The translations under genes were made by a program, and so were the position numbers. Of a stretch of DNA of 64,000 bases, positions 1 to 64,000 are shown piece after piece. The DNA is from Minisyncoccota bacterium (GTDB lineage: Bacteria; Patescibacteriota; Minisyncoccia; SW-4-49-11): contig JAULZW010000005.1 of assembly GCA_032117235.1 (NCBI GenBank), positions 31,264-95,263 of the forward strand, in the 5' to 3' direction. The notes beneath the pieces are model-generated. The model was given only the letters and a program-made list of their open reading frames with translations. It made no database searches and was not told the DNA's origin. Every line of letters begins with the position of its first letter. Within the stretch, counting starts at the first letter, position 1.

Positions 1-2
1 AT

Positions 3-647
3 ACATTGGTTTACTTTGATGCTAATAATAATCTTTACTTTACATTCCCAAGAGAAGCTTTAGAAGGTTATCAGGATATTAGTACAACTGCTGAATGTAA
101 GCTAAAGGAATACAATCCAAGAGAGTCAGATTTTTATGATGGGGTGGGGACAGTTTATGATCATTTTGTAGTAATGCCAGCACAAGAAGGTATAGGAAGC
201 GTATATTTAGGTAATGTGAGAGCAGCATTGAATGGGAATAAAGAATTTGAGACTTCCGTAATTGTAGAAAATAAAAAATTAATTTCAGCAGTCGATAAAA
301 TTAAGACTAATATTTATGGAGAGAATAAAGTTCTGGATAGTTTTTTATCAGAGGATAGAATGGAAATTAAAGATGCCCAAGGTAATTTAATAGGAGGATT
401 ACTAAAAGAGGAGGAGCAGAAAAAAGAAAATGATAAAGCACTAAGAAGTAAGTTTTTCAACGAACACCCTGATAATCCAACTGAAGAGCAATTTATAAAT
501 TATTTCATATATAATTTAGATAACTATAACTATTTAGGTAAAAGAATGCCATTTATAAAAAATACTAAGGATGAGCAAAAAGTAGCCTTTGCACAAAAAC
601 TGTGGGAGTCTGTAAAGGAAAAATATTCAAGCAATAGTCAGAGCTAA
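3..647 (+). CDS. hypothetical protein, 5' partial (runs off the window start)
   Basis: Open frame from the window edge. The ORF track starts at a TTG, so the true start lies upstream. No recognisable motif. Confidence 0.35.
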   Translation, partial: TLVYFDANNNLYFTFPREALEGYQDISTTAECKLKEYNPRESDFYDGVGTVYDHFVVMPAQEGIGSVYLGNVRAALNGNKEFETSVIVENKKLISAVDKIKTNIYGENKVLDSFLSEDRMEIKDAQGNLIGGLLKEEEQKKENDKALRSKFFNEHPDNPTEEQFINYFIYNLDNYNYLGKRMPFIKNTKDEQKVAFAQKLWESVKEKYSSNSQS

Positions 648-661
648 GTAAGTATACTTAA

Positions 662-1276
662 TTACAACCCCAAAATCTCTTTAACTTTCATAATAGTGAC
701 TTTTTCTTGGCGGGTGAGTTCATCTAGGGAGTTTTGTATGGATTTGAGATTGGTTTTCATCTCTGGGATGATAACATATTCTAGTGCATTGACTCGTCGT
801 CTAGTGGCTTCGATTTCCTCGGCTAGTAGTCTGGCGGTGAATTCTATCTCAGCTAATTTGACTAATAGAGGTAATATATTCTGCAAGGTTAAGAGGGCTT
901 GGTCTAAATCTTTGGGTGTGCCTAAAGTTCCATATTGGAAGGGGTCTCCTTGTAAATGGGGGATTATATGTGGGATAGTCACTCCCATAATGGATTTCTT
1001 TTGTAATTCTAGATAAGTCTTTGCTTGGGATAGATGTATTAGTTCATTGATGGCTTCGGTTGAGATTTTGGTCTGAGCAAATTGAAATAATTGTATGGCT
1101 TCTACAATTTTGGGAGTTAATTCTCCTCTTAGCTTGATTACTTCTTGGATAATGGCTAGAAATTCTTGTATCAGTCCATCTCTCTTGTCGGTGAGCAAAC
1201 TATGTCCGCGAGAAGCGGTTTTAATCTTCTTTTTAAGTTTGAGAGCTTCTTGTCTAGTCGGTTTGACGGCGGGCAT
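662..1276 (-). CDS. atpD: A/V-type ATP synthase subunit D
   Basis: 204 aa, coiled-coil central-stalk protein with an MPAVKPTRQEALKLKKKIK-type N-terminus. It is the last gene of the atpHIKECFABD-ordered operon. Confidence 0.8.
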   Translation of the reverse strand: MPAVKPTRQEALKLKKKIKTASRGHSLLTDKRDGLIQEFLAIIQEVIKLRGELTPKIVEAIQLFQFAQTKISTEAINELIHLSQAKTYLELQKKSIMGVTIPHIIPHLQGDPFQYGTLGTPKDLDQALLTLQNILPLLVKLAEIEFTARLLAEEIEATRRRVNALEYVIIPEMKTNLKSIQNSLDELTRQEKVTIMKVKEILGL

Positions 1277-1278
1277 AC

Positions 1279-2664
1279 TTATTTGGAGTATTTATCTATG
1301 AATTCGGGCTTGATTTTCTTGAGTTCTTTTCTTGGTAATATGGATAATAAGTCCCAAGATAAATCTAGTGTGTCTAGAATGGTTCGGTTTTCTTTTCGTC
1401 CTTGTCTAATATATCTATTCTCAAAGGCTTCAGCGAATTTAATATAGGCTTTATCTGTCTCAGATAGGGCAGATTCTCCTAAAATTAGGGCTAATTCTTT
1501 GATTTCTATACCTTTGGCATAGGAGGAGGCCATTTGCTCTTTGACAGCGGATAAATCTTCTCGGCTGTATTTTTTATTAACTCCAATTCGTGATAATGAT
1601 CCAATTGGTTGTATTGGAGGGTATATTCCTTGATTATGTAGCTCTCTGTTGACCATAATTTGCCCCTCTGTGATGTATCCGGTCAAATCCGGTATTGGAT
1701 GCTGCTTATCATCATCTGGCATTGTAAGGATAGGAATTTGGGTTAATGACCCTGTGGAGCCTTTGACTATTCCTGCTCTTTCATACAATGTTGCAAGGTC
1801 GGTGTATAGATATCCTGGATATCCTCGTCGTCCTGGAATTTCTTTTCTAGAAGCGGATACTTCTCTTAAGGCATCTGCATAATTTGTCATATCGGTTAAT
1901 ATAACTAATACATGCATATTTTTCTCAAAGGCAAGATATTCTCCGAGAGTAAGTGCTAATCTTGGTAGGGTAATTCTCTCTACAATTGGGTCGCTAGCGG
2001 TGTTGATAAATAAAGCAGCTCTCTCCATTGCTCCAGTTTTCTCAAAGGAGTCGATGAAGAATTGTGCTTCCTCAAAAGTCACTCCCATAGCTGCAAAAAT
2101 CACTACAAAAGGTTCTTCAGCTTGTATTAATTCTTTTCCATTTTGTAGGGCTACAACTTGGGCTTGTTCAGCAATTTGGGTGGCTATTTCAGAATGTGGT
2201 AGTCCTGAGCCTGAGAAAATTGGTAACTTTTGTCCTCTTACTAGGGCATTTAGGCCATCTATGGTGGAAATTCCAGTTTGAATAAATTCGCTAGGGAATT
2301 GTCTCATTCCTGGGTTAATAGGGGATCCATTAATATCTAAATATTTCTCAGCTATAATTTCGGGGCCTCCATCTTTGACTTTCCCAGCTCCGGTGAATAC
2401 TCGTCCTAACATACTGTCAGATACTCCGAATTTCAAAGTTTCTCCTAAGAAAGCTATTTCTGCTGTGTCTATATCTAATCCTTCGGTATTAGTGAATAAT
2501 TGTACGATAGCTTGGTCTTCCCCAGCTTCTAGAACTCGTCCTTGTCGGATATTACCTTTGGAATCTCTAATCTCCACGATTTCCTCGAAGGCGACTTGAG
2601 GTACTTTTTCCACTACTACTAATGGTCCAGCAATTTCTTTGATTGTATTATACCATTTCTTCAT
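1279..2664 (-). CDS. atpB: A/V-type ATP synthase subunit B (non-catalytic)
   Basis: 461 aa of F1/V1 alpha-beta fold immediately downstream of subunit A. Carries a degenerate P-loop region typical of B subunits. Confidence 0.9.
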
Positions 2665-2673
2665 ATTATTATC

Positions 2674-4506
2674 CTAAATTCCACTTATTACTTTATTGAT
2701 ACCAAAATCCTCAGGTTTATCATTGTCTTTTAGGTTCTGAATAGTGCTTGAAATTTTCTCAATTAGAGGTACTATGGTCTCAATTTCAGCTTCGGGAGTG
2801 TTCTTGAGTCTAGATATTTCTTCTCGGATTGGTAACTCTAATATGTCATTGGTCTCAACTTGGGTATCTTTTTTAGCTAATTCAGTAGCTTCTTTATGGA
2901 AGGTGAGCATAGCTTTTAGCATCAAATACATTTTGCGAGTGGAGGCAAAAGCATCAATTTCATCGAAGGCATTTTGTTGTAAATAATCTTCTCTTAGGCC
3001 ACGGGCAGTGTCTAGTAGAATTTTCTCCGAAGTGGAGAGTGCATCCATACCAACTAATTTAATAATATCATCAAGTTCATTTTCTTTTTGTAGAATTTGC
3101 ATAGCTAAGTCTCGTAATTCTTTCCAATCGGCATCGGTTTTATTTATAAAATATTCTTCCACATTTTCCTTATAAAGACTGTAACTATTAAGCCAATGAA
3201 TAGATGGGAAATGTTTTTTAGCAGCAAGAGAGGCATCTAATCCCCAAAAAGCTTTGGTCACTTTGAGGGTAGCTTGGCTAACAGGTTCGGATAAATCTCC
3301 TCCTGGAGGCGATACAGCTGCAATAATGGTGGCTGACCCAGTTCTTCCCTCAGAACCAAGAGTTGTCACAATACCCGCTCTTTCATAAAAAGCTGAAATT
3401 CGAGATCCAAGATAAGCAGGATATCCTTCTTCTCCGGGCATTTCTTCTAATCTTCCTGACATTTCACGCATAGCTTCAGCCCAACGAGAGGTAGAATCGG
3501 CCATCATAGCCACATTATATCCCATATCTCGATAATATTCAGCAAGAGTAATACCTGTATATACAGAGGCTTCACGAGCGGCAATTGGCATATTGGATGT
3601 ATTGGCTACAAGAATTGTTCTTTCCATCAATGGTCGGCCTGAATTTGGATCTTTAAGATGTGGGAATTCTACTAATACATCGGTAATCTCATTTCCTCTC
3701 TCTCCGCAGCCAACATAAACCACAACATCGGCATCTGACCATTTTGCCAATTGATGCTGAATAACTGTCTTTCCAGCTCCGAATGGTCCTGGTACGGCAG
3801 CCGCTCCTCCTTTGGGAATTGGGAAAAAGGTATCTATAATTCTCTGCTGGGTAATAAGTGGAGTAGTGGGGATTTGTTTAGCTTTGTATGGTCTTGGAGT
3901 TCGAACTGGCCATTTATGCATCAATTGTACAGATGTGTCTCCAATCTTAGCTACTGTCTCGGTAACAGTGAATTCTCCTGCTTTAATCTCAGTGATTGTT
4001 CCCTCAACTCCAAAAGGCACTAGAATTTTATGAGTGATTAGCTCAGTTTCTTGTACTGTTCCTAGTATATCTCCAGCTTGAACTTGAGCGCCTTTTTGTA
4101 CTGATGGCTTAAACTCCCATTTTATCTCTCTATCCAAACTAGGAGCTGTTAAACCTTTTGTTATATATTCAGAATTGAGACCTTGGGCAGCTGTTTTCTC
4201 GGCAATTACATTGAGTGGTCTTAAAATTCCATCAAATAATCCAGCAGTCAAAAGTCCTGGGCCTAACTCTATACTAAGGGGCTCTCCAGTAGAAACAACT
4301 GGTTCTCCAACTACCAATCCAGAAGTGTCTTCATAGACTTGAATAGAGGCGGTATTGCCTTTGAGTTCAATAATTTCTCCCATTAATTCTAAGTTTCCAA
4401 CTCTGACCAAATCATACATTTTAGCTCCAATCATAGAGTCAGCTATAACTAAGGGTCCTGAGATTTTGATAATAGTTCCGGTATTCATAGTCATTATTTT
4501 AATCAA
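2674..4506 (-). CDS. atpA: A/V-type ATP synthase catalytic subunit A
   Basis: 610 aa. Walker A GPFGAGKT. Conserved V1-A blocks [15 protein letters not shown] and [11 protein letters not shown]. Confidence 0.92.
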
Positions 4507-4826
4507 GAGGCGAATAATTTGTCTAGGCTCATCCCTACTGCTTTTTCGGTGAGATGTTTTAATTCCTCAACGGAATTACTATCTGAGCTAATAGGTAGCT
4601 GTGAGATAGGTATATTGAGTGAGTTCAAGACTTTTTTTTGTTTAGAGGTAAGAATTATATTGGAGGCTATAAATATAATAGCATACATTTCGGCATCTTT
4701 TTGAATAGTATCTATAATTTGGTCTATTTCTAATTCATTACTATTCAAAGTCTCAAATCCAAATAATTGAAATAAGAGATTAATGTCTGATTCAGCTATT
4801 ATAACTGGTTTTTTATAGTCTAACAT
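4503..4826 (-). CDS. atpF: A/V-type ATP synthase subunit F
   Basis: 107 aa with a subunit-F-like N-terminus ([19 protein letters not shown]). Position is between C and A, as in A-type operons. Confidence 0.6.
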
Positions 4827-5761
4827 ATATTGGAATAATCTATAAATCTTAATTTAGCTTGCTTGGAATCAAATTCCTTAGAATGCTGTAAAATCAGTAA
4901 TTTAAAGTTTGAAATAGCATATTGTAATCTCTCGGTATATTGAATAATTCTATCTCCGGACATACCGCTAAATTGAGCTCTATTTATGGTCTTGATTTCA
5001 TTTTTAATAAGGGTGTTTTCAATATTGATGGTATTTATATCTACAGGAGCTAAATTTAAATATTGACCAATATCTCCTAACACGTCTCCAAAACTAAATC
5101 CTTTTACCGCATTGATAGCCAAACTTCCTTGAATTGGTAATAAGTGTCGTAAAATATGTTCTTTAGATTGCCCTTTTTGAGTTCTAGCTAAAACATTGAG
5201 TAGGGTATAGCTATCTATTTTAGCTAAGACAAAGTCTCTCATAATATCACTACTATAGTCCAAATTTTCAAAAAGTAAGGTCAAGAATATCTCCTCTAAA
5301 TAGGAAATAATGCTAAAGCTATCTTTAGAGTGTATTAGCTTCTCTTCTTTAATTAGTAATTTTGTTTTAAACTTGGAGCCATAATATAGTTGAGTTGTCG
5401 TACCATCTAAAATCTGTTCAAATGATTTTTCTCCCAAATTTTCACCATAAATAGTTTTATTCAAAGCTAGGGTTTTTAATTTTTCAAAGTCTTTAGTAAG
5501 GGTTAAGTAAATAAAAGGAGATGTATTTTCTGGTAAAAGAGACAAGATTTCATCCAATTGTTTACTATAGTGATGATTTAGATTTGTAATAGCATTTCCT
5601 TGGTTAATATCTATCAATCCAAATGAATCTCGAATCATATTCAAAATAACATCAATATTACCTGTATTGAGTAAATTTTTGGTCTCAGTAGAAACGGGTA
5701 AATGCCCTAATCGAGAGACATATCTACTAGTAACACCAATTAGAGGAACTTGTAAACTCAT
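4820..5761 (-). CDS. atpC: A/V-type ATP synthase subunit C (V0 d-like)
   Basis: 313 aa soluble protein between E and F. Assigned mainly by operon position and size. Confidence 0.55.
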   Translation of the reverse strand: MSLQVPLIGVTSRYVSRLGHLPVSTETKNLLNTGNIDVILNMIRDSFGLIDINQGNAITNLNHHYSKQLDEILSLLPENTSPFIYLTLTKDFEKLKTLALNKTIYGENLGEKSFEQILDGTTTQLYYGSKFKTKLLIKEEKLIHSKDSFSIISYLEEIFLTLLFENLDYSSDIMRDFVLAKIDSYTLLNVLARTQKGQSKEHILRHLLPIQGSLAINAVKGFSFGDVLGDIGQYLNLAPVDINTINIENTLIKNEIKTINRAQFSGMSGDRIIQYTERLQYAISNFKLLILQHSKEFDSKQAKLRFIDYSNIC

Positions 5762-6294
5762 ATTTCCTTTATTACGGAGGCTAATGTTGTTTTTTTGACT
5801 TTATCCAAAATATCCTCAACAGTAATTTCTAGGCTGATATTCTCTAACTTGCCATTAATGGCCCCTAAATTAGAGTTTTGATTGCTTTTACTGTTTTTAT
5901 AGCCAAGACTTGAAATTATATCTTTTAATTCTTCGGTATATTTTCCAGTAATAGTTAAAGTTGTGTTCTGTGGGATACCCTGAAGAGTGTCTTGAATTAA
6001 AGTTTTGACAAAGTTAGAAGCTAGAATTTCTGGTAAAGATTCAATATAAATAACTTCTAATTGAGATTGTATAGCATAGCCAGAATTGAATTTACTAGTT
6101 TTACTGTTTTGGAATTTCTGAAAATTAACTTGAGTAGCAACGGCTTCTTCAATTTTTTCAGTATGTAGCTTTTTGGTCTCAGACAAAGCAGTATTCCATG
6201 TATCTTTGTTTTCTTTCAAGTCTGCTTTATATTGAGCTTCTAATTTCTCAATATCTTTATTCATCTGAGATTGTATTAAATCTGCTAAAGTCAT
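5758..6294 (-). CDS. atpE: A/V-type ATP synthase subunit E (peripheral stalk)
   Basis: 178 aa with a charged coiled-coil N-terminus and a globular C-terminus. Position after subunit K. Confidence 0.6.
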   Translation of the reverse strand: MTLADLIQSQMNKDIEKLEAQYKADLKENKDTWNTALSETKKLHTEKIEEAVATQVNFQKFQNSKTSKFNSGYAIQSQLEVIYIESLPEILASNFVKTLIQDTLQGIPQNTTLTITGKYTEELKDIISSLGYKNSKSNQNSNLGAINGKLENISLEITVEDILDKVKKTTLASVIKEI

Positions 6295-6296
6295 AT

Positions 6297-6776
6297 TTAT
6301 CCTACTGATACTCCGTTAATAATTAGAATAGAAACTAGCAATCCGAAAACAGCAAAAGTCTCTACTAAAGCGGCTAAGATAATTACTTGTCCAATCTTAG
6401 ATTTATCTCTAGCGATCAATTGAACTCCACTAGCAATTACATCACCCTGATATTTTCCAGAAGCTAAACAAGTAAGTCCTACAGGAATTCCAGCAAAAGC
6501 TAATATCATACCATTTTGCCAACTAACATTTGCAAACTCACCAGATAATACTCCAGTATTTTGCAGAATTAAAACAGCTGCTAAAAGACCATAAATAGCT
6601 TGTGATCCAGGCAGAGCTGATAATAAAAGTATATTCCCAAATTGAGAATCATCCTCAGCAACTAACCCAGCTCCAGTTTTACCAGCGGTAGAAACTCCGA
6701 TTGATGAGCCAGCTCCAGCTAAGCCGGCAGCTAGAGCAGCACCTAATACTGCTAAACTTATACCTAATACTTCCAT
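6297..6776 (-). CDS. atpK: A/V-type ATP synthase proteolipid subunit K (duplicated 4-TM c subunit)
   Basis: 159 aa and Gly/Ala-rich with four predicted TM helices (LAAGLAGAGSSIGVSTAGKTGAG). This matches a double-hairpin V-type c subunit. Confidence 0.85.
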   Translation of the reverse strand: MEVLGISLAVLGAALAAGLAGAGSSIGVSTAGKTGAGLVAEDDSQFGNILLLSALPGSQAIYGLLAAVLILQNTGVLSGEFANVSWQNGMILAFAGIPVGLTCLASGKYQGDVIASGVQLIARDKSKIGQVIILAALVETFAVFGLLVSILIINGVSVG

Positions 6777-6879
6777 ATATTCAACTTTAACTTTTAATTA
6801 GGGACAGAGCTTCTTACCACTGCTATCCTTTTCGCTATACTCCTAAATTTTTAAGAATATAATGAAAAAGATAACAGTA

Positions 6880-8916
6880 TTATTCAATAACACTATAATC
6901 TTGAGATCGAGAAACCTCCTGTAAGGGTCTTCCTCCAGATTGGAAGAATTTACTAAAGAATTCTACAAAGTGCAATCTACCTACATTGATATAAGTACCT
7001 AAGACATTCAGAGCAATATTAAATATATTTCCTGCTACAAAAATAACAATCATAATAATATATCCAATAACAATCCAAGCACCACCTTTTTCTACTAATC
7101 CGCTACCAGCTAGGTTTGCTAAGGTTCCTACTACTCCAGCAATAATTCCAGTTGCAAGACCTAGAGCAACTAACCTAGTATAAGATAGTATATCTGACAA
7201 ATATCCTACTACTCCAAAAAATACATCATAGGCTCCTTTACCAAACTTAGCAAATATAGACTTCATATCTCTACCCAAAAGATATATCATTGTAAATACA
7301 TAGCCAATATATATATATATCAGAGGATCAATGAGTAATTGAAGTCCATTTCCTAATAATCCAAAATTAATAAGCAATAATAATATTCCAAAGATCAAAG
7401 CTAAAGCCCAAAGAATAGAATCTAGACTAGCATCCCAGAATGACTTTTGATTGAATGCTTGTACAATGTTGAGAGATAACCCAAATAAAAGATGAATAAC
7501 TCCAAGTACAATAGTGAATCCCATCAAAGTAATTACACTGTCCATAGGATTGATAACTTGTAATTGCTGCAAGAAAGGAATTAGTCCAATACTAATTAAG
7601 AATTTCATATGAGGTGACGCTGTAGCAGGGTCAATTGCATCTGGAGTAATTCCAAACCAACTACCAAATAAAGCTCCTACAATCAAAGTAGAGATAGAAG
7701 CAATAAACACTACTGCAAAAATATCTCTTACACCTGATTTTAATCTAGAATTTAATAATCCAAGCCCAGTCAAAATAATTAGAATCAGCGCATATCCAGC
7801 CTCAGATAAAGCTAATCCGAACATAAAGGTGAAGAATATAGCAATAGATAAAGTCGGATCAATTTTGCCAGCCTGCGGATAACCCATAATTTTTGTTACA
7901 GTTTCAAAATGTCTTACAATAGGCAAGTTTTTGAATATAACTGGAGTGTCTTCAGATACAGATGGTAATTCTACAATTTTAATATCATTTGAAATGTCTA
8001 AAATATCTTTTTTATATAAATTAAACTTTTCTTCATCTACCCATAACTTTATAGAAGAATTTGTTTCAGATTCTGGATTAAAAGAATGTAAATAAGAAAT
8101 CAAATTTAGTTGAGAATTTAATACATCTGCTAAAATAGCCAAATCCTTGAGCTGAATAGGGGATTTTTTGAGCTCAAGATTTATTTTATTGATGATTTTG
8201 GCATTAACACTAAATTCTTGTTTACTTTTATGATAAATATCATAAAAAGATCCTGTAACTTCAGCTGGAAATTGAATGAAGGTAGCTTGATTTTGAATTA
8301 TATCTAGTCCAATTTTAACCTGATTTTTTGAAACGGCTAAAATATAAACATAATCAGTCCCAATTTTTTTAACAGACTCCAATACAATAGGAGATAAACT
8401 TTGCTCCAACTGCTCTACTAAATAATGGGCTCTAGATTCATCAACTAAAAATGGTAAAAATTTAATATAAGAATAGGGTTTAAAAATATTAAGTTCGATG
8501 TCTTTTAGAGGTTCTGATTTAGCAATAATATCTTGTAAAACTTCTTGTCTAGTTGTTAAATCATCTTTCAGTCCAGCTTTTTCTACAATCTCTTGAGCTT
8601 TTTTGATAATTTCTCCTTGCTCTGTATTATAATGTTCAAAAATGTCTTCAGTGATTAAAAATCTATCATCTAACACAGCTGAGAACATGGATTTTTTAAC
8701 AGTATGATACCCTTTGTATATATCCAAAGATTTATTTACTATATCTAGATTTTCTAATAGATCCTCTTGTTTATGTAAATAATTTTTAGCTAAAGGAGTT
8801 CTTTCTAGTTTTTCTATAATTTCTCCAACTTGACGCTTTTGAATATAAGCTAATAAGTTTAATTGAGTATTGTTTGGAACAGTGATTTGAATTAGTTTAG
8901 ACGCTTTAACTCCCAT
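6880..8916 (-). CDS. atpI: A/V-type ATP synthase subunit I (a-subunit, membrane)
   Basis: 678 aa with a soluble N-terminal half and a polytopic C-terminal half. Position between the atpH-like gene and K. Confidence 0.8.
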   Translation of the reverse strand: MGVKASKLIQITVPNNTQLNLLAYIQKRQVGEIIEKLERTPLAKNYLHKQEDLLENLDIVNKSLDIYKGYHTVKKSMFSAVLDDRFLITEDIFEHYNTEQGEIIKKAQEIVEKAGLKDDLTTRQEVLQDIIAKSEPLKDIELNIFKPYSYIKFLPFLVDESRAHYLVEQLEQSLSPIVLESVKKIGTDYVYILAVSKNQVKIGLDIIQNQATFIQFPAEVTGSFYDIYHKSKQEFSVNAKIINKINLELKKSPIQLKDLAILADVLNSQLNLISYLHSFNPESETNSSIKLWVDEEKFNLYKKDILDISNDIKIVELPSVSEDTPVIFKNLPIVRHFETVTKIMGYPQAGKIDPTLSIAIFFTFMFGLALSEAGYALILIILTGLGLLNSRLKSGVRDIFAVVFIASISTLIVGALFGSWFGITPDAIDPATASPHMKFLISIGLIPFLQQLQVINPMDSVITLMGFTIVLGVIHLLFGLSLNIVQAFNQKSFWDASLDSILWALALIFGILLLLINFGLLGNGLQLLIDPLIYIYIGYVFTMIYLLGRDMKSIFAKFGKGAYDVFFGVVGYLSDILSYTRLVALGLATGIIAGVVGTLANLAGSGLVEKGGAWIVIGYIIMIVIFVAGNIFNIALNVLGTYINVGRLHFVEFFSKFFQSGGRPLQEVSRSQDYSVIE

Positions 8917-8949
8917 ATAAATTTATCTATTTACAAGTATGACTATTAA

Positions 8950-9216
8950 TTATAACTGACTCAAAATAAGTTCTTTGATTTTTTTAGTATCTAATTTAAT
9001 TTCAGCTGAGCTAGAACCATTAGATTGTTTTTCATAAGCAACTAGCCTCTCATTAACAATCTGATTCTTATTCAAAATCTCTTTTTTAAGAACTGCAATA
9101 TTCTCTTTAGCTTGAATAATATAGTTCTGAGATAAGGTGTTATAGTCTTTTTGTAAAGATTTTTTCTTACTATTAAAAGACTTTTCAATTTCAATCAGTT
9201 CAACAAGTTTTTTCAT
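8950..9216 (-). CDS. small coiled-coil protein, probably the A/V-ATPase stator subunit H/G-like first gene of the operon
   Basis: 88 aa, entirely heptad-like. Sits directly upstream of atpI in the same orientation. Confidence 0.35.
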   Translation of the reverse strand: MKKLVELIEIEKSFNSKKKSLQKDYNTLSQNYIIQAKENIAVLKKEILNKNQIVNERLVAYEKQSNGSSSAEIKLDTKKIKELILSQL

Positions 9217-9473
9217 ACATATTTATAATTACAATTCATTATAGTCTAGAGAATTTTATTTGTCAATGATTTGTATGGGATTGGAGTGGGTTTAGAGGGT
9301 TTAGCTCCCAGCTTACAGGATTATTAATAATATATTCTTGAATTTTTAGTAAATCAGTATCATTACAAAAATACACTTCATATTATCTACACACACTGTA
9401 ACAAAATACCAATAACCTCCAAGATATAATTCTTTTGACAATCTTTTTATTTGCCTTTTCATAAAAAATATCC

Positions 9474-10928
9474 CTACACAAAGAATTTTTTACGAATTAT
9501 TTCATCTTGTTCTCTTTGCTTATCTTCAATTAAATTGATGGCCTTTATTTTCAAGTCTTTGAGGTCCTGTACGGCTAATATTTGAGCTTGTGATTTGAGA
9601 TAGTTGGGATTATTTTTACTTGGGTTCTCTAATATTTCGGCTAATAAAACATTTAGAATCATACCTATCATAGGTCCTGCTGGGATTTTTAATTCCTTAA
9701 TTAAAGTATTTCCATCTATTTTGAGCATAGATAAATCTATTGGGTCTAATAAAACTTTTTCTGTCATATATTCAAAATGCCGTAGGCGATAGGGGCGAGC
9801 CTTAGGAGTTCCAGAACCAATACGGTCACATTCTCTTAGCTTAATCAAGTCCTTGATATTCTCAACTCCTACATTACGGATAAGCTTACGAATAGAGGAT
9901 TCAGTCACTTCATTGGTATCATAATAAAACATATGATAACGCACTAATTTTGAAATTCGGGCTGCAAATTTTTTAGGATAATGAAGTCTATTGAGAATTT
10001 CATAAGCCATACTAGCGCCTACAACTTCATGATTATGAAAAGTACAGGTTTTCCCTACGCCTTCTTTAGTACGAGGTTTTGCAATATCATGTAATAGTCC
10101 AGCCATTCTCAAATCAAAGCTCCAAGACATATCACAAGCATGTTGCATAGTCCTCAAAAGATGTTCCCAAACATCATAAATATGATGTCCATTTTGTTCT
10201 ACTCCTATACCTTCTAATAATTCGGGCATTATGAAAGGTAATAAATGAGTATCTCTTAGTAATATATAGCCATTCATTGCTCGCGGGGTTAGCATCATTT
10301 TGGTGAGCTCATCTCGAATTCGCTCCTGCGCAATATGCTCGAGATTAGGAGCTAAATCTTGAATAGCTTGCAAGGTTTTAGGCTCAATGGTGAAATCTAA
10401 TTGCACTGCAAATCTCACAGCTCGCATTAGTCTCAAGGCATCTTCCCCAAATCTATCTTTTGGCTCACCCACAGTACGAATAATACCTTTTTCTAAGTCA
10501 GATAAACCTTCAAAGAAATCTTGTATTTCTAATTTAGCATTCATCGCCAGAGTATTAACAGTAAAATCTCGGCGAGCAAGGTCAAGAGAGAGTTCAGAGA
10601 CGAATTCAATTTGTTCAGGATGCCTCTTATCGGTATATTGAGATTCTTTGCGATAAGTGGTAACTTCAATAATCTCTGTCGTATCATCCGGACGGCGATA
10701 CTTGACCCCTACAGTTCCAAAACTATTCTCATAAACAGAGTCAGGAAATAATTCTTGAATTTGATTCGGAAGAGCATTAGTAGTAATATCCCAATCTACG
10801 GGATTTGAACCTCTCACAAGATCACGAACACTACCTCCAACAATAAAAGCTTCATATCCAGCTTGTTCGAGTGTATTCAATATTAAAATAATATGATTAG
10901 GTATAGAATAAGACATAATTTTTTTCAT
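9474..10928 (-). CDS. cca: CCA-adding tRNA nucleotidyltransferase with HD domain
   Basis: Class II polymerase-beta motif GGSVRDLVRGSNPVDWDITT and an HD motif LLHDIAKP. The start is set at the internal MKKIMSYS because the longer ORF would overlap the tRNA gene. Confidence 0.85.
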   Translation of the reverse strand: MKKIMSYSIPNHIILILNTLEQAGYEAFIVGGSVRDLVRGSNPVDWDITTNALPNQIQELFPDSVYENSFGTVGVKYRRPDDTTEIIEVTTYRKESQYTDKRHPEQIEFVSELSLDLARRDFTVNTLAMNAKLEIQDFFEGLSDLEKGIIRTVGEPKDRFGEDALRLMRAVRFAVQLDFTIEPKTLQAIQDLAPNLEHIAQERIRDELTKMMLTPRAMNGYILLRDTHLLPFIMPELLEGIGVEQNGHHIYDVWEHLLRTMQHACDMSWSFDLRMAGLLHDIAKPRTKEGVGKTCTFHNHEVVGASMAYEILNRLHYPKKFAARISKLVRYHMFYYDTNEVTESSIRKLIRNVGVENIKDLIKLRECDRIGSGTPKARPYRLRHFEYMTEKVLLDPIDLSMLKIDGNTLIKELKIPAGPMIGMILNVLLAEILENPSKNNPNYLKSQAQILAVQDLKDLKIKAINLIEDKQREQDEIIRKKFFV

Positions 10929-10936
10929 ATAAATAA

Positions 10937-11014
10937 TGGAGCCAATGGTGGGGATCGAACCCACGACCTATGCGTTACGAATGCATTGCTCTACCAGAAC
11001 TAAGCTACATTGGC
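10937..11014 (-). tRNA. tRNA-Thr (anticodon CGU), CCA encoded
   Basis: The reverse complement folds into a cloverleaf with a 7-bp acceptor stem GCCAATG/CATTGGC, T-loop TTCGATC and anticodon loop TTCGTAA with U33 and A37. One A-C mismatch closes the anticodon stem. The 3' end is TCCA. Confidence 0.88.
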
Positions 11015-11067
11015 ATAAGCATAGTATAGTCTAAAATGGCTGTAAGAGCAATACCAGAAAGAAAAAA

Positions 11068-11087
11068 CCCCACTTAGCTAAGTGGGG
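11068..11087 (-). terminator. rho-independent terminator-like hairpin (minus-strand transcript)
   Basis: ccccactt-agct-aagtgggg is a perfect 8-bp stem. The minus strand follows it with a UUUUUUCUUUC run. Confidence 0.5.
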
Positions 11088-11394
11088 TGGAGTGTTGGGA
11101 TCTGATTAAGTTGCATAAAGCTCGAGGGAGTATTATTGTTAAAACATCTCTGTTGGCTCGACCCTTGCACCGAATAGATATTTGTCTAATCGTATTTGGA
11201 ACTATTTTTCTGTGTCGTTCAGGTATTTTGTGTCGGCTTAATAGTATTGCATTAGTATAAACTCTCGTTTTGTTTAATCCTTTCAATCTAGAAAATGATT
11301 TTTCTGTATTTATATTTAATCCCTCTAAGATAATGATGATATTTCTCCATTCTTCTACAGACAGAACCCAAGTCTCCATCAGAAAATTCCTCAA
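11074..11394 (-). CDS. questionable 106-aa basic ORF (possibly non-coding)
   Basis: The ORF ends inside the terminator hairpin and has no recognisable domain. It lies in a long non-coding-looking spacer. Confidence 0.15.
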   Translation of the reverse strand: MRNFLMETWVLSVEEWRNIIIILEGLNINTEKSFSRLKGLNKTRVYTNAILLSRHKIPERHRKIVPNTIRQISIRCKGRANRDVLTIILPRALCNLIRSQHSTPLS

Positions 11395-11441
11395 GTGAAA
11401 GTAGTATATAAAATATCAAATTCTATTATTATTGTCAAATT

Positions 11442-11680
11442 GGGGACGGAGCTAAATTCCCCTCTTGAGGGGTGGACAGCTTTGCTGGACGGGGTGGAAA
11501 AGAAAATATTTATACATAACATAAAAATACTCCACCCCGTATCCCCGCTGTAAACATATCAGGGATACACCCCTCAAGAGGGGAGTTGAAAGCCAGAAAA
11601 GTAAAAGCCCTACGAAAACTATGTCGGCGGGTCGCCGACTCTACGAATAATGGAGGGGTAAACCCTCCGCTACGAAAAAG
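11442..11680. ncRNA. candidate structured RNA of unknown class (GC-rich, nested long-range helices)
   Basis: The span is about 50% GC against a 30% GC genome. Three sets of pairings are visible. (1) Outer pairing 11457-11475 (ttcccctcttgaggggtg) with 11568-11585 (cacccctcaagaggggag). (2) Inner pairing 11487-11499 (ggacggggtggaa) with 11541-11555 (ctccaccccgtatcc). (3) Hairpins gtcggcg-ggt-cgccgac and ggaggg-gtaaa-ccctcc, separated by three CUACGAA repeats. Confidence 0.35.
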
Positions 11681-11683
11681 AAA

Positions 11684-11717
11684 AAAGCCCCGCTGAGTGC
11701 AGGGCTTGGTGAGAAAC
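11684..11717 (-). terminator. rho-independent terminator of the 11723..12166 gene
   Basis: Hairpin aagccc-cgctgagtgca-gggctt. The minus strand follows it with UUUUUUCUUUUUC. Confidence 0.5.
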
Positions 11718-11722
11718 GAGAG

Positions 11723-12166
11723 TCAGGAGAGAAACTCGTACTGAGTGACGATGCCCCAGTGAATCGTTGCCATTAAAGGTGGCAACATATAATTCTTATC
11801 CTGATAGGCTTGAGCCCATAACAAAATAATGGGCTTCAATTCTTGCTCCTGTTCAGTCAGGAACCAGAACTTTGCCTCAGTCTCCTCGACTGTTTCTAGC
11901 AAGGTAATTGCTATAAATATCTGAACCACACTCCCATACTTTTTGGATTCCTCCAAGATCTCAGGGAGTAGAGCTTCTACTCCAGCTACCAATTTCTTTA
12001 GAGGGAATTGTCGGGAGCTGAGATCCGTCGGGATGGGAGGGGGAGCAACCTCAGCCTCAGGAATTTCGCCTGGTTTCATCTCTGCCAAACTCTGAATATT
12101 GTCCAGAGTTTGGGGGAAGAGTGAACGAATGCGTTCAAGGATTCGGAAGGGGGTGAGGGAGGGCAT
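11723..12166 (-). CDS. hypothetical protein encoded in a GC-rich island
   Basis: 147-aa ORF at about 48% GC with CGG/GGG/CCC-type codons that are rare elsewhere in the window. No recognisable motif. Confidence 0.45.
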   Translation of the reverse strand: MPSLTPFRILERIRSLFPQTLDNIQSLAEMKPGEIPEAEVAPPPIPTDLSSRQFPLKKLVAGVEALLPEILEESKKYGSVVQIFIAITLLETVEETEAKFWFLTEQEQELKPIILLWAQAYQDKNYMLPPLMATIHWGIVTQYEFLS

Positions 12167-12240
12167 AAGCCAAACCTTGTGAAATGAACAAAAATAATCA
12201 TATCACAAAACCACCAAAATGTCAATAGGTGTAGGTAGTT

Positions 12241-13659
12241 TTATTTTGTCTTGATAATCACACTTTTCCCGTCTTTATCCTGGATAATGTAGCCTGATTT
12301 AGATAATTCTTGTCTTAATTTGTCAGCTTGGTCAAAGTCTTTATTGGCTCTAGCTTGATTGCGATTATTGAAAATAAGCATTATATCAGCGGGGATTGAG
12401 GTTTTGGTGAGGGGTAAATTGAGAGCCAGAACTCGCTCTAATCTTTGGAATAATTTGATTATATGGCGTCTTGGTATGGGGTCTCCAGCATCTATTGAGC
12501 TATTGATTTCTTTGATAAAATCAAACATAAAGGCAATGGCCTTGGGGGAGTCAAGATCAGAGAAAAGAGATTTTTTGAAATTATTATAGGTATCTCGGAT
12601 CAGCTTTTGTAGCTTTAGGTTTTTGCGATGTGGCTTGATAGTATTCACTCTATTGATAAAATCTATTATCCGCTGGCGGGTTTGTTTGGCTTGAGTTAGG
12701 GAGTCCCAAGAAAAATCTATATCAGAGCGATAATGTGCCATTAAAACTAATAATCTCAAGTCTAGTGGAGAATAGTCTTTATCAACAATATCATCTAGGG
12801 TGATAAAAGTTCCCGCTGATTTGGACATTTTGGCGGTATTGACGGTGAGAAAATAACTGTGCAGCCAATAATGTGCCATTGGCTTACCAGTATCTGCTTT
12901 GAACTGAGCTATTTCATTGGTGTGATGAATTGGAATATGATCTTTACCTCCTGTATGTATATCAAAGGGTGCATGGAGTAGTGAGTCTGCCATTACTACA
13001 CATTCAGAATGCCAACCAGGGAAGCCAATTCCCCAAGGGCTATCCCATTCCATTTGTCTTGTCTCATCTTTAGGGGAGAATTTCCATAAAGCAAAATCTG
13101 AGGGCGATTTTTTATCTCCCATATTTACTCGAGCTCCGGCTTCCTGAGCTTTGAGATTGAGATGGGCAAAATCAGCATATTCTGGGAATTTGGTAGTATC
13201 AAAATATACTCCATCACTGATAATATAGGTATATCCTTTGCGCTCTAATCTCTTGATAAGATTAATTTGCTCTTTTATATATTCAGTTGCTTTCGGGTAA
13301 TGGTCTGAAGAAAGAATATTCAGTTTTTCTAAATCTTCTTGCCAAAGTTTGGTGTATTTCTCGGCGATTTCTAATGCTGTGAGATTTTCTCTTTTGGCTC
13401 CTTTTTCTAATTTATCCTCTCCGGTATCCTCATCACTAACCAGATGGCCAACATCTGTAATATTAGTAACTGAATAAATAGTATAGCCATGTAATTGCAG
13501 AGTTCTTTTGAGTAAATCATCAAATAAACTTTTTCGTAAATTTCCAATATGCTGTCTATCATATACGGTTGGTCCACAACTATATAGGGACACTCTTTTT
13601 AGGTGTATGGATTTGAAAGGGACTATTGCCTTGGCTGGGGTATTATATAGTTTTATCAT
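12241..13659 (-). CDS. cysS: cysteinyl-tRNA synthetase
   Basis: Class I aaRS with a HIGN (HIGH) motif at the N-terminus and a KMSKS motif (TAKMSKSAGT). Length 472 aa. Confidence 0.9.
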   Translation of the reverse strand: MIKLYNTPAKAIVPFKSIHLKRVSLYSCGPTVYDRQHIGNLRKSLFDDLLKRTLQLHGYTIYSVTNITDVGHLVSDEDTGEDKLEKGAKRENLTALEIAEKYTKLWQEDLEKLNILSSDHYPKATEYIKEQINLIKRLERKGYTYIISDGVYFDTTKFPEYADFAHLNLKAQEAGARVNMGDKKSPSDFALWKFSPKDETRQMEWDSPWGIGFPGWHSECVVMADSLLHAPFDIHTGGKDHIPIHHTNEIAQFKADTGKPMAHYWLHSYFLTVNTAKMSKSAGTFITLDDIVDKDYSPLDLRLLVLMAHYRSDIDFSWDSLTQAKQTRQRIIDFINRVNTIKPHRKNLKLQKLIRDTYNNFKKSLFSDLDSPKAIAFMFDFIKEINSSIDAGDPIPRRHIIKLFQRLERVLALNLPLTKTSIPADIMLIFNNRNQARANKDFDQADKLRQELSKSGYIIQDKDGKSVIIKTK

Positions 13660-13665
13660 ATAATA

Positions 13666-15309
13666 TTATTGAAGAGGATTAGAGGTTGATTTATTGGGTG
13701 GTCGATAAGTTGAATAAAAAGCGTCTCTTTTTATCATATTTTCTCCCTCATAAATTTCACGATAGGCTACGGTTTTCATAGATCCGTCTGGGCTTGATTC
13801 TAACACGACGGGCTCAATAGTTTTGGCGGTTTTGCCAGTTGAGGTTCCATAAATTTCATAATACAGAATAGTCCCTACAATATAATGTTGAATCAAAATA
13901 TGATGATTTGTATCATTTTGGAATTTAAAGTCAGGTTTTGGTAAGTAGATTGTAGCATCAAGCCCAGGTTTTCCATAATAATTTACAACATAAGAATGGT
14001 TTCTCCTCTCAATAATTGGTAATCCAGCATTTAGAGCGGCTCTAAATAGAGTAGTTGAAACTTGGCAAATACCTCCTCCATATTCGGGTATGGTTTTATT
14101 GCCTTTAATTACTAACTCAGGTAAATATCCATTACGGGCATCTACTTTACCCAAGGTATTTACAAAAGAGAACTCCTCTCCAGGTTTCAAAAGAGTGCTA
14201 GAAATTTTATTAGCAGCTACATTTATATTTTTAACCCTACTTTTGCTTGATCCTCTAAAGTTAGACTCTCCTTTTCCCAATAGTATTTTAAGACCTAGTG
14301 CATCGAATTGGGATTCATCAATCAGGGGAGAGGTGACCGCTACGAATAATTCTGTTTTTGCTTTTCCATCTAAAATATCATTTTTAATTCTTTTAGAACT
14401 TTCTTCCATCATTAACTTAGCCCCTTCTTTTCCAGGCTCTAAAATTTGAATTTGTTGAGTGTCAGGATTGAATCTTAATTTTGCATTCACAGGTTGGCTA
14501 GTCAGAGTTTTTTGCACTGATTCTAAATATTCTTTGACTGTATCTTGAGAGATGTCAATTTTTTTGGTTGTCTGATCAATAGTAATCCAAGTAACAATTT
14601 CTTCAGGAGGGATAGTGATATTAGTTTTATTAAAAAATATTTCATGTTCTACTATCAAGGCTTCTAAATCTGATTTTTGAGCTTCCCAAGAAGCAGTTGT
14701 AATGCTAGGGATCTCTTTTTTAAGTGGGACTTCTAATTTTATTTCCTCATCTTTCATCTTAGCAGTAATAGCTGGAGTTATTTTTTCGACATCTAATCTT
14801 TCTCCAACCTGTTCTGGAATAATAATAACTTCACCTTCTTTATAATCTAATTTAGCATTAGCAAGAGTTTTTAGAGCTGGATTTATTTTAGCACCGAGTG
14901 CAGATTCCAAGACTTCAGGATCACTTGTATATAGCCAATTTATATCGGTATTTTGAAATAGGTGGCTTAAAATAGCAAGAATATTGTTTTTTCTCTTAAC
15001 TCTATAAGCTTGTACTAAAGTTTCATCAGTATTGAGTTTTATGCCCAACTCTTCTAATGTAGTAGTATATTCTTGATTTTCATAAGTGAGTATAATATTT
15101 TTAACACTTAGATTTTTATTCTTTTCATCCAATATGTCGAAGGCTTCCTTTAAGCTTTTAGAACTAATATCAAGCCCTTGCACTGCAACATTAGGATAAA
15201 CTGACTCACGATAAGCAAAAGAAAACCATCCAGCTATAATGGACAATATTAAGAATATAGAAGTTATAATGATTAATGGTAGCTTAACTTTTTGCCAAAA
15301 TAATTTCAT
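13666..15309 (-). CDS. VanW-domain membrane-anchored protein (YoaR-like)
   Basis: N-terminal TM helix. C-terminal VanW-like block GGGICQVSTTLFRAALNAGLPIIERRNHS. Confidence 0.7.
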   Translation of the reverse strand: MKLFWQKVKLPLIIITSIFLILSIIAGWFSFAYRESVYPNVAVQGLDISSKSLKEAFDILDEKNKNLSVKNIILTYENQEYTTTLEELGIKLNTDETLVQAYRVKRKNNILAILSHLFQNTDINWLYTSDPEVLESALGAKINPALKTLANAKLDYKEGEVIIIPEQVGERLDVEKITPAITAKMKDEEIKLEVPLKKEIPSITTASWEAQKSDLEALIVEHEIFFNKTNITIPPEEIVTWITIDQTTKKIDISQDTVKEYLESVQKTLTSQPVNAKLRFNPDTQQIQILEPGKEGAKLMMEESSKRIKNDILDGKAKTELFVAVTSPLIDESQFDALGLKILLGKGESNFRGSSKSRVKNINVAANKISSTLLKPGEEFSFVNTLGKVDARNGYLPELVIKGNKTIPEYGGGICQVSTTLFRAALNAGLPIIERRNHSYVVNYYGKPGLDATIYLPKPDFKFQNDTNHHILIQHYIVGTILYYEIYGTSTGKTAKTIEPVVLESSPDGSMKTVAYREIYEGENMIKRDAFYSTYRPPNKSTSNPLQ

Positions 15310-15387
15310 ATATAATATATATATTTATTAGTATATTTTACTACAGCTTAATTATATTATCAAATAAATTTGTTAATTATTATATTA

Positions 15388-16389
15388 TCAAATTGACTTA
15401 CCTCTTATTTTACGAAATATATTATATAAATTAAAAATAAATCTTTTATGAATAAAAATTTGGCTACTTGGGTAATCAATAGTCTTTCCTCCAAACTGCA
15501 TTTTGAATTTTGAGATTCCCTGCCAAGATTTTTTTGTAGTAGATACTCCCCAAAAGTCATAGATTTTTTTACCAAGATTTTTAGCTTCCAAAATAGATTG
15601 CCATTGAAGAAGTGGTGGAGCCATTAGGTTGCGATATTGATTGCTAGAAGCTCCATGTAAATAAATTCTTTGATCCAAGGTATCCAAGATGATATTGGTG
15701 GCTAAAACATTATCTTCATACTCAGCTATAATTAAAGATACTTCAATCTCATCTAAATCATTTTTTAATATATTTTTGTAATGTTTCTTGGAATGAATAG
15801 CAAATTTCCCTCTTTGGCTGGTATCTTTCATTAAATTAAAGAATATATCAAAGTATTTATTAAATTCAGGATGTTTGTTGGGTATGGTTTTAATTTCAAC
15901 GCCTTTTTTTTGAGCTAATTTAATATTATATCTCATTTTAGAATGCATATTTTTTAATAAATCATTTTCTGATAGATTTAAATCTAATATTTGAGTTTGA
16001 TGGGGTAGTCTTTCTAATTCACTAGGTTGGGTATATTTCTTAAAAATCTGACTATAATCATGATATATATCTTGAGCTGGCTCAATTAAAGTAAATATTG
16101 CATTATACTTTTGGGCTATTTCTTTCATATTATCCCAAAATTCTTGAATTATCTCTTGAGATATATTTGTTGAGTATAAAATCGGCCCTCTCGGTATATG
16201 TAATTGAGTGTATTTTGAAATTAAATTATAAACATAAACTTGAGCAAAGATTACAGTATGACCATCTTTATTATTTATAACAACTCTTTCTACGGCAAGA
16301 TAATCTTTGCTAATTAATTCTGCCCAATCTAATAGTTGATAGTACTCGGATATATTGTTTGCGAATTTCTGATCAGCTGATAATATCAT
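15388..16389 (-). CDS. FemAB-family peptidoglycan bridge aminoacyltransferase
   Basis: FemA/FemX-like blocks RYNIKLAQKKGVE and LHGASSNQYRNLMAPPLLQW. The start is set at the internal MILSADQ, which overlaps the upstream gene by ATGA. Confidence 0.65.
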   Translation of the reverse strand: MILSADQKFANNISEYYQLLDWAELISKDYLAVERVVINNKDGHTVIFAQVYVYNLISKYTQLHIPRGPILYSTNISQEIIQEFWDNMKEIAQKYNAIFTLIEPAQDIYHDYSQIFKKYTQPSELERLPHQTQILDLNLSENDLLKNMHSKMRYNIKLAQKKGVEIKTIPNKHPEFNKYFDIFFNLMKDTSQRGKFAIHSKKHYKNILKNDLDEIEVSLIIAEYEDNVLATNIILDTLDQRIYLHGASSNQYRNLMAPPLLQWQSILEAKNLGKKIYDFWGVSTTKKSWQGISKFKMQFGGKTIDYPSSQIFIHKRFIFNLYNIFRKIRGKSI

Positions 16390-17345
16390 ATTAGATGAGG
16401 TTCTAATGTTGTCGCTATTTCCATAACTTCTTCCATAGAACTTAATCCATTTACAGATCCTATTTCTCTTAGTACTGATGAGGATTGTATAATACCCCAT
16501 TTTAGAGCTTGTGACAAATCGTTAGATTGAATAAAACTAGCTAAAAAACCAGCTGCAAAGGCATCTCCAGCTCCAGTGGTTTCTAGTTTTTTAACTATTC
16601 TTGCTGGTAAATATAGGGTGTTATTACTGTTGCTTACATAAGCTCCATTATTACCATCAGTAATAGCTACAATTTTGGCTCCCAGACTGTGTAATCCTTT
16701 AATTAAATTAGCCACATCCTCATCAGTATTATTGATAATATATTGAGCCTCCTCCTTATTCACGAATAAAATTTCAGTTTTCGGTACAATTTGATGAATT
16801 AAATCTAAATTATACTTTAACAAATAAGATCCCGGGTTTAAAACTAATTTATAACTATTAGAATTAGCTAGTATATTATCTAATATAGTCTCTGAACCCT
16901 TGCTAAGAGAGGTAATATATAGCCATTCGCTTGTAGGTAAGTTTAAATTAGTATAATCCTTTGGCTGATGATGAGAAAAAACTATTCTCTCCCCATTGAT
17001 AGATAAAATTGTCGATTGATTAACTCCAGAATTAACTGTTTTGACTATATGTTCAGTATTGAGATTAAGATTATTTATAGAGTCTATAATATAATTTGAT
17101 AAATTATCCTCTCCAATTGAGGATACTAAAGCTGTATTTATACCGAGTAAGCTTAACCCATAAGTTATATTATAGGCATTTCCACCAATAGAATCATAAA
17201 CTTGCGAAACTGGAACTTTATGTCCAATTTCTAAGTTCAAAATAAAGTTACCAGGATTAGAAGGGGAGGGTAATATAGGTATATCTGGAGCTAATAAAAA
17301 TCTATCAAGGGCAATGTCTCCAATTACAATACATTGATAATTCAT
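16386..17345 (-). CDS. PfkB-family carbohydrate kinase (ribokinase-like)
   Basis: C-terminal anion-hole motif TTGAGDAFAAGF and an N-terminal GG dipeptide region. Length 319 aa. Confidence 0.8.
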   Translation of the reverse strand: MNYQCIVIGDIALDRFLLAPDIPILPSPSNPGNFILNLEIGHKVPVSQVYDSIGGNAYNITYGLSLLGINTALVSSIGEDNLSNYIIDSINNLNLNTEHIVKTVNSGVNQSTILSINGERIVFSHHQPKDYTNLNLPTSEWLYITSLSKGSETILDNILANSNSYKLVLNPGSYLLKYNLDLIHQIVPKTEILFVNKEEAQYIINNTDEDVANLIKGLHSLGAKIVAITDGNNGAYVSNSNNTLYLPARIVKKLETTGAGDAFAAGFLASFIQSNDLSQALKWGIIQSSSVLREIGSVNGLSSMEEVMEIATTLEPHLI

Positions 17346-17358
17346 ATTAATTTATTAT

Positions 17359-17793
17359 TTAAGGATTAATAATAATAGCTCTGTCTGTGGCATTAAGCAC
17401 CTCAAACTCAATTTTAGTGTGATATATGCTTTTCCATAGGTTTGGAGTTTTGCTAGCCCATTCTACTAATAATATGTTATGTGGGTTTTGTAATAAATCC
17501 ATAATGCCTAAATTTAAAACCTCCCATTCTTGCTCTAATCGATATAAATCTAAATGATAAACTTTAAATTTTGAATTTGGTATTAGATAAGTTTTCATAA
17601 TCACAAAAGTAGGACTAGTGACATTTTGTATAACTCCCAATCCCGCTAAAAAACCTTGACTAAAAGTAGTTTTTCCACCACCTAGCTCACCTTCTAATAA
17701 AACTAAATTAGCTCTTTTAGTTGCTAGAATTTCCTGAGCAATATTTGTGGCTAAGTCTTTAGTTTCATTTACAGATTTAGATATAATCTCCAT
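17359..17793 (-). CDS. tsaE: tRNA t6A biosynthesis ATPase TsaE (YjeE)
   Basis: 144 aa with P-loop LEGELGGGKTTF. Size and motif are typical of TsaE. Confidence 0.8.
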   Translation of the reverse strand: MEIISKSVNETKDLATNIAQEILATKRANLVLLEGELGGGKTTFSQGFLAGLGVIQNVTSPTFVIMKTYLIPNSKFKVYHLDLYRLEQEWEVLNLGIMDLLQNPHNILLVEWASKTPNLWKSIYHTKIEFEVLNATDRAIIINP

Positions 17794-17800
17794 ATAATAA

Positions 17801-20800
17801 TTATAATACTTTTATTCCTAGCACTCTTTCCAGCTCCGCAAAATCAGTTGTATGATCTAATACCTTTAGAATACCAGAAACTTCTAAAGTTGTCATGCCT
17901 TCCTCAATAGCCAACTTTTTAATATTAGAGGTGGAAGCATTAGCTATAATAGTCTCCTTGATTTTAGGAGTCAGCACTAACACTTCAAATATAGCGGTAA
18001 TTCCATTATATCCATTAGGGTGATCTGGACTTTCATTAGACTTAAGAATAGTGTCAGGGATTTGACTATGATATCTTTCTGGTAATTTAGATTTTATAAT
18101 ATCTTTTTGTTCATTAGAAAGAGTAATAGTGATTGCATTGGCAGGATCTATCTTTCTAATAATTCTTTGAGCTATAGTTACATTAACAAAAGTAGCTATC
18201 TCAGATATACCAATTCCGAGATCATATAGTCTTAATATTGCTGACGCTGCATCATTGGTATGTAGAGTAGATAGTAATAAATGTCCAGTGGCTGCAGTTT
18301 GCATAGCTACCTTAGCTGTTTCTGTATCTCTTATCTCTCCAATTAAGACTATATTTGGATTCTGCCTTAACAGAGCTCTAATAGCATTAGGAAAGCTATA
18401 CCCCGTCGCTTCATTTACACTAGTCTGTAAAATGCCAGATAATTTGTATTCAATAGGGTCTTCTATAGTTATTATTTTGACACCAGGTTGATTAAGCGCA
18501 TTAAGAGTTGCATAGAGAGTAGTAGATTTACCAGCGCTAGTAGGTCCTGTTACTAAAATTAGTCCTGTAGTAGCTTGGAGTTGGTCTTGTAACAAGTTTA
18601 TATTATATATATCCATTCCTAAATCATGTAATTTGAGCTTAGCAATATCGGAGCGTAATATTCTCATAACTATGGTCTGACCATAACCTCCTGGAATTAT
18701 AGAAACTCTCACATCAAAATTTTTATCACTAAATATAGTAAAGCGACCCTCTTGAATATTGTTGGCAATATCCAAAGGTAATCCAGAGAAAATTTTAATT
18801 TGATTTAAAATTTGAGGATATAAAGACTTTGGTACACGAGCTTCTTCATATAAAACCCCATCAATTCTAAATCTAATAATCAATTCAGTCATATCAGGTT
18901 CAAGGTGAATGTCGGTAGCTCTTTTATTTAAAGCAGTATTGGTAATAGCTGTTAATTGATCCTGGATAGACATTGACTCAGATATATGAGTAATCTCAGG
19001 TGTAGGAGTCTCTGATTTTTTAATATGAATTCCACGAGATAAGGCAGAAGTCAAAGTAGATTCATAAATTTCATCTATATAAGATATATCTCCTGCAACA
19101 GACAATACTTCTTCTATAGAAGTTTCACCGTCTATTACATGCAAAACTCCATCTTGAAATAGGGTTATCATTCCATTTTCAATAGCTTTCCTAAATACTT
19201 TAAACTCAGGAGTCCCGTTGATAATTAAATCTTTAACATTATCACGAGTCTCAAATAATTCATATAAAGCTAGTCTTCCTTTATATCCAATTCCATAACA
19301 TTTCTCACATCCTTTGGGACGATATAATTTATTGATTTTTTGTGGAATGGTTAAGTTGGATTTAGGAGATATAATAGCTAATGCTTTTTTTATAGAATCT
19401 AATTCCTGTTCTGTAGGAATATATTCTTCTTTACAGTCACAAAATTTTCTTACCAATCTTTGAGCCACAAAAAGATTCATCGCTGAAATTATTAATTGTG
19501 GACTGGAACCAAATTCTTTAAGTCTAGTAATAATACCCACTGAATCATTTGTATGAATAGTAGAAAATACCAAATGCCCAGTTATGGCAGCATTCATAGA
19601 TATACTGGCAGTATCATTATCTCGAACTTCTCCAATCATAATTACATCAGGATCTTGTCTTACAATAGCTTTTAACCCATTAGCAAAGGTATAGCCTTTT
19701 TTTGCATCAACTTGAGTTTGATTAATATTTTGTAATCTATACTCAATTGGATCTTCAATGGTAATAATATTAGTTTCAGTTCTGTTTACGTAATTAAGAA
19801 AAGAGTATAGACTGGTAGTTTTTCCCGAACCAGTAGGTCCAGATAACATAATCATACCCTGAGGCTTGTCGAGATTTCTAACTATAATATCTAAAAAAGT
19901 CTCTCTAATACCAAAACTATAAATATCTAGATTGTGAATTTCTGTATTGAGAAGTCTCATTACAATAATCTCACCAGTTTTGCTAGGTAAAATTGAAACC
20001 CTTACATCAATTGACTGGTTTATATTGCTAGAATTCTCTTTTATAATAATACTAAATCTACCATCTTGAGCAGTAGTCTTTACGTTTAATACAAGAGAAG
20101 CTAAATTTTTTACTCTTGAGATTAATAATTTATACATTTCATTGTCAAAATTCAAAATATCCTGTAAAACTCCATCTATGCGATATCTAAGTCTAGTAAT
20201 ATCACCTTTTGGTTCTATATGTATGTCACTAGCTAAAGAAGAAATAGCCCCGGCACAAATGATTTGCATTAATTCGGAAGTTTCAACTGAATTAATTTTG
20301 TGAGCAAAATCTTCTAAAGCAATAACACTTTGCTTAACTTCTTGTAGCATCTGAAGTGGTATTATGAGGTTGTCTTTTACCACCTCACTTCTTTCCTGTA
20401 AAAATTCATATGCATTATATCCCTTCTCTAAGCTATATCCCGAGACCAGATATAAATCTACTTCATAATTACTTTGATATAATTTTTGCAATATAATTTT
20501 AGCTATAGAGTTATTTATATCTTGTAGGGCTACTTTTAGATTTAATCCAGACCTTTGAAAAATTATCATCTGGGCTTTTTTGGCCTGTTCTTGACTTAGT
20601 ATTTTAAGGGCATCTGGGTTAATTGGAACAAGTTTTAGATTGAGATAAGCCATCCCAAGCTCATTTGCCAATCTTTGAGTTAGTAACTCTTCTTCCCTTT
20701 TATGAATGGCAGCTAAGTTTAAGTCTACTACTTTATCTGAATGTAGTTTGTTTCTAAAACTTTGACGATTATAATTTTTTTGTTTTAGTATTGAACTCAT
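17801..20800 (-). CDS. tandem-duplicated PilB/GspE-family secretion ATPase (two complete modules in one polypeptide)
   Basis: Module 1 has Walker A SGPTGSGKTT, Asp box IITIEDPIEY, Walker B DVIMIGEVRD, His box GHLVFSTIHTND and a tetracysteine CDC...CEKC. Module 2 has TGPTSAGKSTT, IITIEDPIEYKL, IVLIGEIRDTE and GHLLLSTLHTNDA without the cysteines. There is no stop between the modules. Confidence 0.85.
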   Translation of the reverse strand: MSSILKQKNYNRQSFRNKLHSDKVVDLNLAAIHKREEELLTQRLANELGMAYLNLKLVPINPDALKILSQEQAKKAQMIIFQRSGLNLKVALQDINNSIAKIILQKLYQSNYEVDLYLVSGYSLEKGYNAYEFLQERSEVVKDNLIIPLQMLQEVKQSVIALEDFAHKINSVETSELMQIICAGAISSLASDIHIEPKGDITRLRYRIDGVLQDILNFDNEMYKLLISRVKNLASLVLNVKTTAQDGRFSIIIKENSSNINQSIDVRVSILPSKTGEIIVMRLLNTEIHNLDIYSFGIRETFLDIIVRNLDKPQGMIMLSGPTGSGKTTSLYSFLNYVNRTETNIITIEDPIEYRLQNINQTQVDAKKGYTFANGLKAIVRQDPDVIMIGEVRDNDTASISMNAAITGHLVFSTIHTNDSVGIITRLKEFGSSPQLIISAMNLFVAQRLVRKFCDCKEEYIPTEQELDSIKKALAIISPKSNLTIPQKINKLYRPKGCEKCYGIGYKGRLALYELFETRDNVKDLIINGTPEFKVFRKAIENGMITLFQDGVLHVIDGETSIEEVLSVAGDISYIDEIYESTLTSALSRGIHIKKSETPTPEITHISESMSIQDQLTAITNTALNKRATDIHLEPDMTELIIRFRIDGVLYEEARVPKSLYPQILNQIKIFSGLPLDIANNIQEGRFTIFSDKNFDVRVSIIPGGYGQTIVMRILRSDIAKLKLHDLGMDIYNINLLQDQLQATTGLILVTGPTSAGKSTTLYATLNALNQPGVKIITIEDPIEYKLSGILQTSVNEATGYSFPNAIRALLRQNPNIVLIGEIRDTETAKVAMQTAATGHLLLSTLHTNDAASAILRLYDLGIGISEIATFVNVTIAQRIIRKIDPANAITITLSNEQKDIIKSKLPERYHSQIPDTILKSNESPDHPNGYNGITAIFEVLVLTPKIKETIIANASTSNIKKLAIEEGMTTLEVSGILKVLDHTTDFAELERVLGIKVL

Positions 20801-21049
20801 AAATATAAGAATATATAATTATATTATACCATAATATGTTAAAAACAATAAATAGTAATTTTTTTAAAAGATGAGTATTTAGTATAAATGGTTACAGTAT
20901 AGATAGATTAAATATAATATATTACTATCTATTTTATATATAGACATATGGTCTATGATCAAACGACATAGCTTATTTAAACCGCAACCTAACAAGCACT
21001 TAGTTTTTATTCTGGTAAGTCTCTATAAAATATGTTATTATTAATTAAT

Positions 21050-22120
21050 ATGAGGTATATAAAAGATTATACAAGTTCGCTAGAAGGTAAACGTGTTCTA
21101 GTGAGAATAGATGTGAATGAACCAGTGGATTATAAGGGCTATCCACAAGATACCTTTAGAATACAAAAAGCATTGCATACTATTAACTTCCTAAGACAGG
21201 CAAAAGCTAAGATTATTTTGATTGCTCATCTTGGAGATCCTCAAAAAGAAGGTAAAGATGGCTTTTCTTTAGAGCTCATATCAAAAGTATTGGGACAGTT
21301 AGGCGGGTTTGATATTACATTTATAGGTAAAAACATTGAGGGTATCGACTCTAATATAATCAACAATATGTCAGATGGTGAGGTTGTATTCTTAGAGAAT
21401 TTAAGGTTTGATATTAGAGAGGAAGAGAATAGTATAGAATTTGCTAAAAAACTAGCTCAATTTGCTGATTTGTATGTTAGTGACGCTTTTTCAGTAATGC
21501 ATCGTAATCATAGCTCAGTAGTTGCTATTACAGAGATCCTACCTTCCTTTGGAGGTTTGGTAGTGGAGCAGGAATTAGAAGCTTTAAATTATATCTTAAA
21601 TAATCCAACTAAACCAGCTGTAGCTATTATTGGAGGTGCTAAAATATCTACTAAATTACCAGTTATACAGACTTTAGAGCTGATTTTTGATTATATCCTC
21701 GTTGGTGGCAAAATAGCAAATGAATATATTGATGAATATAGGGACTCTAAAAGCGATAAGATTATTTTACCAGTAGATTTTGTTGATGCAAAAAGATATG
21801 ATATTGGCCCTAAAACCAGAGAGTTGTTTGCTGGTTATATTGCTAAAGCCTCTACTGTGATTTGGAATGGTCCAATGGGTTGGTTTGAACAAAAACCTTA
21901 TGATGAAGGCACTAGTTTTATTGCTATGGCTGTTGCTCAGAATGAAGATAGCTATTCAGTAATAGGGGGAGGAGAAACAGTAGATGAAGTCCATAATTTA
22001 TATCAAGATTCTAAAATAGATTTTATTTCTACTGGTGGTGGTGCTATGTTGGAATATATAGCAACTAAGGGGAATCTGCCAGGAATAATAGCTTTACAAA
22101 ATAATACATTAGAACTATGA
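21050..22120 (+). CDS. pgk: phosphoglycerate kinase
   Basis: PGK N-terminal block GKRVLVRIDVNEPV and a C-terminal glycine-rich hinge. The start is taken at MRYIKDY. Confidence 0.9.
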   Translation: MRYIKDYTSSLEGKRVLVRIDVNEPVDYKGYPQDTFRIQKALHTINFLRQAKAKIILIAHLGDPQKEGKDGFSLELISKVLGQLGGFDITFIGKNIEGIDSNIINNMSDGEVVFLENLRFDIREEENSIEFAKKLAQFADLYVSDAFSVMHRNHSSVVAITEILPSFGGLVVEQELEALNYILNNPTKPAVAIIGGAKISTKLPVIQTLELIFDYILVGGKIANEYIDEYRDSKSDKIILPVDFVDAKRYDIGPKTRELFAGYIAKASTVIWNGPMGWFEQKPYDEGTSFIAMAVAQNEDSYSVIGGGETVDEVHNLYQDSKIDFISTGGGAMLEYIATKGNLPGIIALQNNTLEL

Positions 22121-23235
22121 AAATAGCGGTGCACGGCTCTCATTTGTGTCAAGAAAGAGAGGATGGGAATCAGACTTACATTTTGAACTTATTTAGAGCA
22201 ATCCGAGAGATTGATACTGAAAATAAGTATACTTTTTATTATAATAAACCCAATGCTAAAATAGTAGAGGCATCTAATTTTGAGCATAAGGTACATAAAT
22301 CTTATTTTATGTGGACCCAGAGGGTATTTCCATTTTTATTACGTCAAGATAAGCCAGATGTGCTTTTTATGCCAATTCAAATGTTACCTTTTTTGAAGTC
22401 AAGAAGACAAAAATCCGTGGTTACAATTCATGATTTAGCCTTTCTTTTGTATCCTGAAACTTTTCCAGCTAAAGATGCTTTTTTGCATAAACTTTATGTC
22501 AGAGAGGCTATTATTAAGGCTGACCATTTAATTGCTATTACTGAGGCTACTAAACAAGATATCATCCGATTTTATAATGTGGACCCAGGGAAAATTACAG
22601 TTGTATATCACGGGGTGGATAAAAACAGATTTAGATTAATACAGGAGGGTGAAGATATTTTAGTTAATAATGTTAAAAATAAATATAATATTAGCAAGCC
22701 ATATATTTTGTATATTGGAAATGTGCAACCTCGTAAAAATATTCAAGGTTTGATTAAGGCTTATCAGAAGCTCAGAAATACCAAAGACCATAATTATCAA
22801 TTAGTTATAGCTGGAGCTAAGGCTTGGTTGGTAGAAGATGTAATGAAAGAAATAGGGGATGAGTATAGGGATGATATAATCTTTACAGGGAGGTTTGAAG
22901 ATTCAGAATTATCTCCACTTTTATGGGGAGCAGATTTATTTGTATTACCTAGCTTTTATGAAGGTTTTGGTCTGCCAGTTTTAGAAGCTATGGCTTGTGG
23001 AGTACCTACTTTAGTTTCAAATACTCCAAGTTTAGTTGAGGTTGGTGGGAATGCATCTCTTGCCTTTGACCCACACAATGTTGACGATATGGCAAAAGTA
23101 TTAGACAATATAATAAGTGATCCTAATTTAAGGCAAGAAATGAGAATAAAGGGATTAAAAAGAGCAAGAGAATTTTCTTGGATTCGTTGTGCTCAGGAGA
23201 CTGTAAATGTAATTCAAAAAATCAATTTATTATGA
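22117..23235 (+). CDS. glycosyltransferase family 1 (GT4-like, GT-B fold)
   Basis: EX7E-type motif EGFGLPVLEAMACGVPTLVSN. Confidence 0.8.
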   Translation: MKIAVHGSHLCQEREDGNQTYILNLFRAIREIDTENKYTFYYNKPNAKIVEASNFEHKVHKSYFMWTQRVFPFLLRQDKPDVLFMPIQMLPFLKSRRQKSVVTIHDLAFLLYPETFPAKDAFLHKLYVREAIIKADHLIAITEATKQDIIRFYNVDPGKITVVYHGVDKNRFRLIQEGEDILVNNVKNKYNISKPYILYIGNVQPRKNIQGLIKAYQKLRNTKDHNYQLVIAGAKAWLVEDVMKEIGDEYRDDIIFTGRFEDSELSPLLWGADLFVLPSFYEGFGLPVLEAMACGVPTLVSNTPSLVEVGGNASLAFDPHNVDDMAKVLDNIISDPNLRQEMRIKGLKRAREFSWIRCAQETVNVIQKINLL

Positions 23236-24290
23236 GAAAAATTATACCTAATGACACGCAATTACAAAAAAAGAAATTGAAGCCTTGGAAAAAAAACATT
23301 CTTATTTTTATTGGGGTTTTATTTTTAATAGGAATTTCGGTGTTTGGATACTTTGCTTATAAAGCTAATAAATCCATTAACAATATTACTGGCGAGAATC
23401 AGTCGATTTTTGATACAGCTAAATCATTATTGTCTGTTGCCCCTACTAAGCAATTAAAATCAGATAATGGTGTAACTAATATAGTATTATTAGGAATGCG
23501 TGGTAAAGACGATCCAAATGGAGGTTTACTATCTGACTCTATAATGGTTGTTTCAATACAGCAAGAATCTAAAAAGGTTGCTATGATTTCAATCCCTCGA
23601 GATTTGAGAGTTGAGGTACCTGAAACTAAGGGGTATAGTAAACTGAACTCAGCACATGCTATTGGTTCTCAACAACAACCACCTCAAGGTTTACAATATA
23701 CTATGAAAGTATTAGAAAATGTTACAGGGCTGCCTATGCATTATGGAGTAAGCGTAGACTTTATAGCTTTTAAGGGGATTATTGATTCTTTAGGTGGAAT
23801 TACAGTTAATGCAGCTAGTGATTTTTATGATCCTAATTATGAAGGAGGAATTAAAGTTTCAAAGGGTCTGAATGATTTGAATAGTGATAGAGCTCTTAAG
23901 TATGTTTGGGCTAGATTAACTACTAATGATTTTGATCGTTCTAGACGACAAAGAGAGGTATTGACAGCTATTAAAGATAAAGCTGAAAAAAATGGTTCTC
24001 TAAAAAACCCATTGTTTATGATTGATTTATTAGATAATTTGGGAAATCATGTTAAAACCACTATGACTGTAGATGAATTAAAAACAACAGTTGATACAAT
24101 AAATACCTTAGATATGAATAATATTATTCAAAAAGGTTATGATACCTCTGCTGATGGACCATTTACTTCTAAAAATGATCCAGTTATTGGTTATGTGATA
24201 ATTCCAAAGTCTGGAAACTTTAATGTTTTCCAAAAAGATATTCAAGGTATATTTGGTGCTTCTGATAAAGAAAATGTACAAAATCCTTAA
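23232..24290 (+). CDS. LytR-CpsA-Psr (LCP) family cell-envelope phosphotransferase
   Basis: N-terminal TM helix followed by an LCP core IVLLGMRGKDDPNGGLLSDSIMVVSI. The start overlaps the GT1 stop (ATGA). Confidence 0.8.
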   Translation: MRKIIPNDTQLQKKKLKPWKKNILIFIGVLFLIGISVFGYFAYKANKSINNITGENQSIFDTAKSLLSVAPTKQLKSDNGVTNIVLLGMRGKDDPNGGLLSDSIMVVSIQQESKKVAMISIPRDLRVEVPETKGYSKLNSAHAIGSQQQPPQGLQYTMKVLENVTGLPMHYGVSVDFIAFKGIIDSLGGITVNAASDFYDPNYEGGIKVSKGLNDLNSDRALKYVWARLTTNDFDRSRRQREVLTAIKDKAEKNGSLKNPLFMIDLLDNLGNHVKTTMTVDELKTTVDTINTLDMNNIIQKGYDTSADGPFTSKNDPVIGYVIIPKSGNFNVFQKDIQGIFGASDKENVQNP

Positions 24291-24291
24291 T

Positions 24292-25119
24292 ATGTATAAA
24301 TATAAAGTAGCTCTTACAATTGTAAACTATAATACTAAAGATTTACTTTTATATTGTTTAAAAAAAATTTATCAATCTAAAATAAGTATCCCATTTCAAG
24401 TTATAGTTTTAGACAATGCTTCTAAGGACTCAGATGATACAGAGGAAGAGGTTAAGAATAAATATCCTTTAGTAGAGTTTTTGAAACAATCTAAGAATTG
24501 TGGATATACTAAGGGTGTAAATATATGTGCTAAATATTCCCAAGCTAAATATATATTTAATTTGAATACAGATGCTTTTTTGGATGAAGGAGTTGTTGAA
24601 TCGATGGTACAATGCATGGAAGATAACCCCTCATTTGGACTTATTGGCCCACAGTTACTAAATTTTGACAGTACAATACAAGAATCAACTTATCAATTTC
24701 TAACTCCATTATTAGCTTTATATCGTAGAACTCCAATAGGTTTGCTACCTTTTGCGCAAAGAGCAATTAATCGTTTTAAAATGTCTGACTGGGATCATAA
24801 CTCTATTAAAGAAGTAGATTGGATTTTAGGCGCGGCCTATATGTTCCCTAAAGACTTATTAGAAAAAATTAATTATCTTGATGAAGATATGTTTTTATAC
24901 TTATCCGACACTTATTTTGCATGGCAAGTATGGTCAGCTGGATATAAAGTAGTTTACTACCCTAATGTTAAAATGTATCATTATCACCGCAAATCCAGTC
25001 AAAATGGATTTGTATTTAGTCTTTTATTTAAGAAAATTTATTGGATACATATTCAGGATGGAATTAAATTTTTTATAAAAACTTGGAACAAACCTAATCC
25101 ACATCGACAAATAACTTAA
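24292..25119 (+). CDS. glycosyltransferase family 2
   Basis: GT-A N-terminal block VALTIVNYNTKDLL with VIVLDNASKD, and a DxD-like DAF. The start is at the first ATG after the LCP stop. Confidence 0.75.
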   Translation: MYKYKVALTIVNYNTKDLLLYCLKKIYQSKISIPFQVIVLDNASKDSDDTEEEVKNKYPLVEFLKQSKNCGYTKGVNICAKYSQAKYIFNLNTDAFLDEGVVESMVQCMEDNPSFGLIGPQLLNFDSTIQESTYQFLTPLLALYRRTPIGLLPFAQRAINRFKMSDWDHNSIKEVDWILGAAYMFPKDLLEKINYLDEDMFLYLSDTYFAWQVWSAGYKVVYYPNVKMYHYHRKSSQNGFVFSLLFKKIYWIHIQDGIKFFIKTWNKPNPHRQIT

Positions 25120-25129
25120 AATATAAATT

Positions 25130-26311
25130 ATGAAATTATCTAACCTTGTATTTACAGCTATTCTTCTAATAATGTCATTTGTGTTGGGGGGATTTTATTT
25201 CCAAGACTATGCATATAGTTTTATTTCATCAAATGCTACATTATCTAATAATTTAGAGACTAATTCTTTACAAAAAGTATATAGTTTTTTAAGAGAAGAG
25301 TATTTTTATCCAGATAAAATTGAGGACAAATCTAAAGCTGAACTGGGAGCAGTGAAAGGATTAGTTGATTCACTTGATGACCCATATACAGTTTATTTCT
25401 CAAAGGATGAATATAAAGACTTCTCAGAGAGTTTAGACGGTAAGTTTCAAGGAATTGGAGCTGAAATTGGGCTTAGAGAAGGGCAGTTGATAATTATAAC
25501 TCCAATTATGGGTAATCCAGCTAGTAAAGCAGGATTGTTACCAGGAGATGCAATAATTACTATTAATGGTGAAAGTACATTTGGTTTTAGTATAGATAAA
25601 GCAGTTACTAAAATTAGAGGAGAAAAAGGAACTGAGGTGAAACTAGAAATTTCAAGAGAAGGTCAACCTGATATAAAGGAATTTAATATAATTAGAGATA
25701 TTATAGATGTACCAAATATCAAGGTTAAAGAAAAAGAAGGAGTTGGTGTTATTTCATTATCTCAATTTCAGGTAGAAACTGCTCAAGAATTAGATCAAGA
25801 GATAATGAGTATTAAAGAGAAAGGTATTAATAATATAGTTTTAGATTTAAGGAATAATCCTGGAGGATATTTGCAAGCAGCGGTTGAAGTTGTTGAGTTG
25901 TTTTCACCCAAGGGATCAATTGCAGTTATAGAAAAAGAGAAGGATTCTAATTCAATGAAAGAGTTGAAAACTAAAAAGAATCCTAAATATGAAGATATAA
26001 ACTTAATAGTTTTAGTTAATCAGGGATCAGCTAGTGCATCTGAAATAGTAGCAGGAGCTTTAAGAGATTTAAGATATATTAAATTAGTTGGTCAACAGAC
26101 TTTTGGTAAAGGTGTAGTACAAAGCACCAAAGAGTTCTCTGATGGCTCAGTTTTGAAGTATACTATTGCAGAATGGTTCACTCCTTCAGGAACTGCTATT
26201 AATAAGGAGGGTATTAAACCGGACTTTGAAGTTAAGTTGACATCAGATGATATGAAATCAGAAAGAGACCCTCAATTAGACAAAGCAATATCAATTATTA
26301 AATCAGAATAA
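25130..26311 (+). CDS. carboxy-terminal processing peptidase (S41) with PDZ domain
   Basis: Signal/TM N-terminus, a PDZ-like region, and an S41 catalytic block GSASASEIVAGAL with a downstream K. Confidence 0.8.
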   Translation: MKLSNLVFTAILLIMSFVLGGFYFQDYAYSFISSNATLSNNLETNSLQKVYSFLREEYFYPDKIEDKSKAELGAVKGLVDSLDDPYTVYFSKDEYKDFSESLDGKFQGIGAEIGLREGQLIIITPIMGNPASKAGLLPGDAIITINGESTFGFSIDKAVTKIRGEKGTEVKLEISREGQPDIKEFNIIRDIIDVPNIKVKEKEGVGVISLSQFQVETAQELDQEIMSIKEKGINNIVLDLRNNPGGYLQAAVEVVELFSPKGSIAVIEKEKDSNSMKELKTKKNPKYEDINLIVLVNQGSASASEIVAGALRDLRYIKLVGQQTFGKGVVQSTKEFSDGSVLKYTIAEWFTPSGTAINKEGIKPDFEVKLTSDDMKSERDPQLDKAISIIKSE

Positions 26312-26320
26312 ATTAAGTCT

Positions 26321-27535
26321 TTATATTTGATCAAATTTAACTATTTCTCCATTGATCTCCACTCCATTTTGAGATAGTGTTTTAGAGCTAATAATAACTC
26401 TTTTATTAATTCCTAATAAGTCAGCTTCTGCAAACTTTACTCCAGGTCTTTCATTGCGATTATCAAATAAAACAGTTTGGTTGTTGCTTTGAATTTGCAG
26501 GTATAATTCTTCGGCTTTTCTCATAACATCCTCAGAGTCTGTATTTAAGGCAATAAGATGAATACGGAATGGAGTAACTGATTCTGGCCATATCATTTTA
26601 GACTCATTTTCAGCAAAAACTTCTACCAAAGTTCCCATTAATCTAGAAATTCCAATTCCATAACATCCCATAATTACTGGTTTATTAAACCCATTTTCAT
26701 CAGTAAACTCCAAATTAAATGCCTCAGAGTATTTTGTTTCTAATTTAAATATGTTTCCAACCTCAATAGACTGCTTTTGAATTAAGTTAGAATTATTACA
26801 TTCAGGACAAGTTTTTTGTTCCTCTATAATTTCTTTATTTATAGCAATATTACATTTTTCACATATAAAAATTGTATCTTCTCCGATATCAGATACAGTC
26901 TGGAACTCATGTGAATATTTGCTAAATGTGCCACCAGAAGCATAAGTTTTAAAAGTTATATCTCCGATACCAAGTCTTTTATAAATATTGATATAGGCTT
27001 GAGTTGCAAGTTCATAATATCTATCTAAATCTGCAGAGGAGCTGTGGAAAGAATATAGATCTTTCATAATAAATTCTCTACCTCTTAAAATTCCTGATTT
27101 AGCTCTTTTTTCGTCTCTAAACTTAGTTTGAATTTGATAAGCAGCTAAAGGTAAATCTTGATATGACTGAATAAAGTTTTTCGCAATAGGTGTTATAATT
27201 TCTTCGTGAGTAGATCCTAGCGCTAGCTCTGTTGAAGTATAGTAAGAAGTAAATTTGTATAATACATCTAAACTATTCCATCTACCAGTCTTTTCCCAAT
27301 AAGATTTTGGTTGAAGCGCTGGCAATAATAATTCTTGGGCTGAGATTTTGCTTAACTCTTCTCTTACTATATTCTCTATGTTTTTTATGACACGATACCC
27401 TAAAGGTAAATAAGCATAAACACCAGCCATAACTTGTTCTATATACCCAGCTTTGATTAAAATTTTAGCATTTAGGGATTCTTCTGTTTGAGAGATTTGT
27501 TTTCTAGTTTTGGAAATTAGGTTAGACTGATACAT
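26321..27535 (-). CDS. proS: prolyl-tRNA synthetase, minimal form lacking the INS editing domain
   Basis: Class II motif 1 LLPALQPKSYWEKTGRW, motif 2 FRDEKRAKSGILRGREFIMKDLYSF and motif 3 GCYGIGISRLMG. A C-terminal anticodon-binding domain is present. Between motifs 2 and 3 there are only about 33 aa (CEKC...CPEC), not the roughly 180-aa INS domain. Confidence 0.8.
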   Translation of the reverse strand: MYQSNLISKTRKQISQTEESLNAKILIKAGYIEQVMAGVYAYLPLGYRVIKNIENIVREELSKISAQELLLPALQPKSYWEKTGRWNSLDVLYKFTSYYTSTELALGSTHEEIITPIAKNFIQSYQDLPLAAYQIQTKFRDEKRAKSGILRGREFIMKDLYSFHSSSADLDRYYELATQAYINIYKRLGIGDITFKTYASGGTFSKYSHEFQTVSDIGEDTIFICEKCNIAINKEIIEEQKTCPECNNSNLIQKQSIEVGNIFKLETKYSEAFNLEFTDENGFNKPVIMGCYGIGISRLMGTLVEVFAENESKMIWPESVTPFRIHLIALNTDSEDVMRKAEELYLQIQSNNQTVLFDNRNERPGVKFAEADLLGINKRVIISSKTLSQNGVEINGEIVKFDQI

Positions 27536-27543
27536 ATTAAGAT

Positions 27544-28095
27544 TTAATTATTAAGTAATGCAGTAATTTTATTTTGAGGGAAATATTTCATAACAATATG
27601 CCAGACTGGTTTACGGTATTCATGTAGAAATTTCTCAATTTTATCTTGTGAAACCCATAAAAATCCACCCAACTCTCTACGGTCTACTTTAATTGACTGG
27701 GTGCTACCATTGTATTTAAGTAACATAATAGTTTGTTCTTGTCCTAAATTCTCGTCTCGAATAAGTCTCTTAGGGAAATAAAAGGTATGTTTTTCTGGGC
27801 ATTTATCTAAAATTGTAAAATCAGTAGTATTTAACTCCTCCCCCAACTCTCTTATAATTGCTTCCTCATTAGTTTCATTCTCATTAACTCCACCCTGAGG
27901 AAACTGCCAATGCAAAGGGTCATTTGCTCTAGATACAATTAATACATTTTCATCTTTATCAAATATTATTGCTAGTACATTTTTCCTTAGTTTACCATAG
28001 GACATATATTTTAAAATTAAACCATTATCATAATTATATGTATTATAGCTTATATTTAGTATTTTGTATACAACATAAGTATTTTTATTAGACAA
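27544..28095 (-). CDS. Nudix hydrolase
   Basis: Nudix box GGVNENETNEEAIIRELGEELN (G-x5-E-x7-REUxEExGU pattern). It sits 8 nt upstream of proS on the same strand. Confidence 0.8.
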   Translation of the reverse strand: MSNKNTYVVYKILNISYNTYNYDNGLILKYMSYGKLRKNVLAIIFDKDENVLIVSRANDPLHWQFPQGGVNENETNEEAIIRELGEELNTTDFTILDKCPEKHTFYFPKRLIRDENLGQEQTIMLLKYNGSTQSIKVDRRELGGFLWVSQDKIEKFLHEYRKPVWHIVMKYFPQNKITALLNN

Positions 28096-28146
28096 AAATA
28101 TAAAAATATGATATTATTTTTATATATTAATATAATATCATATAAT

Positions 28147-28386
28147 ATGAGTAAAAAACTATTAGAAAAATACCCAAATCATAAAGAATTTATCTACAAG
28201 ACTGAAATCATAACAAGATATGTTTTTAAAGCTATGATTATGTTGGTGGCTGTTACATTGGTCTTATATCAAGTATTATTTGCACTATCATATCTTGGTC
28301 TAAGCTCGTATCAAGAATATAAGCAAGAACAGCAACAAAATAAGCAACAAAAAGCTTTAGAAAAACTACAAGGAGATAAGAAATAA
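28147..28386 (+). CDS. small membrane protein, hypothetical
   Basis: One predicted TM helix and a Gln/Lys-rich tail. Followed by a terminator hairpin. Confidence 0.3.
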   Translation: MSKKLLEKYPNHKEFIYKTEIITRYVFKAMIMLVAVTLVLYQVLFALSYLGLSSYQEYKQEQQQNKQQKALEKLQGDKK

Positions 28387-28417
28387 TAATAGTCTGCTTT
28401 AGTTTTACTATAATAAA

Positions 28418-28440
28418 AGCCGGTAAATCCGGTTTTTATT
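28418..28440 (+). terminator. rho-independent terminator
   Basis: agccgg-taaat-ccgguu stem-loop followed by UUUUAUU. Confidence 0.45.
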
Positions 28441-28502
28441 GTAAATATATTTAATATAGTATAAACTAAATATAGGTTAACAAATTATATTTTTATTTAA
28501 AT

Positions 28503-29564
28503 ATGAACATCATAGAATTTAAGTCTGAGTTTCAGTCTGTATTGGCACAAGCTATTGAATATAAATTTGAAGAATATAGTGCATATACTAAAGACGCAGA
28601 AATCTTAGACATTATCAGTTACGCTAAGTCTATTATAGGTGGTGGCAAATGTATTCGTCCCTATATGGCATATACCTTGTATGAAACTTTAGGATGCGAC
28701 AACAGAGAAACTATTATGGATTTATTGGTCTCTCTGGAAATTTTTCATGCCTTTGCACTGATACATGACGATGTTATTGATGAGGGTAAACTGCGTCACA
28801 AAGTAGATACTGTGCATACTTTTGTATCTAAAAGAATACAAAAAGATCACAGAAGCTTTAAAAATAGGGTTCACTATGGTAATTCACAAGCTATATTAGT
28901 AGGTGATCTATTATTCTCATGGGCAATTAGTAGATTTCATAAATTCAGTTATTTACCGCATTATAATGAAGCTTGGAAGGTTTTTTATACAATGATAGAT
29001 GAGGTAGCTATAGGACAAATGATAGATGTGAATGTAATTACTAGAGATAAAATTAGCTCTCAACTTATAGAAACTAAAATGAGACTAAAAACAGCTGGAT
29101 ATACTTTTGTAAGACCAATGCAAATCGGAGTGACTTTAGCTGGAAAGGAAAAAGAGCTAACAAAATTTTGTTTAGATTTCGGAATAGCTCTGGGACTTGC
29201 TTTTCAGACACAAGATGATATTCTGGATATTATTGCTGACCCAAAAACAATTAAAAAATCTATTCTGTCCGATATAAGAGAACATCAACATACTTTTTTG
29301 ACCCAATATGTATTGGATAATGGGACAGACGAAGACGTTTTAGAGTTAGAGAAGTATTGGGGTAACTCTGAAATTACTGATAATGATCAAGTTGCTATTG
29401 TTAATCTTTTTGAAAAGACTGGGGCTTTATCATATACTAGATCAAAAGTACAAGAATATTTAGCCCAGGCTAAACAAATTACTATAGAGGAGACAAATAT
29501 TACAGATAAAACCAAACTGGCATTGAATCAATTGATTAAGTATATTGAGGATAGGGGATATTAA
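28503..29564 (+). CDS. trans-polyprenyl diphosphate synthase (GGPP/FPP synthase-like)
   Basis: First aspartate-rich motif LIHDDVIDEG and second motif FQTQDDILD. Confidence 0.8.
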   Translation: MNIIEFKSEFQSVLAQAIEYKFEEYSAYTKDAEILDIISYAKSIIGGGKCIRPYMAYTLYETLGCDNRETIMDLLVSLEIFHAFALIHDDVIDEGKLRHKVDTVHTFVSKRIQKDHRSFKNRVHYGNSQAILVGDLLFSWAISRFHKFSYLPHYNEAWKVFYTMIDEVAIGQMIDVNVITRDKISSQLIETKMRLKTAGYTFVRPMQIGVTLAGKEKELTKFCLDFGIALGLAFQTQDDILDIIADPKTIKKSILSDIREHQHTFLTQYVLDNGTDEDVLELEKYWGNSEITDNDQVAIVNLFEKTGALSYTRSKVQEYLAQAKQITIEETNITDKTKLALNQLIKYIEDRGY

Positions 29565-29568
29565 AAAT

Positions 29569-30423
29569 ATGGATAAACATACTCAAGCAGTAGAGTCTAT
29601 AACTAAACAATTTGGAACTAGTTACTATTTTGCGACTAGGTTCTTACCTCTTGATTTGAGACAAGCAACATATGCGCTATATAGTTTTTTTCGTATTCCA
29701 GATGAAATTGTAGATAACTCTAGTTATTATGCAGAAGAAGATATTTTAATTGAACTAGAAGATTGGATGCAAATGTGGCAAAAAGCTTATTTGGGTGAAG
29801 CAACAGTATATCCAATCTTAGACTTAACAGCTAAAGTTTTTAATAAATATAATATCCCTTATCAATATAGCTTAGATTTTTTAGATGCAATGAAGCAAGA
29901 TGTCTATGTTTCAAGATATGAGACATATAAAAATTTACAGGAATATATGTATGGATCGGCTTCAGTAGTCGGTCTAATGATGAGTTATATCATAGGTTTC
30001 AACAATAAAAAAGCCTTAGATTATGCTCCATATTTGGGTGAAGCTATGCAACTAACTAATTTTATTAGAGATATAGGAGAGGATTATAAAGATAGAGGTA
30101 GAATTTATTTACCGCAGGAAGATATGAATAAATATAATGTAAAAGAAAAAGATATCAAAGAGAATAAGGTTACTTCAGCCTTTGTTGATTTAATGAAATT
30201 TGAAATTCAAAGAGCGCGTAGCCTATATAGGAAGTCTGATAAAGGTCTTAAATATCTTAATAAAAGAGGTAGGTTTTCGGTAATAATGGCAAGCCGGATG
30301 TATGAGGCTATTTTAGATAAAGTAGAACAAAATAACTATGATGTCTTAACGAAAAGAGCCAGAACATCGAAGAGAGAAAAAATATATATACTAGGTAAGT
30401 CTGCTCTAGAGTACGGATTTTAA
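29569..30423 (+). CDS. squalene/phytoene synthase family enzyme (CrtB/CrtM/HpnD-like)
   Basis: Conserved block YALYSFFRIPDEIVD, plus the second Asp-rich region and the RAR...YRKSD region typical of the family. Confidence 0.7.
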   Translation: MDKHTQAVESITKQFGTSYYFATRFLPLDLRQATYALYSFFRIPDEIVDNSSYYAEEDILIELEDWMQMWQKAYLGEATVYPILDLTAKVFNKYNIPYQYSLDFLDAMKQDVYVSRYETYKNLQEYMYGSASVVGLMMSYIIGFNNKKALDYAPYLGEAMQLTNFIRDIGEDYKDRGRIYLPQEDMNKYNVKEKDIKENKVTSAFVDLMKFEIQRARSLYRKSDKGLKYLNKRGRFSVIMASRMYEAILDKVEQNNYDVLTKRARTSKREKIYILGKSALEYGF

Positions 30424-30494
30424 GGATTGATTTTTGTATTTGAATATACTTAATCTATATGATATAATTAATTTAATATTAAATAATAAGTAAT

Positions 30495-31568
30495 ATGGCA
30501 AAGAATAAATCCAAATCTACAGACAATGTTAGTAAGAGTGATAAAATACAATCAGTATTAGAAGATATCAAAAGTAAATTCGGAGATGAGTCCATGATGA
30601 AGTTGGGTGATGTTAAGAAAGTTGATATAAAGGCTTACTCAACAGGTTCTATATCCCTTGATAGAGCTCTTGGAATTGGAGGAATGCCACAAGGTAGAAT
30701 TATAGAAATTTATGGGCCAGAATCTAGTGGTAAAACTACTATTTGTTTGCAAGTTATTGCTAATGCTCAGAAAGAAGGAGGTGTTGCAGCCTTTATCGAT
30801 ACAGAACATGCGCTAGACCCTGAATATGCGAAAAAATTAAAAGTTAATACTAATGATTTATTGATTTCACAACCTAATACTGGAGAAGAAGCTTTATCCA
30901 TTGTAGAGGCATTAGTGCATTCTGGTAATGTAGATATTATTGTATTAGATTCAGTAGCTGCTATTGTTCCTAAGGCAGAAATTGAAGGAGATATGGGAGA
31001 TTCTCATGTCGCAATTCAAGCAAGATTAATGTCTCAAGCTCTCCGTAAATTAACTGCAATTTCCGCAAAAGCTAATACTACAATTGTTTTCACCAATCAA
31101 ACTCGTATGAAAATTGGAATGATGGGATATGGTAGTCCGGTAGAAACTCCTGGAGGAAAAGCTTTAAAATTTTATGCTTCAGTTAGAATAGAAATTAAAA
31201 GAGTAGCTCAAATTAAGAAAGGAGAAGAAGTTATAGGAGCTAGAACTAAAGCAAAAATTGTCAAAAACAAAGTTGCAGCACCGTTCAAAGTTGCTGAATT
31301 TGATATTATGTATAATGAAGGAGTGTCTCTTGAGACAGATCTCATTAATTTAGCTCTTAAAGTAGGTGTTTTGAAGAAAAAAGGAACATATATCCAAGAT
31401 TTAGATGGCAATACTTTAGGTCAGGGACTGGAGTCAGCTAGAAAAAGTTTAAGAGATAATCCTGAGCTATTGCAACAATTATATTCTGATGTCTTGGCTA
31501 AAGAAGATGCTAATATCGAGGGGTCTGATACAATTGATAGCGTTGTTACTAATCAGCTTGAGGATTAA
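30495..31568 (+). CDS. recA: recombinase RecA
   Basis: Walker [10 protein letters not shown] and RecA loop regions. 357 aa. Confidence 0.95.
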
Positions 31569-31570
31569 TT

Positions 31571-32329
31571 ATGGCTTACACCTTAGTTTTAATGCGACAT
31601 GGAGAAAGTTTATGGAATCAATTGGATAAATTTACTGGTTGGACAGATGTAGAGTTGTCTGACAAAGGTATTCAAGAAGCAAAAGCAGCAGGTTTAGTAT
31701 TGTTTCAAAATGGATTTGAATTTGATTTTGCATATACTTCCGTATTGGACAGAGCTATAGATACCTTGCAATATGTCTTAGAAGGAGCTCATATGACTTG
31801 GATTCCAGTTACAAAAGACTGGCACCTTAATGAAAGGCATTATGGAGGCTTACAGGGTAAAAATAAAGATGAAGCTGTAGATGAATTCGGTGAGTATCAA
31901 GTGAAAGTTTGGAGAAGGACATTTGCTATTAAGCCTCCATTGCTATCAGAATATGACTCTAGATATCCTGCTAATGATGATAGATATACTAACATACCAA
32001 CAGAACAGTTGCCTATTGGGGAATCTCTTAAAGATACTTTAGATAGAGTGCATCCGTATTGGGAGACAGAATTAAAGCCAGCTATTCTTTCTGGAAAAAG
32101 GCTTATTATATCAGCTCATGGCAATAGTTTAAGAGCTTTATTGAAGTTTTTAGAAAATATTTCAGATAAAAAAATTATTGATATAGAAATACCAACTGGT
32201 AATCCATTAATATATGAACTAGAAGAGAATACTTTAAAGGTTTTAAAAAAGTATTATTTAATGGGTAATACAATTAAAAATAATAAAAATATATTTAGTA
32301 AATTTAAATCTATTTTTAAATTAAATTAA
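31571..32329 (+). CDS. gpmA: 2,3-bisphosphoglycerate-dependent phosphoglycerate mutase
   Basis: Histidine phosphatase motif LMRHGESLWN, and a second His region ISAHGNSLRAL. Confidence 0.85.
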   Translation: MAYTLVLMRHGESLWNQLDKFTGWTDVELSDKGIQEAKAAGLVLFQNGFEFDFAYTSVLDRAIDTLQYVLEGAHMTWIPVTKDWHLNERHYGGLQGKNKDEAVDEFGEYQVKVWRRTFAIKPPLLSEYDSRYPANDDRYTNIPTEQLPIGESLKDTLDRVHPYWETELKPAILSGKRLIISAHGNSLRALLKFLENISDKKIIDIEIPTGNPLIYELEENTLKVLKKYYLMGNTIKNNKNIFSKFKSIFKLN

Positions 32330-32332
32330 ATT

Positions 32333-33013
32333 ATGTCAAAAATTATTTTAGTAAGACATGGAGATAGTCAATGGGACCAAGAAAATAGATATATAGGTTG
32401 GATAGATGTTCCTTTATTAGAACAAAGGGATGAATTAAAAAAAATTGGGAACACATTACTTAATAATAACACAGATATAGACATAATTATTACTTCAGTG
32501 CTAGAAAGATCAATTGTCAGTGCTTGGACTATTATGAACAGTATGTATCATTCCTGGATTCCAGAAATACATGACTGGAGATTAAACCCAAGACATTATG
32601 GAGTAATACAAGGTTTAACTTATCAAGATGTATTGGTAAAATATAATAATATTAACGAAATTAATCTGAGTTGGGATAAAACTGTTAGCCCAATTACATT
32701 AGATGATAAAAGTCATCCTAAGTATGATAGAAGATATGCTACTATATCGCCAGAGAGTTTACCTTCTGTGGAAAGTTTAAAGGATGTTTATGAAAGGGTG
32801 GAGAGTTTCATTGTAGATACATTATTACCTATTTTGTCTAGAAATGAGAATATTCTAATTGTAGCCCATCATGATAGTATAAGATCTATATTAAAATATT
32901 TTGAAAAATTATCGATTGAAGATACTATTAAATTTAATATTAATCCTTCTCAAGCTATAGTAATAAATTATGATTATAATACGGGCTTATCTACACAGAC
33001 AGTATTTGAATAG
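32333..33013 (+). CDS. histidine-phosphatase (dPGM-like) paralogue, divergent
   Basis: LVRHGDSQWDQENRYIGW and VAHHDSIRSI. It lies directly downstream of gpmA. Confidence 0.7.
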   Translation: MSKIILVRHGDSQWDQENRYIGWIDVPLLEQRDELKKIGNTLLNNNTDIDIIITSVLERSIVSAWTIMNSMYHSWIPEIHDWRLNPRHYGVIQGLTYQDVLVKYNNINEINLSWDKTVSPITLDDKSHPKYDRRYATISPESLPSVESLKDVYERVESFIVDTLLPILSRNENILIVAHHDSIRSILKYFEKLSIEDTIKFNINPSQAIVINYDYNTGLSTQTVFE

Positions 33014-33070
33014 TTAGATTACATCTAAAATTAATATGTGATATAATTTCCTAATTAAACAGTTAATATT

Positions 33071-36049
33071 ATGTATAACCACAGAACTATTGAACAAAAA
33101 TGGATTAAAAAATGGGCTGAAGGCTTTGTAGATTATAGGGTTGACAATGCTTCAGATAAAGAAAGTAAATATATTTTAGTTGAATTCCCTTTTCCTTCAG
33201 GTGCTGGACTTCATGTAGGACATATCCGTAGCTATGTAGCACAGGATATAAAGGCAAGAATGTATCGTATGCAGGGACAAAATGTACTTTATCCTCTAGG
33301 CTGGGATGCTTTTGGGCTACCAACAGAAAATTATGCTATTCAGAATAATATATCTCCTGTTATTGCAACAGAAAATAATATTAATACCTTCAAAAAACAA
33401 TTAGCATTATTAGGATTATCTTTTGATTGGAGTCGTGAAATTAATACTACTGATCCACAATATTATCGCTGGACGCAATGGATATGGCTACAAATGTATA
33501 AAGCTGGACTTGCTTATCAAGATACCACTAAGGTTTGGTGGTGTGATGAATTAAAAACTGTTCTTGCTAATGAAGAGGTTATTGATGGGAAATCAGAGCG
33601 TGGGGGATATCCTTGTGAGAGAGTGTCCTTAACACAATGGATGTTAGCAATTACCAAATATGCAGATAGATTGGATAAAGATTTAGATACTGTTGATTAT
33701 TTGCCCATTATCAAAACACAACAGAGAAATTGGATTGGTCGTAGTGAGGGAGTTCAATTAAAATTCCAAATTCTAGACTCAGATGCGTCTGTGGAAGTCT
33801 TTACTACTCGAATAGATACCGTATTTGGCGTTACCTTTTTGGTATTAGCACCAGAAAATCCAATTTTAGATAATATTGTAACAACAGAGTATAAGGAGGT
33901 AATACAAGCCTATCAAAAGCAAACGAAATCTAAAAGTGATTTAGATCGTCAGCAAGAAAAAGAAAAAACTGGAGTCTTTACGGGAACTTATGCTCTACAT
34001 CCATTAACAGGGGAGCAAATTCCTATTTGGACTGCCGATTATATATTAATGAATTATGGAACTGGAGCCGTAATGGCAGTACCTGCTCATGATGAGAGAG
34101 ACAGAGAATTTGCTGAAAAATTTGAATTACCTATTAAACAGGTAATTGCTGAATATGCTACTCTTACAGGGCAAGATGCTCCAAAGAGTGATGAAAATAT
34201 TATTAAGTTTGATGCAGCAACTGTAATTGTTAAACATTGGGAAGAAGAATTATATTATGTAATACAATTTAATGATGGACGAAATGGTTTTGTCGGGGGA
34301 CATGTTGAATTAGGTGAGACAACAGAAGAAACTGCAATTCGTGAGACGGCAGAAGAATCTAGATATGTAGATATTAAAAAGATTGAGCAGCTTATTGAGC
34401 ATGTATATAGTCGTGGTTATAAACATCGTAAATTGAGAGAGGAAGAATGTCATGATTCTCTATTTGTAGTAACATTAGGTAGTGACAAACAATTAGAGGT
34501 GATTGATGAGGAGACACAAAAAGGCCGTTGGGTGACTGCAGAAGAAATTATTAAATCAAGACTAGTAGATGACATATATCTATTCCAAACTTTTTTTGAA
34601 TATTATCTTAATCAAAAACCATTTACAGGGTATGGAAAACTTGTAAATTCAGATCAATTTGATGGATTATTCTCAGAAGAAGCTAAAGAATCACTTATTA
34701 CTATATTAGAAGAGAAAAATATCGGGCAAAGAAAAATTCAATATAAACTCCGAGATTGGGTATTCTCACGTCAGCGCTATTGGGGAGAACCTTTCCCTAT
34801 TGTTTGGATTAGCGAACAGTCCTATGGGCAAATATCAGATGAAATTACTGAGTTTCTACCAGCAAATCCTGTTACTCGACAAAAAAATAATAATACGGAA
34901 TATGCGGCTCCCTTGGCTCCTACAGAATTACCTCTCGAATTACCAGAAGTAGAATCATATATTCCACAAGGTTTGGGAGAAGGTCCTTTAGCTCAAACTA
35001 AAGATTGGGTAGAGATTTGGTATCATATTGAAACAGGAAAAACACTATCTCGTAGTGAAACTAAACCCGATGAGAATTGGGTAGAGGGTGTTAGAGAAAC
35101 TGATACTATGCCCAATTGGGCAGGAAGCTCTTGGTATTATCTTAGATATGCTGACCCTCATAATACTCAAGAATTAGCAAGCAAAGCTGCTTTAAAGCAA
35201 TGGCTACCAGTGGACTTATATAATGGGGGTATGGAGCAGGTAACTGTACATTTACTCTATTCTAGGTTTTGGCATAAATTCCTCTATGATATTGGTGTAG
35301 TCCCTACAATAGAGCCCTATCAGAAGCGCATTGCTCATGGAATGATTTTGGCTGAAGGAGGAGTTAAAATGTCAAAATCCAAAGGTAATACCGTGGATCC
35401 GGTAGAAATGGTAGAGTCATTTGGAGCAGATGCTCTCAGAATTTATGAGATGTTTATGGGACCTTATGATGAGGCAATTGCTTGGGATACAAGTGGTCTT
35501 ATTGGATGTAGTCGATTTTTGAAGCGAGTATATCAGTGGATTATGGATATGCAAACTCAAACATTAGAAAAAGCCGTAGACACAATCAAATTAGATTATG
35601 ATACCCATTTATTGATACGTAAAATTACTGAAGATATTGAAAATCAAAAATATAATACCTGTATTAGTAGTTTAATGGAATATCTCAATACCTATATTAA
35701 TAAAGATATTGGTATTGAGTATATTAAGATATATATTACTCTCTTAGCTCCATTTGCTCCACATATTGCGGAAGAATTATGGGAAATATTAGGGGAGAAA
35801 GAATCTGTGCATAAAGCTACTTGGCCACAATTTGATGAATCAAAATTAATTCAGACAGAAGTAGATTATCAAATTCATATTAATGGAAAAATGCGAGATA
35901 TTATTACCGTTAATGCGGAATTAGACAATGAGGCTATTCAACAAAAAGCTTTGGAATCATATAAAGTAAGTACTATTATCACGGATAAAAATACTATTAA
36001 GAAAATTATAGTAAATCAAACTAAAAAAATAGTTATAATTATAAGTTAG
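33071..36049 (+). CDS. leuS: leucyl-tRNA synthetase carrying an inserted Nudix hydrolase domain
   Basis: HVGH (HIGH) and KMSKS motifs. CP1 editing motifs TTRIDT (aa 247-252) and GTGAVMAVPAHDERD are intact. An extra domain of about 140 aa at aa 376-515 begins with a Nudix-type strand and carries the Nudix box GGHVELGETTEETAIRETAEESRY. Confidence 0.9.
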   Translation: MYNHRTIEQKWIKKWAEGFVDYRVDNASDKESKYILVEFPFPSGAGLHVGHIRSYVAQDIKARMYRMQGQNVLYPLGWDAFGLPTENYAIQNNISPVIATENNINTFKKQLALLGLSFDWSREINTTDPQYYRWTQWIWLQMYKAGLAYQDTTKVWWCDELKTVLANEEVIDGKSERGGYPCERVSLTQWMLAITKYADRLDKDLDTVDYLPIIKTQQRNWIGRSEGVQLKFQILDSDASVEVFTTRIDTVFGVTFLVLAPENPILDNIVTTEYKEVIQAYQKQTKSKSDLDRQQEKEKTGVFTGTYALHPLTGEQIPIWTADYILMNYGTGAVMAVPAHDERDREFAEKFELPIKQVIAEYATLTGQDAPKSDENIIKFDAATVIVKHWEEELYYVIQFNDGRNGFVGGHVELGETTEETAIRETAEESRYVDIKKIEQLIEHVYSRGYKHRKLREEECHDSLFVVTLGSDKQLEVIDEETQKGRWVTAEEIIKSRLVDDIYLFQTFFEYYLNQKPFTGYGKLVNSDQFDGLFSEEAKESLITILEEKNIGQRKIQYKLRDWVFSRQRYWGEPFPIVWISEQSYGQISDEITEFLPANPVTRQKNNNTEYAAPLAPTELPLELPEVESYIPQGLGEGPLAQTKDWVEIWYHIETGKTLSRSETKPDENWVEGVRETDTMPNWAGSSWYYLRYADPHNTQELASKAALKQWLPVDLYNGGMEQVTVHLLYSRFWHKFLYDIGVVPTIEPYQKRIAHGMILAEGGVKMSKSKGNTVDPVEMVESFGADALRIYEMFMGPYDEAIAWDTSGLIGCSRFLKRVYQWIMDMQTQTLEKAVDTIKLDYDTHLLIRKITEDIENQKYNTCISSLMEYLNTYINKDIGIEYIKIYITLLAPFAPHIAEELWEILGEKESVHKATWPQFDESKLIQTEVDYQIHINGKMRDIITVNAELDNEAIQQKALESYKVSTIITDKNTIKKIIVNQTKKIVIIIS

Positions 36050-36178
36050 TATTTTAGCGTGTTTCAATTAGTATAAATGGAAAATTACTACAAACTTAAA
36101 TTATAATTCCTACAGGAGATATGTGGGAATGTAGTAAAATATTGATATTATTGGCGTTGAGATATATTTAATTTTAAC

Positions 36179-37798
36179 TCATTCTTTATATCCCTTACGG
36201 ATATATTCGAGCACCATTCTTTGGGTGTTATAATAACTACCAATTAAAGATATTGCTGATCTTTGCATTTTGCTAAATTTATCCCTATCATTATAAAATA
36301 TATCAATAGCATTATTAATATTGTCATACATACTATTTATTTCTTGATATTCATCATTACCAGAAATTGTCCATCCATTTACATTATGAATTCCACTTTC
36401 TGGCCACCAACCATCATAAGTAGAAATATTCAAAACCCCATTTAATGAGGCTTTCATCCCACTTGTACCAGAGGCTTCATATGAAATTCTAGGTGTATTT
36501 AGCCATACATCAACTCCACTAACTAAAAGTTTAGCCATCTCTATACTATAATTTGGCAAATAAATTATTTTAAAATATTCATTATTATTTTCTTTTGCAA
36601 TAGTTAATATTCTTTTTATAATATCAAAGCCAACAATATCTGTATGATAAGCCTTACCGGCAAAAACTATATTTATACCTTTATATTTTTCAGCTAATTT
36701 CTTAAGGCGCTCTATATCTGAAAAAATCAAATGAGCTCTTTTATATTCTGTAGCTCTTCTGGCAAAACCAATGGTAAAGGCATCGGGTAAAAAGTCTATA
36801 TTGGGTTGAGCTTGTAAATATTTAGCGAAAATATCTTTATTAACTTGATGTGCTTCCTGAATTTCTTTTGCTGGAATTCCTTCAACATATCTCAAAATTT
36901 CTGGATGAATTTGCCAGCTTGGAAAATATGACTTTAATACTTTATCAATAGAATTAGAAACCCATGTAGGACTATGAATACCATTTGTAATATAATCTAT
37001 TGAATGTTCCGGGAACATCTCTTGCGATACTTCTTGATGTTTGGATGAAACAGCATTAGAATAATCAGCTAAAGTTAAAGCTAATCTAGTTAAATTGATA
37101 TTGTAATTATCCTCAAAAGCTTCTCTAGGTATTTTTTGTAACTGTTCTGGTTTACAAATATTCTGTAACCATTCTAATGGAAGTCTAGTATGTCCGCCTA
37201 AAAGTGGAGTATGAGTAGTGAAAACCACTTGGGCTATGGGGTGATTGATTTCAATAGCTATCAGTGCACTATGGCTTTCATTTAGATGAAAGGTACTAAT
37301 TTCGGTACACCCTAAGCTATCAAGTGCATATTTACTGCCCAAGCCTAAAACTAATAATTGTCGTCGAAATATTTCCGAGTCAGGAGAATATACCTTGTCA
37401 GACACAGATCTAAATTGCTCTGAATTTTCAGGTAAATCAGTATCTAATAATAATATAGAAACAGATTTGTTGGATAGTGGAGAAGTATAAATATATTCCC
37501 AAATATTTACCTTAACTATTTCATTAGCAAGTGGTATAGTTGTTTTTCCAATTAAATTCAGTATTTTAGTATAATCCCATTTTTGTGGAGTAGTAATCTG
37601 ACCATCCATATAATCCAGAGTTTGATCTAAATATCCATTTTTATACAAAATACCTACGCCTACTACAGGCAAACCAAGGTCAGCAAAGCTTTTCATTGTA
37701 TCTCCTGCTAATATTCCAAGTCCCCCTGTATATAACTTGACATCATCAGATAGGCCAAACTCCATACAAATATAAGCTATTTTGGGTATGTAATTCAT
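36179..37798 (-). CDS. glgP: alpha-glucan (glycogen/maltodextrin) phosphorylase, short GT35 form
   Basis: N-terminal block AYICMEFGL...GGLGILAGD and the PLP-lysine region EASGTSGMKASLNG. Confidence 0.85.
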   Translation of the reverse strand: MNYIPKIAYICMEFGLSDDVKLYTGGLGILAGDTMKSFADLGLPVVGVGILYKNGYLDQTLDYMDGQITTPQKWDYTKILNLIGKTTIPLANEIVKVNIWEYIYTSPLSNKSVSILLLDTDLPENSEQFRSVSDKVYSPDSEIFRRQLLVLGLGSKYALDSLGCTEISTFHLNESHSALIAIEINHPIAQVVFTTHTPLLGGHTRLPLEWLQNICKPEQLQKIPREAFEDNYNINLTRLALTLADYSNAVSSKHQEVSQEMFPEHSIDYITNGIHSPTWVSNSIDKVLKSYFPSWQIHPEILRYVEGIPAKEIQEAHQVNKDIFAKYLQAQPNIDFLPDAFTIGFARRATEYKRAHLIFSDIERLKKLAEKYKGINIVFAGKAYHTDIVGFDIIKRILTIAKENNNEYFKIIYLPNYSIEMAKLLVSGVDVWLNTPRISYEASGTSGMKASLNGVLNISTYDGWWPESGIHNVNGWTISGNDEYQEINSMYDNINNAIDIFYNDRDKFSKMQRSAISLIGSYYNTQRMVLEYIRKGYKE

Positions 37799-37850
37799 TT
37801 TTATTAATTTTAATATGATTATTTTTTAATAATAACACATTATCAAAAAT

Positions 37851-37877
37851 AAAAAAACCCCCAAATGGGGAGTTTTT
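37851..37877 (-). terminator. rho-independent terminator after rpmA (possibly bidirectional)
   Basis: ccccc-aaat-gggg hairpin flanked by an A-run and a T-run. Confidence 0.45.
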
Positions 37878-37906
37878 AAAGAATGATGTAAGTTAAGTTA
37901 AAAGTA

Positions 37907-38176
37907 TTATATGACAGAAACAGTTTTAACCATTTTTTTCTTTCCAGTAAAAGATGTTTTACGAGTGTCTTTAAATGCAATAACACCATTAGCTATAGAA
38001 TACAAAGTATCATCAGCTCCTCGGGCTACATTTGATCCAGGATAAAATTTGGTTCCTCTTTGTCTAATAATAATTTGTCCTTTTTCTACTTTTTGTCCAG
38101 CATATAATTTAACTCCAAGATATTTTGGATTTGAGTCTCGTCCTAATGCTGTAGAACCACCAGCTTTTCTATGTGC
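37907..38176 (-). CDS. rpmA: 50S ribosomal protein L27
   Basis: [24 protein letters not shown] matches the L27 N-terminus. The longer ORF-track start is an upstream extension. Not paired with rplU here. Confidence 0.85.
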
Positions 38177-38216
38177 CATATCGAATATTATTACTATATA
38201 TGATATAATAATACAT

Positions 38217-38609
38217 ATGAAACACAAATTTGTCAAGCATATTGAGGGTTTTTTACTAATTATTTCAGCTATACTAATAGGTGGCAGTGCCTATCTTATT
38301 GGGAATATTAATGCTCTTGAATCTAATCTGAGTGAAATACAGGTTGTTTATCCAGATTCTATTGCTATTAAATCTGATACCAAGATTGAGGAAATTAAGT
38401 CAAATAAAGACATAATTATACCTACTGATAATAAAACTTCTACCATATCTACGGGTAAAATAATAGCTAGTAAAAATGGGAAAAGATATTATTATCAAAA
38501 TTGTGCTGGCATTAATAGGATTAAACTAGAAAATCGTATATACTTTGAAACAAAGGAGCAAGCTGAGTTGAAGGGCTTAACTCTTGCTTCAGGATGTAAA
38601 GAATTATGA
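38217..38609 (+). CDS. membrane-anchored hypothetical protein
   Basis: Start set at the internal MKHKFV. One TM helix. The C-terminal block [41 protein letters not shown] is unassigned. Confidence 0.35.
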
Positions 38610-39436
38610 GAAAAACTTATATACCAAAAACATATCATAGAAATAAACATATAGTTTCTAATTCTAAATCTAGAAATTTAACTATAGCTTTGTTAAAATT
38701 TACAATGTGCATATTAATTATAGGTGGAATTGTGTATCTATTCTATTCGTCAATTTTGAATACAATTCGTTTTGAAGTTAGAGTAGAAGGTGAGGTATTA
38801 AGAGATGATATTATCTCTAGCACACAAAATTTTGTAGAAGATAAAACTTATTGGTGGTATAATAATAAGAATATACTTCTATTAAGAGTCAATAATTTGG
38901 AAAAAGACTTATTACAAAAATTTCCACAAATTAAAAATATTGAAATTAAAAGAAATTTATTTGATAGAATTATAAATCTAAATATTACTCTTAGAACTCC
39001 GACTTTTTATAGTTGCTATGATGAAATATGTTATAATGTGGGGGAGGATGGTTTCAATATGGGTGTTAGTTCGAGTTTAGATGGGAATCTAATTGAAATA
39101 AAAGGACTGTCTACTCAAAAAGTTGGAGAAACTGTTCTCTCAGAAAGAGAGATGAGTTGGCTAAAAAATATTTTGCAAGAATATAATAAAATAGATAATA
39201 TTAAAATTACTTCCTTTGATATTCAGCAAAAAGCGGAAGATAAAGATAGTATAGTCAGTATTTTTGTATATACAGAAAAAGGATATTATATTATGCTAGA
39301 TTTAGATACAGATGTAAGTTATCAGGCACAAGTATTAAAGCAAATATTTATCTCTCAAATTCCTTTAGAGAAGCAAAACTCATTGGAATATATTGATTTG
39401 AGGATAAAAGATAGAGCTTACTATAAATTTAAATAA
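38606..39436 (+). CDS. FtsQ/DivIB-like cell-division protein (TM + POTRA)
   Basis: Cytoplasmic basic N-terminus, a single TM helix, then a POTRA-like IRFEVRVEGEVLRDD...NIEIKRNLFDRIINLNI. Confidence 0.45.
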   Translation: MRKTYIPKTYHRNKHIVSNSKSRNLTIALLKFTMCILIIGGIVYLFYSSILNTIRFEVRVEGEVLRDDIISSTQNFVEDKTYWWYNNKNILLLRVNNLEKDLLQKFPQIKNIEIKRNLFDRIINLNITLRTPTFYSCYDEICYNVGEDGFNMGVSSSLDGNLIEIKGLSTQKVGETVLSEREMSWLKNILQEYNKIDNIKITSFDIQQKAEDKDSIVSIFVYTEKGYYIMLDLDTDVSYQAQVLKQIFISQIPLEKQNSLEYIDLRIKDRAYYKFK

Positions 39437-39439
39437 TCT

Positions 39440-41230
39440 ATGTTTAATAAATTAGTTCAATTTTATAATAGAACTCCATTGTGGATTTTTGTTTTATGTA
39501 TAACTCTCGCTTTAGGAGTTTTGGCTTTTTGGTCTAGTTTTGGGGACTCTTTAACAGTAGATGAAAGCCCACATATTGTAGCAGGTTATTCTTATGTGGT
39601 TGAAGGAGATTATCGTTTAAATCCAGAGCATCCACCGTTGCTAAAATTATTATCGGGGATATCTATTTGGATAGGAGATAAATTAACTTCTCAAGATATA
39701 TATTTTCCTAACAATATTCCATCTTGGACTGAAAAAGTAAATGCTCAGTGGGATATGGGATATGCTTTTTTATTTAAATCTGGTAATGATGCCAATACTG
39801 TGATCTGGTGGGCTAGATTACCTACTATTCTAATATTATTATTGGGAGTTATATACATTGCTTACTCAGTTAATTATCATACAAATAGTAAAAATATTGC
39901 TATTATTAGTAGTATTTTATATGCATTTTCACCCAATGTAATTGCTCATGGCAGATTAGTTACTACTGATTTAATTGCAAGCCTTGCTTTTTTAGTTGTA
40001 ATAGATTTCTGGATCAGATACCTTAAACATCCTAATTGGAAGCATATTTTTTATTTAACATTATCTATAGGATTTGCTTTTCTATCGAAATTCTCTACTA
40101 TATTATTAATTCCACTACTCTTCTTAACAGGGATTAGTTATATATTTATAAAATATTGGCAAGATAAAAAATTACTTTCTAAAAACTTTATTTTAATACG
40201 GGACTTTATAATTATTGGTCTTGGGGTTTTTTTCATAATAAATTTATTTTATTTTATTACAATGCGAAATATGAGTATAGATACTCAGCTTGTTTTGATT
40301 AAAGAATCTTTTCCTCAAGAAAATCAAATTTCCGATTTAACTAAACAAACATTATCTCAGATTATTCAAACTCCAGGTCTCAGATACTTCGGACACTATC
40401 TTTTAGGTCAGGCTATGGTTGTTCAGAGAGTGGGAGGTGGAAACACAACCTTTTTGTTGGGTGAGTTTACAAATAAAAGTTTTATCGAATATTTCCCATT
40501 GTCATACTTGCTAAAAGAGAATTTAGTCATTATTTTAAGTTTAATTACTATATCATTAACTTTTATTGGTGGATTAATTTATGCATTTAAGGCAAAGAAT
40601 ATTAATCTAAAGTCTAAAATTCTTGATAACTGGTATATTGTTACAATTGTTACTATGATAATAATATACTGGATAATTAGTATTAAAGGTAATCTAAATC
40701 TAGGGATTAGACATATTTTGCCAGCTGTTATTTTAACTTATATTGTGATTGCATTTGGAATTGTAAAATTATTAATCCCACTTAAATTTTCCAGATTGAT
40801 ATTAAGTATATTTCTATCTTGGTATGTAGTAAGCACAATATTGACATATCCAAATTATATTTCGAATTTGAATATATTGGCTGGGCAAAATCAAGGTTAT
40901 CAAATTTTCACAGACTCTAATCTAGATTGGGGACAGGATTTAAAAAGATTAAGTAATTGGACTAAACAGAAAAATATTGATACACTATATATAGATTACT
41001 TTGGCACTGGGGATGTAAATTATTACTTGCCTGATACTAGAATTATCCCAGTAAAATCAACTGATGGACCTCAAATTGGATATACTGCAATTAGTGCTAC
41101 TATGTTTCAGGATTCTTTCTATAATAAGCGTGTTAAACCAGAATATCAAGAATACTGGTGGTTAAAATGGAAAAAACCAGATTATACTATAGGGGATTCA
41201 ATTCTAATTTATTATAACGATAAATATTAA
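39440..41230 (+). CDS. polytopic membrane glycosyltransferase, GT39/GT83 (PMT/ArnT)-like
   Basis: First-loop block SLTVDESPHIVAGYSYVVEGDYRLNPEHPPLLKLL with at least 10 predicted TM helices. Confidence 0.6.
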   Translation: MFNKLVQFYNRTPLWIFVLCITLALGVLAFWSSFGDSLTVDESPHIVAGYSYVVEGDYRLNPEHPPLLKLLSGISIWIGDKLTSQDIYFPNNIPSWTEKVNAQWDMGYAFLFKSGNDANTVIWWARLPTILILLLGVIYIAYSVNYHTNSKNIAIISSILYAFSPNVIAHGRLVTTDLIASLAFLVVIDFWIRYLKHPNWKHIFYLTLSIGFAFLSKFSTILLIPLLFLTGISYIFIKYWQDKKLLSKNFILIRDFIIIGLGVFFIINLFYFITMRNMSIDTQLVLIKESFPQENQISDLTKQTLSQIIQTPGLRYFGHYLLGQAMVVQRVGGGNTTFLLGEFTNKSFIEYFPLSYLLKENLVIILSLITISLTFIGGLIYAFKAKNINLKSKILDNWYIVTIVTMIIIYWIISIKGNLNLGIRHILPAVILTYIVIAFGIVKLLIPLKFSRLILSIFLSWYVVSTILTYPNYISNLNILAGQNQGYQIFTDSNLDWGQDLKRLSNWTKQKNIDTLYIDYFGTGDVNYYLPDTRIIPVKSTDGPQIGYTAISATMFQDSFYNKRVKPEYQEYWWLKWKKPDYTIGDSILIYYNDKY

Positions 41231-41238
41231 ACAAATTT

Positions 41239-41700
41239 ATGCCAGAAATATACAATAATTCCGAAAATAATACCTCAATAGAACTAAATCGACCTCAATC
41301 AGTAGAAAGTCTTACACCAGAAAATTATGTAGAAAATATTTCAAATAGTGAAACACAAATAGAGCATATAACTCCAATAACTGAGCAATATAAAGCTGAA
41401 CAACATATTAAGCAAGTAGTAGAAACTCAGAAGAACATATATAACAATTCTACTTCTGTTAGCCCTATTTCCCCTAAATTACAAGAAAAATATGGTTGGT
41501 TATTAAATATTCCAGAAGAAAATAGGGTGGAGATATCAGTTAAATTAATTACTACAAAAGGGAAAGATATTTTGGATGTAATTCATGCTTTTTTAGCTAT
41601 AGAAGACTATGTATCTCTAGATAGATTAGAGGAAAATTTGAACTACATATATCCAACTTTAGTAGAAGAAGGTTTGTTACCAGATATAAATAATAAATAA
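41239..41700 (+). CDS. hypothetical protein
   Basis: 153 aa with an Asn/Ser/Glu-rich N-terminus. No motif recognised. Confidence 0.35.
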   Translation: MPEIYNNSENNTSIELNRPQSVESLTPENYVENISNSETQIEHITPITEQYKAEQHIKQVVETQKNIYNNSTSVSPISPKLQEKYGWLLNIPEENRVEISVKLITTKGKDILDVIHAFLAIEDYVSLDRLEENLNYIYPTLVEEGLLPDINNK

Positions 41701-41708
41701 ATACTAAT

Positions 41709-44132
41709 ATGCTAACTTTTTTATATATTATTCTTTTAATTTGGATAATAGCAATGGTATTTATAATTTTTACTGTTATAATTCATCCATTTTGGGAAAA
41801 AAGAAGAGTTAATAGGGGGCTATCTATGACTCAATATCAGATTATTGTGCCAAGAAATATTCCTAATCCCGAAGCTAATATTAAAGATCTTATTAGTATA
41901 ATGGAGCAAGTTTATGCTGGATTTTCTTATCTTAAATTTGAAAGTTTTATTAATAGATTAAAATATGGTAATCCTTATATTTCTCTTGAAATTGTAAGTC
42001 CCACTGAAAGAGATGAAATAAATTTTTATATTGGTGTACCTAAGGGATATGAGTCTATCTTTGAAAAGCAAATTCATGGAGTGTATCCTGAGGCTGAATT
42101 AAAAAAAATTATAGATTATAATGTTTTAGTTCCAGGGTCTGAAGTTAGAGCTGGGTATCTTAAGTTAAAAAAACCTTATATTTTGCCAGTCAGAACTTAT
42201 AAAGAATTAGAAGCTAACCCTCTTAACGTTATTACTTCTGCCTTATCAAAAATTCAAGAAGATGAAAGTGCTGTAGTTCAAATTCTAATTCAAAGAGTAT
42301 CTGATAATTGGATTGATGATGGTAAAAAAGTGGTTAAAAAAATGCAAAAGGGGGAATCATTCAAGAACTCTTATAATGAAGTCTTTGGTAGTATAGATAA
42401 GCATTTTTTGAAAGCATTAGTTGAATTAACTAAATCTAAAAATTCTTCAGAAAATGAGTCTAAAATGCTTTTGCCCCAAGAGTCTATGATGTTGGAAAAA
42501 ATTAGTCAAAAAACTTCAAAAGTAGCATATGCTACTAATATTAGGCTTTTAACTATATCAAAAGATAAGCAGAGAGCAGACATTTTATTTGATCAATTAG
42601 AGGGGGCTTTCTCACAGTTTGCAAACGGAGATCTGAATGAATTTAAGGTGATAAAATATCCTAAACAAAATATTAAGCAATTTATATATACCTTTATTTT
42701 TAGATTATTTGATGAAAAAGAATCTATGATTTTAAATACAGAAGAGTTGACTAGTATATATCATATTCCAGCAGTAGGAGTGGAAACCCCTAAAGTTACT
42801 TGGATTACCTCTAAAACCTCTCATCCACCAGTAGATTTACCAAAAGAAGGCTTGTTGATAGGTAAAAATGTATATCGTGGTGAAGAATCTGAAGTTAGAA
42901 TTAAGCAAGAAGACCGTAGAAGGCATATGTATTTAATCGGGCAAACTGGTACTGGTAAAAGCTCTTTGATGAAAAAAATGATTCAAGAGGATTTGCAAGC
43001 TGGACACGGTTTGGCTTTGTTAGACCCAAATGGAGATTTTGCTGTTGAAGTTTTAGGTATGATACCGCCACATCGTATGGATGATGTAATCTATTTTAAC
43101 CCAGCTGACACAAATTATCCAATGGGACTTAATATTCTAGAAGCTCGTAGTCATGAAGAAAAAGACTTTTTAATTCAAGAAATGATTTCTATTTTCTATA
43201 AATTAGTTTCAGATCCTAGTATGATCGGTCCAATTTTCGAGCATAATATGCGAATGGCAATGTCAGCTTTGATGTCTGATGTAAATAATCCAAGAACTCT
43301 AGTAGAAATTCCTATGATGTTTACTGATGAAAATTTTCGCCGAGAAGTTTTGCTGACGGTTGACGATCCTGTTATTAGGCATTTTTGGGAGAAAGAATTT
43401 CCAGCCACTCAAAAAGGCTCACAAGCAGGAGATACTTTGGGATATCTCTTGAGTAAATTAGGTAGATTTATTGAAAATGAAATGGTTAGAAATATAATTG
43501 GGCAATCAAGGTCATCCTTTGATTTTCAAGACATTATGAATTCAGGTAAAATATTGATTGGAAATTTATCCAAAGGAGGGTTGGGTGAGCAAAATAGTAA
43601 CTTGTTAGGTATGTTATTAGTCTCCAAATTACAGATGGCAGCCTTTAAGCGAAATGAAATTCCAGAAGAACAGAGAGTAGATTTTTATCTATATTTGGAT
43701 GAGTTTCAAAACTTTACTACAGACAGTATTTCAACTATTTTGTCTGAGGCTCGTAAATATAGATTATGTTTGATTTTAGCTCATCAATATATAGGACAAT
43801 TATCTGATGGAATTCGTAATGCTGTCTTTGGAAATGTAGGGACGGTAGGGAGTTTTCGCATTAGCTCTGACGATGCTGAAATTATAGCTCAAAGAATGCA
43901 ACCATATTATACGGCTGAGGATTTAGTTTTAATAGATAACTTAAAGGCAGTTATAACATTGATGATTAATGGAAAAACTAGTAAAGCCTTTAATCTGGAA
44001 GTTATTTTTGCTGATAGGTCAAATTTAGCTTTGCAACAACAAGTAATAATGCAGTCAAGACAAAAATATGCCAATCCAGTAGCTGCAGTCAGGGCTGATA
44101 TTGAAAGTCGCACTCATAGTATGTTACAATAG
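41709..44132 (+). CDS. membrane-anchored P-loop ATPase of the VirB4/VirD4 (type IV secretion) superfamily, VirB3-VirB4-fusion-like
   Basis: N-terminal TM helix. Walker A YLIGQTGTGKSS near aa 410, Walker B DFYLYLDEFQNF and the C-terminal block EARKYRLCLILAHQYIGQL. 807 aa. Confidence 0.5.
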   Translation: MLTFLYIILLIWIIAMVFIIFTVIIHPFWEKRRVNRGLSMTQYQIIVPRNIPNPEANIKDLISIMEQVYAGFSYLKFESFINRLKYGNPYISLEIVSPTERDEINFYIGVPKGYESIFEKQIHGVYPEAELKKIIDYNVLVPGSEVRAGYLKLKKPYILPVRTYKELEANPLNVITSALSKIQEDESAVVQILIQRVSDNWIDDGKKVVKKMQKGESFKNSYNEVFGSIDKHFLKALVELTKSKNSSENESKMLLPQESMMLEKISQKTSKVAYATNIRLLTISKDKQRADILFDQLEGAFSQFANGDLNEFKVIKYPKQNIKQFIYTFIFRLFDEKESMILNTEELTSIYHIPAVGVETPKVTWITSKTSHPPVDLPKEGLLIGKNVYRGEESEVRIKQEDRRRHMYLIGQTGTGKSSLMKKMIQEDLQAGHGLALLDPNGDFAVEVLGMIPPHRMDDVIYFNPADTNYPMGLNILEARSHEEKDFLIQEMISIFYKLVSDPSMIGPIFEHNMRMAMSALMSDVNNPRTLVEIPMMFTDENFRREVLLTVDDPVIRHFWEKEFPATQKGSQAGDTLGYLLSKLGRFIENEMVRNIIGQSRSSFDFQDIMNSGKILIGNLSKGGLGEQNSNLLGMLLVSKLQMAAFKRNEIPEEQRVDFYLYLDEFQNFTTDSISTILSEARKYRLCLILAHQYIGQLSDGIRNAVFGNVGTVGSFRISSDDAEIIAQRMQPYYTAEDLVLIDNLKAVITLMINGKTSKAFNLEVIFADRSNLALQQQVIMQSRQKYANPVAAVRADIESRTHSMLQ

Positions 44133-44287
44133 ATAATATTAGAGACATAGTGGACAAAATATTTAACTTATTAATATTCTGTTTTATTTTGCCAATAAGT
44201 TCCACAATATAAAACTAAAACTTATGATTTCACTTCTTTTCCTAATCCAGTCAATATTTTGCGCCATTCTCTGCGCGTTTATGGTGT

Positions 44288-44708
44288 AATGCTTGTCTTA
44301 GTACCATCTACCTTCTTTCTTTTTCCAGATTTGTCACGCTGGTATCCATACAATGTCGCTTATGAACATATGTTTACTGTTATTTTTTTCGCGTGGGGTT
44401 TGTATTTGTATCTCGCAGCAAATAATCCCTCTGCAAACATCGGCCTCATCAACTTCACTGCCTTGCAAGGCCTGCTACACGGTGGGGTGATGTTTGTTCA
44501 CGTGTTTATGGGGATGCATCACAGCTATTGGCATCTTGTGGGGGATGTGCCTTTTCATCTTTCTATGTTTTTTGTGTTAGGCTATCTTCGTAACTACTCA
44601 CCAATAGCTACTGATGAGGTTATAACCTCTAGAGCGAGGCTCTGGACAATAGTGATATTTTCCAGTATTGCAGTACTTGTGGTGTACACTGTGTTTATTC
44701 GCTTGTAG
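44288..44708 (+). CDS. hypothetical polytopic membrane protein in a GC-rich patch
   Basis: About 43% GC with GCG/CGC codons. 3-4 TM helices. Start uncertain: the ORF track uses TTG at 44259, and the first in-frame ATG is at 44288. Confidence 0.35.
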
Positions 44709-44979
44709 GAAATCTTTTAGAAATATGAATGCAGTAGCATTATGTAACATATCCTATAGTTAGTTGCTAAACTTTATCCGATTTTTAATGAAATGTTTTT
44801 ACTGTAAAATGGGGTTTATATTACAATTAGAACCCCTCTAAAAAATCTCTCCATTATTAAAGCTTTAAATATTTATTAGATGTTGATTAATTCATATTTA
44901 TCTTTAAAGAATAAGTTATTTATTAGAAATATAGGAGTTATATGATATACTTAATAATATATTGATATTAATAAATATT

Positions 44980-45957
44980 ATGAGCAATATTTGTCTTACA
45001 GGAATTCAGCCTACAGGAAAATTACATATTGGTAATTATTTTGGTGCTATGCAACCAATTTTAGAGTTATCTAAACAAACTGAATTTGATAAAATTTTAG
45101 TCTTTGTAGCTAATTTACATTCTCTTAATAGTATTAAAGATGGAGATACTCTTAGAACTTATACTAAAGATATAGCATTAGATTATCTAGCATTAGATTT
45201 AGATCTAGCTAAAACAAGTCTATTTTTACAATCAGACATTAAACCACTTACTGAACTAACTTGGATATTAAATAATTTAGTTACAGTGGCTTATTTGGAG
45301 AGATCCCATGCTTATAAAGATGCTTTAGATAATGGCAAAGAATCTAATATGGGATTGTTTAACTATCCAATTTTGATGGCGGCAGATATTCTGCTATATC
45401 AATCTAATGTAGTTCCAGTCGGACAAGATCAAAAACAACATATTGAAATTGCTCAGGCTATAGCCAAAAAATTCAATTCCCAATACGGTAAAACCTTTAA
45501 TATTCCCAAACCCTATATTCAATCTAACACATCTATAGTGAAAGGATTAGATGGACGCAAAATGAGTAAATCTTACAAGAATACTATTGAAATTTTTGAG
45601 CCAGCCGACTCAATCCGAGCTAAAGTAATGAAAATCACCACCGACTCCAAAGCTCCCAATGAACCAAAAGATCCAGACAACTGTAATATAGTGGCAATTT
45701 ATAGATTATTAGCTAATCCAGCAGATTTAACTATAATGGAAAATAAATATAGGGAAGGTAAGATTTCTTATAAAGAAGCTAAAGAAATATTGGCAGAGAC
45801 AATCTTAGAATATTTTCAACCTATGCGAAATCGTCGTCAGGAATTATCTCAAAATCCAGAATATGTAGCTGAAATTCTAGCTAAAGGAGCAAAAGAAGCT
45901 AATTTAATAGCTGAAAAAACTATTAAACAAGTTAGAGAACTTGTAGGTATAAGTTGA
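44980..45957 (+). CDS. trpS: tryptophanyl-tRNA synthetase
   Basis: Class I motifs QPTGKLHIGNYFGA (HIGH) and KMSKS. Start taken at MSNICLTG. Confidence 0.9.
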   Translation: MSNICLTGIQPTGKLHIGNYFGAMQPILELSKQTEFDKILVFVANLHSLNSIKDGDTLRTYTKDIALDYLALDLDLAKTSLFLQSDIKPLTELTWILNNLVTVAYLERSHAYKDALDNGKESNMGLFNYPILMAADILLYQSNVVPVGQDQKQHIEIAQAIAKKFNSQYGKTFNIPKPYIQSNTSIVKGLDGRKMSKSYKNTIEIFEPADSIRAKVMKITTDSKAPNEPKDPDNCNIVAIYRLLANPADLTIMENKYREGKISYKEAKEILAETILEYFQPMRNRRQELSQNPEYVAEILAKGAKEANLIAEKTIKQVRELVGIS

Positions 45958-46033
45958 TATATTGTTCTTCTTGCTTAAAATTTAAATTTATGATATAATT
46001 AAATTAATTATAAAAATAATATAAATATAAACA

Positions 46034-47416
46034 ATGGTAACTATTCAATTTTGTGGAGGAGCGGGCTCAGTAACAGGTGCTAATTATGTTATAGATAACG
46101 GCAGAATTAGATTTGTAGTTGATTGTGGTCTCATACAAGGAAATAAAGAAGCGGATGAATTGAATTATGTTCCCTTTGTGTATGACCCAAAGAATATTGA
46201 CTTTATGATAGCTACACATACACATATAGATCATATAGGTCGTATTCCAAAATTAGTAAAAGAAGGTTTTAGAGGAGAAATATATTCTACATATCCTACC
46301 CAAGAATTTTCTGAGATATCCCTAAGAGACACCGTTTCTATTATGGAGCATGACCATACTCAATTGCCTTTATTTAGTAATATGGATGTTGATCAAGCCG
46401 TGTCTCAGTGGAGAGGGCGAGAATATCATGAAATATATGAAATTAATGAAAGTATTTCATTCAGATTTCAGGATGCGGGCCATATTTTGGGTTCTGCTAT
46501 TACTGAAGTTTGGGTTCTTAATCCAGAAAATGGAAAGAGAGTTAAGCTTGTCTTCTCTGGTGATTTAGGAAATGTACCATCTGTTTTATTGCGAAAATAT
46601 GATTATATTCAAGAGGCTGATTATGTTATTGTAGAGTCTTGTTATGGAGATAGGATTCATCAAAAATTATCTGAGAGAAAAGCTATCTTAAAGCAAGCTA
46701 TCAAGGATACTATTGAAAGAAAATCGGTTTTGATTATGCCTACTTTTTCTATCGAGAGAACTCAAGATATTTTGTACGAATTAAATGATATTATAGAAAA
46801 TCATTCAGGCGATGGACTACAAAGAGGCAAAGTAGGTAAAATTGATGTTTATCTAGACTCTCCTTTGGCTATTAAAGCCACTAATATCCATGCTAAATAT
46901 ACCCAATATTATAATCAAGAGGCAAAACAGTTAGCTAAAAAAGATAAAATATTTGACTTTCCATTTTTAACTTTAACCGAAAGTAGAGAAGATTCTATGA
47001 AGATAAATAGCCAGCCTCAACCTAAGATGATAATGGCTGGTTCTGGTATGTCTACAGGAGGTAGAGTATTGTATCATGAAGAAAGATATTTATCCAACCC
47101 AAATAATATTATACTTTTTGTTGGTTATCAGGCTCCCTATACTTTGGGTAGAAGAATTCTAGAAGGTGAAAGCTCAGTTTATATACATAATCATACAATA
47201 GAAAATAGAATAGAGGTTAGAAGGGTAGAAGGTTACTCAGCGCATGCCGACCAAGAAATGTTATTAGATTGGATTTCTAATATTAAAAATTCCAAAAATA
47301 TATTTGTAGTTCAAGGGGAGCAAGAAGCATCACAAACTTTAGCTAATGCAATCAAGGACAATTTACATCTGCAAGCACAAGTACCCACAGAAAATGAAAT
47401 AGTTATCTTAAATTAA
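46034..47416 (+). CDS. MBL-fold beta-CASP ribonuclease (RNase J/CPSF-like)
   Basis: Metallo-beta-lactamase motif HTHIDHIG, downstream beta-CASP His/Asp residues and a C-terminal EGYSAHAD. Confidence 0.75.
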   Translation: MVTIQFCGGAGSVTGANYVIDNGRIRFVVDCGLIQGNKEADELNYVPFVYDPKNIDFMIATHTHIDHIGRIPKLVKEGFRGEIYSTYPTQEFSEISLRDTVSIMEHDHTQLPLFSNMDVDQAVSQWRGREYHEIYEINESISFRFQDAGHILGSAITEVWVLNPENGKRVKLVFSGDLGNVPSVLLRKYDYIQEADYVIVESCYGDRIHQKLSERKAILKQAIKDTIERKSVLIMPTFSIERTQDILYELNDIIENHSGDGLQRGKVGKIDVYLDSPLAIKATNIHAKYTQYYNQEAKQLAKKDKIFDFPFLTLTESREDSMKINSQPQPKMIMAGSGMSTGGRVLYHEERYLSNPNNIILFVGYQAPYTLGRRILEGESSVYIHNHTIENRIEVRRVEGYSAHADQEMLLDWISNIKNSKNIFVVQGEQEASQTLANAIKDNLHLQAQVPTENEIVILN

Positions 47417-47421
47417 TAATT

Positions 47422-49476
47422 ATGCAAGAATTATTTTATCCAGAAAGTATTGCTATTATAGGAGCGTCTCGTAATAAATCTAAAATAGGCTCACTCATCT
47501 TTCATAATATTCTCAAGACTAACTATAAAGGAGAATTATTTTTGGTTAATCCTTCGGCTAGGCAAATTGAAGGTTTTCCAGTTTATAAAAGTATCAGTCA
47601 ATTGCCTCAGGGAATAAAAGTTGCTATCGTTGTTATTCCAGCTCAATTTGTATTAGATGCAGTAAAAGATTTGGGTATAAAAGGTATAAAATATGCAGTC
47701 ATTATATCTGCTGGATTTAAAGAATCAGGAACTGAAGGTAAATCTAGAGAAAAGTCACTAGCTAAAATTGCTAAAGTATATGGTATTAAAATTATTGGGC
47801 CAAATTGTCTAGGAATAATAAATAATGATTCAAATCGGTATGCTTATAATGGTTCTTTCAGTTTATTATCTCACTGCACTGGTAATGTCTCTTTAATTTC
47901 ACAATCAGGAGCTTTAATATCAGCCTTTATTGATAGAGCCGATAGTTTGAATATAGGCTTTAATAAACTTATTAGCCTAGGCAATAAGTTAGATTTAGAC
48001 GAAGTAGATAGTATCGAGTATTTAGAAAAAGATTCTAAAACCAAAGTAATTAGTCTTTATCTAGAAGGTATAGCCAGACCAATAGAATTTATCAAAGCTA
48101 TTAAAAATTCTAATAAACCAATTATTATTCTTAAAGCTGGTAGATCAGAAAAAGCTAAGAAAACCATTCAATCTCATACTGGTTCATTAGCTGGAGATGA
48201 AGTAATTATAGATACTTTGTTAAAAGAAGCAGGGGCAATCATAGTATATTCTCTAGAAGAGCTATTTGATACAGTACAATTATTTTCTAGATTTCAAAAT
48301 GTCTCTAGATTTGGAACATCTATTCTAACTAATGCTGGGGGATTGGGAGTCCTATCTGTTGATGCTAGTTCCGAGTATAATCTTAAACTGGCTAGTCTTG
48401 AAACAAAAGCTATTCAGCAACTGGAACAAGTTTTACCTTCTGCATCTAGTATTCATAACCCTGTAGATATTTTAGGAGACGCAGATTCAGTTAGATATCG
48501 TGAGGCCTTGCAAATTTTAATAAGAGAAAAATCAGTGGGCTCAGTAATTGTCTTGATTAGTCCTCAAGTTATGACTCCCTTGTCAGACATAGGTAGAGTT
48601 ATTCAAGAAATAGCTATCAAAATCCCTCATAAACCAATTCTAACCGTTATGGTAGGAGGGGATAAAACCACTCAAATAAAAAAAGAAATCAAAGACTTTC
48701 CTTTTTTTGAGACTCCAGAAAGAGCAATTAGAGCATTATCTAACTTGTATAAATATAATCATCAGTCACGTAATGCTAAACTTTGGGATGAACCAACGTC
48801 TTATGTTAAAAAATCATCAATTCAAAGTATTAATCAAGCCCTAGAAAAAGATAAATCCCAAGGACTACTTACCGCCTCTTTAGATACAATCAATTTAATG
48901 GCTAAAGAATTATCATTAGAACTTCCAAAAACTTTAGATATTAGATCTACTAAAGATATTAAAAAAATAGAAAAGCAATTACAATATCCTATAGTGTTAA
49001 AAGATGTAAATCCTAATATACTACATCGTACAGACTCAGGCCTAGTACGATTAGGAGTGAATAATTTAGATGAAGTCAAAAAATTCTATAAAGAACATAA
49101 AAATAGTCAAATTATAGCCCAAGAACAAGCTCAAAAAGGAATAGAAGTCTTCGTAGGAGTTAAAAGAGATCCTCAATTAGGCACGGTTTTATTACTAGGA
49201 TCTGGAGGAATTTATGCTGAAATTTTGAATGATATAACTTTTGCTAGTATGCCGATAAATAAACCTTACATTTTGAAATCTCTCAAAAAAACTAAAGTTT
49301 ACAAAATACTCAATGGAGCTAGAGGCACAAAATATGATATAAATTGGCTGATAGATAATATTTTTCAACTTAATTTATTAATTTACTCTATCTCAGAAAT
49401 TAAAGAACTAGATGTAAATCCAATCATAGTCTATCCAAAAGGAGGCTGTATTCTTGATCTAAAAGTTATTTTATAG
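47422..49476 (+). CDS. acetyl-CoA synthetase (ADP-forming), fused alpha/beta subunits
   Basis: N-terminal CoA-binding Rossmann SIAIIGASRNKSKIGS, a succinyl-CoA-ligase-like middle domain and a C-terminal ATP-grasp. 684 aa. Confidence 0.8.
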   Translation: MQELFYPESIAIIGASRNKSKIGSLIFHNILKTNYKGELFLVNPSARQIEGFPVYKSISQLPQGIKVAIVVIPAQFVLDAVKDLGIKGIKYAVIISAGFKESGTEGKSREKSLAKIAKVYGIKIIGPNCLGIINNDSNRYAYNGSFSLLSHCTGNVSLISQSGALISAFIDRADSLNIGFNKLISLGNKLDLDEVDSIEYLEKDSKTKVISLYLEGIARPIEFIKAIKNSNKPIIILKAGRSEKAKKTIQSHTGSLAGDEVIIDTLLKEAGAIIVYSLEELFDTVQLFSRFQNVSRFGTSILTNAGGLGVLSVDASSEYNLKLASLETKAIQQLEQVLPSASSIHNPVDILGDADSVRYREALQILIREKSVGSVIVLISPQVMTPLSDIGRVIQEIAIKIPHKPILTVMVGGDKTTQIKKEIKDFPFFETPERAIRALSNLYKYNHQSRNAKLWDEPTSYVKKSSIQSINQALEKDKSQGLLTASLDTINLMAKELSLELPKTLDIRSTKDIKKIEKQLQYPIVLKDVNPNILHRTDSGLVRLGVNNLDEVKKFYKEHKNSQIIAQEQAQKGIEVFVGVKRDPQLGTVLLLGSGGIYAEILNDITFASMPINKPYILKSLKKTKVYKILNGARGTKYDINWLIDNIFQLNLLIYSISEIKELDVNPIIVYPKGGCILDLKVIL

Positions 49477-49621
49477 TAAATTCTTGCTAAGATATCTTTA
49501 TTCTTAATAAGTTTTTATCTTCACTTACTTCCATCAACCAAAATTGTAACATTGAATTGATGTGTGTAAAATTAGAAATATGTTTTAGAGGGGTCTTTGG
49601 TTTAGATTATATCTTTACACT

Positions 49622-49858
49622 TTGTATTTTAATTATATCCCCTCCTTTCACAGATATAAAAAAGCAATATTTGAAGATGAAATATTTATGTCTCCTAGAT
49701 TATTCTTATCTAGCAATATATATGAACTTAATGCTATACTTTTTTCGTGGCTTATTGAATATTTATCTGTTCGTCCTCATACTTCTCTTAACTATCTTAC
49801 TCCTCTCCAATTCCTTGGCTCTATGTCTACGATCTCCTCATCTTATACAAACCCTTGA
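49622..49858 (+). pseudogene. relic of a DDE transposase/integrase (rve-domain C-terminus only)
   Basis: LIEYLSVRPHTSLNYLTPLQFL matches the YNxxRPHxxLxYxTPxEF signature at the end of IS3/IS481-type integrase cores. No catalytic domain remains. Confidence 0.45.
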
Positions 49859-49950
49859 CTAAATTATAGATATAGTTTATAATAGTTCAGAGTATGTTTG
49901 ACTCGTACGTGCTTTTATTAAGTTAAACAATAATAATTAAATACACTTCT

Positions 49951-51147
49951 ATGGCAACAGGGAAATATGAGCGCACAAAACCCCATGTAAACGTTGGAAC
50001 TATTGGTCACGTAGATCATGGTAAGACTACTTTGACAGCTGCTATTCTTAATGTTTTGAACTTAAGAGGTAATATGGTTACTAAAAAGGCAGTAAATGAA
50101 ATTGATGCTGCTCCTGAAGAAAAAGCAAGAGGAATTACTATTGCTGTAGCTCATGTTGAGTATGAATCAGACACAAGGCACTATGCTCATATTGATTGTC
50201 CGGGACATGCTGATTATATTAAAAATATGATCACTGGGGCAGCTCAAATGGATGGAGCTATTTTAGTGGTATCTGCAGCTGACGGACCTATGCCTCAAAC
50301 TCGTGAACATATTTTGTTAGCAAATCAAATTGGAGTACCTCAAATTGTTGTTTTCTTGAATAAAGTTGATCAAGTTGATGATGAAGAATTGGTAGAATTG
50401 GTAGAAGTAGAGGTTAGAGAATTATTGACCAAATATAGTTTTGATGGAGATAATGTTAGAATAGTTAGGGGGTCAGCTCTTAAGGCTCTTGAAGCTACTG
50501 ATGTTAATTCAGCAGAAGCAAAGCCTATTTTGGAATTAATTGACGCTTTAGATGAGGCTATTCCTGAACCAGTAAGAGAAATAGACAAGGATTTCTTAAT
50601 GCCAATTGAAGATATTTTCTCAATTGAAGGGAGAGGAACTGTTGTGACTGGAAGAATTGAAAAGGGTCTTATTAAAGTTAACTCTGAAGTAGAAATTGTA
50701 GGTCTAAAAGATACTCAAAAAACAGTTGTAACTGGAGTTGAAATGTTTAAAAAACTTCTTGATGAAGGTATGGCTGGAGATAATGTTGGTTTGCTTCTTC
50801 GTGGTGTGAAAAAAGAAGATGTAGAGAGAGGTCAGGTTCTTGCTAAGGTTGGTTCTATAACTCCTCACACTGAATTTGAAGCTGAAGTGTATGTTTTGAC
50901 TAAGGAAGAGGGTGGAAGGCATACTCCATTTGTATCTGGGTATAAGCCTCAGTTTTATATTAGAACTACTGATGTAACTGGTGAAATTACTTTACCTGAA
51001 GGTTCAGAGCTGGTTATGCCAGGGGATACTGTTACTGTAAAAGTTTCTTTGGTAGCTCCTATCGCTCTTACTGACCAGCAAAGATTTGCTATTAGAGAAG
51101 GTGGGCATACTGTTGGGGCTGGAGTTGTAACAAAAATTATTAAGTAG
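49951..51147 (+). CDS. tuf: elongation factor Tu
   Basis: [17 protein letters not shown] and NKVD GTPase motifs. 398 aa. Confidence 0.97.
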
Positions 51148-51167
51148 TCTCTGCGTAAGAAAAAGGT

Positions 51168-51500
51168 ATGTCATCTAAAAAAGAAGAGTATAAGTCAATA
51201 ATTAGGATTAAGATCAAAGCTTATGATTATAAGATTGCTGATCAATCCTCTGTGCAAATTATTAATACTGCTTTAAAATTTGGAGCTAATGTTGTGGGGC
51301 CTATTCCACTTCCTACCTCCATTAAAAAGTACACGGTATTAAAATCTACCTTTGTGCATAAAGACTCTAGAGATCAGTTTGAAATTAGAGTTCACAAAAG
51401 ATTGATAGATATTGCAGAGCCAAATTCTAAAGTTATTGACGCTCTTATGAATTTGAATTTACCAGTAGGAGTAGATATATCTATCAAATATTTGAATTAG
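51168..51500 (+). CDS. rpsJ: 30S ribosomal protein S10
   Basis: [17 protein letters not shown]...GPIPLPT. Confidence 0.9.
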
Positions 51501-51522
51501 TAGTTAAGATGAGAGTATAAGT

Positions 51523-52101
51523 ATGAAGTTTTCGTTTGCTAAAAAGATTGGGATGACTCAGGTGTTTGAGGGTGGTTTAGTAATCCCTGTAACTAGAGTT
51601 CAATTATATTCAGATGTGAAAATACAAGCTCTCATCAAAAACTCTAAAAATGGATATAATGCTGTTCAAATTGGATCTAAGTATACTAAAAAAGTAAAAG
51701 ACTCTGTTCTCCCAAGACTATTAAAAGAAGTTAGAGTCAATGAGTTGCCAGATTTAGAAGTGGGAAAGGTATTAGATATATCTCAATATGAAGTTGGGAA
51801 TTCCATAACAATAAAAGGAATATCTAAAGGTAAGGGTTTTGCTGGAGTTGTAAAGAGACATAATTTCTCAGGAGCTAATGCTACCCATGGTACTAAGCAC
51901 ACTGAAAGATCTGGAGGATCTATAGGTTCTGGTTATCCAGAGCATGTTTTGAAGGGTCGCAAGATGCCAGGTAGAGATGGATTTAAATCTCAAACTCTAA
52001 AAAATATAAGGATAGTTGATATTGATGTAGAAAATAATCAATTATTATTAAAAGGATCAATTCCTGGTCCTAATAATGGATTGTTACAAATTGTTGGTTA
52101 G
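51523..52101 (+). CDS. rplC: 50S ribosomal protein L3
   Basis: KKIGMTQVFEGG N-terminus, in the canonical position after S10. Confidence 0.9.
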   Translation: MKFSFAKKIGMTQVFEGGLVIPVTRVQLYSDVKIQALIKNSKNGYNAVQIGSKYTKKVKDSVLPRLLKEVRVNELPDLEVGKVLDISQYEVGNSITIKGISKGKGFAGVVKRHNFSGANATHGTKHTERSGGSIGSGYPEHVLKGRKMPGRDGFKSQTLKNIRIVDIDVENNQLLLKGSIPGPNNGLLQIVG

Positions 52102-52109
52102 ATAATTAT

Positions 52110-52739
52110 ATGAAGATTCAAGTTTTTAATACTAAGGGAGAAGCAAAAGAGCAATATGAATTGCCTTCTGAAATATTTGGGATTAGTACCAATGATACTT
52201 TAGTACATCAAGTGTATAGATATCAGGTTCTAAATACGATCTATCCGGTAGCTCATACTAAAGATAGATCTGAAGTTCGTGGAGGTGGTAAAAAACCTTG
52301 GAAACAAAAAGGAACTGGTCGTGCTCGTCACGGTTCAACCAGATCTCCGATATGGCGTACGGGAGGTATAACTTTTGGACCTACTAGTTTAAAAAACTTT
52401 GCTATATCAATTAACAAAAAAATGAAGAGAAGAGCTTTGCTTATGGTTTTGTCCTCAAGAGTTGCTAATAACAAATTTATTTTATTAGATGACTTTACAT
52501 TGTCTCAAATGAAGACTAAGAATGCTTTATCAATTCTTAGTAATTTAAAATTAGACTCTATTAAAACTCTAGTTGTATTTGATAGAAAAAATAAGAATAT
52601 TGAGAAATCTTTTTCTAATATCCCTAATGTTTCATTACTCCCTTTTGATTCATTGAACTTAATAGATATTCTAAAAGCAGATACAGTTTTAACCGACATA
52701 TCTTCAGTTGAAAGTATTAAGAATATTTATATCAATTAA
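52110..52739 (+). CDS. rplD: 50S ribosomal protein L4
   Basis: RGGGKKPWKQKGTGRARHGS block. Confidence 0.88.
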   Translation: MKIQVFNTKGEAKEQYELPSEIFGISTNDTLVHQVYRYQVLNTIYPVAHTKDRSEVRGGGKKPWKQKGTGRARHGSTRSPIWRTGGITFGPTSLKNFAISINKKMKRRALLMVLSSRVANNKFILLDDFTLSQMKTKNALSILSNLKLDSIKTLVVFDRKNKNIEKSFSNIPNVSLLPFDSLNLIDILKADTVLTDISSVESIKNIYIN

Positions 52740-52749
52740 TTTTTGAGTT

Positions 52750-53076
52750 ATGGCAAATAAGAAAGAAGTTAAAAGTGAATCCACACAAGAGCTAAGACAT
52801 AATATCAATTCTTATAAATTGTTGGTTAAGCCTATTATTACTGAAAAAAGTTATTCTTTATTTCAAAATAGAAAGTATTCATTTGAAGTAGTAAAAGAAT
52901 CTAACAAACAAGAGATTGCAAAAGCTGTAGAATTGTTGTATAATGTAAAGGTTTCTCAAGTTAGAGTTATTAATATTAAACCAAGAAATGTATTCGTTCG
53001 AGGTAAAAAGGGGAAAACTAGTAGTTATAAAAAAGCTATTGTTTCTCTACAAGAAGGATATAGTATCACTATTTAG
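52750..53076 (+). CDS. rplW: 50S ribosomal protein L23
   Basis: Size and position, with a KPIITEKS...YSFEV block. Confidence 0.85.
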   Translation: MANKKEVKSESTQELRHNINSYKLLVKPIITEKSYSLFQNRKYSFEVVKESNKQEIAKAVELLYNVKVSQVRVINIKPRNVFVRGKKGKTSSYKKAIVSLQEGYSITI

Positions 53077-53081
53077 TAAGT

Positions 53082-53909
53082 ATGATTAAGCACCGTAAAC
53101 CTACCACTCCAGGAAGAAGAAAAAGCTCAGTAGTTGATTATAGAGCTGTTTTGACTAAAACAATTCCAGAAAAATCTTTATTAGCTCCAATTAACTCTAT
53201 GTCAGGTAGAAATTCAAGAGGAGTTATTACTGTTAGACATAAAGGGGGACGTAATAAAAGAATGTATAGATTAGTAGACTTTAAGCAAAAAAGATTAGAT
53301 ATTGATGCTATTGTGAAGTCTATAGAGTATGATCCTAATCGTTCAGCTTTTATTGCATTGATTACTTATACTGATGGAATAAAGTCTTATATTTTAGCAT
53401 CATCAAAATTAGCTGTAGGTCAAAGACTTATCTTTAGTAAACAAGCTCCATTAGTGTCTGGAAATCGTTTAGCCATTGAATATATTCCGGTTGGAACTGA
53501 AATTTATAATTTAGAATTATTCCCAGGTAAGGGGGGGCAAATTATTCGCTCAGCTGGAAGTGCAGGACAAGTTCTTGCGGTAGAAGATAACTATGCTCTT
53601 GTTAAATTGCCTTCTGGGGAAGTAAGAAAAGTACATAAAACAGTATATGCTAGTATTGGTAGAGTTAGTAATGAGTCACATATGCTAGAAAATATTGGAA
53701 AAGCTGGACGAAACCGATGGCGAGGTGTTAGGCCTGCCGTGAGAGGAAGTGCTATGAACCCAGTGGATCATCCTCATGGGGGAGGAGAAGGAAGACAGCC
53801 AATTGGTCTGAAATCTCCTAAAACTCCTTGGGGTAAAATTGCTCTTGGAAAGAAGACTCGTAAGAAAAGCAAGTCTAGCAATAAGTTTATTATAAGTAGA
53901 AGAAAATAA
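53082..53909 (+). CDS. rplB: 50S ribosomal protein L2
   Basis: [19 protein letters not shown] and the HPHGGGEGR motif. Confidence 0.95.
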
Positions 53910-53919
53910 TTGTAAGTAT

Positions 53920-54186
53920 ATGTCAAGAAGTCTTAAAAAAGGTCCATATATTGATGAAAAGCTTATTGCTAAGGTTTTAGCTTTGAAACCAGGAGATTCT
54001 ACTATTATTAAAACTTGGGCTCGTCATAGTACAATTACTCCAGAAATGGTTGGATTTACTTTTGGAGTACATAATGGTAAGACTCATATTTCAGTTTATG
54101 TTAAAGAAGATATGGTAGGACATAAATTAGGAGAGTTTTCACCAACCCGTAAGTTTATTGGTCACGGAGGTAAGAAAGTTAAATAG
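53920..54186 (+). CDS. rpsS: 30S ribosomal protein S19
   Basis: [13 protein letters not shown]-terminus and [12 protein letters not shown]. Confidence 0.95.
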
Positions 54187-54193
54187 TATCTTT

Positions 54194-54712
54194 ATGGAAT
54201 GGAATGCAACTCTTAAAAACCTTAGAATAAGTCCAAGAAAAGCTCGTCTTGTAGTTGATGCTGTTCGTGGAAAATCAGTTCGTGAAGCTATTTTAATTTT
54301 AGATACTGTTTATAAAAAGTCTAGTTTACCAGTCAAAAAATTAATTCAATCAGCATTAGCTAATGCTAAAAAACAGGATTCTGTTTTGGAATCTCAGTTA
54401 AAAGTAGAAAAAATTTATGTAGATGCTGGGATAACATTAAAAAGATTTAGACCACGTGCATTTGGAAGAGCCTATACTATTCGTAAAAGAAGTTCACATA
54501 TTAGTTTGACTTTAGGGGAATTAGATATAGTAAAAAACCGTAAATTAAAATCAGAATTACATGAAACTTCAACCAAAGAAGATGTAGAGACTAAATCTTT
54601 AGATAAAGAATTAAAACCAAAAACTACACAAGCTAAAAGTACTAAGAAAGCTACCACACCTAAAAAGTCTGTTGATAGTAAAGCTACCAAAAAAACAGTT
54701 AGCGATAAATAA
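54194..54712 (+). CDS. rplV: 50S ribosomal protein L22 with Lys/Thr-rich C-terminal extension
   Basis: L22 core (ISPRKARLVVDAVRGKSV...RPRAFGRAYTIRKRSSHI), then a low-complexity lysine-rich tail of about 60 aa. Confidence 0.85.
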   Translation: MEWNATLKNLRISPRKARLVVDAVRGKSVREAILILDTVYKKSSLPVKKLIQSALANAKKQDSVLESQLKVEKIYVDAGITLKRFRPRAFGRAYTIRKRSSHISLTLGELDIVKNRKLKSELHETSTKEDVETKSLDKELKPKTTQAKSTKKATTPKKSVDSKATKKTVSDK

Positions 54713-54721
54713 TTTAGATAT

Positions 54722-55369
54722 ATGGGAAATAAGATTTCAGCAAATTTATATAGACTAGGAGTTACTAAAAACTGGAACTCTCGTTGGTTCGGTACTGCTC
54801 GTAATTTACCTAAAGATTTACAGGAAGATGCTAAAATACGTAAATTTATCAATAAATCACTACCTAAATCAGGTATAAGTCATATTGATATTGAAAGAAG
54901 CCCAAAACTTATTAATATTATTATACATACCTCAAGAGCCGGAATGATTATTGGAAGAGGTGGATCTGGAATTGAAACTTTGAAAAAGAATATTAAGCAA
55001 TTAATAGGAACTCAAATAGATTTGAGATTAACTGTAGAAGAAATTAAAAATCCTAATGAAAACGCTTCTATTATAGGTGAGAATATTGCTGAACAATTAG
55101 AAAAAAGAATTCCATTTAGAAGAATATTGAAGCAAACTATAGAGAATGTATATCAAAGTCATAATGTGAAGGGAGTAAAAATATTGCTTAGCGGTAGATT
55201 AGATGGAGCAGAAATGTCTAGAGCAGAGTATTTAACTAAAGGTAAGATTCCTTTAGCTACTCTTAGAGCTGATATTGATTTTGCTAAGAAAACTGCTTAT
55301 ACCAAATATGGAACTACTGGAATTAAGGTTTGGATATATAAGGGAGATGTAGTAGCAGATGAAAATTAA
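54722..55369 (+). CDS. rpsC: 30S ribosomal protein S3
   Basis: MGNKISANLYRLGVTKNW...GRGGSGIE KH-domain block. Confidence 0.95.
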   Translation: MGNKISANLYRLGVTKNWNSRWFGTARNLPKDLQEDAKIRKFINKSLPKSGISHIDIERSPKLINIIIHTSRAGMIIGRGGSGIETLKKNIKQLIGTQIDLRLTVEEIKNPNENASIIGENIAEQLEKRIPFRRILKQTIENVYQSHNVKGVKILLSGRLDGAEMSRAEYLTKGKIPLATLRADIDFAKKTAYTKYGTTGIKVWIYKGDVVADEN

Positions 55370-55388
55370 TTAACTTAAGAATAGGATT

Positions 55389-55808
55389 ATGTTATTAGCA
55401 CCAAGAAAGACCAAGCATAGAAAAGTTCATAAAGGAAAGCCTTCCGAAAAACTAACTGTTGCCTCTAGAGGAATAGAGTTGTCATTTGGCTCTTATGGAC
55501 TTAAAGCTACTGAAGCTAAGTGGATTACTGCAAGACAAATTGAGTCTGCCAGAAGAGCTATTACTAGATACACATCTAGAGGTGGTAAAGTTTGGATTAG
55601 AGTTTTCCCACATAAACCTATTACTGCTAAAAGTGCTGAAGTAGGTATGGGAAAAGGAAAAGGAGCGGTAGATCATTATGTGGTTAACCTTAAAGCTGGT
55701 AAAATTCTATTTGAGATTGATGGAGTTTCTGCTGAAGTAGCTTCTGAAGCTCTTAAAAGAGCTGGAGCTAAGTTGCCAGTTAAGACTAAGTTTATTAGCA
55801 AAGATTAG
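55389..55808 (+). CDS. rplP: 50S ribosomal protein L16
   Basis: MLLAPRKTKHRKVHKG N-terminus. Confidence 0.95.
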   Translation: MLLAPRKTKHRKVHKGKPSEKLTVASRGIELSFGSYGLKATEAKWITARQIESARRAITRYTSRGGKVWIRVFPHKPITAKSAEVGMGKGKGAVDHYVVNLKAGKILFEIDGVSAEVASEALKRAGAKLPVKTKFISKD

Positions 55809-55817
55809 TAAAAAGTA

Positions 55818-55846
55818 TTGACTAATGCTAAAAAATTAGATATAAT
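55818..55846 (+). promoter_or_regulatory. consensus sigma70-like promoter (TTGACT-17 nt-TATAAT) between rplP and rpmC
   Basis: TTGACT at 55818-55823, a 17-nt spacer, then TATAAT at 55841-55846. It lies in an unusual 79-nt gap and is followed by an RBS-like aggaacatagg before the rpmC ATG. Confidence 0.4.
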
Positions 55847-55887
55847 AGATTTTATGCTATATTAATGTGTTAAGAGGAACATAGGTT

Positions 55888-56079
55888 ATGAGTAAGAATA
55901 TATACAGTACTAAGTCACAGGAAGAATTACAAAATATTTTATCTGATAAAAAGATAGAATTAGGTAAGTTAGTATTTGTAAAAAATGATCCTTCTCAGAA
56001 GACTAATAGTGCTTCTTTAAAAACATTAAGAAAAGATATCTCTCGTATTAAAACATTATTGAATCAATCATCTAAATAA
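55888..56079 (+). CDS. rpmC: 50S ribosomal protein L29
   Basis: 63-aa helical protein at the L29 position, with an EELQNILSDKKIELGKL block. Confidence 0.8.
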   Translation: MSKNIYSTKSQEELQNILSDKKIELGKLVFVKNDPSQKTNSASLKTLRKDISRIKTLLNQSSK

Positions 56080-56081
56080 TT

Positions 56082-56339
56082 ATGTCCGATATTATAATCA
56101 CATCTAATACAGTTAACAAGAGAACTTTAAAAGGTAAAGTTACATCTATTGCTATGCAAAAAACAGTGGTTGTTGCTGTGAATAAAACTAAATTAGATCC
56201 TTTATATAAGAAAAGATATACAGTTACTAAAAAATATAAAGCACATAATGAGAACGATGCAATTCAAGTAGGTGATGAAGTAATGATCAGAGAATCAAAG
56301 CCTTTGTCTAAGCATAAAAGATGGGTAGTAATACAATAA
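56082..56339 (+). CDS. rpsQ: 30S ribosomal protein S17
   Basis: RTLKGKVTS...KTVVV OB-fold pattern. Confidence 0.9.
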
Positions 56340-56340
56340 T

Positions 56341-56709
56341 ATGATTCAGAAAGAGACTAAGTTGAAAGTAGCTGATAACTCAGGAGCAAAAATCATTGAA
56401 TGTTTCAATGTCTTGGGAGGAACTCGTAAAAGATATGCTCAATTGGGTGATATTATTGTGGCATCTGTTAAGAGTGCTGAGCCCCGAGCTACTGTTAAAA
56501 AGGGAGATGTAGTTAAAGCTGTTATCGTTAGACAATGTAAAGAATATCGTAGATCAGATGGATCTTATATTAGATTTAGCGAAAATGCAGCGGTAATTAT
56601 TAACAATAGTAAAGAGCCTGTAGGAACTCGTGTATTCGGGCCAATTGCTAGAGAAATCAGAGAGTCCGGATATATGAAAATTGTATCATTAGCACCAGAA
56701 GTGTTGTAA
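56341..56709 (+). CDS. rplN: 50S ribosomal protein L14
   Basis: [18 protein letters not shown]-terminus. Confidence 0.95.
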
Positions 56710-56722
56710 TTATAGTAATAGT

Positions 56723-57028
56723 ATGAAGATTCGTAAAAATGACATTGTAGAGGTTATCACTGGAAAGGATAAAGGCAAAAGAGGGAAAGTACTTGAAGTT
56801 ATTACTTCTAGAAACCGTCTTCGTGTTGAAGGTGTTATGTTAGTAAAAAAACATCAGAAACCTCGTCAAAATGGAGAAATTGGAACTATTATAGAGAAAC
56901 CATCTACTATACATATTTCTAATGTGGCTTTTGTTGATTCTGAAACTTCTACGAGAACTAAAGTTTCATATAAGTTATTAGAGGGTAAAAAAGTTAGATA
57001 TAGTCATAAGTTGAATAAAGAATTGTAA
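56723..57028 (+). CDS. rplX: 50S ribosomal protein L24
   Basis: MKIRKNDIVEVITGKDKGKRGKV KOW motif. Confidence 0.9.
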   Translation: MKIRKNDIVEVITGKDKGKRGKVLEVITSRNRLRVEGVMLVKKHQKPRQNGEIGTIIEKPSTIHISNVAFVDSETSTRTKVSYKLLEGKKVRYSHKLNKEL

Positions 57029-57029
57029 T

Positions 57030-57569
57030 ATGTCAAGTTTAAAAATACGTTATCAAGATAGTTTGAAGCCAGAGCTAATGAAAGAGTTTGCAATAAACAA
57101 TTCACTCGCTGCTCCTAAAATAGAGAAAATAACTCTAAATGTTGGTACTGGAAAAAACTTTCGTGATGTACAGAAGTTTGAAAAAGTAAAATCTATTTTA
57201 ACTACAATTGCTGCTCAGCAACCTATCTCAGTAGTTGCTAAAAGTTCTATAGCTCAATTTAAAACTAGAAAGGGTATGACTATAGCACTTAAAGTTACTT
57301 TAAGAGGAGAGAGGATGTATGACTTTTTAGATAGACTAATTAGTATTGCCCTACCTAGAACTAGAGATTTTCAAGGCATTGAATCTACTAAGATTGATGC
57401 TCAAGGAAATGTTAACTTTGGCATTAAAGAGCAAATTATTTTTCCAGAACTGTCTAATGAAGAGCTTGGTATTAACTTTGGACTACAAGTTAATATTACA
57501 GTTTCTAATTCTAATAAGGAAAAAAGTCTTTATCTATTAAAATCAATGGGATTCCCATTTAAGCAATAA
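57030..57569 (+). CDS. rplE: 50S ribosomal protein L5
   Basis: Position and an L5 block ([13 protein letters not shown]...[13 protein letters not shown]). Confidence 0.95.
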
Positions 57570-57580
57570 TATTATACTAT

Positions 57581-57766
57581 ATGGCTACAGAAGCACACAT
57601 CGCAAAATCTAAGAAGAAGCAAAAATTTACAACTAGAGGAGTAAATAGATGCTTTAGTTGTGGACGTCATAGAGGTTATATGCGAGACTTTGGATTGTGT
57701 AGAATTTGTTTCAGAGAAATGGCATCACAAAGAGTAATCCCAGGTGTTAAAAAATCTAGTTGGTAA
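57581..57766 (+). CDS. rpsN: 30S ribosomal protein S14, zinc-binding short type
   Basis: 61 aa with [10 protein letters not shown]...CRIC tetracysteine. Confidence 0.9.
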
Positions 57767-58167
57767 ATATAAGATATATGAATACTTCAGACCCTATCGC
57801 AGACATGTTAACAAGAATTAGAAACTCTCAGCTTGTAAATAAAAAAGAGGTATCTATTCCTTACTCTAAGCTTAAGTTTGAAATTGCTAAGTTATTAAAA
57901 ACAAGAAAATTCATATCAGCAGTTGAGAAGAAAGAGCAAGAAAACGCATTTCCTTTGATTGTTGTTACTCTAAAAAAAGATGGTATTAAAGGTATTGATA
58001 GAGTTAGCAAACCAGGTAGAAGAGTTTATTCTAAATCTCAAGATTTACCAACTCAATTTAAATATGGTAAAGGAACTGTAATAGTTTCCACTTCAAAAGG
58101 TATTATTGATGCTAATACTGCTAAGAGAGAAAAACTGGGGGGTGAAATTATCTGTCAAGTTTGGTAA
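57760..58167 (+). CDS. rpsH: 30S ribosomal protein S8
   Basis: [13 protein letters not shown]-terminus. Confidence 0.95.
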
Positions 58168-58185
58168 TAAGGTAAATATAATATT

Positions 58186-58722
58186 ATGTCAAGAGTAGGT
58201 AAAAAACCAATTCAAATTCCTAAAGAAGTATCAGTAATATTAGAAGATAATACTTTGAAAGTTACTGGTCCTAAAGGAACTTTGAAACAAGTAGTTAGTC
58301 ATCCAATTTCCTTTGAAATAGGAGAAAATGAGGTATTTGTAGCTCCAAAAGAGCAGATCAAAAATGTAAGTGCTTTTTGGGGTTTATATAGAGCTTTACT
58401 TCAAAATATGATTACTGGAGTAACTGAAGGCTTTACTAAAAAATTAAGAATTGAAGGGGTTGGATATAGAGTGGCCTTACAGGAACAAACTTTAATATTG
58501 AACTTGGGTTATTCTCATCCGATTGAAATTACTGCTCCAGAAGGAATTTCATTTGAAGTAGAAAAAAACACTATATCTGTTCAGGGTATTAGTAAAGAAT
58601 TAGTGGGACAGGTATCAGCTAATATAAGATCTACCAGACCTCCAGAACCATATAAAGGGAAAGGTGTTAGATATGATGATGAGTTTGTAAGAATGAAAGT
58701 AGGTAAGAAGACATCTTCTTAA
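58186..58722 (+). CDS. rplF: 50S ribosomal protein L6
   Basis: MSRVGKKPIQIPKEV N-terminus. Confidence 0.95.
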   Translation: MSRVGKKPIQIPKEVSVILEDNTLKVTGPKGTLKQVVSHPISFEIGENEVFVAPKEQIKNVSAFWGLYRALLQNMITGVTEGFTKKLRIEGVGYRVALQEQTLILNLGYSHPIEITAPEGISFEVEKNTISVQGISKELVGQVSANIRSTRPPEPYKGKGVRYDDEFVRMKVGKKTSS

Positions 58723-58775
58723 TACTTGAAATATTAAGTTAAATATGATATAGTATTGTTTATAATGTATATAGT

Positions 58776-59132
58776 ATGAAAGAAATTTTGGATAAACAGA
58801 GAAGATTAGCGAGAAGAAAAGTAAGAGTTAGAGGTAAAATCTCTGGTAGCTCTACTGTTCCTAGATTGGCTGTATCTAAAAGCAATACAAGTGTCTATGC
58901 TCAGTTAATAGATGATATTAAGGGTATTACTTTGGTAGGTGTGCATAGTAAATCAATTAATACTGGTAATAATGTTACTGTTGCTGATTCTGAAAAACTA
59001 GGTCAAAAATTAGCAGAGATGGCTCTTAAGAAAAATATTCATCGAGCTGTTTTTGATAGAAGAGGTAGAAAATATACAGGTAAAATAGCGGCTTTTGCTG
59101 AAGGAGTTCGTAAATCAGGATTAAGAGTTTAA
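58776..59132 (+). CDS. rplR: 50S ribosomal protein L18
   Basis: RLAVSKSNTSVYAQLIDD block. Confidence 0.9.
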   Translation: MKEILDKQRRLARRKVRVRGKISGSSTVPRLAVSKSNTSVYAQLIDDIKGITLVGVHSKSINTGNNVTVADSEKLGQKLAEMALKKNIHRAVFDRRGRKYTGKIAAFAEGVRKSGLRV

Positions 59133-59140
59133 TAATTATT

Positions 59141-59602
59141 ATGTCAAAAAGTCAACAACAATCACGACAGCCAGAAAAAAGAGAATATGACCACAAAGTT
59201 CTTGATATAGCTAGAGTAGCTCGTGTTATGGCAGGAGGAAGAAGATTTTCATTTAGAGCTGCGGTAGTTATAGGAGATAGAAATGGTAAGGTAGGAGTTG
59301 GGTTAGGAAAAGGAGCGGACACTGCTATTGCTATTGACAAGGCTATTAACTCAGCTAAGAAGAAATTAGTACAAATAGATGTTAGTACAGGTACTATTCC
59401 AGTTGATTCTACTGCAAAGTTTGGAAGTGCTCAAGTTATTTTAAAACCAGCAAAGGAAGGAAAAGGAATTGTAGCTGGAGGGGCTACTAGAACAGTAGTT
59501 GATTTAGTGGGTATTAAAAATATAACCTCTAAAATGTTAGGTGGTAACAATAAGCTTAATAATGCAAGGGCAACTGTAAAAGCTTTATTAAAGACACAAT
59601 AG
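59141..59602 (+). CDS. rpsE: 30S ribosomal protein S5
   Basis: dsRBD block RVARVMAGGRRFSFRAAVVIGD and a C-terminal domain. Confidence 0.95.
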   Translation: MSKSQQQSRQPEKREYDHKVLDIARVARVMAGGRRFSFRAAVVIGDRNGKVGVGLGKGADTAIAIDKAINSAKKKLVQIDVSTGTIPVDSTAKFGSAQVILKPAKEGKGIVAGGATRTVVDLVGIKNITSKMLGGNNKLNNARATVKALLKTQ

Positions 59603-59603
59603 T

Positions 59604-60068
59604 ATGCAAATTCACACATTATCTTCAAATTTATCTAAAAAATCTCGTAAGCGTATTGGTCGTGGTGGAAAGCGAGGAACATATAGTGGTAAAGGTCAAA
59701 AAGGACAAAAATCTAGATCAGGAGCTAAGATATCTCCTTTATTTACAGGAGGTAGTGCTGCTTTAGCTGGACAAGGAAGTCGTGTTATTCATAAAAGAAG
59801 AGGACAGTCTCCAGTACAAGGTCATCATAGAATAGGAAATGTTAAAGGTAAGGTTTCATATAAAGTAATCAATATAGAGTCTATTGCTAATTTGTTTGAT
59901 AATAAGGCTATTATTAATATGGAGAGCCTAGTTGAAGCTAAATTAGTATCTAATAACTCTATTAAGGTCAAGATCTTAGCTAAAAATACTGGAGATATTA
60001 TTAACAAAAAATTTACTTTTGAAAATTTAGTAACATCTAAAACAGTGCAAAATTTGTATAGCATCTAA
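59604..60068 (+). CDS. rplO: 50S ribosomal protein L15 (immediately after S5; no L30 gene)
   Basis: KKSRKRIGRGGKRGTYSGKGQKGQKSRSG glycine/arginine-rich N-terminus. Confidence 0.85.
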   Translation: MQIHTLSSNLSKKSRKRIGRGGKRGTYSGKGQKGQKSRSGAKISPLFTGGSAALAGQGSRVIHKRRGQSPVQGHHRIGNVKGKVSYKVINIESIANLFDNKAIINMESLVEAKLVSNNSIKVKILAKNTGDIINKKFTFENLVTSKTVQNLYSI

Positions 60069-60130
60069 ATATCTTAGATTGTTTATATTAAATAAATTGT
60101 AAGACTAATAATATATTATAAGATATAGAT

Positions 60131-61393
60131 ATGAAAAGATGGCTATATATAGCTAAAATCCCAGAGTTGAGAAATAAATTATTACTAGTTTTAGGACTTT
60201 TAGTTGTATATAGATTAATAGCATCAGTCCCAATTCCAGCAATTGATATAGACCGTATTAAAGAATTTGCCTCATCTAATCAAATCTTTGGTCTATTAGA
60301 TGTATTTTCTGGTGGTGGCTTTTCCAACTTTTCTTTAGTTGCTTTAGGTGTGGGGCCATATATTACAGCTTCAATTATAATGCAGTTGTTTACAATGGTA
60401 GTACCATCTCTGAATCGCCTATATAAGGAGGAAGGAGAACAAGGTCGTCAAATATTCAATCAATATACTAGAATGTTGACTGTTCCATTGTCTATTTTGC
60501 AAGCTATGTCTACATTAACAGTATTACGAAGTGCTGGAGTAATACAAGAAATTACAAGTTTGCAAGTTATTACAGTGATATCACTTATGACTGCTGGTAC
60601 CTTAGGTTTAATGTGGTTAGGTGAGATTATAACTAATCAAAAAGTAGGAAATGGAATATCTTTGATTATTTTTGCAGGTATAATATCATCTTTACCTACT
60701 ACTCTTAATCAATTTAGACTTAACTTTAATAGAGCAGATATGCCAACTTATTTGTTATATTTAGTAATTATAGTTGCCGTTATATATGCAATTATATTTA
60801 TTACAGAAGGTCAGAGAAATATCCCAATATCTTATAGTAAAAAATCAAGGGGGGCATTAGTTAATAGTCAGGTAGACACTTATTTACCAATGAAAGTAAA
60901 TCAAGCAGGTGTAATGCCAATAATTTTTGCCGTGTCCCTAGTATTGTTTCCTAAAATTATTTCAAGTTTACTATTGCAGACTAATATTGATTGGGTTAAG
61001 AATATTGCAACTAATATAAATACATTTTTAGATAACCAAGTGGTTTATGCTAGCATATATTTTATACTAGTATTAGTATTTACTTATGTATATACCACCA
61101 TAGTATTTGAGCCTAAGGCTGTAGCTGAAAACTTACAAAAACAAGGAGGCTTTGTTACAGGTATTAGACCTGGTGAAAAAACTGCCCAATATTTACAATA
61201 TGTATCCAATAGAATTATTATATTTGGAGCTATATTCCTAGGACTAATAGCAGTATTGCCATTTATAATGACTGGATTTACAGGTAATCTATCCATTGGA
61301 GGAACTAGTATGCTGATTGTAGTTTCAGTTATTCTTGAAACAATGAAACAAATAGATTCTCAGATTATTGTTAGAGATTACGACTCCTTGTAA
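60131..61393 (+). CDS. secY: preprotein translocase subunit SecY
   Basis: 420 aa with 10 predicted TM helices. SecY blocks GVGPYITASIIMQL and GGTSMLIVV. Confidence 0.95.
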   Translation: MKRWLYIAKIPELRNKLLLVLGLLVVYRLIASVPIPAIDIDRIKEFASSNQIFGLLDVFSGGGFSNFSLVALGVGPYITASIIMQLFTMVVPSLNRLYKEEGEQGRQIFNQYTRMLTVPLSILQAMSTLTVLRSAGVIQEITSLQVITVISLMTAGTLGLMWLGEIITNQKVGNGISLIIFAGIISSLPTTLNQFRLNFNRADMPTYLLYLVIIVAVIYAIIFITEGQRNIPISYSKKSRGALVNSQVDTYLPMKVNQAGVMPIIFAVSLVLFPKIISSLLLQTNIDWVKNIATNINTFLDNQVVYASIYFILVLVFTYVYTTIVFEPKAVAENLQKQGGFVTGIRPGEKTAQYLQYVSNRIIIFGAIFLGLIAVLPFIMTGFTGNLSIGGTSMLIVVSVILETMKQIDSQIIVRDYDSL

Positions 61394-61423
61394 TAAAATA
61401 TTTTAATTTTTAAGCTATAATCT

Positions 61424-62323
61424 TTAGATAACATCTCTACTTCTAAAATATAAATATAGACACAAAGATATTCCTAAGGCTATACATACAGCAACAAAAA
61501 AAGCTAAGTTATGATTAAGAAAATCCATTTTAGCATTTATCCCTAATAGTCCAATAAAAAGAGTAGATGGAGCTAGAGTAGTAGAAAAAGTAGTCAAGGT
61601 CTTTATGTTTTTATTCAATTTATGAGACAATAGTGTTTGATTCGTTTGGTCAAAAGCTTCAATGGCTTCCTTTAAGTTTTCTGTAATATTCCAAATATGG
61701 ATATTGCTAGAAATTATATCGGTAATATGTTTGGATTTAACCTGATTTTCAGGAAAATATTGTGGAATTAATCTGATTGAAGAATCTATGACTGATTTAT
61801 GTAATCTTATTGTTTTACGGAAATCTAAAACATCTCTTTTGACTATAGATATCTCAGAAATCATATTTTGTTCATTGCCTTTAAAAATTTCTTCCTCAAT
61901 AAAGTCAATTTTCTCAGCTATACGATTGAGAGGAGTCATACAAGAAGATAGCATTTTTTCAATCAAAAATATATACAAGTCTACAGGGCTATTAAATCTC
62001 GAAGTTTTTCCTTCTAAATTTGACATACTTACATTTATAAAATGAACGTTTTTCTTATGAGATGTCACAAAGTAACCTTGACTTAATATACAGTCTATTT
62101 CTACTGCTTGATTTTTTCTTAGCGTTTTATCATATAAAGGATAATGTAATATGACCGCCATATAATCTATGTATTCTTCTAATCTTTGCAAATGAATAGG
62201 TGACTTTAAAATTTGTTCAGTTGTATCCTTAAGGTTAATAATATTATCCAGATTATCCAAATCAGCTTGAACATCGGGATTAATATCAATCCAGACAAAG
62301 GAGGAAAATTGAATTTTTTTCAT
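61424..62323 (-). CDS. CorA-like divalent cation transporter with GIN in place of the canonical GMN loop
   Basis: Soluble N-terminal domain plus two C-terminal TM helices. The loop reads LLGINAKMDF where CorA proteins normally carry YGMNF. Confidence 0.55.
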   Translation of the reverse strand: MKKIQFSSFVWIDINPDVQADLDNLDNIINLKDTTEQILKSPIHLQRLEEYIDYMAVILHYPLYDKTLRKNQAVEIDCILSQGYFVTSHKKNVHFINVSMSNLEGKTSRFNSPVDLYIFLIEKMLSSCMTPLNRIAEKIDFIEEEIFKGNEQNMISEISIVKRDVLDFRKTIRLHKSVIDSSIRLIPQYFPENQVKSKHITDIISSNIHIWNITENLKEAIEAFDQTNQTLLSHKLNKNIKTLTTFSTTLAPSTLFIGLLGINAKMDFLNHNLAFFVAVCIALGISLCLYLYFRSRDVI

Positions 62324-62417
62324 ATATATATTAAACTATAACTAATATAAGTGTAACAGTTATCTCTTAAAAGTCAAGATTATTATGTTCAAAACACAGT
62401 ATCATAGAAACACTCCA

Positions 62418-63377
62418 ATGAGAATAGATAAATTCTTAGCAGAATTTTTGCAAGATATATCTAGACAACAAATTCAAGTTTTAATTAAAAATAATGTAGT
62501 CCTTAAAAATGGGAATATTATAAATAAAACAAAAGAATTAGTTTCATTAGGAGATATTATAGAAGTCAATACTCCCAAAATCAAACACCAACCAATTATA
62601 CTAGATGATAAACTCAAGCAAGACTTAGCAGAAAAAGTACAAATATTATTTGAGCATAAAGACTTTTTAATAGTAAATAAACCCGCAGGCTTATTGATAC
62701 ATAAAACTAATAATATAAACTCATACTCTCTTGTCGATATATTGATATTCAAGTACCCAGAAATTAAAGAGGCAGTAGATGATAATCAAAGTAAAGAATC
62801 TATATTACAAAATAGATATGGAATAGTACATCGTATAGACAAAGATACTAGTGGCTTAGTAATTGTAGCTCGTAATAAGAATGCTTTAATTAGATTGAAA
62901 CATTTATTTAAATACAGAAAAGTTTACAAAGAATATATTTGTTTAGTCAGGGGTATTATAAAAAGTGACTATGGCAATATTACATATCCAATTACTAGAT
63001 CTAAATTAGAGCATACTAAGAGAGTAGCAGTAATATCTGATAAACAATCACAAAATATTCAAAGAACAGCACATACTGAATATTGGGTTATACAAAGATA
63101 TCAAGATAGCACTCTATTAAAAGTAGTAATTCATACTGGCAGAACTCATCAAATTAGAGTACATATGCAAGCAATTGGACACTCAATAATAGGAGATAAA
63201 TTGTATGGAGGTAAATTAGAACACAAAGATAAAAACACAATACAAAGACAATTTTTACATTCATCAAAATTAAAGTTTGAATACTTAGGGCAAGAGTATG
63301 AGTTTTTATCAGATTTACCAAGTAATCTAATGTTCTATAAATCAACCAAAGCCGACTTATCCACAAATATAGGATAG
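62418..63377 (+). CDS. RluA-family 23S rRNA pseudouridine synthase (RluD-like, S4 domain + catalytic domain)
   Basis: S4-like MRIDKFLAEF N-terminus. Catalytic motif VHRIDKDTSGLVIVARNK. Confidence 0.8.
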   Translation: MRIDKFLAEFLQDISRQQIQVLIKNNVVLKNGNIINKTKELVSLGDIIEVNTPKIKHQPIILDDKLKQDLAEKVQILFEHKDFLIVNKPAGLLIHKTNNINSYSLVDILIFKYPEIKEAVDDNQSKESILQNRYGIVHRIDKDTSGLVIVARNKNALIRLKHLFKYRKVYKEYICLVRGIIKSDYGNITYPITRSKLEHTKRVAVISDKQSQNIQRTAHTEYWVIQRYQDSTLLKVVIHTGRTHQIRVHMQAIGHSIIGDKLYGGKLEHKDKNTIQRQFLHSSKLKFEYLGQEYEFLSDLPSNLMFYKSTKADLSTNIG

Positions 63378-63430
63378 ACAAAATATTATAAAAATGATAA
63401 TCTAAAATATATAACAATAGATAATAATAT

Positions 63431-64000
63431 ATGAAAAAACAATATAAAATATTAGGAATTTTAATAACAATAGGAATATTATTAAGTCCTCATATAATAG
63501 TAATTGCTCAAGAAGAGTCAGGTATCTTTATACCTGAAGAAAACCAAGCTGATCTGGATCTAAGAGCAAAAGTAAAATCAGGAGAGAAACTTACAAAAGA
63601 AGAGTTTGAACAATTGCAGAAGCTCATAAAAAATGGAAAAAGTACTGAGGTATCAAGTTGGCAATTAAAAGAAGATGAGATCCCAACTAAAGAACAAATA
63701 GATAAAATACAAAAAAATCAATCAACTCAACAAGCTTATACTTATAAAAGTCAATTAGAAACAGCAGGAGTAAAAATAGGCTCATTGGGTAATTGTATGG
63801 ATACATACAAATTTGGAAGTATTAAAATTAATATTACTCAAGATCAGCAAAAGTATAATCCAGGAGATATTATTCAATTAAAGGGAGCTATCAAGAATGA
63901 GAATGTCTACCCAGTAACAGGGCTAACTATCTCAGCTAGACTTGTTAAGAATATTCCTAATTCTAATGATCAAGCCTTTAGCACAACTCTAGATGAATTC
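63431..64000 (+). CDS. secreted/membrane-anchored hypothetical protein, 3' partial (runs off the window end)
   Basis: Not in the ORF track because it has no stop. ATG at 63431, then signal-peptide-like KILGILITIGILLSPHIIVIAQE. No in-frame stop through position 64000. Confidence 0.45.
   Translation, partial: MKKQYKILGILITIGILLSPHIIVIAQEESGIFIPEENQADLDLRAKVKSGEKLTKEEFEQLQKLIKNGKSTEVSSWQLKEDEIPTKEQIDKIQKNQSTQQAYTYKSQLETAGVKIGSLGNCMDTYKFGSIKINITQDQQKYNPGDIIQLKGAIKNENVYPVTGLTISARLVKNIPNSNDQAFSTTLDEF

Follow-up and report, generated by a model that had tools for sequence, protein, structure and literature searches.

A probable two-gene housekeeping operon of an RppH-branch Nudix hydrolase and a minimal prolyl-tRNA synthetase in a lineage of Patescibacteria

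The known Nudix enzymes cleave the pyrophosphate bonds of NDP-X compounds, whereas an aminoacyl-AMP contains an acyl-phosphate and no pyrophosphate. The hydrolases known for adenylates are the HIT/Hint proteins, which act on aminoacyl-adenylates, for example together with LysRS. Among the aminoacyl-tRNA synthetases (aaRS), GluRS activates its amino acid only in the presence of tRNA and is a poor producer of Ap4A. The aaRS represent the main source of Ap4A, and Nudix hydrolases of the RppH type hydrolyse both Ap4A and Np4 caps (PMC10148737; PMC8833179), the residues contacting Ap4A in RppH being R27, L83, F139 and Q95 (PMC8833179). As far as the editing of Ala-tRNAPro is concerned, one report gives the INS domain and ProXp-ala as the known deacylases and describes trans-editing by a free-standing ProXp-ala in the alphaproteobacterial-type species whose ProRS lacks INS (PMC3973320).

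The locus described here lies in a 64-kb stretch of patescibacterial DNA (the window, to which all positions refer), in which a stand-alone Nudix gene directly precedes proS. An initial annotation had drawn attention to this pair and to a Nudix module inside the LeuRS gene nearby. The observation holds after corrections, among them those to the start of the Nudix gene and to the size of a cysteine knuckle in ProRS; the interpretation that accompanied it is only partly supported.

The Nudix hydrolase gene and its branch

The gene for the stand-alone RppH/NudH-type Nudix hydrolase occupies positions 27544..28005 of the minus strand and encodes 153 aa, as judged from the list of open reading frames, the lengths of homologues and Pfam. 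The listed reading frame is longer (27544..28095), giving the originally assumed 183 aa when counted from a TTG at 28095. Since all the homologues and the gene calls in relatives fall between 144 and 156 aa—144–156 aa in 30/30 database homologues and 145–154 aa in the gene calls—the true start is probably the ATG at 28005 (MSYGKLRKNV...); the TTG is then spurious and the 183-aa version was rejected. The Nudix box, GGVNENETNEEAIIRELGEELNT, covers residues 38–60 (27826..27894, minus strand), with E44, R52, E53, E56 and E57 as the catalytic residues read off the sequence. Its pattern G38-x5-E44-x7-R52-E53-L54-x-E56-E57 is intact and its residues are invariant in an alignment of 20 family members; compared with the signature GX5EX7REUXEEXGU, it ends in E56-E57-L-N-T, the sole deviation being the N in place of the penultimate G. 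Membership in the Nudix superfamily follows from this box and from the alpha/beta/alpha fold, the AlphaFold2 model (pLDDT 90.7) matching Nudix structures, and the Pfam NUDIX model PF00293 recognises the protein with E=3.5e-16 (59.8 bits versus a cut-off of 21.1).

Within the superfamily, the best NCBIfam models are those of RppH, but even the highest-scoring of them, NF001936, reaches 90.3 bits where 118 are required, and four other RppH models likewise stay below their thresholds; the protein is thus no RppH equivalog by these models and its orthology to RppH is not established. A sequence search of the PDB gave the lupin Ap4A hydrolase as the best match (7.5e-16), with E. coli RppH at about 1e-11, both over the full length (residues 7–144). 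In the Foldseek search with the AlphaFold2 model, structures of E. coli RppH, including its RNA and Ap4A complexes, came out best (TM 0.82), and all of the ranks 1–17 were taken by RppH or the lupin Ap4A hydrolase. The motif WQFPQGG, common to these two enzymes, is invariant in the aligned family. The residues R27, L83, F139 and Q95 of RppH, which bind Ap4A or the initial nucleotides of the RNA, correspond to R26, L81, Y130 and Q89, which are invariant or nearly so across the family, whereas Q30 and V137 of RppH are not kept, being replaced by P30 and H128. With the C-terminal helices and WQFPQGG both present and these contacts of the purine cleft and the phosphates in place, the protein appears, by sequence and modelled fold, to belong to the housekeeping RppH/NudH/Ap4A-hydrolase branch. 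The initial annotation had named a place in a housekeeping subfamily such as MutT as a result that would speak against its view; the Nudix protein does group with a housekeeping branch, albeit that of RppH and not that of MutT. Its fold, sequence and substrate-contact residues suggest, as the most likely activities, the release of pyrophosphate or of a cap-like group from RNA bearing a 5'-triphosphate or an Np4 cap and the hydrolysis of free dinucleoside polyphosphates, such as Ap4A.

The minimal ProRS and the probable common transcription unit

The proS gene (26321..27535, minus strand) encodes a bacterial-type prolyl-tRNA synthetase of 404 aa without INS, based on Pfam, TIGR00409 and structure alignments. 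Only the families tRNA-synt_2b (PF00587) and HGTP_anticodon (PF03129) were found by Pfam, PF04073 remaining unmatched. The model TIGR00409 (proS_fam_II) matches in two separate stretches with 429.7 bits against a cut-off of 306.7, which places the protein among the bacterial, P-type enzymes, whereas PRK12325, the model of the alphaproteobacterial INS-less 'exception', reaches 371 bits, i.e. less than its cut-off of 550. Residues 1 to ~240 and ~245–395 align in two blocks to chain residues 1 to ~260 and ~403–555 of the INS-containing ProRS structures 5ZNJ, 2J3L and 5UCM. The claimed absence of INS was therefore borne out by the two-block alignment, the missing part being ~150 rather than ~180 aa long, and the YbaK-like domain that serves for cis-editing between motifs 2 and 3 is lacking.

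The insertion site of INS in other bacterial ProRSs is occupied here by a zinc-knuckle-like Cys4 element, C225-x2-C228...C243-P-x-C246 (26798..26863, minus strand), delimited from the cysteine positions and the alignment. It had been described as a mini zinc ribbon of about 33 aa; the four cysteines are indeed present, the core measures 22 aa, and the binding of zinc is putative. The gene would thus encode a minimal ProRS of the bacterial type carrying a knuckle of ~22 aa in place of INS. The CxxC...CxxC pattern was seen in 16/19 in-clade and 50/83 out-of-clade INS-less ProRSs (66/102 in total), and the patescibacterial INS-less enzymes without it have a cysteine-free segment of similar length at the same place. 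Among the Patescibacteria generally, a ProRS without INS, and in most cases with the Cys4 element, is the norm.

As was stated originally, the Nudix gene ends 8 nt before proS on the same strand: its TAA lies at 27546-27544, the ATG of proS at 27535, and the sequence between the Nudix stop and that ATG, on the minus strand, is the spacer at 27536..27543. A terminator scan found no terminator-like site between the two genes, and the gap is similarly short (1–12 nt) in relatives, so that the two genes are almost certainly carried by one transcript, in agreement with the first reading of the sequence. Both would be transcribed from a promoter 5' of the Nudix gene, as the 8-nt spacing and the missing terminator suggest. 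A consensus scan offers one candidate for this promoter, TATACA-17-TATAAT at 28042..28070 (minus strand), lying between the TTG at 28095 and the Nudix ATG at 28005; it should be taken as tentative, promoter-like matches in the region being as numerous as expected from shuffled sequences. No leader, T-box or riboswitch was seen 5' of proS, Rfam giving one tRNA across the whole window.

Conservation and origin of the pair and the Nudix insert of LeuRS

In every relative examined whose Nudix protein is at least 58% identical (58–94%; loci L001-L023, L092 and L093), proS follows directly 3' of the Nudix gene. This order is kept in 15/15 species-representative genomes and in all the examined metagenome contigs of the lineage, and the gap measures 1–12 nt in 19/19 distinct related loci in which both genes could be called. 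The flanks, on the other hand, vary, with at least five upstream and at least five downstream contexts, so that order, strand and spacing are those of a conserved operon despite differing surroundings, within one lineage only. The conservation check proposed with the first observation was thereby passed for this lineage, where the pair persists in all 15 representative genomes with the flanks shuffled. It may be added that the window also encodes a beta-CASP RNase and that in one related locus (L004) two RNase J genes adjoin the pair, all of them possible partners for 5'-end-dependent RNA decay.

Beyond the lineage the pair was not seen: no ProRS gene occurs within 4 kb in any of the 65 loci whose Nudix protein is at most 43% identical, and no Nudix gene stands beside the out-of-clade INS-less ProRS in the 83 patescibacterial loci inspected (80 from metagenomes plus L089-L091). 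The common context of these out-of-clade ProRS genes is rseP-proS-mreB. In-clade, rseP was not found 5' of the pair, where it would have indicated a simple insertion into rseP-proS, and mreB is kept downstream of the pair only in L008. The arrangement would have arisen once, in this lineage, with the Nudix gene taking the place of rseP as the gene before proS.

With regard to the source of the Nudix gene, a neighbour-joining tree—calculated without support values and with the LeuRS insert as outgroup—places the proS-linked clade inside the Nudix domains that are fused to WecG in other Patescibacteria. In about 41 sister loci the orthologous Nudix forms the C-terminal half of a protein of the WecG/TagA family; the fusion gene is followed directly by that for GluRS in ~20 loci, gltX is no more than 4 kb away in 36, and a gene for LigT, an RNA-end phosphoesterase, precedes the fusion gene in 11. 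The window itself contains no WecG gene. The ancestor of the stand-alone Nudix would thus be a domain that most other Patescibacteria carry as part of a WecG/TagA-like fusion encoded before gltX, an arrangement not found in the literature searched.

The second Nudix module of the window is a context feature outside the Nudix-proS operon. It is a domain inserted in LeuRS after CP1 (aa 394–494; 34250..34552, plus strand; Pfam NUDIX E=7e-12), the LeuRS gene (33071..36049, plus strand, 992 aa) starting 5.1 kb from the Nudix gene on the opposite strand. The insertion noted earlier is hence confirmed by Pfam. A common origin of the two modules, for which a comparison had been suggested, was rejected, the sequences being 26% identical and the LeuRS insert representing the most distant sequence of the Nudix tree. 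The CP1 editing domain of LeuRS is present (Pfam 3e-64) with its TTRxDT and AHDxRD motifs, and its proofreading thus appears not to have been lost. An exhaustive search of representative proteins with the LeuRS insert returned 167 matches; one to three inserts occur in many clusters, within or next to CP1, in many lineages, and they belong to a subfamily other than the RppH-like Nudix. Such inserts are far commoner than the Nudix-proS operon, and the meeting of both in one window is, owing to their wide spread, no rare coincidence. The literature searched contained no description of Nudix proteins associated with aaRS in Patescibacteria or of a LeuRS with a Nudix domain.

Possible roles of the pair and comparison with known systems

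On balance, the locus is probably a two-gene housekeeping operon of a Paceibacteria/'Elulimicrobium'-related genome, uniting a Nudix hydrolase of the RppH/NudH/Ap4A-hydrolase branch with a minimal ProRS, of a single origin in one lineage and without the character of an editing module; the pair would be kept together by being one transcription unit. The initial annotation had instead pointed out that both synthetases paired with a Nudix module in the window are of families normally in need of proofreading, and had seen in this repetition a sign of a functional link. That the Nudix makes up for the missing INS, by hydrolysing misactivated Ala-AMP or Cys-AMP or by clearing Ala-tRNAPro, would agree with its tight and conserved in-clade linkage to an INS-less ProRS. 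It would also agree with the absence of YbaK/ProXp (PF04073) both from the 10 unassigned window ORFs (seven of 147–204 aa and three larger) and from the first 25 among the 78 Pfam families assigned to 47 of the window's ORFs, although trans-editing factors were thereby sought in only 64 kb of the genome. Such a role is nevertheless extremely improbable: aminoacyl-adenylates, with an acyl-phosphate and no pyrophosphate bond, are outside Nudix chemistry, the protein is orthologous to WecG-fused domains preceding GluRS and belongs by its features to a housekeeping branch, LeuRS keeps its CP1, and since the 83 out-of-clade INS-less ProRSs have no Nudix neighbour, the Nudix is no general stand-in for INS. 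It is also very unlikely, if a little less so, that the protein is a sanitiser of the nucleotide pool of the MutT type (for example an 8-oxo-dGTPase) with no tie to proS beyond the common operon. Models and structures of MutT and of dATP/DHNTP pyrophosphatases do match the half with the Nudix box, but weakly (E from 1e-7 to 1e-3) and over the N-terminal 50–80 residues only, whereas the matches to RppH and Ap4A hydrolases cover the whole protein with 1e-11 to 1e-26; RppH is also first in the fold search and WQFPQGG is invariant, and the MutT-type assignment was rejected on these grounds.

The housekeeping operon as preferred here, if purely incidental, does not explain why a Nudix shifted from gltX to proS while unrelated Nudix domains entered LeuRS, and the earlier argument for a Nudix-synthetase link rather than chance survives in this weaker form, i.e. 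as a recurrence involving proS, gltX and the LeuRS inserts, once proofreading is removed from it. One explanation would be that the Nudix is kept beside or inside aaRS genes in order to destroy the Ap4A and Ap4N made by the synthetases and perhaps to decap the resulting Np4-capped RNAs; co-expression would then match the hydrolase to the synthetase level in cells possibly without ApaH or YqeK. The Ap4A output of the aaRS and the cleavage of Ap4A and Np4 caps by RppH-type enzymes (PMC10148737; PMC8833179) fit this idea, as do the conserved Ap4A-contact residues and the recurrence itself (Nudix before proS, WecG-Nudix fusions before gltX, the LeuRS inserts and, in locus L078, one Nudix before HisRS). 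The aaRS account for ~3–7% of genes (4 of ~58 in the window), so that two independent placements before an aaRS gene are nominally unlikely; this statistic is, however, post hoc and built on two to three independent events. Moreover, most INS-less ProRSs of the phylum have no Nudix neighbour, the commonest partner, GluRS, fits badly as a poor Ap4A producer, the LeuRS inserts represent a different Nudix subfamily, the fusion to WecG and the adjacent LigT gene hint at other partners, and an operon frozen by its common promoter accounts for the conservation without any functional link. Such a coupling to Ap4A is therefore rather unlikely. The same low probability is given to the broader proposal that Patescibacteria recruited Nudix to aaRS several times independently—in the ProRS operon, upstream of GluRS with LigT and as one to three inserts in LeuRS—because of a real functional coupling, which would consist, for example, in the local removal of aaRS-made Np4N alarmones or caps or in the processing of tRNA or RNA 5'-ends; the literature searched describes no coupling of this kind between aaRS and Nudix enzymes. 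The fusion of the sister domains to the glycosyltransferase-like WecG could, instead, indicate a nucleotide-sugar or envelope-related substrate: the Nudix would hydrolyse a nucleotide-sugar, UDP or lipid-linked pyrophosphate in the synthesis of a cell-wall glycopolymer, its position before proS being incidental. The ~41 sister loci among which the proS-linked clade nests speak for it, together with a GT4 - LytR/CpsA/Psr - GT2 - CtpA block adjoining the operon in the window and in the closest relatives, and with E. coli RppH structures solved with the cell-wall pathway enzyme DapF (PDB 6D13, 5YGU). Sequence and fold are, on the contrary, nearest to RppH and Ap4A hydrolases, the GDP-mannose and ADP-sugar Nudix enzymes ranking far lower in Foldseek; the genes of the envelope block lie on the other strand, this block is missing from the more distant loci bearing the pair, the window lacks a WecG gene, and an RNA-end enzyme, LigT, is encoded ahead of the fusion gene in 11 loci, all of which leaves the envelope role somewhat less probable still than the coupling to Ap4A.

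The best-supported reading—a lineage-specific housekeeping operon of two recognisable parts—gives the finding a mainly descriptive value. It corrects a gene start, establishes the INS-less, mostly Cys4-bearing ProRS as the standard patescibacterial form and dates a change of gene order from rseP-proS-mreB to nudix-proS. Should the recurrence of Nudix with aaRS be non-random, it would suggest that tRNA charging is tied, in a way so far undescribed, to the metabolism of dinucleoside polyphosphates or RNA 5'-ends in these ultra-small bacteria.

Among the known systems, E. coli RppH (NudH/YgdP) resembles the window Nudix in its full-length fold (TM 0.82), ~30% identity, the WQFPQGG motif, the glutamates of the Nudix box and a similar size (176 versus 153 aa). 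It differs in that the window protein stays under every NCBIfam RppH equivalog cut-off, does not conserve Q30 and V137, has WecG-fused domains as its nearest relatives and is followed by proS, whereas E. coli-type loci have the order rppH-ptsP (one PtsP-like neighbour was seen). The Ap4A hydrolase from Lupinus angustifolius (PDB 1F3Y) aligns with its residues 14–161 to residues 7–142 (7.5e-16; TM 0.79), but it is eukaryotic and without linkage to a synthetase. The HIT/Hint proteins share the idea of a small hydrolase tied to a synthetase intermediate, i.e. the type of link first proposed for the Nudix, yet they have another fold and chemistry (phosphoramidase/acyl-AMP hydrolase), and the window Nudix is unlike HIT. 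On the side of the synthetase, the alphaproteobacterial ProRS from Rhodopseudomonas palustris (PDB 2I4L) likewise consists of the bacterial-type core and the anticodon-binding domain, motifs 2 and 3 being joined without an editing domain, while the linker of the window ProRS is shorter and bears CxxC...CPxC, a cysteine pattern that 2I4L lacks in the alignment. As a gene arrangement, the WecG/TagA-Nudix fusion upstream of gltX in other Patescibacteria comes nearest, containing the closest out-of-clade Nudix (35–43% identity), also directly before an aaRS gene; the window protein is distinguished from it by having no WecG domain, ProRS instead of GluRS as its partner and no LigT upstream.

The gene pair and its neighbourhood

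The Nudix gene (27544..28005, minus strand; 153 aa, ATG at 28005) is followed downstream by the ProRS gene, proS (26321..27535, minus strand; ATG at 27535), the G+C content of the window, which is of patescibacterial origin, being approximately 31%. The ORF listing puts the Nudix start at TTG 28095, hence the 183 aa given in the initial annotation; it has been corrected here to ATG 28005, since the homologues have 144–156 aa in 30 of 30 database entries and the gene calls on related contigs all 145–154 aa. The spacing of 8 nt between the Nudix stop codon (27546–27544) and the proS start on the same strand was confirmed; a terminator scan of the spacer revealed no terminator-like hairpin, and Rfam no leader RNA at the pair. 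Being bounded by divergent and convergent genes, the pair behaves as one transcription unit. The region upstream of the Nudix gene (28108–28443, plus strand) holds a small divergent ORF, kept in close relatives, with 92 aa in the window and 79–82 aa in most relatives; its reading by eye suggests a putative membrane protein. Behind this ORF, a strong terminator-like hairpin (28409–28443) closes the region.

The conservation of the pair, the check proposed in the initial annotation, holds within one lineage and not outside it. For Nudix homologues with identities of 83, 72, 63 and 58%, the next gene downstream is in each case that of ProRS. Scanning the Nudix family alignment against one genome per species yielded 80 loci, with ProRS directly downstream in all 15 having a Nudix at least 62% identical and within 4 kb in none of the 65 at or below 43%. 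The reverse look-up found a Nudix gene upstream of a ProRS that is 63% identical, but none upstream of those at 58–59% in other Patescibacteria and none within 3 kb in 80 metagenome loci with out-of-clade ProRSs lacking the INS domain (44–57% identity). A ProRS 85% identical to that of the window belongs to Candidatus Elulimicrobium humile. The in-clade intergenic gap is 1–12 nt, and the in-clade flanks exhibit at least five distinct upstream and at least five distinct downstream contexts; with such rearrangements at the operon borders, the pair would be preserved with or without cooperation of its products.

Outside the clade, the upstream neighbour of proS is typically rseP (Peptidase_M50 in 25 of 66 neighbours; 45 loci by tblastn) and the downstream one mreB (48 loci; tblastn for MreB and Nudix only), rseP–proS–mreB being the usual patescibacterial context of the INS-less gene. 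Neither YbaK/ProXp nor Nudix occurs among the best 25 of the 50 Pfam families, by frequency, of those upstream neighbours. In the clade, mreB follows proS in a single locus, L008.

As to the other genes, the window carries a V/A-type ATPase cluster, not an F-type ATP synthase (662–8916, minus strand; ATP-synt_D, two ATP-synt_ab, ATP-synt_C, V_ATPase_I), and a 999-aa protein with two tandem T2SSE (PilB-like) ATPase domains (17801–20800, minus strand). A CCA-adding enzyme/poly(A) polymerase-family ORF (region 9474–11014, minus strand), listed from GTG 10964, runs into the single tRNA gene detected in the window (10940–11014); the true start of the ORF probably lies further downstream.

ProRS without the INS domain

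The ProRS has two domains only, a class II core and an HGTP anticodon-binding domain, and it passes the bacterial-type model TIGR00409 (429.7 bits versus a cut-off of 306.7) with a match split in two pieces. Against the INS-containing structures 5ZNJ, 2J3L and 5UCM, residues 1 to ~240 and ~245–395 align while ~150 target residues are skipped; the INS editing domain is thus absent, as originally proposed. At its position are the cysteines C225-E-K-C228 and C243-P-E-C246, so that the "mini zinc ribbon" stands as a sequence pattern, although not as a peculiarity of this genome. The best 120 homologues listed (396–421 aa, except for one 288-aa fragment) all lack INS, and CxxC...CxxC is present in 16 of the 19 patescibacterial ProRSs examined inside the clade and in 50 of the 83 outside it, the others having a Cys-free segment of equal size (L008:1712-2953, L021:4463-5700, L006:5154-6407 and 33 out-of-clade loci). 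The four cysteines have been lost repeatedly, with a Cys-free segment of similar length in their place, as expected of a purely structural, putative metal site.

Relationships of the Nudix modules

The closest out-of-clade relatives of the Nudix protein are C-terminal domains of ~400-aa proteins, the N-terminal half of which belongs to the WecG/TagA family (PF03808). Such fusions occur in ~41 loci of other patescibacterial genomes (e.g. L033:3233-4432, L038:3236-4465, L044:3233-4477), GluRS coming directly after the fusion gene in ~20 and gltX lying within 4 kb in 36. In 11 loci (L030, L032, L038, L039, L041, L044, L056, L061, L068, L073, L075), a LigT/ThpR-type 2H phosphoesterase gene (PF02834; ~2450–3250 per locus, 1247–1849 in L041) is directly upstream, and the order ligT – wecG~nudix – (0–3 genes) – gltX may represent an RNA-end/tRNA-related cluster. 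In a neighbour-joining tree, calculated without support values, the proS-linked Nudix sequences are monophyletic and nested inside the WecG-fused radiation, the proteobacterial RppH and lupin Ap4A hydrolase falling outside it. Judged from this nesting, the stand-alone gene has probably either lost the WecG part or become separated from it, ending up in front of proS.

Several MAGs, among them L009, L015, L023, L025, L033, L039 and L050, are titled "uncultured Candidatus Saccharibacteria" or "uncultured Gammaproteobacteria"; their gene arrangements are the same patescibacterial ones as in Paceibacteria, Uhrbacteria or Falkowbacteria MAGs, and the titles look unreliable. As a single non-patescibacterial case, an RppH-like Nudix gene of Eiseniibacteriota (L078:4674-6008) is followed 217 nt on by HisRS.

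The Nudix domain of LeuRS (33071..36049) was confirmed at aa 394–494 (insert at ~34163–34705); the enzyme keeps CP1 and the motifs TTRIDT and AHDERD. With 26% identity to the stand-alone protein and the most distant position in the tree, the insert lends no support to a common origin of both modules. An exhaustive search with it gave 167 cluster representatives at E ≤ 1e-3; nine of the ten checked are LeuRSs with 1–3 Nudix domains before or after CP1, one of the nine also having a HAD domain. The literature searched for Nudix inserts in LeuRS yielded no description. The Nudix-bearing LeuRS is a widespread architecture and the Nudix–proS operon is confined to one lineage; their co-occurrence in the window, once taken as a sign of a functional link, is therefore by itself no argument for shared function.

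Predicted function and relation to known enzymes

The Nudix box is intact, the catalytic residues being invariant in 20 family members. Over its full length the protein matches lupin Ap4A hydrolase at 7.5e-16 and E. coli RppH at ~1e-11, the matches of MutT type being weak and partial; among the NCBIfam models, those of RppH rank first, each scoring below its equivalog cut-off. The AlphaFold model from the family alignment (pLDDT 90.7) best matches E. coli RppH in the PDB, including RNA-bound and Ap4A-bound forms (TM 0.82), lupin Ap4A hydrolase ranking after it. From sequence and model we conclude that the protein would work like an RppH/NudH-type hydrolase, strict orthology not being claimed. 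Such an enzyme would act on RNA 5' ends and/or Np4N; candidate decay partners are the beta-CASP/RMMBL ribonuclease of the window (46034–47416, plus strand), the gene of which comes after that of a Trp/Tyr-type class I synthetase (44962–45957, plus strand), and the RNase J genes adjoining the pair in locus L004.

Nudix enzymes cut pyrophosphate linkages, whereas aminoacyl-adenylates contain an acyl-phosphate, the known enzymes for them being HIT hydrolases, and mischarged tRNAs an ester. For the latter, the known enzymes are the INS/ProXp/YbaK domains (PMC3973320). Owing to this chemistry and to the distribution data, with INS-less ProRS loci devoid of Nudix, a proofreading role of the Nudix protein for ProRS is very unlikely; of the original interpretation, the conserved operon remains, in one lineage only, the proofreading link and the shared origin of the modules being unsupported. 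Ap4A comes mainly from aminoacyl-tRNA synthetases (PMC10148737), the genes of which number four among the ~58 of the window, including CysRS (12241–13659, minus strand) and the Trp/Tyr-type enzyme. A looser functional tie between Nudix and these Ap4A makers would fit the recurrence of Nudix–synthetase associations, but it appears unlikely; the evidence is post hoc, and the independent events are few. The WecG fusion of the related domains would speak for an envelope or nucleotide-sugar role, which is considered distinctly unlikely, and the RppH/NudH-type activity is preferred.

The main interest lies in the Nudix–synthetase pattern across the phylum, the products of the pair themselves being new members of known families. 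The ProRS does not pass the NCBIfam model for the alphaproteobacterial INS-less enzymes, and its linker differs from that of their representative 2I4L. In the RppH–Ap4A structure, R27 and Q30 on one side and L83, V137 and F139 on the other enclose the adenine, and the beta-phosphate is bound by R27 together with Q95 (PMC8833179). The residues R27, Q30, L83, V137, F139 and Q95 correspond to R26, P30, L81, H128, Y130 and Q89 of the window protein, R26 and Q89 being invariant, and L81, H128 and Y130 nearly so, in the family alignment.

Follow-up and report, generated by a model that had tools for sequence, protein, structure and literature searches.

The leuS gene in the window, by which the whole 64,000-nt stretch of DNA analysed here is meant, specifies a bacterial-type leucyl-tRNA synthetase (LeuRS) with a complete Nudix hydrolase domain nested inside it. 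The gene is a single open reading frame for 992 amino acids (nt 33071-36049; the gene and its features are on the plus strand) that matches TIGR00396. The Nudix insert proper comprises aa 360-518 (nt 34148-34624) and stands in place of the I4b loop of the CP1 editing domain; its limits were set by an insertion site common to 59 homologues, by mapping to the Thermus thermophilus LeuRS structure 1h3n, and by a confident predicted fold. The domain is an optional part of the enzyme: forms with and without it constitute a presence/absence dimorphism at one orthologous locus, accompanied by horizontal exchange.

The synthetase that harbors the insert is itself intact and its core is strongly constrained, with dN/dS values of 0.09-0.18. 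The NCBIfam model TIGR00396 (leuS_bact; cutoff 548.4) scored 917.3 bits, its match being broken into three stretches by the insert. Like other bacterial LeuRS with CP1, the enzyme is homologous over its full length to that of T. thermophilus (1h3n/2bte; E 4e-191), and the predicted full-length structure (pLDDT 88.5, pTM 0.79) reached a TM of 0.83 to the LeuRS of T. thermophilus and E. coli (4aq7), with which it shares HIGH, KMSKS, the T-rich motif and the catalytic Asp. In contrast to these, no solved LeuRS structure has a nested enzyme domain, and residues ~582-636 of the T. thermophilus protein are without counterpart in the window's enzyme. Among 63 aligned LeuRS, H48, G50 and H51 of the HIGH motif (H48-V-G-H51, nt 33212-33223) and K766, M767, K769 and S770 of the KMSKS motif (aa 766-770, nt 35366-35380) are invariant. 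The N-terminal part of CP1 (aa 219-359, nt 33725-34147) contains the T-rich motif T245-T250 (nt 33803-33820) and the GTG...AHDERD segment (aa 330-344, nt 34058-34102); the editing residues T245, T246, R247, D249, T250, D341 and D344 located there are invariant in the 63 enzymes, whether the insert is present or absent. From the C-terminal part of CP1 (aa 519-557, nt 34625-34741), the chain re-enters the catalytic core at YKLRDW. The Pfam LeuRS editing domain PF13603 (216 bits) is correspondingly split, profile positions 1-144 matching aa 219-363 and positions 150-177 resuming beyond the insert. A previous sequence-only reading had stated that the HIGH, KMSKS and editing motifs are kept, which is borne out by these alignments, but its residue numbers were off by one or two; TTRIDT, for example, is found at aa 245-250 and not at 247-252.

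In the alignment to 1h3n, aa 360 corresponds to T. thermophilus residue 363 and aa 519 to residue 378, with aa 519-581 aligning to residues 378-440. The insert thus replaces a loop of 14 residues (364-377). The same point, between the CP1 helices alpha2 and alpha3, carries the I4b insertion in bacteria and the I4ae insertion in eukaryal and archaeal enzymes, and is already known to vary between species (PMC3747510). I4b is described as a "long loop between alpha2 and alpha3" that is unconserved among bacteria, one of its residues being ~4 A from an editing-site ligand, while I4ae is a helix covering the opening of the editing pocket (PMC3747510); here the site holds a globular enzyme domain with a catalytic motif of its own. 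By this mapping, the Nudix domain is placed on CP1, in the I4b loop that borders the editing pocket, and not at the synthetic site.

The identity of the insert is not in doubt. The Pfam NUDIX model PF00293 matched aa 394-494 of the whole protein with 45.9 bits (E 7e-12) and the excised insert with 49.6 bits, the gathering threshold being 21.1. Together with the single reading frame and the split PF13603 match, this substantiates the proposal of the sequence-only reading that a complete Nudix domain is present in frame, and the segment is not one of the known LeuRS insertions lacking a Nudix fold. That reading had allotted it about 140 residues from aa 376 onwards, but the insert extends over ~157-159 aa, from aa 360 to about 518; the N-terminal extension (aa 360-380) is conserved, forms part of the Nudix domain and recurs in family members that stand alone. 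The AlphaFold2 model of the excised domain is confident (pLDDT 89.3), as is the domain in the full-length model (76-94 per 10-residue block), and the fold is the alpha/beta/alpha sandwich of the Nudix superfamily. A profile of the subfamily matched 164 Nudix chains in the PDB. Identities to the neighbours 2azw, 3oga, 1vc8, 4ilq, 3i7u and 7sp3 are 15-25%, and the structural neighbours cover many substrate specificities. The matches by profile and fold comprise Ap4A/Ap6A hydrolases and RppH as well as NudC and the decapping effector AvrM14, but do not set the former two apart from NudI, NudF and NudC; the resemblance is only generic. With the insert, every Nudix equivalog model of NCBIfam, those for RppH, MutT and NudI among them, scored far below its cutoff. 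The RppH models NF001934-NF001938 (cutoffs 116-259) were not among the whole-protein matches listed and gave 14.2 bits with the excised segment; with other family members they gave 19-40 bits, which is the best NCBIfam similarity of the family although below threshold. The single-domain enzymes MutT, NudI, Ap(n)A hydrolase and RppH also differ from this family in its conserved N-terminal extension and its mostly LeuRS-nested occurrence.

Two possible origins of the insert were rejected. A second, stand-alone Nudix gene of the window (nt 27544-28095) is RppH-like and shows 25% identity, which rules it out as the source. An intein or mobile element is likewise ruled out, since no intein or Hint family is among the Pfam matches, and splice residues and target-site duplications are missing at the junctions, which read ...KQVI|AEY... 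and ...FTGYG|KLVNS and are devoid of the Cys/Ser...His-Asn-Cys/Ser/Thr pattern. The stand-alone RppH-like gene adjoins proS.

The Nudix box, defined by orthologue alignment and codons, reads G410-x5-E416-x7-R424-E425-T-A-E428-E429-S-R431-Y432 (nt 34298-34366). Compared to the consensus GX5EX7REUXEEXGU, G410, E416, R424, E425, E428, E429 and Y432 match, while Thr occupies the U position and Arg431 (AGA codon, nt 34361-34363) stands in for the penultimate Gly. The near-consensus box noticed in the sequence-only reading therefore holds for the glutamates, but not for this Gly, nor for its position, as it starts at aa 410 rather than 409 (nt 34298-34366 instead of 34295-34363). G410, E425, E428 and E429 are retained in 59 of 59 orthologous inserts, and all three glutamates E425, E428 and E429 in 157 of 168 family domains. 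Position 431 is Gly in 57 of the 59 orthologues, the copy in the window being the sole one with Arg; in the wider family Gly is found in 159 of 164 domains (~97%) and Arg in none. The full consensus is present in orthologues. Because the catalytic glutamates are conserved throughout the family, an active hydrolase is likely, but the activity of the window's Gly431Arg copy may be altered or reduced.

A Nudix insert at the same site was detected in 59 of the 120 best LeuRS homologues, from many lineages of Patescibacteria. The claim that no aminoacyl-tRNA synthetase contains an embedded Nudix domain is consequently contradicted by sequence databases, which contain dozens of such LeuRS. In the searchable literature, no description of a LeuRS-Nudix or another synthetase-Nudix architecture was found, and a LeuRS with a nested Nudix enzyme appears to be undescribed. 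Some LeuRS contain two or three Nudix copies, and insertions recur at several sites of the enzyme; sister LeuRS have HAD, Ham1 or alpha/beta-hydrolase inserts in other loops. Among the 149 top cluster representatives of the Nudix subfamily, 114 show similarity to LeuRS, and about 22 are proteins of 154-206 aa without such similarity. There are also stand-alone relatives of ~160 aa. The subfamily has so far been seen almost exclusively in Patescibacteria and resides mostly within LeuRS. An assembly chimera is ruled out by the occurrence of the architecture in many independent assemblies and sources; P0009, just one of the 90% clusters, has index entries in 29 blocks of the collection.

Comparisons of closely related loci revealed how the insert is distributed. 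The short locus L001 and the long locus L003 have flanks of 98.6-99.1% identity, compared over 7 kb to the left and to the right, and the coordinates of the upstream genes and of those immediately downstream coincide; the two loci differ only in the block between these flanks, which measures 99 nt in L001 and 570 nt in L003. L042 and L043 form a second presence/absence pair with flanks of ~99% identity, and here identity falls from 1.00 to 0.75 on approaching the junction. Paralogy of long and short forms was ruled out for the pairs examined, as both occupy one syntenic locus. The sequences next to the insert co-vary with the allele type, while identity of the core is independent of it. From flank co-variation, identity decay and sliding-window mosaics, a recombining long-allele cassette was delimited at aa ~350-556 (nt 34118-34738), consisting of a left flank of ~10 aa, the Nudix insert and a right flank of ~30 aa. 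Between L003 and L006, dS is 0.08 in the insert but 1.1-1.4 in the core, so the two are uncoupled, and sliding-window nucleotide profiles show the insert to be a mosaic; discrete segment variants occur as well. Since loci with ~99% identical flanks differ by a non-homologous block, identity decays towards the junctions, dS is uncoupled and the insert is mosaic, the cassette is considered dispensable and moved by homologous recombination. The insert is under purifying but relaxed selection: its dN/dS is 0.3-0.46, below 1, but three to four times the core value, and ~0.6-1.0 in the most recent pair, where counts are small. For these reasons its constraint is regarded as weak.

The arrangement may be compared to IleRS with a GNAT domain (NF040702) and to NadM-Nudix (NF003785; PDB 2qjt), in which a synthetase or nucleotidyltransferase is likewise combined with a small-molecule-modifying domain. 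Both models are weak matches, and 2qjt is among the structural matches. NadM-Nudix couples adenylyl transfer with ADP-ribose hydrolysis, but its domains are arranged end to end, unlike the nested Nudix domain of LeuRS. We know of no presence/absence cassette behaviour for either of them.

As to function, the reading we favour, to which we give about an even chance, is that the insert is an autonomous and probably active accessory Nudix pyrophosphohydrolase on an optional LeuRS cassette. According to this reading, an enzyme of ~160 aa nested in the variable I4b surface loop would serve as an optional accessory of an intact LeuRS, and the cassette of ~0.5-0.6 kb would be swapped in, out and between lineages by homologous recombination within the conserved leuS flanks. 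Its substrate would be a nucleotide pyrophosphate, our best guess being Ap4A or a similar dinucleoside polyphosphate, or some other nucleotide by-product, and tethering to LeuRS would provide co-localisation or co-expression rather than a part in the chemistry of aminoacylation or proofreading. A theme of nucleotide hydrolases is formed by the Ham1, HAD and additional Nudix inserts of sister enzymes together with the RppH-like gene beside proS in the window. The clearing of Ap4A or an alarmone by the nested domain, also raised in the sequence-only reading, would be plausible. LeuRS is not known to be a prominent source of Ap4A, and for that reason generic house-cleaning leaves the LeuRS preference of the subfamily unexplained.

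This preference also bears on another, in our view rather unlikely, explanation, namely that the domain is a pure passenger, an ordinary house-cleaning Nudix enzyme nested in an essential and constitutively expressed gene of a streamlined genome, without mechanistic link to LeuRS and spread by the tolerance of the I4b loop and recombination. In its favour are the dispensability of the insert in loci with ~99% identical flanks, the relaxed selection on it and the existence of stand-alone homologues. I4b is a peripheral, non-conserved loop (PMC3747510), and unrelated hydrolases (HAD, Ham1, alpha/beta-hydrolase) are nested in other LeuRS loops. However, the overwhelming embedding of the subfamily in LeuRS argues against it, and repeated insertion at several LeuRS sites in up to two or three copies is hard to reconcile with it unless there is some LeuRS-specific benefit. 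Tethered pre-transfer proofreading, the hydrolysis of misactivated aminoacyl-adenylates suggested by the sequence-only reading, is extremely unlikely. It is favoured only by co-residence with an adenylate-forming enzyme, and is opposed by chemistry, location and dispensability alike: Nudix enzymes cleave pyrophosphate linkages in nucleoside-diphosphate-X compounds, and an acyl-adenylate has none; the domain is attached to CP1 and not to the synthetic site; closely related genomes do without the insert while their LeuRS core remains strongly constrained; and the residues for post-transfer editing by CP1 are intact with or without it.

The location beside the editing pocket could instead point to the tRNA. 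A Nudix enzyme directed at RNA or tRNA ends in a biological conflict, set at the edge of the pocket for A76 of the tRNA, is a distinctly unlikely possibility; it would take off lesions or caps that contain pyrophosphate, for instance a 3'-pyrophosphate or ADP-ribose on CCA ends, or NAD/Np4A caps, and presence/absence variation and mosaic alleles would persist because of a conflict with toxins or phages. The RppH-directed, sub-threshold NCBIfam similarity, the matches to RppH, NudC and AvrM14, the HAD phosphatase inserts in sister LeuRS, and dimorphism, horizontal exchange and discrete segment variants reminiscent of conflict loci are consistent with it. On the other hand, families from defence systems and phages yielded only generic Nudix similarity without a specific match, toxin or phage genes were not seen at the locus, and dN/dS is below 1 overall. 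The most far-reaching version, in which conflict has led to a module for repair or immunity at the entrance to the pocket where CP1 binds the tRNA 3'-end, is improbable as a whole. It would clear pyrophosphate-linked lesions off tRNA-Leu or off nucleotides bound to LeuRS; examples would be a 3'-pyrophosphate or ADP-ribose put there by a toxin, or nucleotide-type poisons of LeuRS. The presence/absence and mosaic alleles would be kept by balancing selection from toxins or phages, and LeuRS of Patescibacteria would be a docking platform for interchangeable hydrolase cassettes (one to three Nudix, HAD, Ham1, alpha/beta-hydrolase). There is also a small chance that the module is not catalytic but structural or regulatory, covering the editing pocket as a cap or as a sensor of ligands, or offering an additional tRNA-binding surface. 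It shares its position with I4ae, the cover of the pocket opening in eukaryal and archaeal LeuRS (PMC3747510), Arg431 of the window copy is non-consensus, and constraint on the insert is relaxed; but retention of the three glutamates and of the box Gly throughout the family would be unexpected for a purely structural module, and the stand-alone members also speak against it.

Transfer RNA synthetases are textbook enzymes for the gain of functions by domain addition. Here, a bacterial LeuRS has gained a seemingly active second enzyme within its editing domain, an arrangement that is widespread in the large and poorly understood Patescibacteria. For an essential housekeeping gene, a dimorphism of long and short alleles that comes about by exchange of an entire catalytic domain on a recombination cassette is unusual; this exchange is seen between loci with ~99% identical flanks as well as between species, with internal mosaicism. 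The two alleles represent a natural experiment with and without the domain that bears on its role, and the I4b loop presents itself as a tolerant insertion site for protein engineering. In these ultra-small bacteria, the nested domain may constitute a new link from translation to nucleotide or alarmone metabolism, or to molecular conflict.

The leuS ORF of the window (33071..36049, plus strand) is uninterrupted and specifies a bacterial-type leucyl-tRNA synthetase (LeuRS) of 992 aa, which matched NCBIfam leuS_bact in three stretches with 917 bits (cutoff 548). In Pfam searches, the CP1 editing domain was found in two pieces, profile positions 1-144 at aa 219-363 and positions 150-177 after an intervening segment, and NUDIX PF00293 was detected at aa 394-494 (45.9 bits versus a gathering threshold of 21.1, E 7e-12). 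This match, splitting CP1, bears out the Nudix domain that a sequence-only reading had placed inside LeuRS; its residue numbers and domain length needed small corrections, the insert spanning aa 360-518 (nt 34148-34624). The Nudix box described there as near-consensus is present as G410-x5-E416-x7-R424-E425-T-A-E428-E429-S-R431-Y432 (nt 34298-34366, plus strand), but is not perfectly canonical, Arg431 (codon AGA, 34361-34363, plus strand) standing in place of the expected glycine. In a model of full-length LeuRS (pLDDT 88.5, pTM 0.79), the secondary structure of the insert was unchanged, with pLDDT values of 76-94 per 10-residue block, and the remainder superposed with the T. thermophilus and E. 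coli enzymes at a TM of 0.83.

Alignment to 1h3n placed aa 360 at T. thermophilus residue 363 and aa 519 at residue 378; the insert therefore stands in for the 14-residue segment 364-377 within CP1. The T-rich motif and two Asp residues match the S. pneumoniae numbering of PMC3747510, according to which Thr373 of I4b, the variable loop of bacterial CP1, lies about 4 A from the ligand in the editing pocket, and I4ae, the archaeal/eukaryal counterpart, caps the pocket opening. By this mapping and numbering, the Nudix domain occupies the I4b loop, on the rim of the editing pocket, and is not close to the site of aminoacylation. In 63 aligned LeuRS, whether the insert is present or absent, HIGH (48-51) and KMSKS (766-770) are invariant, as are the editing residues T245, T246, R247, D249, T250, D341 and D344; the earlier view had likewise been that the catalytic motifs are kept and that the editing site is apparently intact. 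Elsewhere, the window LeuRS lacks a counterpart of T. thermophilus residues ~582-636, the leucine-specific domain, directly before KMSKS (aa 763-766, window ~35360-35370), and about 40 additional residues are present at aa 582-673 relative to T. thermophilus 441-491.

The sequence-only reading knew of no aaRS with an embedded Nudix domain; the architecture is not unique: 59 of the 120 best LeuRS homologues carry an insert of ~157-160 aa at exactly this site, the span corresponding to reference aa 350-560 comprising 203-220 residues in these LeuRS versus 52-66 in the others. When one genome per species was scanned, the insert turned up in MAGs bearing the labels Paceibacteria, Parcubacteria, Adlerbacteria, Kaiserbacteria, Gracilibacteria, Moranbacteria, Nomurabacteria and Saccharimonadales, the closest match (84% identity) being in a MAG labelled Paceibacteria. 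By these labels, the insert is distributed across Patescibacteria. Among 1.84 billion cluster representatives, 183 matched the insert profile at E<=1e-30; LeuRS similarity was evident in 114 of the best 149 of these, and about 22 of the same 149 are proteins of 154-206 aa without it. Such stand-alone members begin with Met and include a conserved N-terminal extension equivalent to the first 20 residues of the insert. In some LeuRS this Nudix subfamily occurs two or three times, the extra domains lying at a second site close to where CP1 begins on its N-terminal side or ahead of the anticodon-binding domain, and in others a HAD phosphatase, a Ham1-type domain or an alpha/beta serine hydrolase is nested at further loops. 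LeuRS seems to be a scaffold for hydrolase domains. Further nested domains were seen in the related LeuRS proteins P0027, P0048, P0071, P0067, P0070, P0103, P0116, P0121, P0122, P0131 and P0154; in Patescibacteria LeuRS, HAD_2 or Ham1 was noted following reference aa ~234-238, where CP1 starts, a serine/alpha-beta hydrolase following aa ~590-611 and a Nudix following aa ~836, and a single protein can hold up to three Nudix copies.

In a neighbour-joining tree of 768 core columns, a large distant clade is nearly all insert-positive, while in the close clade of the window (core identity >76%) the insert is distributed patchily, sequences with and without it being each other's nearest neighbours. 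Two such pairs of loci, L001/L003 and L042/L043, were compared at the DNA level. L001 specifies 832 aa without and L003 989 aa with the insert; the neighbouring genes are identical in kind, those upstream and immediately downstream of leuS lying at identical coordinates. Flanks of ~7 kb per side are 99.1% and 98.6% identical, the block itself measures 99 nt versus 570 nt, and SNPs cluster within ~500 nt of it. The same pattern was obtained for L042/L043 (99-100% identity upstream, falling from 0.94 to 0.75 nearing the junction, and 93.9% downstream). The window shares its upstream genes, RecA, two His_Phos_1 and then leuS, with its insert-free relative P0014 (90.5% core identity); the genes downstream differ. 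The two tandem His_Phos_1 paralogues (histidine-phosphatase, phosphoglycerate-mutase-like; 31571-33013, plus strand) are kept directly upstream of leuS in every related locus that was inspected. The long and the short form thus represent alleles of a single orthologous gene.

Within the close clade, mean core identity is independent of allele pairing (0.85-0.87 and 0.77-0.79 for long/long, short/short and long/short), but the 20 residues before and 31 after the insert follow allele type, with 0.85 and 0.84 in long/long versus 0.64 and 0.46 in long/short pairs. In pairwise comparisons, insert and host gene are uncoupled in dS: 0.08 against a core dS of 1.1-1.4 for L003 and L006, 0.31 against 0.9-1.7 for the window and L005, and 0.72 against 0.41-0.56 for L005 and L006. 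Sliding windows revealed tracts of 92-100% identity within a 70-78% background. Across the window, L003, L005 and L006, insert segments aa 396-409, 410-433 and 471-510 each occur as two to three discrete variants, 40-50% identical to one another, which combine into no fewer than four haplotypes; the window insert is itself recombinant. Paired loci, co-varying flanks, uncoupled dS and mosaic tracts together point to an allelic cassette that is dispensable for LeuRS function and is moved by homologous recombination via the conserved leuS flanks.

G410, E425, E428 and E429 are invariant in all 59 orthologous inserts, R424 is found in 54 and E416 in 51; the box Gly is present in 57, and only the copy of the window has Arg at that position. 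In the representative set, the three core glutamates are all kept in 157 of 168 domain instances (three of the 11 exceptions are truncated), and position 431 is Gly in 159 of 164 family domains and Arg in none. Activity may have been lost or altered in this lineage, or Arg431 may be a variant introduced by sequencing or assembly. Nei-Gojobori dN/dS is 0.31-0.46 for the insert in most pairs versus 0.09-0.18 for the LeuRS core; selection on the insert is accordingly purifying yet clearly relaxed. We infer a family of catalytically competent hydrolases, with a question mark over the Arg431 copy of the window.

Pre-transfer proofreading of misactivated aminoacyl-adenylates, as once suggested, is not supported: the domain sits on CP1 rather than at the synthetic site, acyl-adenylates lack the pyrophosphate bonds that Nudix enzymes cleave, and loci with near-identical flanks do without the insert while their LeuRS core is still tightly constrained. 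A pure passenger with no coupling to LeuRS is rather unlikely given the strong preference of the subfamily for LeuRS and its insertion in multiple copies at multiple LeuRS sites. The position at the rim of the A76 pocket, together with population genetics that resemble conflict, hints at a conflict-related repair module directed at RNA or tRNA ends, which we nevertheless consider improbable, PADLOC and PHROGs having yielded only generic matches. Conservation of the catalytic glutamates makes a non-catalytic cap or sensor very doubtful.

The explanation we favour, at about even confidence, is an autonomous, probably active Nudix pyrophosphohydrolase that the I4b loop carries as an optional accessory. 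Its substrate would be a nucleotide pyrophosphate; the best guess is Ap4A-type dinucleoside polyphosphates or other nucleotide by-products, because the domain is generically similar to Ap(n)A hydrolases and to RppH, other nested domains share a nucleotide-hydrolase theme, and proS in the window is adjoined by an RppH-like Nudix. The latter, a stand-alone protein of 183 aa (27544-28095, minus strand; NCBIfam RppH 90 bits, cutoff 118), lies 8 nt from the gene of a short ProRS (26321-27535, minus strand, 404 aa), forming a second Nudix/aaRS neighbourhood in this genome. P0155, a stand-alone homologue of the insert subfamily, is located two genes downstream of a ProRS gene in locus L040.

A few kb downstream of leuS, an 807-aa ORF (41709-44132, plus strand) matches by position and length a gene in L001/L003 with DUF8128, DUF87 and TrwB/TraG-like ATPase domains, a type IV secretion/coupling-protein-like signature. 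The 64-kb window contains one tRNA, Thr-CGT (10937-11014, minus strand), and the Rfam scan revealed nothing else at threshold. GC content is ~30-35% over the profiled 30-39 kb stretch, consistent with a streamlined Patescibacteria genome.

Aminoacyl-tRNA synthetases are known to accrete domains, and bacterial LeuRS and the Nudix superfamily are both familiar. Automated Pfam annotation shows their nested architecture in many metagenomic proteins, but it appears unstudied: no description of a LeuRS-Nudix or aaRS-Nudix arrangement was found in the open-access literature, which is absence of evidence, not proof. The window is one among many carriers, its copy having an atypical Nudix-box residue. 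What is notable is the combination: a likely catalytic domain is placed at the editing-pocket rim, occurs across the phylum with varying copy number and domain type, and behaves as a presence/absence, mosaic recombination cassette within an essential gene.

Follow-up and report, generated by a model that had tools for sequence, protein, structure and literature searches.

A conserved Patescibacteria ATPase and its upstream partner gene, possibly a motor related to type IV secretion ATPases

In canonical coupling proteins (T4CPs) of type IV secretion systems (T4SSs), a transmembrane (TM) domain, made of two helices in TrwB, leads straight into the nucleotide-binding domain. VirB4 itself is not known to have a membrane helix, judging by the R388 inner-membrane complex. 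Orphan VirD4-type T4CP homologues of Patescibacteria have recently been surveyed (Quinonero-Coronel et al. 2025, PMC12102498). According to that paper, 2,918 of 3,035 genomes encode T4CP homologues, and only 148 of 5,713 lie near virB4, a scarcity which counts against a T4SS link. VirB4 is given there in 2,417 genomes; the roughly 500 additional genomes with T4CP-like genes would fit a T4SS-independent role, the two counts being blurred by MAG incompleteness and mixed families. The paper also describes the Patescibacteria VirB4 as a separate bona fide clade, encoded near dnaA/dnaN, with no VirB3–VirB4 fusion among its proteins. The function of the T4CP homologues is left open by these authors, who raise exaptation as a possibility. 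The ATPase described below belongs to this same family, which is nearly universal in the phylum according to that survey.

Layout of the locus and distribution of the ATPase family

The window, i.e. the whole stretch of 64,000 nucleotides analysed here, carries five co-directional, closely packed genes on the + strand at 38217-44132 (Table 1). Their arrangement is operon-like, since the intergenic spacings are -4, 3, 8 and 8 nt. The first ORF is counted from its ATG; the 186-aa version starting at TTG overlaps L27 and is regarded as an over-call. Housekeeping genes surround the locus, and the ATPase neighbours are L27, the FtsQ-like and GT-C genes and TrpRS rather than a T4SS cluster with VirB3, VirB6 and VirB8. 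The scanned ORFs of the window include no T4SS gene (VirB6/8/9/10 or pilin), no relaxase and no integrase, in agreement with the absence of canonical VirB6/8/9/10 genes reported in the initial annotation. Relaxase and T4SS genes are likewise missing near the ATPase in 82 related loci, L002 excepted, where a T4SS_pilin gene lies 5.6 kb from it.

Table 1. Features of the five-gene locus and of the gene that follows it (positions in the window).
Feature	Position	Strand	Remark
130-aa N-terminally anchored small protein, Cys-containing C-terminal domain	38217..38609	+	TM at residues 5-32
276-aa bitopic FtsQ/DivIB-like protein, TM helix + POTRA	38606..39436	+	TM at residues 24-54
596-aa GT-C-type (PMT_2/PMT-like) polytopic glycosyltransferase	39440..41230	+	PMT_2 E 6.9e-13
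153-aa acidic partner, no TM segment	41239..41700	+	ends 8 nt before ATPase start codon
807-aa membrane-anchored ATPase, DUF8128 family	41709..44132	+	
N-terminal TM helix, residues 1-31, then basic stretch EKRRVNRG	41709..41801	+	hydropathy scan; model helix 2-38
DUF8128 domain, residues ~40-350, alpha/beta, VirB4 N-terminal-domain-like fold	41826..42758	+	
RecA-like ATPase domain, residues ~382-770	42852..44018	+	
Walker A GQTGTGKSS, residues 411-419	42939..42965	+	G411, G414, G416, K417 invariant, n=51 homologues
All-alpha insertion, residues ~482-611, between Walker A and Walker B	43152..43541	+	eight predicted helices
Walker B region LYLDEFQNF (661-669) + EARKY...HQ...Q block (680-698)	43689..43802	+	TraG-D_C match 659-717
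DUF6632 membrane protein (GC-rich patch)	44259..44708	+	DUF6632 E 8.5e-10

The gene for the 807-aa protein is conserved on the chromosomes of ultra-small Patescibacteria. A search at E < 1e-5 yields more than 3,800 homologues, which match over their full length with 44-47% identity across Parcubacteria-type lineages; among the matches listed, every one carries PF26449 and PF10412. At least 587 GTDB species have a full-length homologue. DUF8128, of which no mention was found in the literature searched, is present in 1,844 clusters at 50% identity, its start falling in every case among the first ~180 residues. The genomic contexts mostly differ among homologues and are housekeeping in kind. One of these proteins, KKS75791.1, has the same sequence as that of locus L078 and shares 43% identity with the window protein; Table S3 of PMC12102498 enters it as “T4CP, t4cp1, 93.6% coverage, not near virB4”.

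This distribution bears on the suggestion that the locus might be a decayed integrative or conjugative element, the ATPase being the last gene of a T4SS island which would end at the GC-rich patch. The ATPase does come from families typical of conjugation, IMG/VR contigs carry stand-alone homologues of its ATPase half (35-42% identity), a PHROG family matches its full length, and the region 44300-44699 has 41-43% GC versus ~31% elsewhere. Such a remnant is nevertheless hardly credible for a full-length ORF with invariant catalytic residues and a mean column identity of 55% over 51 homologues, conserved in so many species in mostly different housekeeping contexts. Att-like repeats (the flanking repeats are imperfect and AT-rich only), an integrase or relaxase among the scanned ORFs, and a tRNA target (the only tRNA of the window lies at 10940-11014) are all absent, and there is no shift in composition, the five genes having 24-36% GC like the genomic background. 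The patch is a separate DUF6632 insertion between the ATPase gene and trpS, outside the unit: the DUF6632 gene is absent from 82/82 related loci, and TrpRS starts within 20 nt after the ATPase in L003, L004 and L010.

Domain composition of the ATPase

The C-terminal half of the ATPase is T4CP-like by sequence, and its overall architecture is VirB4-like. The hydropathy scan detects a single hydrophobic segment, at the N-terminus, and by the positive-inside rule the remainder would lie in the cytoplasm. The TM segment, the Walker A motif and LYLDEFQNF noted initially are real, as is the C-terminal R-K-Y…Q block, EARKYRLCLILAHQYIGQL; D664, E665, R682, K683, Y684 and Q693 are invariant columns in the alignment of 51 homologues. 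DUF8128 (PF26449) lies N-terminal to the ATPase, as judged from the annotation of homologues, where the precomputed call is present on 120/120 among the matches listed, including P0001, which is 92% identical.

All sequence profiles place the ATPase half with the coupling proteins (VirD4/TrwB/TraD) and not with VirB4. Curated T4CP models are matched above threshold, with 40.9 bits for Pfam TrwB_AAD_bind (cut-off 20.5) and 23.3 bits for TraG-D_C (cut-off 22); the NCBIfam TraD equivalog models score far under their cut-offs. The best VirB4-type model, NF045975 VirB4_plasma, reaches 18.7 bits for a cut-off of 590 and covers the P-loop only, TIGR00929 VirB4_CagE and Pfam CagE_TrbE_VirB give no match to the 807-aa protein, and the search with the family profile returned no VirB4 chain at E <= 1. 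As in T4CPs, the nucleotide-binding domain contains an inserted all-alpha domain, at the same position, and 361/420 TrwB residues align. The TM helix does not lead directly into this domain as in T4CPs, since the DUF8128 domain stands in between.

In fold comparisons with solved structures, this DUF8128 domain finds a likeness in the VirB4/TrwK N-terminal domain only. It is thus of VirB4 type at the fold level only, no sequence signal linking it to VirB4 having been found. The earlier statement that size and motif positions fit VirB4 holds at this same level, because of this exclusive resemblance. The VirB4-like identity proposed for the protein is therefore retained for the N-terminal fold, but not for the motor half, for which the sequence profiles give VirD4/TrwB/TraD. 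The proposed VirB3–VirB4 relationship is not supported: a membrane helix directly before a VirB4-type domain mimics the topology of such a fusion, but one helix, with no membrane hairpin, is insufficient for VirB3 homology, and 18 members of the family gave no VirB3 match at E <= 10.

A HerA/FtsK-type DNA translocase, serving chromosome segregation, repair or DNA uptake instead of secretion, is improbable. The HerA central domain DUF87 scores 33.7 bits, above its cut-off, the family profile matches a HerA-NurA helicase (E 5e-4), and an FtsQ-like gene lies nearby in this lineage. The DUF87 (388-471) and FtsK matches are nevertheless restricted to the P-loop region, with FtsK_SpoIIIE at 13.1 bits for a cut-off of 24 and no domain-wide model match, and they are outranked by T4CP and VirB4 in sequence and fold searches. 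The N-terminal domain is VirB4-like, with neither HAS barrel nor FtsK alpha/beta/gamma domains, the fold search gave no HerA or FtsK, and no NurA-like nuclease is found nearby in the related loci. S. epibionticum, moreover, has its own essential FtsK and FtsQ, and no substitution by the DUF8128 ATPase is therefore needed. A role in anti-phage defence, with kinship to NTPases of the mad8/HerA/DptH type, is very improbable. PADLOC mad8 does match residues 403-732 (E 6.3e-14) and defence-type HerA models give E 5.7e-7 and 2e-4, but these matches are limited to the shared ATPase core, the related loci show no linked effector or further defence gene, and defence islands are not typically conserved in so nearly universal and mostly vertical a manner as this ATPase.

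The upstream partner and the other neighbours

Together, the genes at 41239-41700 and 41709-44132 make up a two-gene unit that is conserved on Patescibacteria chromosomes. A small ORF directly precedes the ATPase in ~73/78 loci, and it is the only widely linked neighbour. The 153-aa protein, initially called an unknown, indeed matches no family in any of four libraries. Partner type and ATPase clade vary together. In type A, to which the window partner belongs, the gene is directly upstream of the ATPase in all loci and the conserved part is the C-terminal ~75 residues. At least 20 DUF8128 proteins carry a match to the type-B HMM over residues 5-130 (E 6e-14 to 1e-4); at the sequence level they are gene fusions with the partner in place of the TM helix. 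Membrane anchoring is therefore not universal, as these fused forms have no membrane helix. Comparison of the window's type-A partner with the fused type B gives hhalign E-values of ~0.002-0.006, which do not support homology statistically.

The three other upstream genes are lineage-specific neighbours, shared with close relatives and a few other lineages, and not T4SS parts. The features initially described for them are present. The 596-aa protein, described as a GT39/PMT-like glycosyltransferase with more than 10 TM segments, scores above threshold with PMT_2 (49.5 bits, cut-off 26.1) and PMT (28 bits, cut-off 22.7, E 2e-6) and has ~10 or more hydrophobic segments. For the 276-aa protein, the single sequence remains sub-threshold with POTRA_1 (E 0.026, 15.2 vs 23 bits), and a profile of 10 orthologues matches FtsQ (8hhf_Q, E 8e-5, and three more FtsQ chains at ~3e-3); it thus combines a bitopic topology with an FtsQ-type POTRA. 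As first noted, it lies outside any dcw cluster, flanked by L27, the small TM gene and the GT-C gene, with no mur or fts gene seen among the scanned ORFs of the window. The first small protein is also TM-anchored, as described.

What does not hold is the idea of the five genes as one conserved module. In the synteny comparison, the FtsQ-like and GT genes are each near the ATPase in 13/82 loci, the GT gene being on the opposite strand in four of them (L022, L053, L077, L078) and absent in L011, and orthologues of the 130-aa protein are restricted to 10 close loci.

Possible role and comparison with known systems

We tentatively favour, at slightly less than even confidence, a membrane-docked ring ATPase with its adaptor. 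It would supply the coupling or second ATPase that is missing from the chromosomal T4SS of Patescibacteria, a system which would be encoded elsewhere in the genome. The single helix would anchor the protein in the cytoplasmic membrane and be followed by a cytoplasmic domain folded like the N-terminal domain of VirB4, the part which docks VirB4 onto the inner-membrane platform of the T4SS. Then comes the RecA-like ATPase of the VirB4/VirD4 class, with its all-alpha insertion and with both Walker motifs, A and B, intact. If it behaves like its homologues TrwB, VirB4 and HerA, it would assemble as a ring, ATP driving a substrate or assembly step at the membrane, and the acidic product of the small gene 8 nt upstream would be an adaptor or regulator of this ATPase. 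The small TM, FtsQ-like and GT-C genes, which belong to the envelope and to division and not to secretion, join this operon in this lineage only.

The essential T4SS cluster of S. epibionticum has no recognizable coupling protein (Wang et al. 2023). This organism also has a 139-aa ORF which is separated by 12 nt from the gene of an ATPase of 1019 aa with a “TraM recognition domain”, both being scored essential (SEML1_0141/0142), and a second, sigma-factor-linked and non-essential copy, SEML1_0293. From gene arrangement and domain coordinates only, we infer that SEML1_0142 is orthologous to the window ATPase. This layout with two paralogues, par1, then a sigma-70 gene, then par2, recurs in L096 and L097, with a small ORF before par1 in L097 only. 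The window protein scores 584-600 bits with par1 and 479-483 bits with par2, whose clade is separated with 100% bootstrap, and thus probably groups with par1.

The ATPase might also be an autonomous motor working with no T4SS, exapted together with its partner for a Patescibacteria-specific housekeeping envelope process. Export or insertion of a particular cargo could be an example; another would be a function in division and wall glycosylation, at which the FtsQ-like and GT-C neighbours in this lineage might hint. This is somewhat less likely than the T4SS reading. The gene is nearly universal in the phylum, in housekeeping contexts unlinked to virB4, and PMC12102498 reports T4CP-like genes in more genomes than VirB4, its authors themselves allowing for exaptation. 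The ATPase is also translationally coupled in one operon with the FtsQ-like and GT-C genes here, and both recur near it in three more distant loci (L022, L053, L077). Such linkage is nevertheless seen in a minority of 13/82 loci, the GT gene being inverted or missing in some, no other substrate or channel partner is conserved nearby in the related loci, and the only relatives of both halves of the protein among solved structures are T4SS ATPases.

The survey in PMC12102498 treats these proteins as plain coupling-protein homologues; the VirB4-like N-terminal domain, the small partner with its fusions and the split into two paralogues described here do not appear in the sections of the paper and supplement drawn on. 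Compared with the T4CPs VirD4/TrwB (R388), TraD and DotL, the window ATPase has a single helix and an extra 340-residue VirB4-like domain, with no adjoining relaxase or T4SS, and it is chromosomal and vertically conserved. It differs from VirB4/TrwK of R388 (PDB 7o42, 8rtd) and from the VirB4 C-terminal domain (PDB 4ag5) in that no VirB4 model is matched above threshold, and from HerA and FtsK, matched at the P-loop only, in having no HAS barrel, NurA partner or FtsK alpha/gamma domains. As in the VirB3–VirB4 fusions of some conjugative systems, a membrane segment directly precedes a VirB4-type domain, but it consists of one helix with no detectable VirB3 homology. Finally, the pair formed by the ATPase and its partner recalls Cagbeta–CagZ of Helicobacter pylori (PDB 8dol), a resemblance to be taken as an analogy only.

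An orphan coupling-protein-like ATPase with a VirB4-like N-terminal fold

The 807-aa protein contains a single hydrophobic segment (residues 1-31), and its ATPase motifs lie where the initial annotation had placed them: Walker A occupies residues 411-419, LYLDEFQNF residues 661-669 and the EARKY...Q block residues 680-698. Among their invariant columns in an alignment of 51 homologues are G411, K417, D664, E665, R682 and Q693. In Pfam, TrwB_AAD_bind spans residues 396-700 (40.9 bits, cut-off 20.5), accompanied by DUF87 (388-471) and TraG-D_C (659-717), and neither CagE_TrbE_VirB nor VirB3 is matched. The TraD-type matches in NCBIfam are weak, and VirB4_plasma scores 18.7 bits against a cut-off of 590. 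Searched against PDB sequences, the ATPase alone retrieves TrwB (1.2e-4) and also DotL; a profile of the 51 sequences retrieves TrwB at 8e-8, DotL at 5e-5 and a HerA-NurA helicase at 5e-4. No VirB4 chain appears in these searches at E <= 1, and a VirB4 protein in terms of sequence is thus ruled out, neither a VirB4 model nor a PDB chain being matched.

PF26449 (DUF8128) precedes PF10412 in all 120 homologues among the matches listed. The closest ones, at 90-92% identity, come from 'Candidatus Parcubacteria' and 'Paceibacteria' MAGs, and the window, at ~31% GC, has the appearance of a patescibacterial chromosome (Parcubacteria/Paceibacteria). A protein identical to that of locus L078 (KKS75791.1, Azambacteria) has an entry in the survey of Quinonero-Coronel et al. 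2025, whose Table S3 describes it as 'T4CP, t4cp1, 93.64% coverage, VirB4 proximity: No' (PMC12102498). The survey counts 5,713 VirD4-type homologues, which occur in 2,918 of the 3,035 genomes of Patescibacteria; only 148 of the 5,713 are near virB4, and the authors leave exaptation open (PMC12102498). Judged by its sequence, the window ATPase is one of these 'orphan T4CP homologues' already recorded for Patescibacteria. The window does not hold a new family: DUF8128 is a catalogued Pfam domain family and the orphan class is published.

The AlphaFold2 model built from the 51-sequence alignment (pLDDT 85, pTM 0.70) shows a long N-terminal helix, an alpha/beta domain at about 40-350 and a RecA-like ATPase at about 382-770, the latter interrupted by an eight-helix insertion (482-611). 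Independently, Foldseek ranks 14 TrwK/VirB4 chains as the top 14 matches of the N-domain (E 4e-7 to 2e-4, probability 1.00); no other match falls below 1e-3. By these matches, DUF8128 has a fold like that of the VirB4 N-terminal domain. The similarity is at the fold level only; a sequence-level link of DUF8128 to this part of VirB4 was looked for and none was found. Since the fold matches VirB4 and the sequence matches T4CP models, the former description as 'VirB4-like' is right for the architecture, through the TrwK/VirB4 matches, and wrong for the sequence family. One helix is not enough to support the proposed fusion to VirB3, a family that Pfam does not match here.

Gene neighbourhood and chromosomal conservation

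The features concerned are collected in the table below. The five ORFs ending with the ATPase gene are spaced by -4, 3, 8 and 8 nt, and their products agree with what had been described earlier. The ATG at 38217 is indeed the start of a conserved protein; a mechanical call gives a longer TTG ORF, which overlaps the opposite-strand L27 gene. Searches of Pfam, NCBIfam, PADLOC and PHROGs with the 153-aa protein gave no match. The upstream flank holds L27, LeuRS and a glycogen-phosphorylase-like gene, the downstream flank TrpRS and a beta-CASP RNase. The leucyl-tRNA synthetase carries a NUDIX domain (PF00293, E 7e-12, residues 394-494) inserted directly behind its editing domain (residues 219-363). 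Elsewhere in the window, a single polypeptide contains two stretches of T2SSE, the PilB/GspE-type secretion ATPase (E 4e-204), and is apparently a pilus or secretion ATPase duplicated in tandem.

Coordinates of the features discussed, in the window and in related loci
Feature	Sequence	Coordinates	Strand	Size	Remarks
V/A-type ATPase operon	window	662-8916	-		D, B, A, F subunits, double c subunit, I subunit, two unmatched ORFs
Protein with two T2SSE stretches	window	17801-20800	-	999 aa	
Polyprenyl synthase and squalene/phytoene synthase genes	window	28503-30423	+		adjoin each other and recA
Leucyl-tRNA synthetase	window	33071-36049	+	992 aa	
L27 gene	window	37907-38236	-		
TTG ORF	window	38049-38609	+	186 aa	mechanical call
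Five-ORF run	window	38217-44132	+		
Small membrane protein	window	38217-38609	+	130 aa	first ORF of the run; predicted N-terminal anchor
FtsQ-like protein	window		+	276 aa	second ORF
PMT_2-type GT-C glycosyltransferase	window		+	596 aa	third ORF
153-aa protein	window	41239-41700	+	153 aa	fourth ORF; no family match
ATPase	window	41709-44132	+	807 aa	last ORF
DUF6632 membrane-protein gene	window	44259-44708	+		between ATPase gene and trpS
GC-rich patch	window	44300-44699			41-43% GC
Locus with T4SS_pilin-domain protein	L002	16035-18454			complete Nealsonbacteria genome, CP179892.1
Protein before type-B partner	L060	5965-6573		~200 aa	Staskawiczbacteria-like
Protein before type-B partner	L046	7010-7597		~200 aa	Staskawiczbacteria-like
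Paralogue pair	L096	658-8087			par1, sigma-70 gene, par2
Paralogue pair	L097	127-8423			par1, sigma-70 gene, par2

For the synteny analysis, the ORFs of each of the 82 fetched loci were searched with the window proteins (phmmer, jackhmmer) and submitted to unbiased clustering. Only close relatives (L001 and L003-L010, at least 59% identity) preserve the complete order L27(-)/small TM/FtsQ-like/GT-C/153-aa/ATPase/TrpRS. At 52% identity, L011 keeps the order with the GT missing; in L022, L053 and L077 the ATPase again has FtsQ-like and GT genes nearby, the GT lying on the opposite strand, and L078 shows no more than a fragment of the GT, inverted as well. A five-gene secretion module, as first proposed, is thus ruled out by synteny. 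The single neighbour type that is widely linked, according to the clustering, is a small ORF ending a few nt before the ATPase start. Proximity to T4SS-type genes is rare and is observed in L002, where the DUF8128 ATPase is followed, at a distance of 5.6-7 kb downstream, by a 410-aa T4SS_pilin-domain protein (E 3e-6) and an 825-aa ORF that has no Pfam match.

The family is broad: one search gives over 3,800 members at E < 1e-5, with full-length homologues at 44-47% identity across many candidate phyla, and a scan of GTDB places the family in at least 587 species. DUF8128 alone occurs in 1,844 clusters at 50% identity, and the domain always starts within the first ~180 residues. Its contexts are housekeeping ones (ribosomal proteins, aminoacyl-tRNA synthetases, SecY, Adk, Map, RNases). 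At the window locus, the scanned ORFs include neither an integrase nor a relaxase, no tRNA is adjacent, the repeats are AT-rich and at chance level, and the GC content is that of the genomic background (window ~31%). Composition, repeats, tRNA and context thus all speak against the decayed element once suspected here; a mobile-element remnant is barely conceivable, and this annotation should be avoided. The GC-rich patch at which that element was thought to end is real. It corresponds to the DUF6632 gene, and since this gene is absent from all 82 related loci and trpS starts ~20 nt past the ATPase stop in L003, L004 and L010, it is probably a recent small insertion private to the window's genome.

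Matches in viral collections were also considered. The full-length window ATPase is matched by phrog_5156 (PHROGs) at 2e-86. IMG/VR contigs (L083-L090, 34-60% GC) encode stand-alone proteins (411-582 aa) whose similarity, at 35-42% identity, is confined to the ATPase half (~383-800). A viral origin was rejected, these IMG/VR proteins being ATPase domains devoid of DUF8128 on contigs of that GC range.

The partner gene and its fusions

A small gene precedes the ATPase in about 73 of the 78 loci having upstream sequence. Its product is of at least three sequence types: type B (about 46 loci) has the C-terminal motif K-G-[VI]-x-x-A-[VI]...M-N-D-P-Y-x-L-D-x-F-H-D, type C (about 16 loci) belongs to Falkowbacteria-like lineages and type A (11 loci) to the window's own. 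Partner type and ATPase clade co-vary. A jackhmmer search started with the 153-aa protein converged without reaching beyond its close relatives, and a Pfam scan of the partners gave nothing but noise below threshold (DUF3801 at E 0.015, for example). With hhalign, types A and C align once at 83% probability over the full length and at E 0.006 with C-terminal domains, types A and B at E 0.002-0.006, and B and C not at all. Homology among the three has no statistical support, and they are taken as positional equivalents. In 25 Staskawiczbacteria-like loci, a protein that combines an N-terminal TM helix with a conserved, Cys-containing region at its C-terminus is encoded before the type-B partner, in a three-gene arrangement.

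At least 20 of the 150 DUF8128 cluster representatives among the matches listed carry an N-terminal extension of ~145 residues that matches the type-B partner HMM almost from end to end (E 6e-14 to 1e-4). In these fused proteins (P0159, P0250, P0242, P0214, P0221 and about 15 more; loci L092-L095), the partner domain takes the place of the membrane helix and runs directly into the first DUF8128 strand. The fusions sit in housekeeping contexts on Patescibacteria-like contigs. Such fusions are Rosetta-stone evidence for a joint action of the ATPase and its partner, for type B at least. Just upstream of the fusions in L092, L093 and L094 lies another small unannotated ORF (108-140 aa).

Paralogues, possible function and known systems

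Two DUF8128 genes are found a few kb apart in the Berkelbacteria-like L096 and L097: par1 (837-845 aa) upstream of a sigma-70 gene and par2 (1028-1140 aa, with a long C-terminal tail) directly after it. In L097, a 170-aa ORF precedes par1 with a 4-nt overlap. The window ATPase scores 584-600 bits against par1 (39-41% identity), versus 479-483 bits (35%) against par2. All 100 bootstraps of an NJ tree set the par2 clade apart from par1, the fused forms, the window group and types B and C. The layout of sigma gene and long form is shared with S. epibionticum, where SEML1_0293 (921 aa, PF10412 at 402-719, non-essential at all time points in the Tn-seq table) lies directly downstream of the sigma factor SEML1_0294 (Wang et al. 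2023). In the same genome, a gap of 12 nt separates SEML1_0141, a hypothetical protein of 139 aa, from SEML1_0142, which has 1019 aa, a P-loop domain at 381-800 and the annotation 'TraM recognition domain'. The table scores both genes as essential, and the text of that paper comments on neither pair (Wang et al. 2023). From gene arrangement and domain coordinates, SEML1_0141/0142 may be the counterpart of the window's pair, and one of the two paralogues may thus match an essential gene pair.

Family, architecture, intact catalytic motifs, partner linkage, fusions and chromosomal conservation are all observed. Regarding function, the T4SS is essential in S. epibionticum, the one genetically tractable species, and its cluster has no recognizable coupling protein (Wang et al. 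2023). It is tentatively proposed, at somewhat less than even chance, that par1 and its partner are the second motor, of the coupling type, in the chromosomal T4SS of Patescibacteria, to whose inner-membrane platform the VirB4-like N-domain would offer a way of docking. A motor working autonomously of the T4SS is the main rival, somewhat less likely but possible. In its favour, the DUF8128-type gene is almost never linked to virB4, T4CP-like genes occur in more genomes than VirB4 (PMC12102498), and the window lineage has an operon with FtsQ-like and GT-C genes. A HerA/FtsK-like DNA translocase seems improbable. The idea of an FtsK substitute is made less tenable by S. epibionticum itself, whose genome encodes a genuine FtsK, scored essential, as well as an FtsQ within the dcw region. 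A defence ATPase is very improbable, as the PADLOC mad8 and HerA matches are limited to the shared ATPase core and no effector lies nearby. A more speculative and rather unlikely reading would see the ATPase and its partner as an essential Patescibacteria-specific motor, an evolutionary VirB4-VirD4 intermediate with a VirB4 docking domain and a coupling-protein ATPase, either supplying the coupling function not recognised by Wang et al. in the essential epibiont T4SS or running a separate translocation.

Patescibacteria depend on host bacteria, and nearly every one of their genomes carries an unlinked T4CP-like gene. With its VirB4-like N-half, its small fixed and sometimes fused partner and its two paralogues, the 'orphan T4CP homologue' becomes a testable two-protein unit. 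In the literature searched, DUF8128 is not mentioned, and neither the VirB4-like N-domain, the partner and its fusions, the par1/par2 split nor the possible correspondence to an essential S. epibionticum pair was found. The architecture also bears on the divergence of VirB4 and VirD4. The window ATPase has the two-domain plan in common with VirB4 and adds its own membrane helix in front; by sequence, the ATPase half is that of a coupling protein, whereas canonical T4CPs have no DUF8128-like N-domain.
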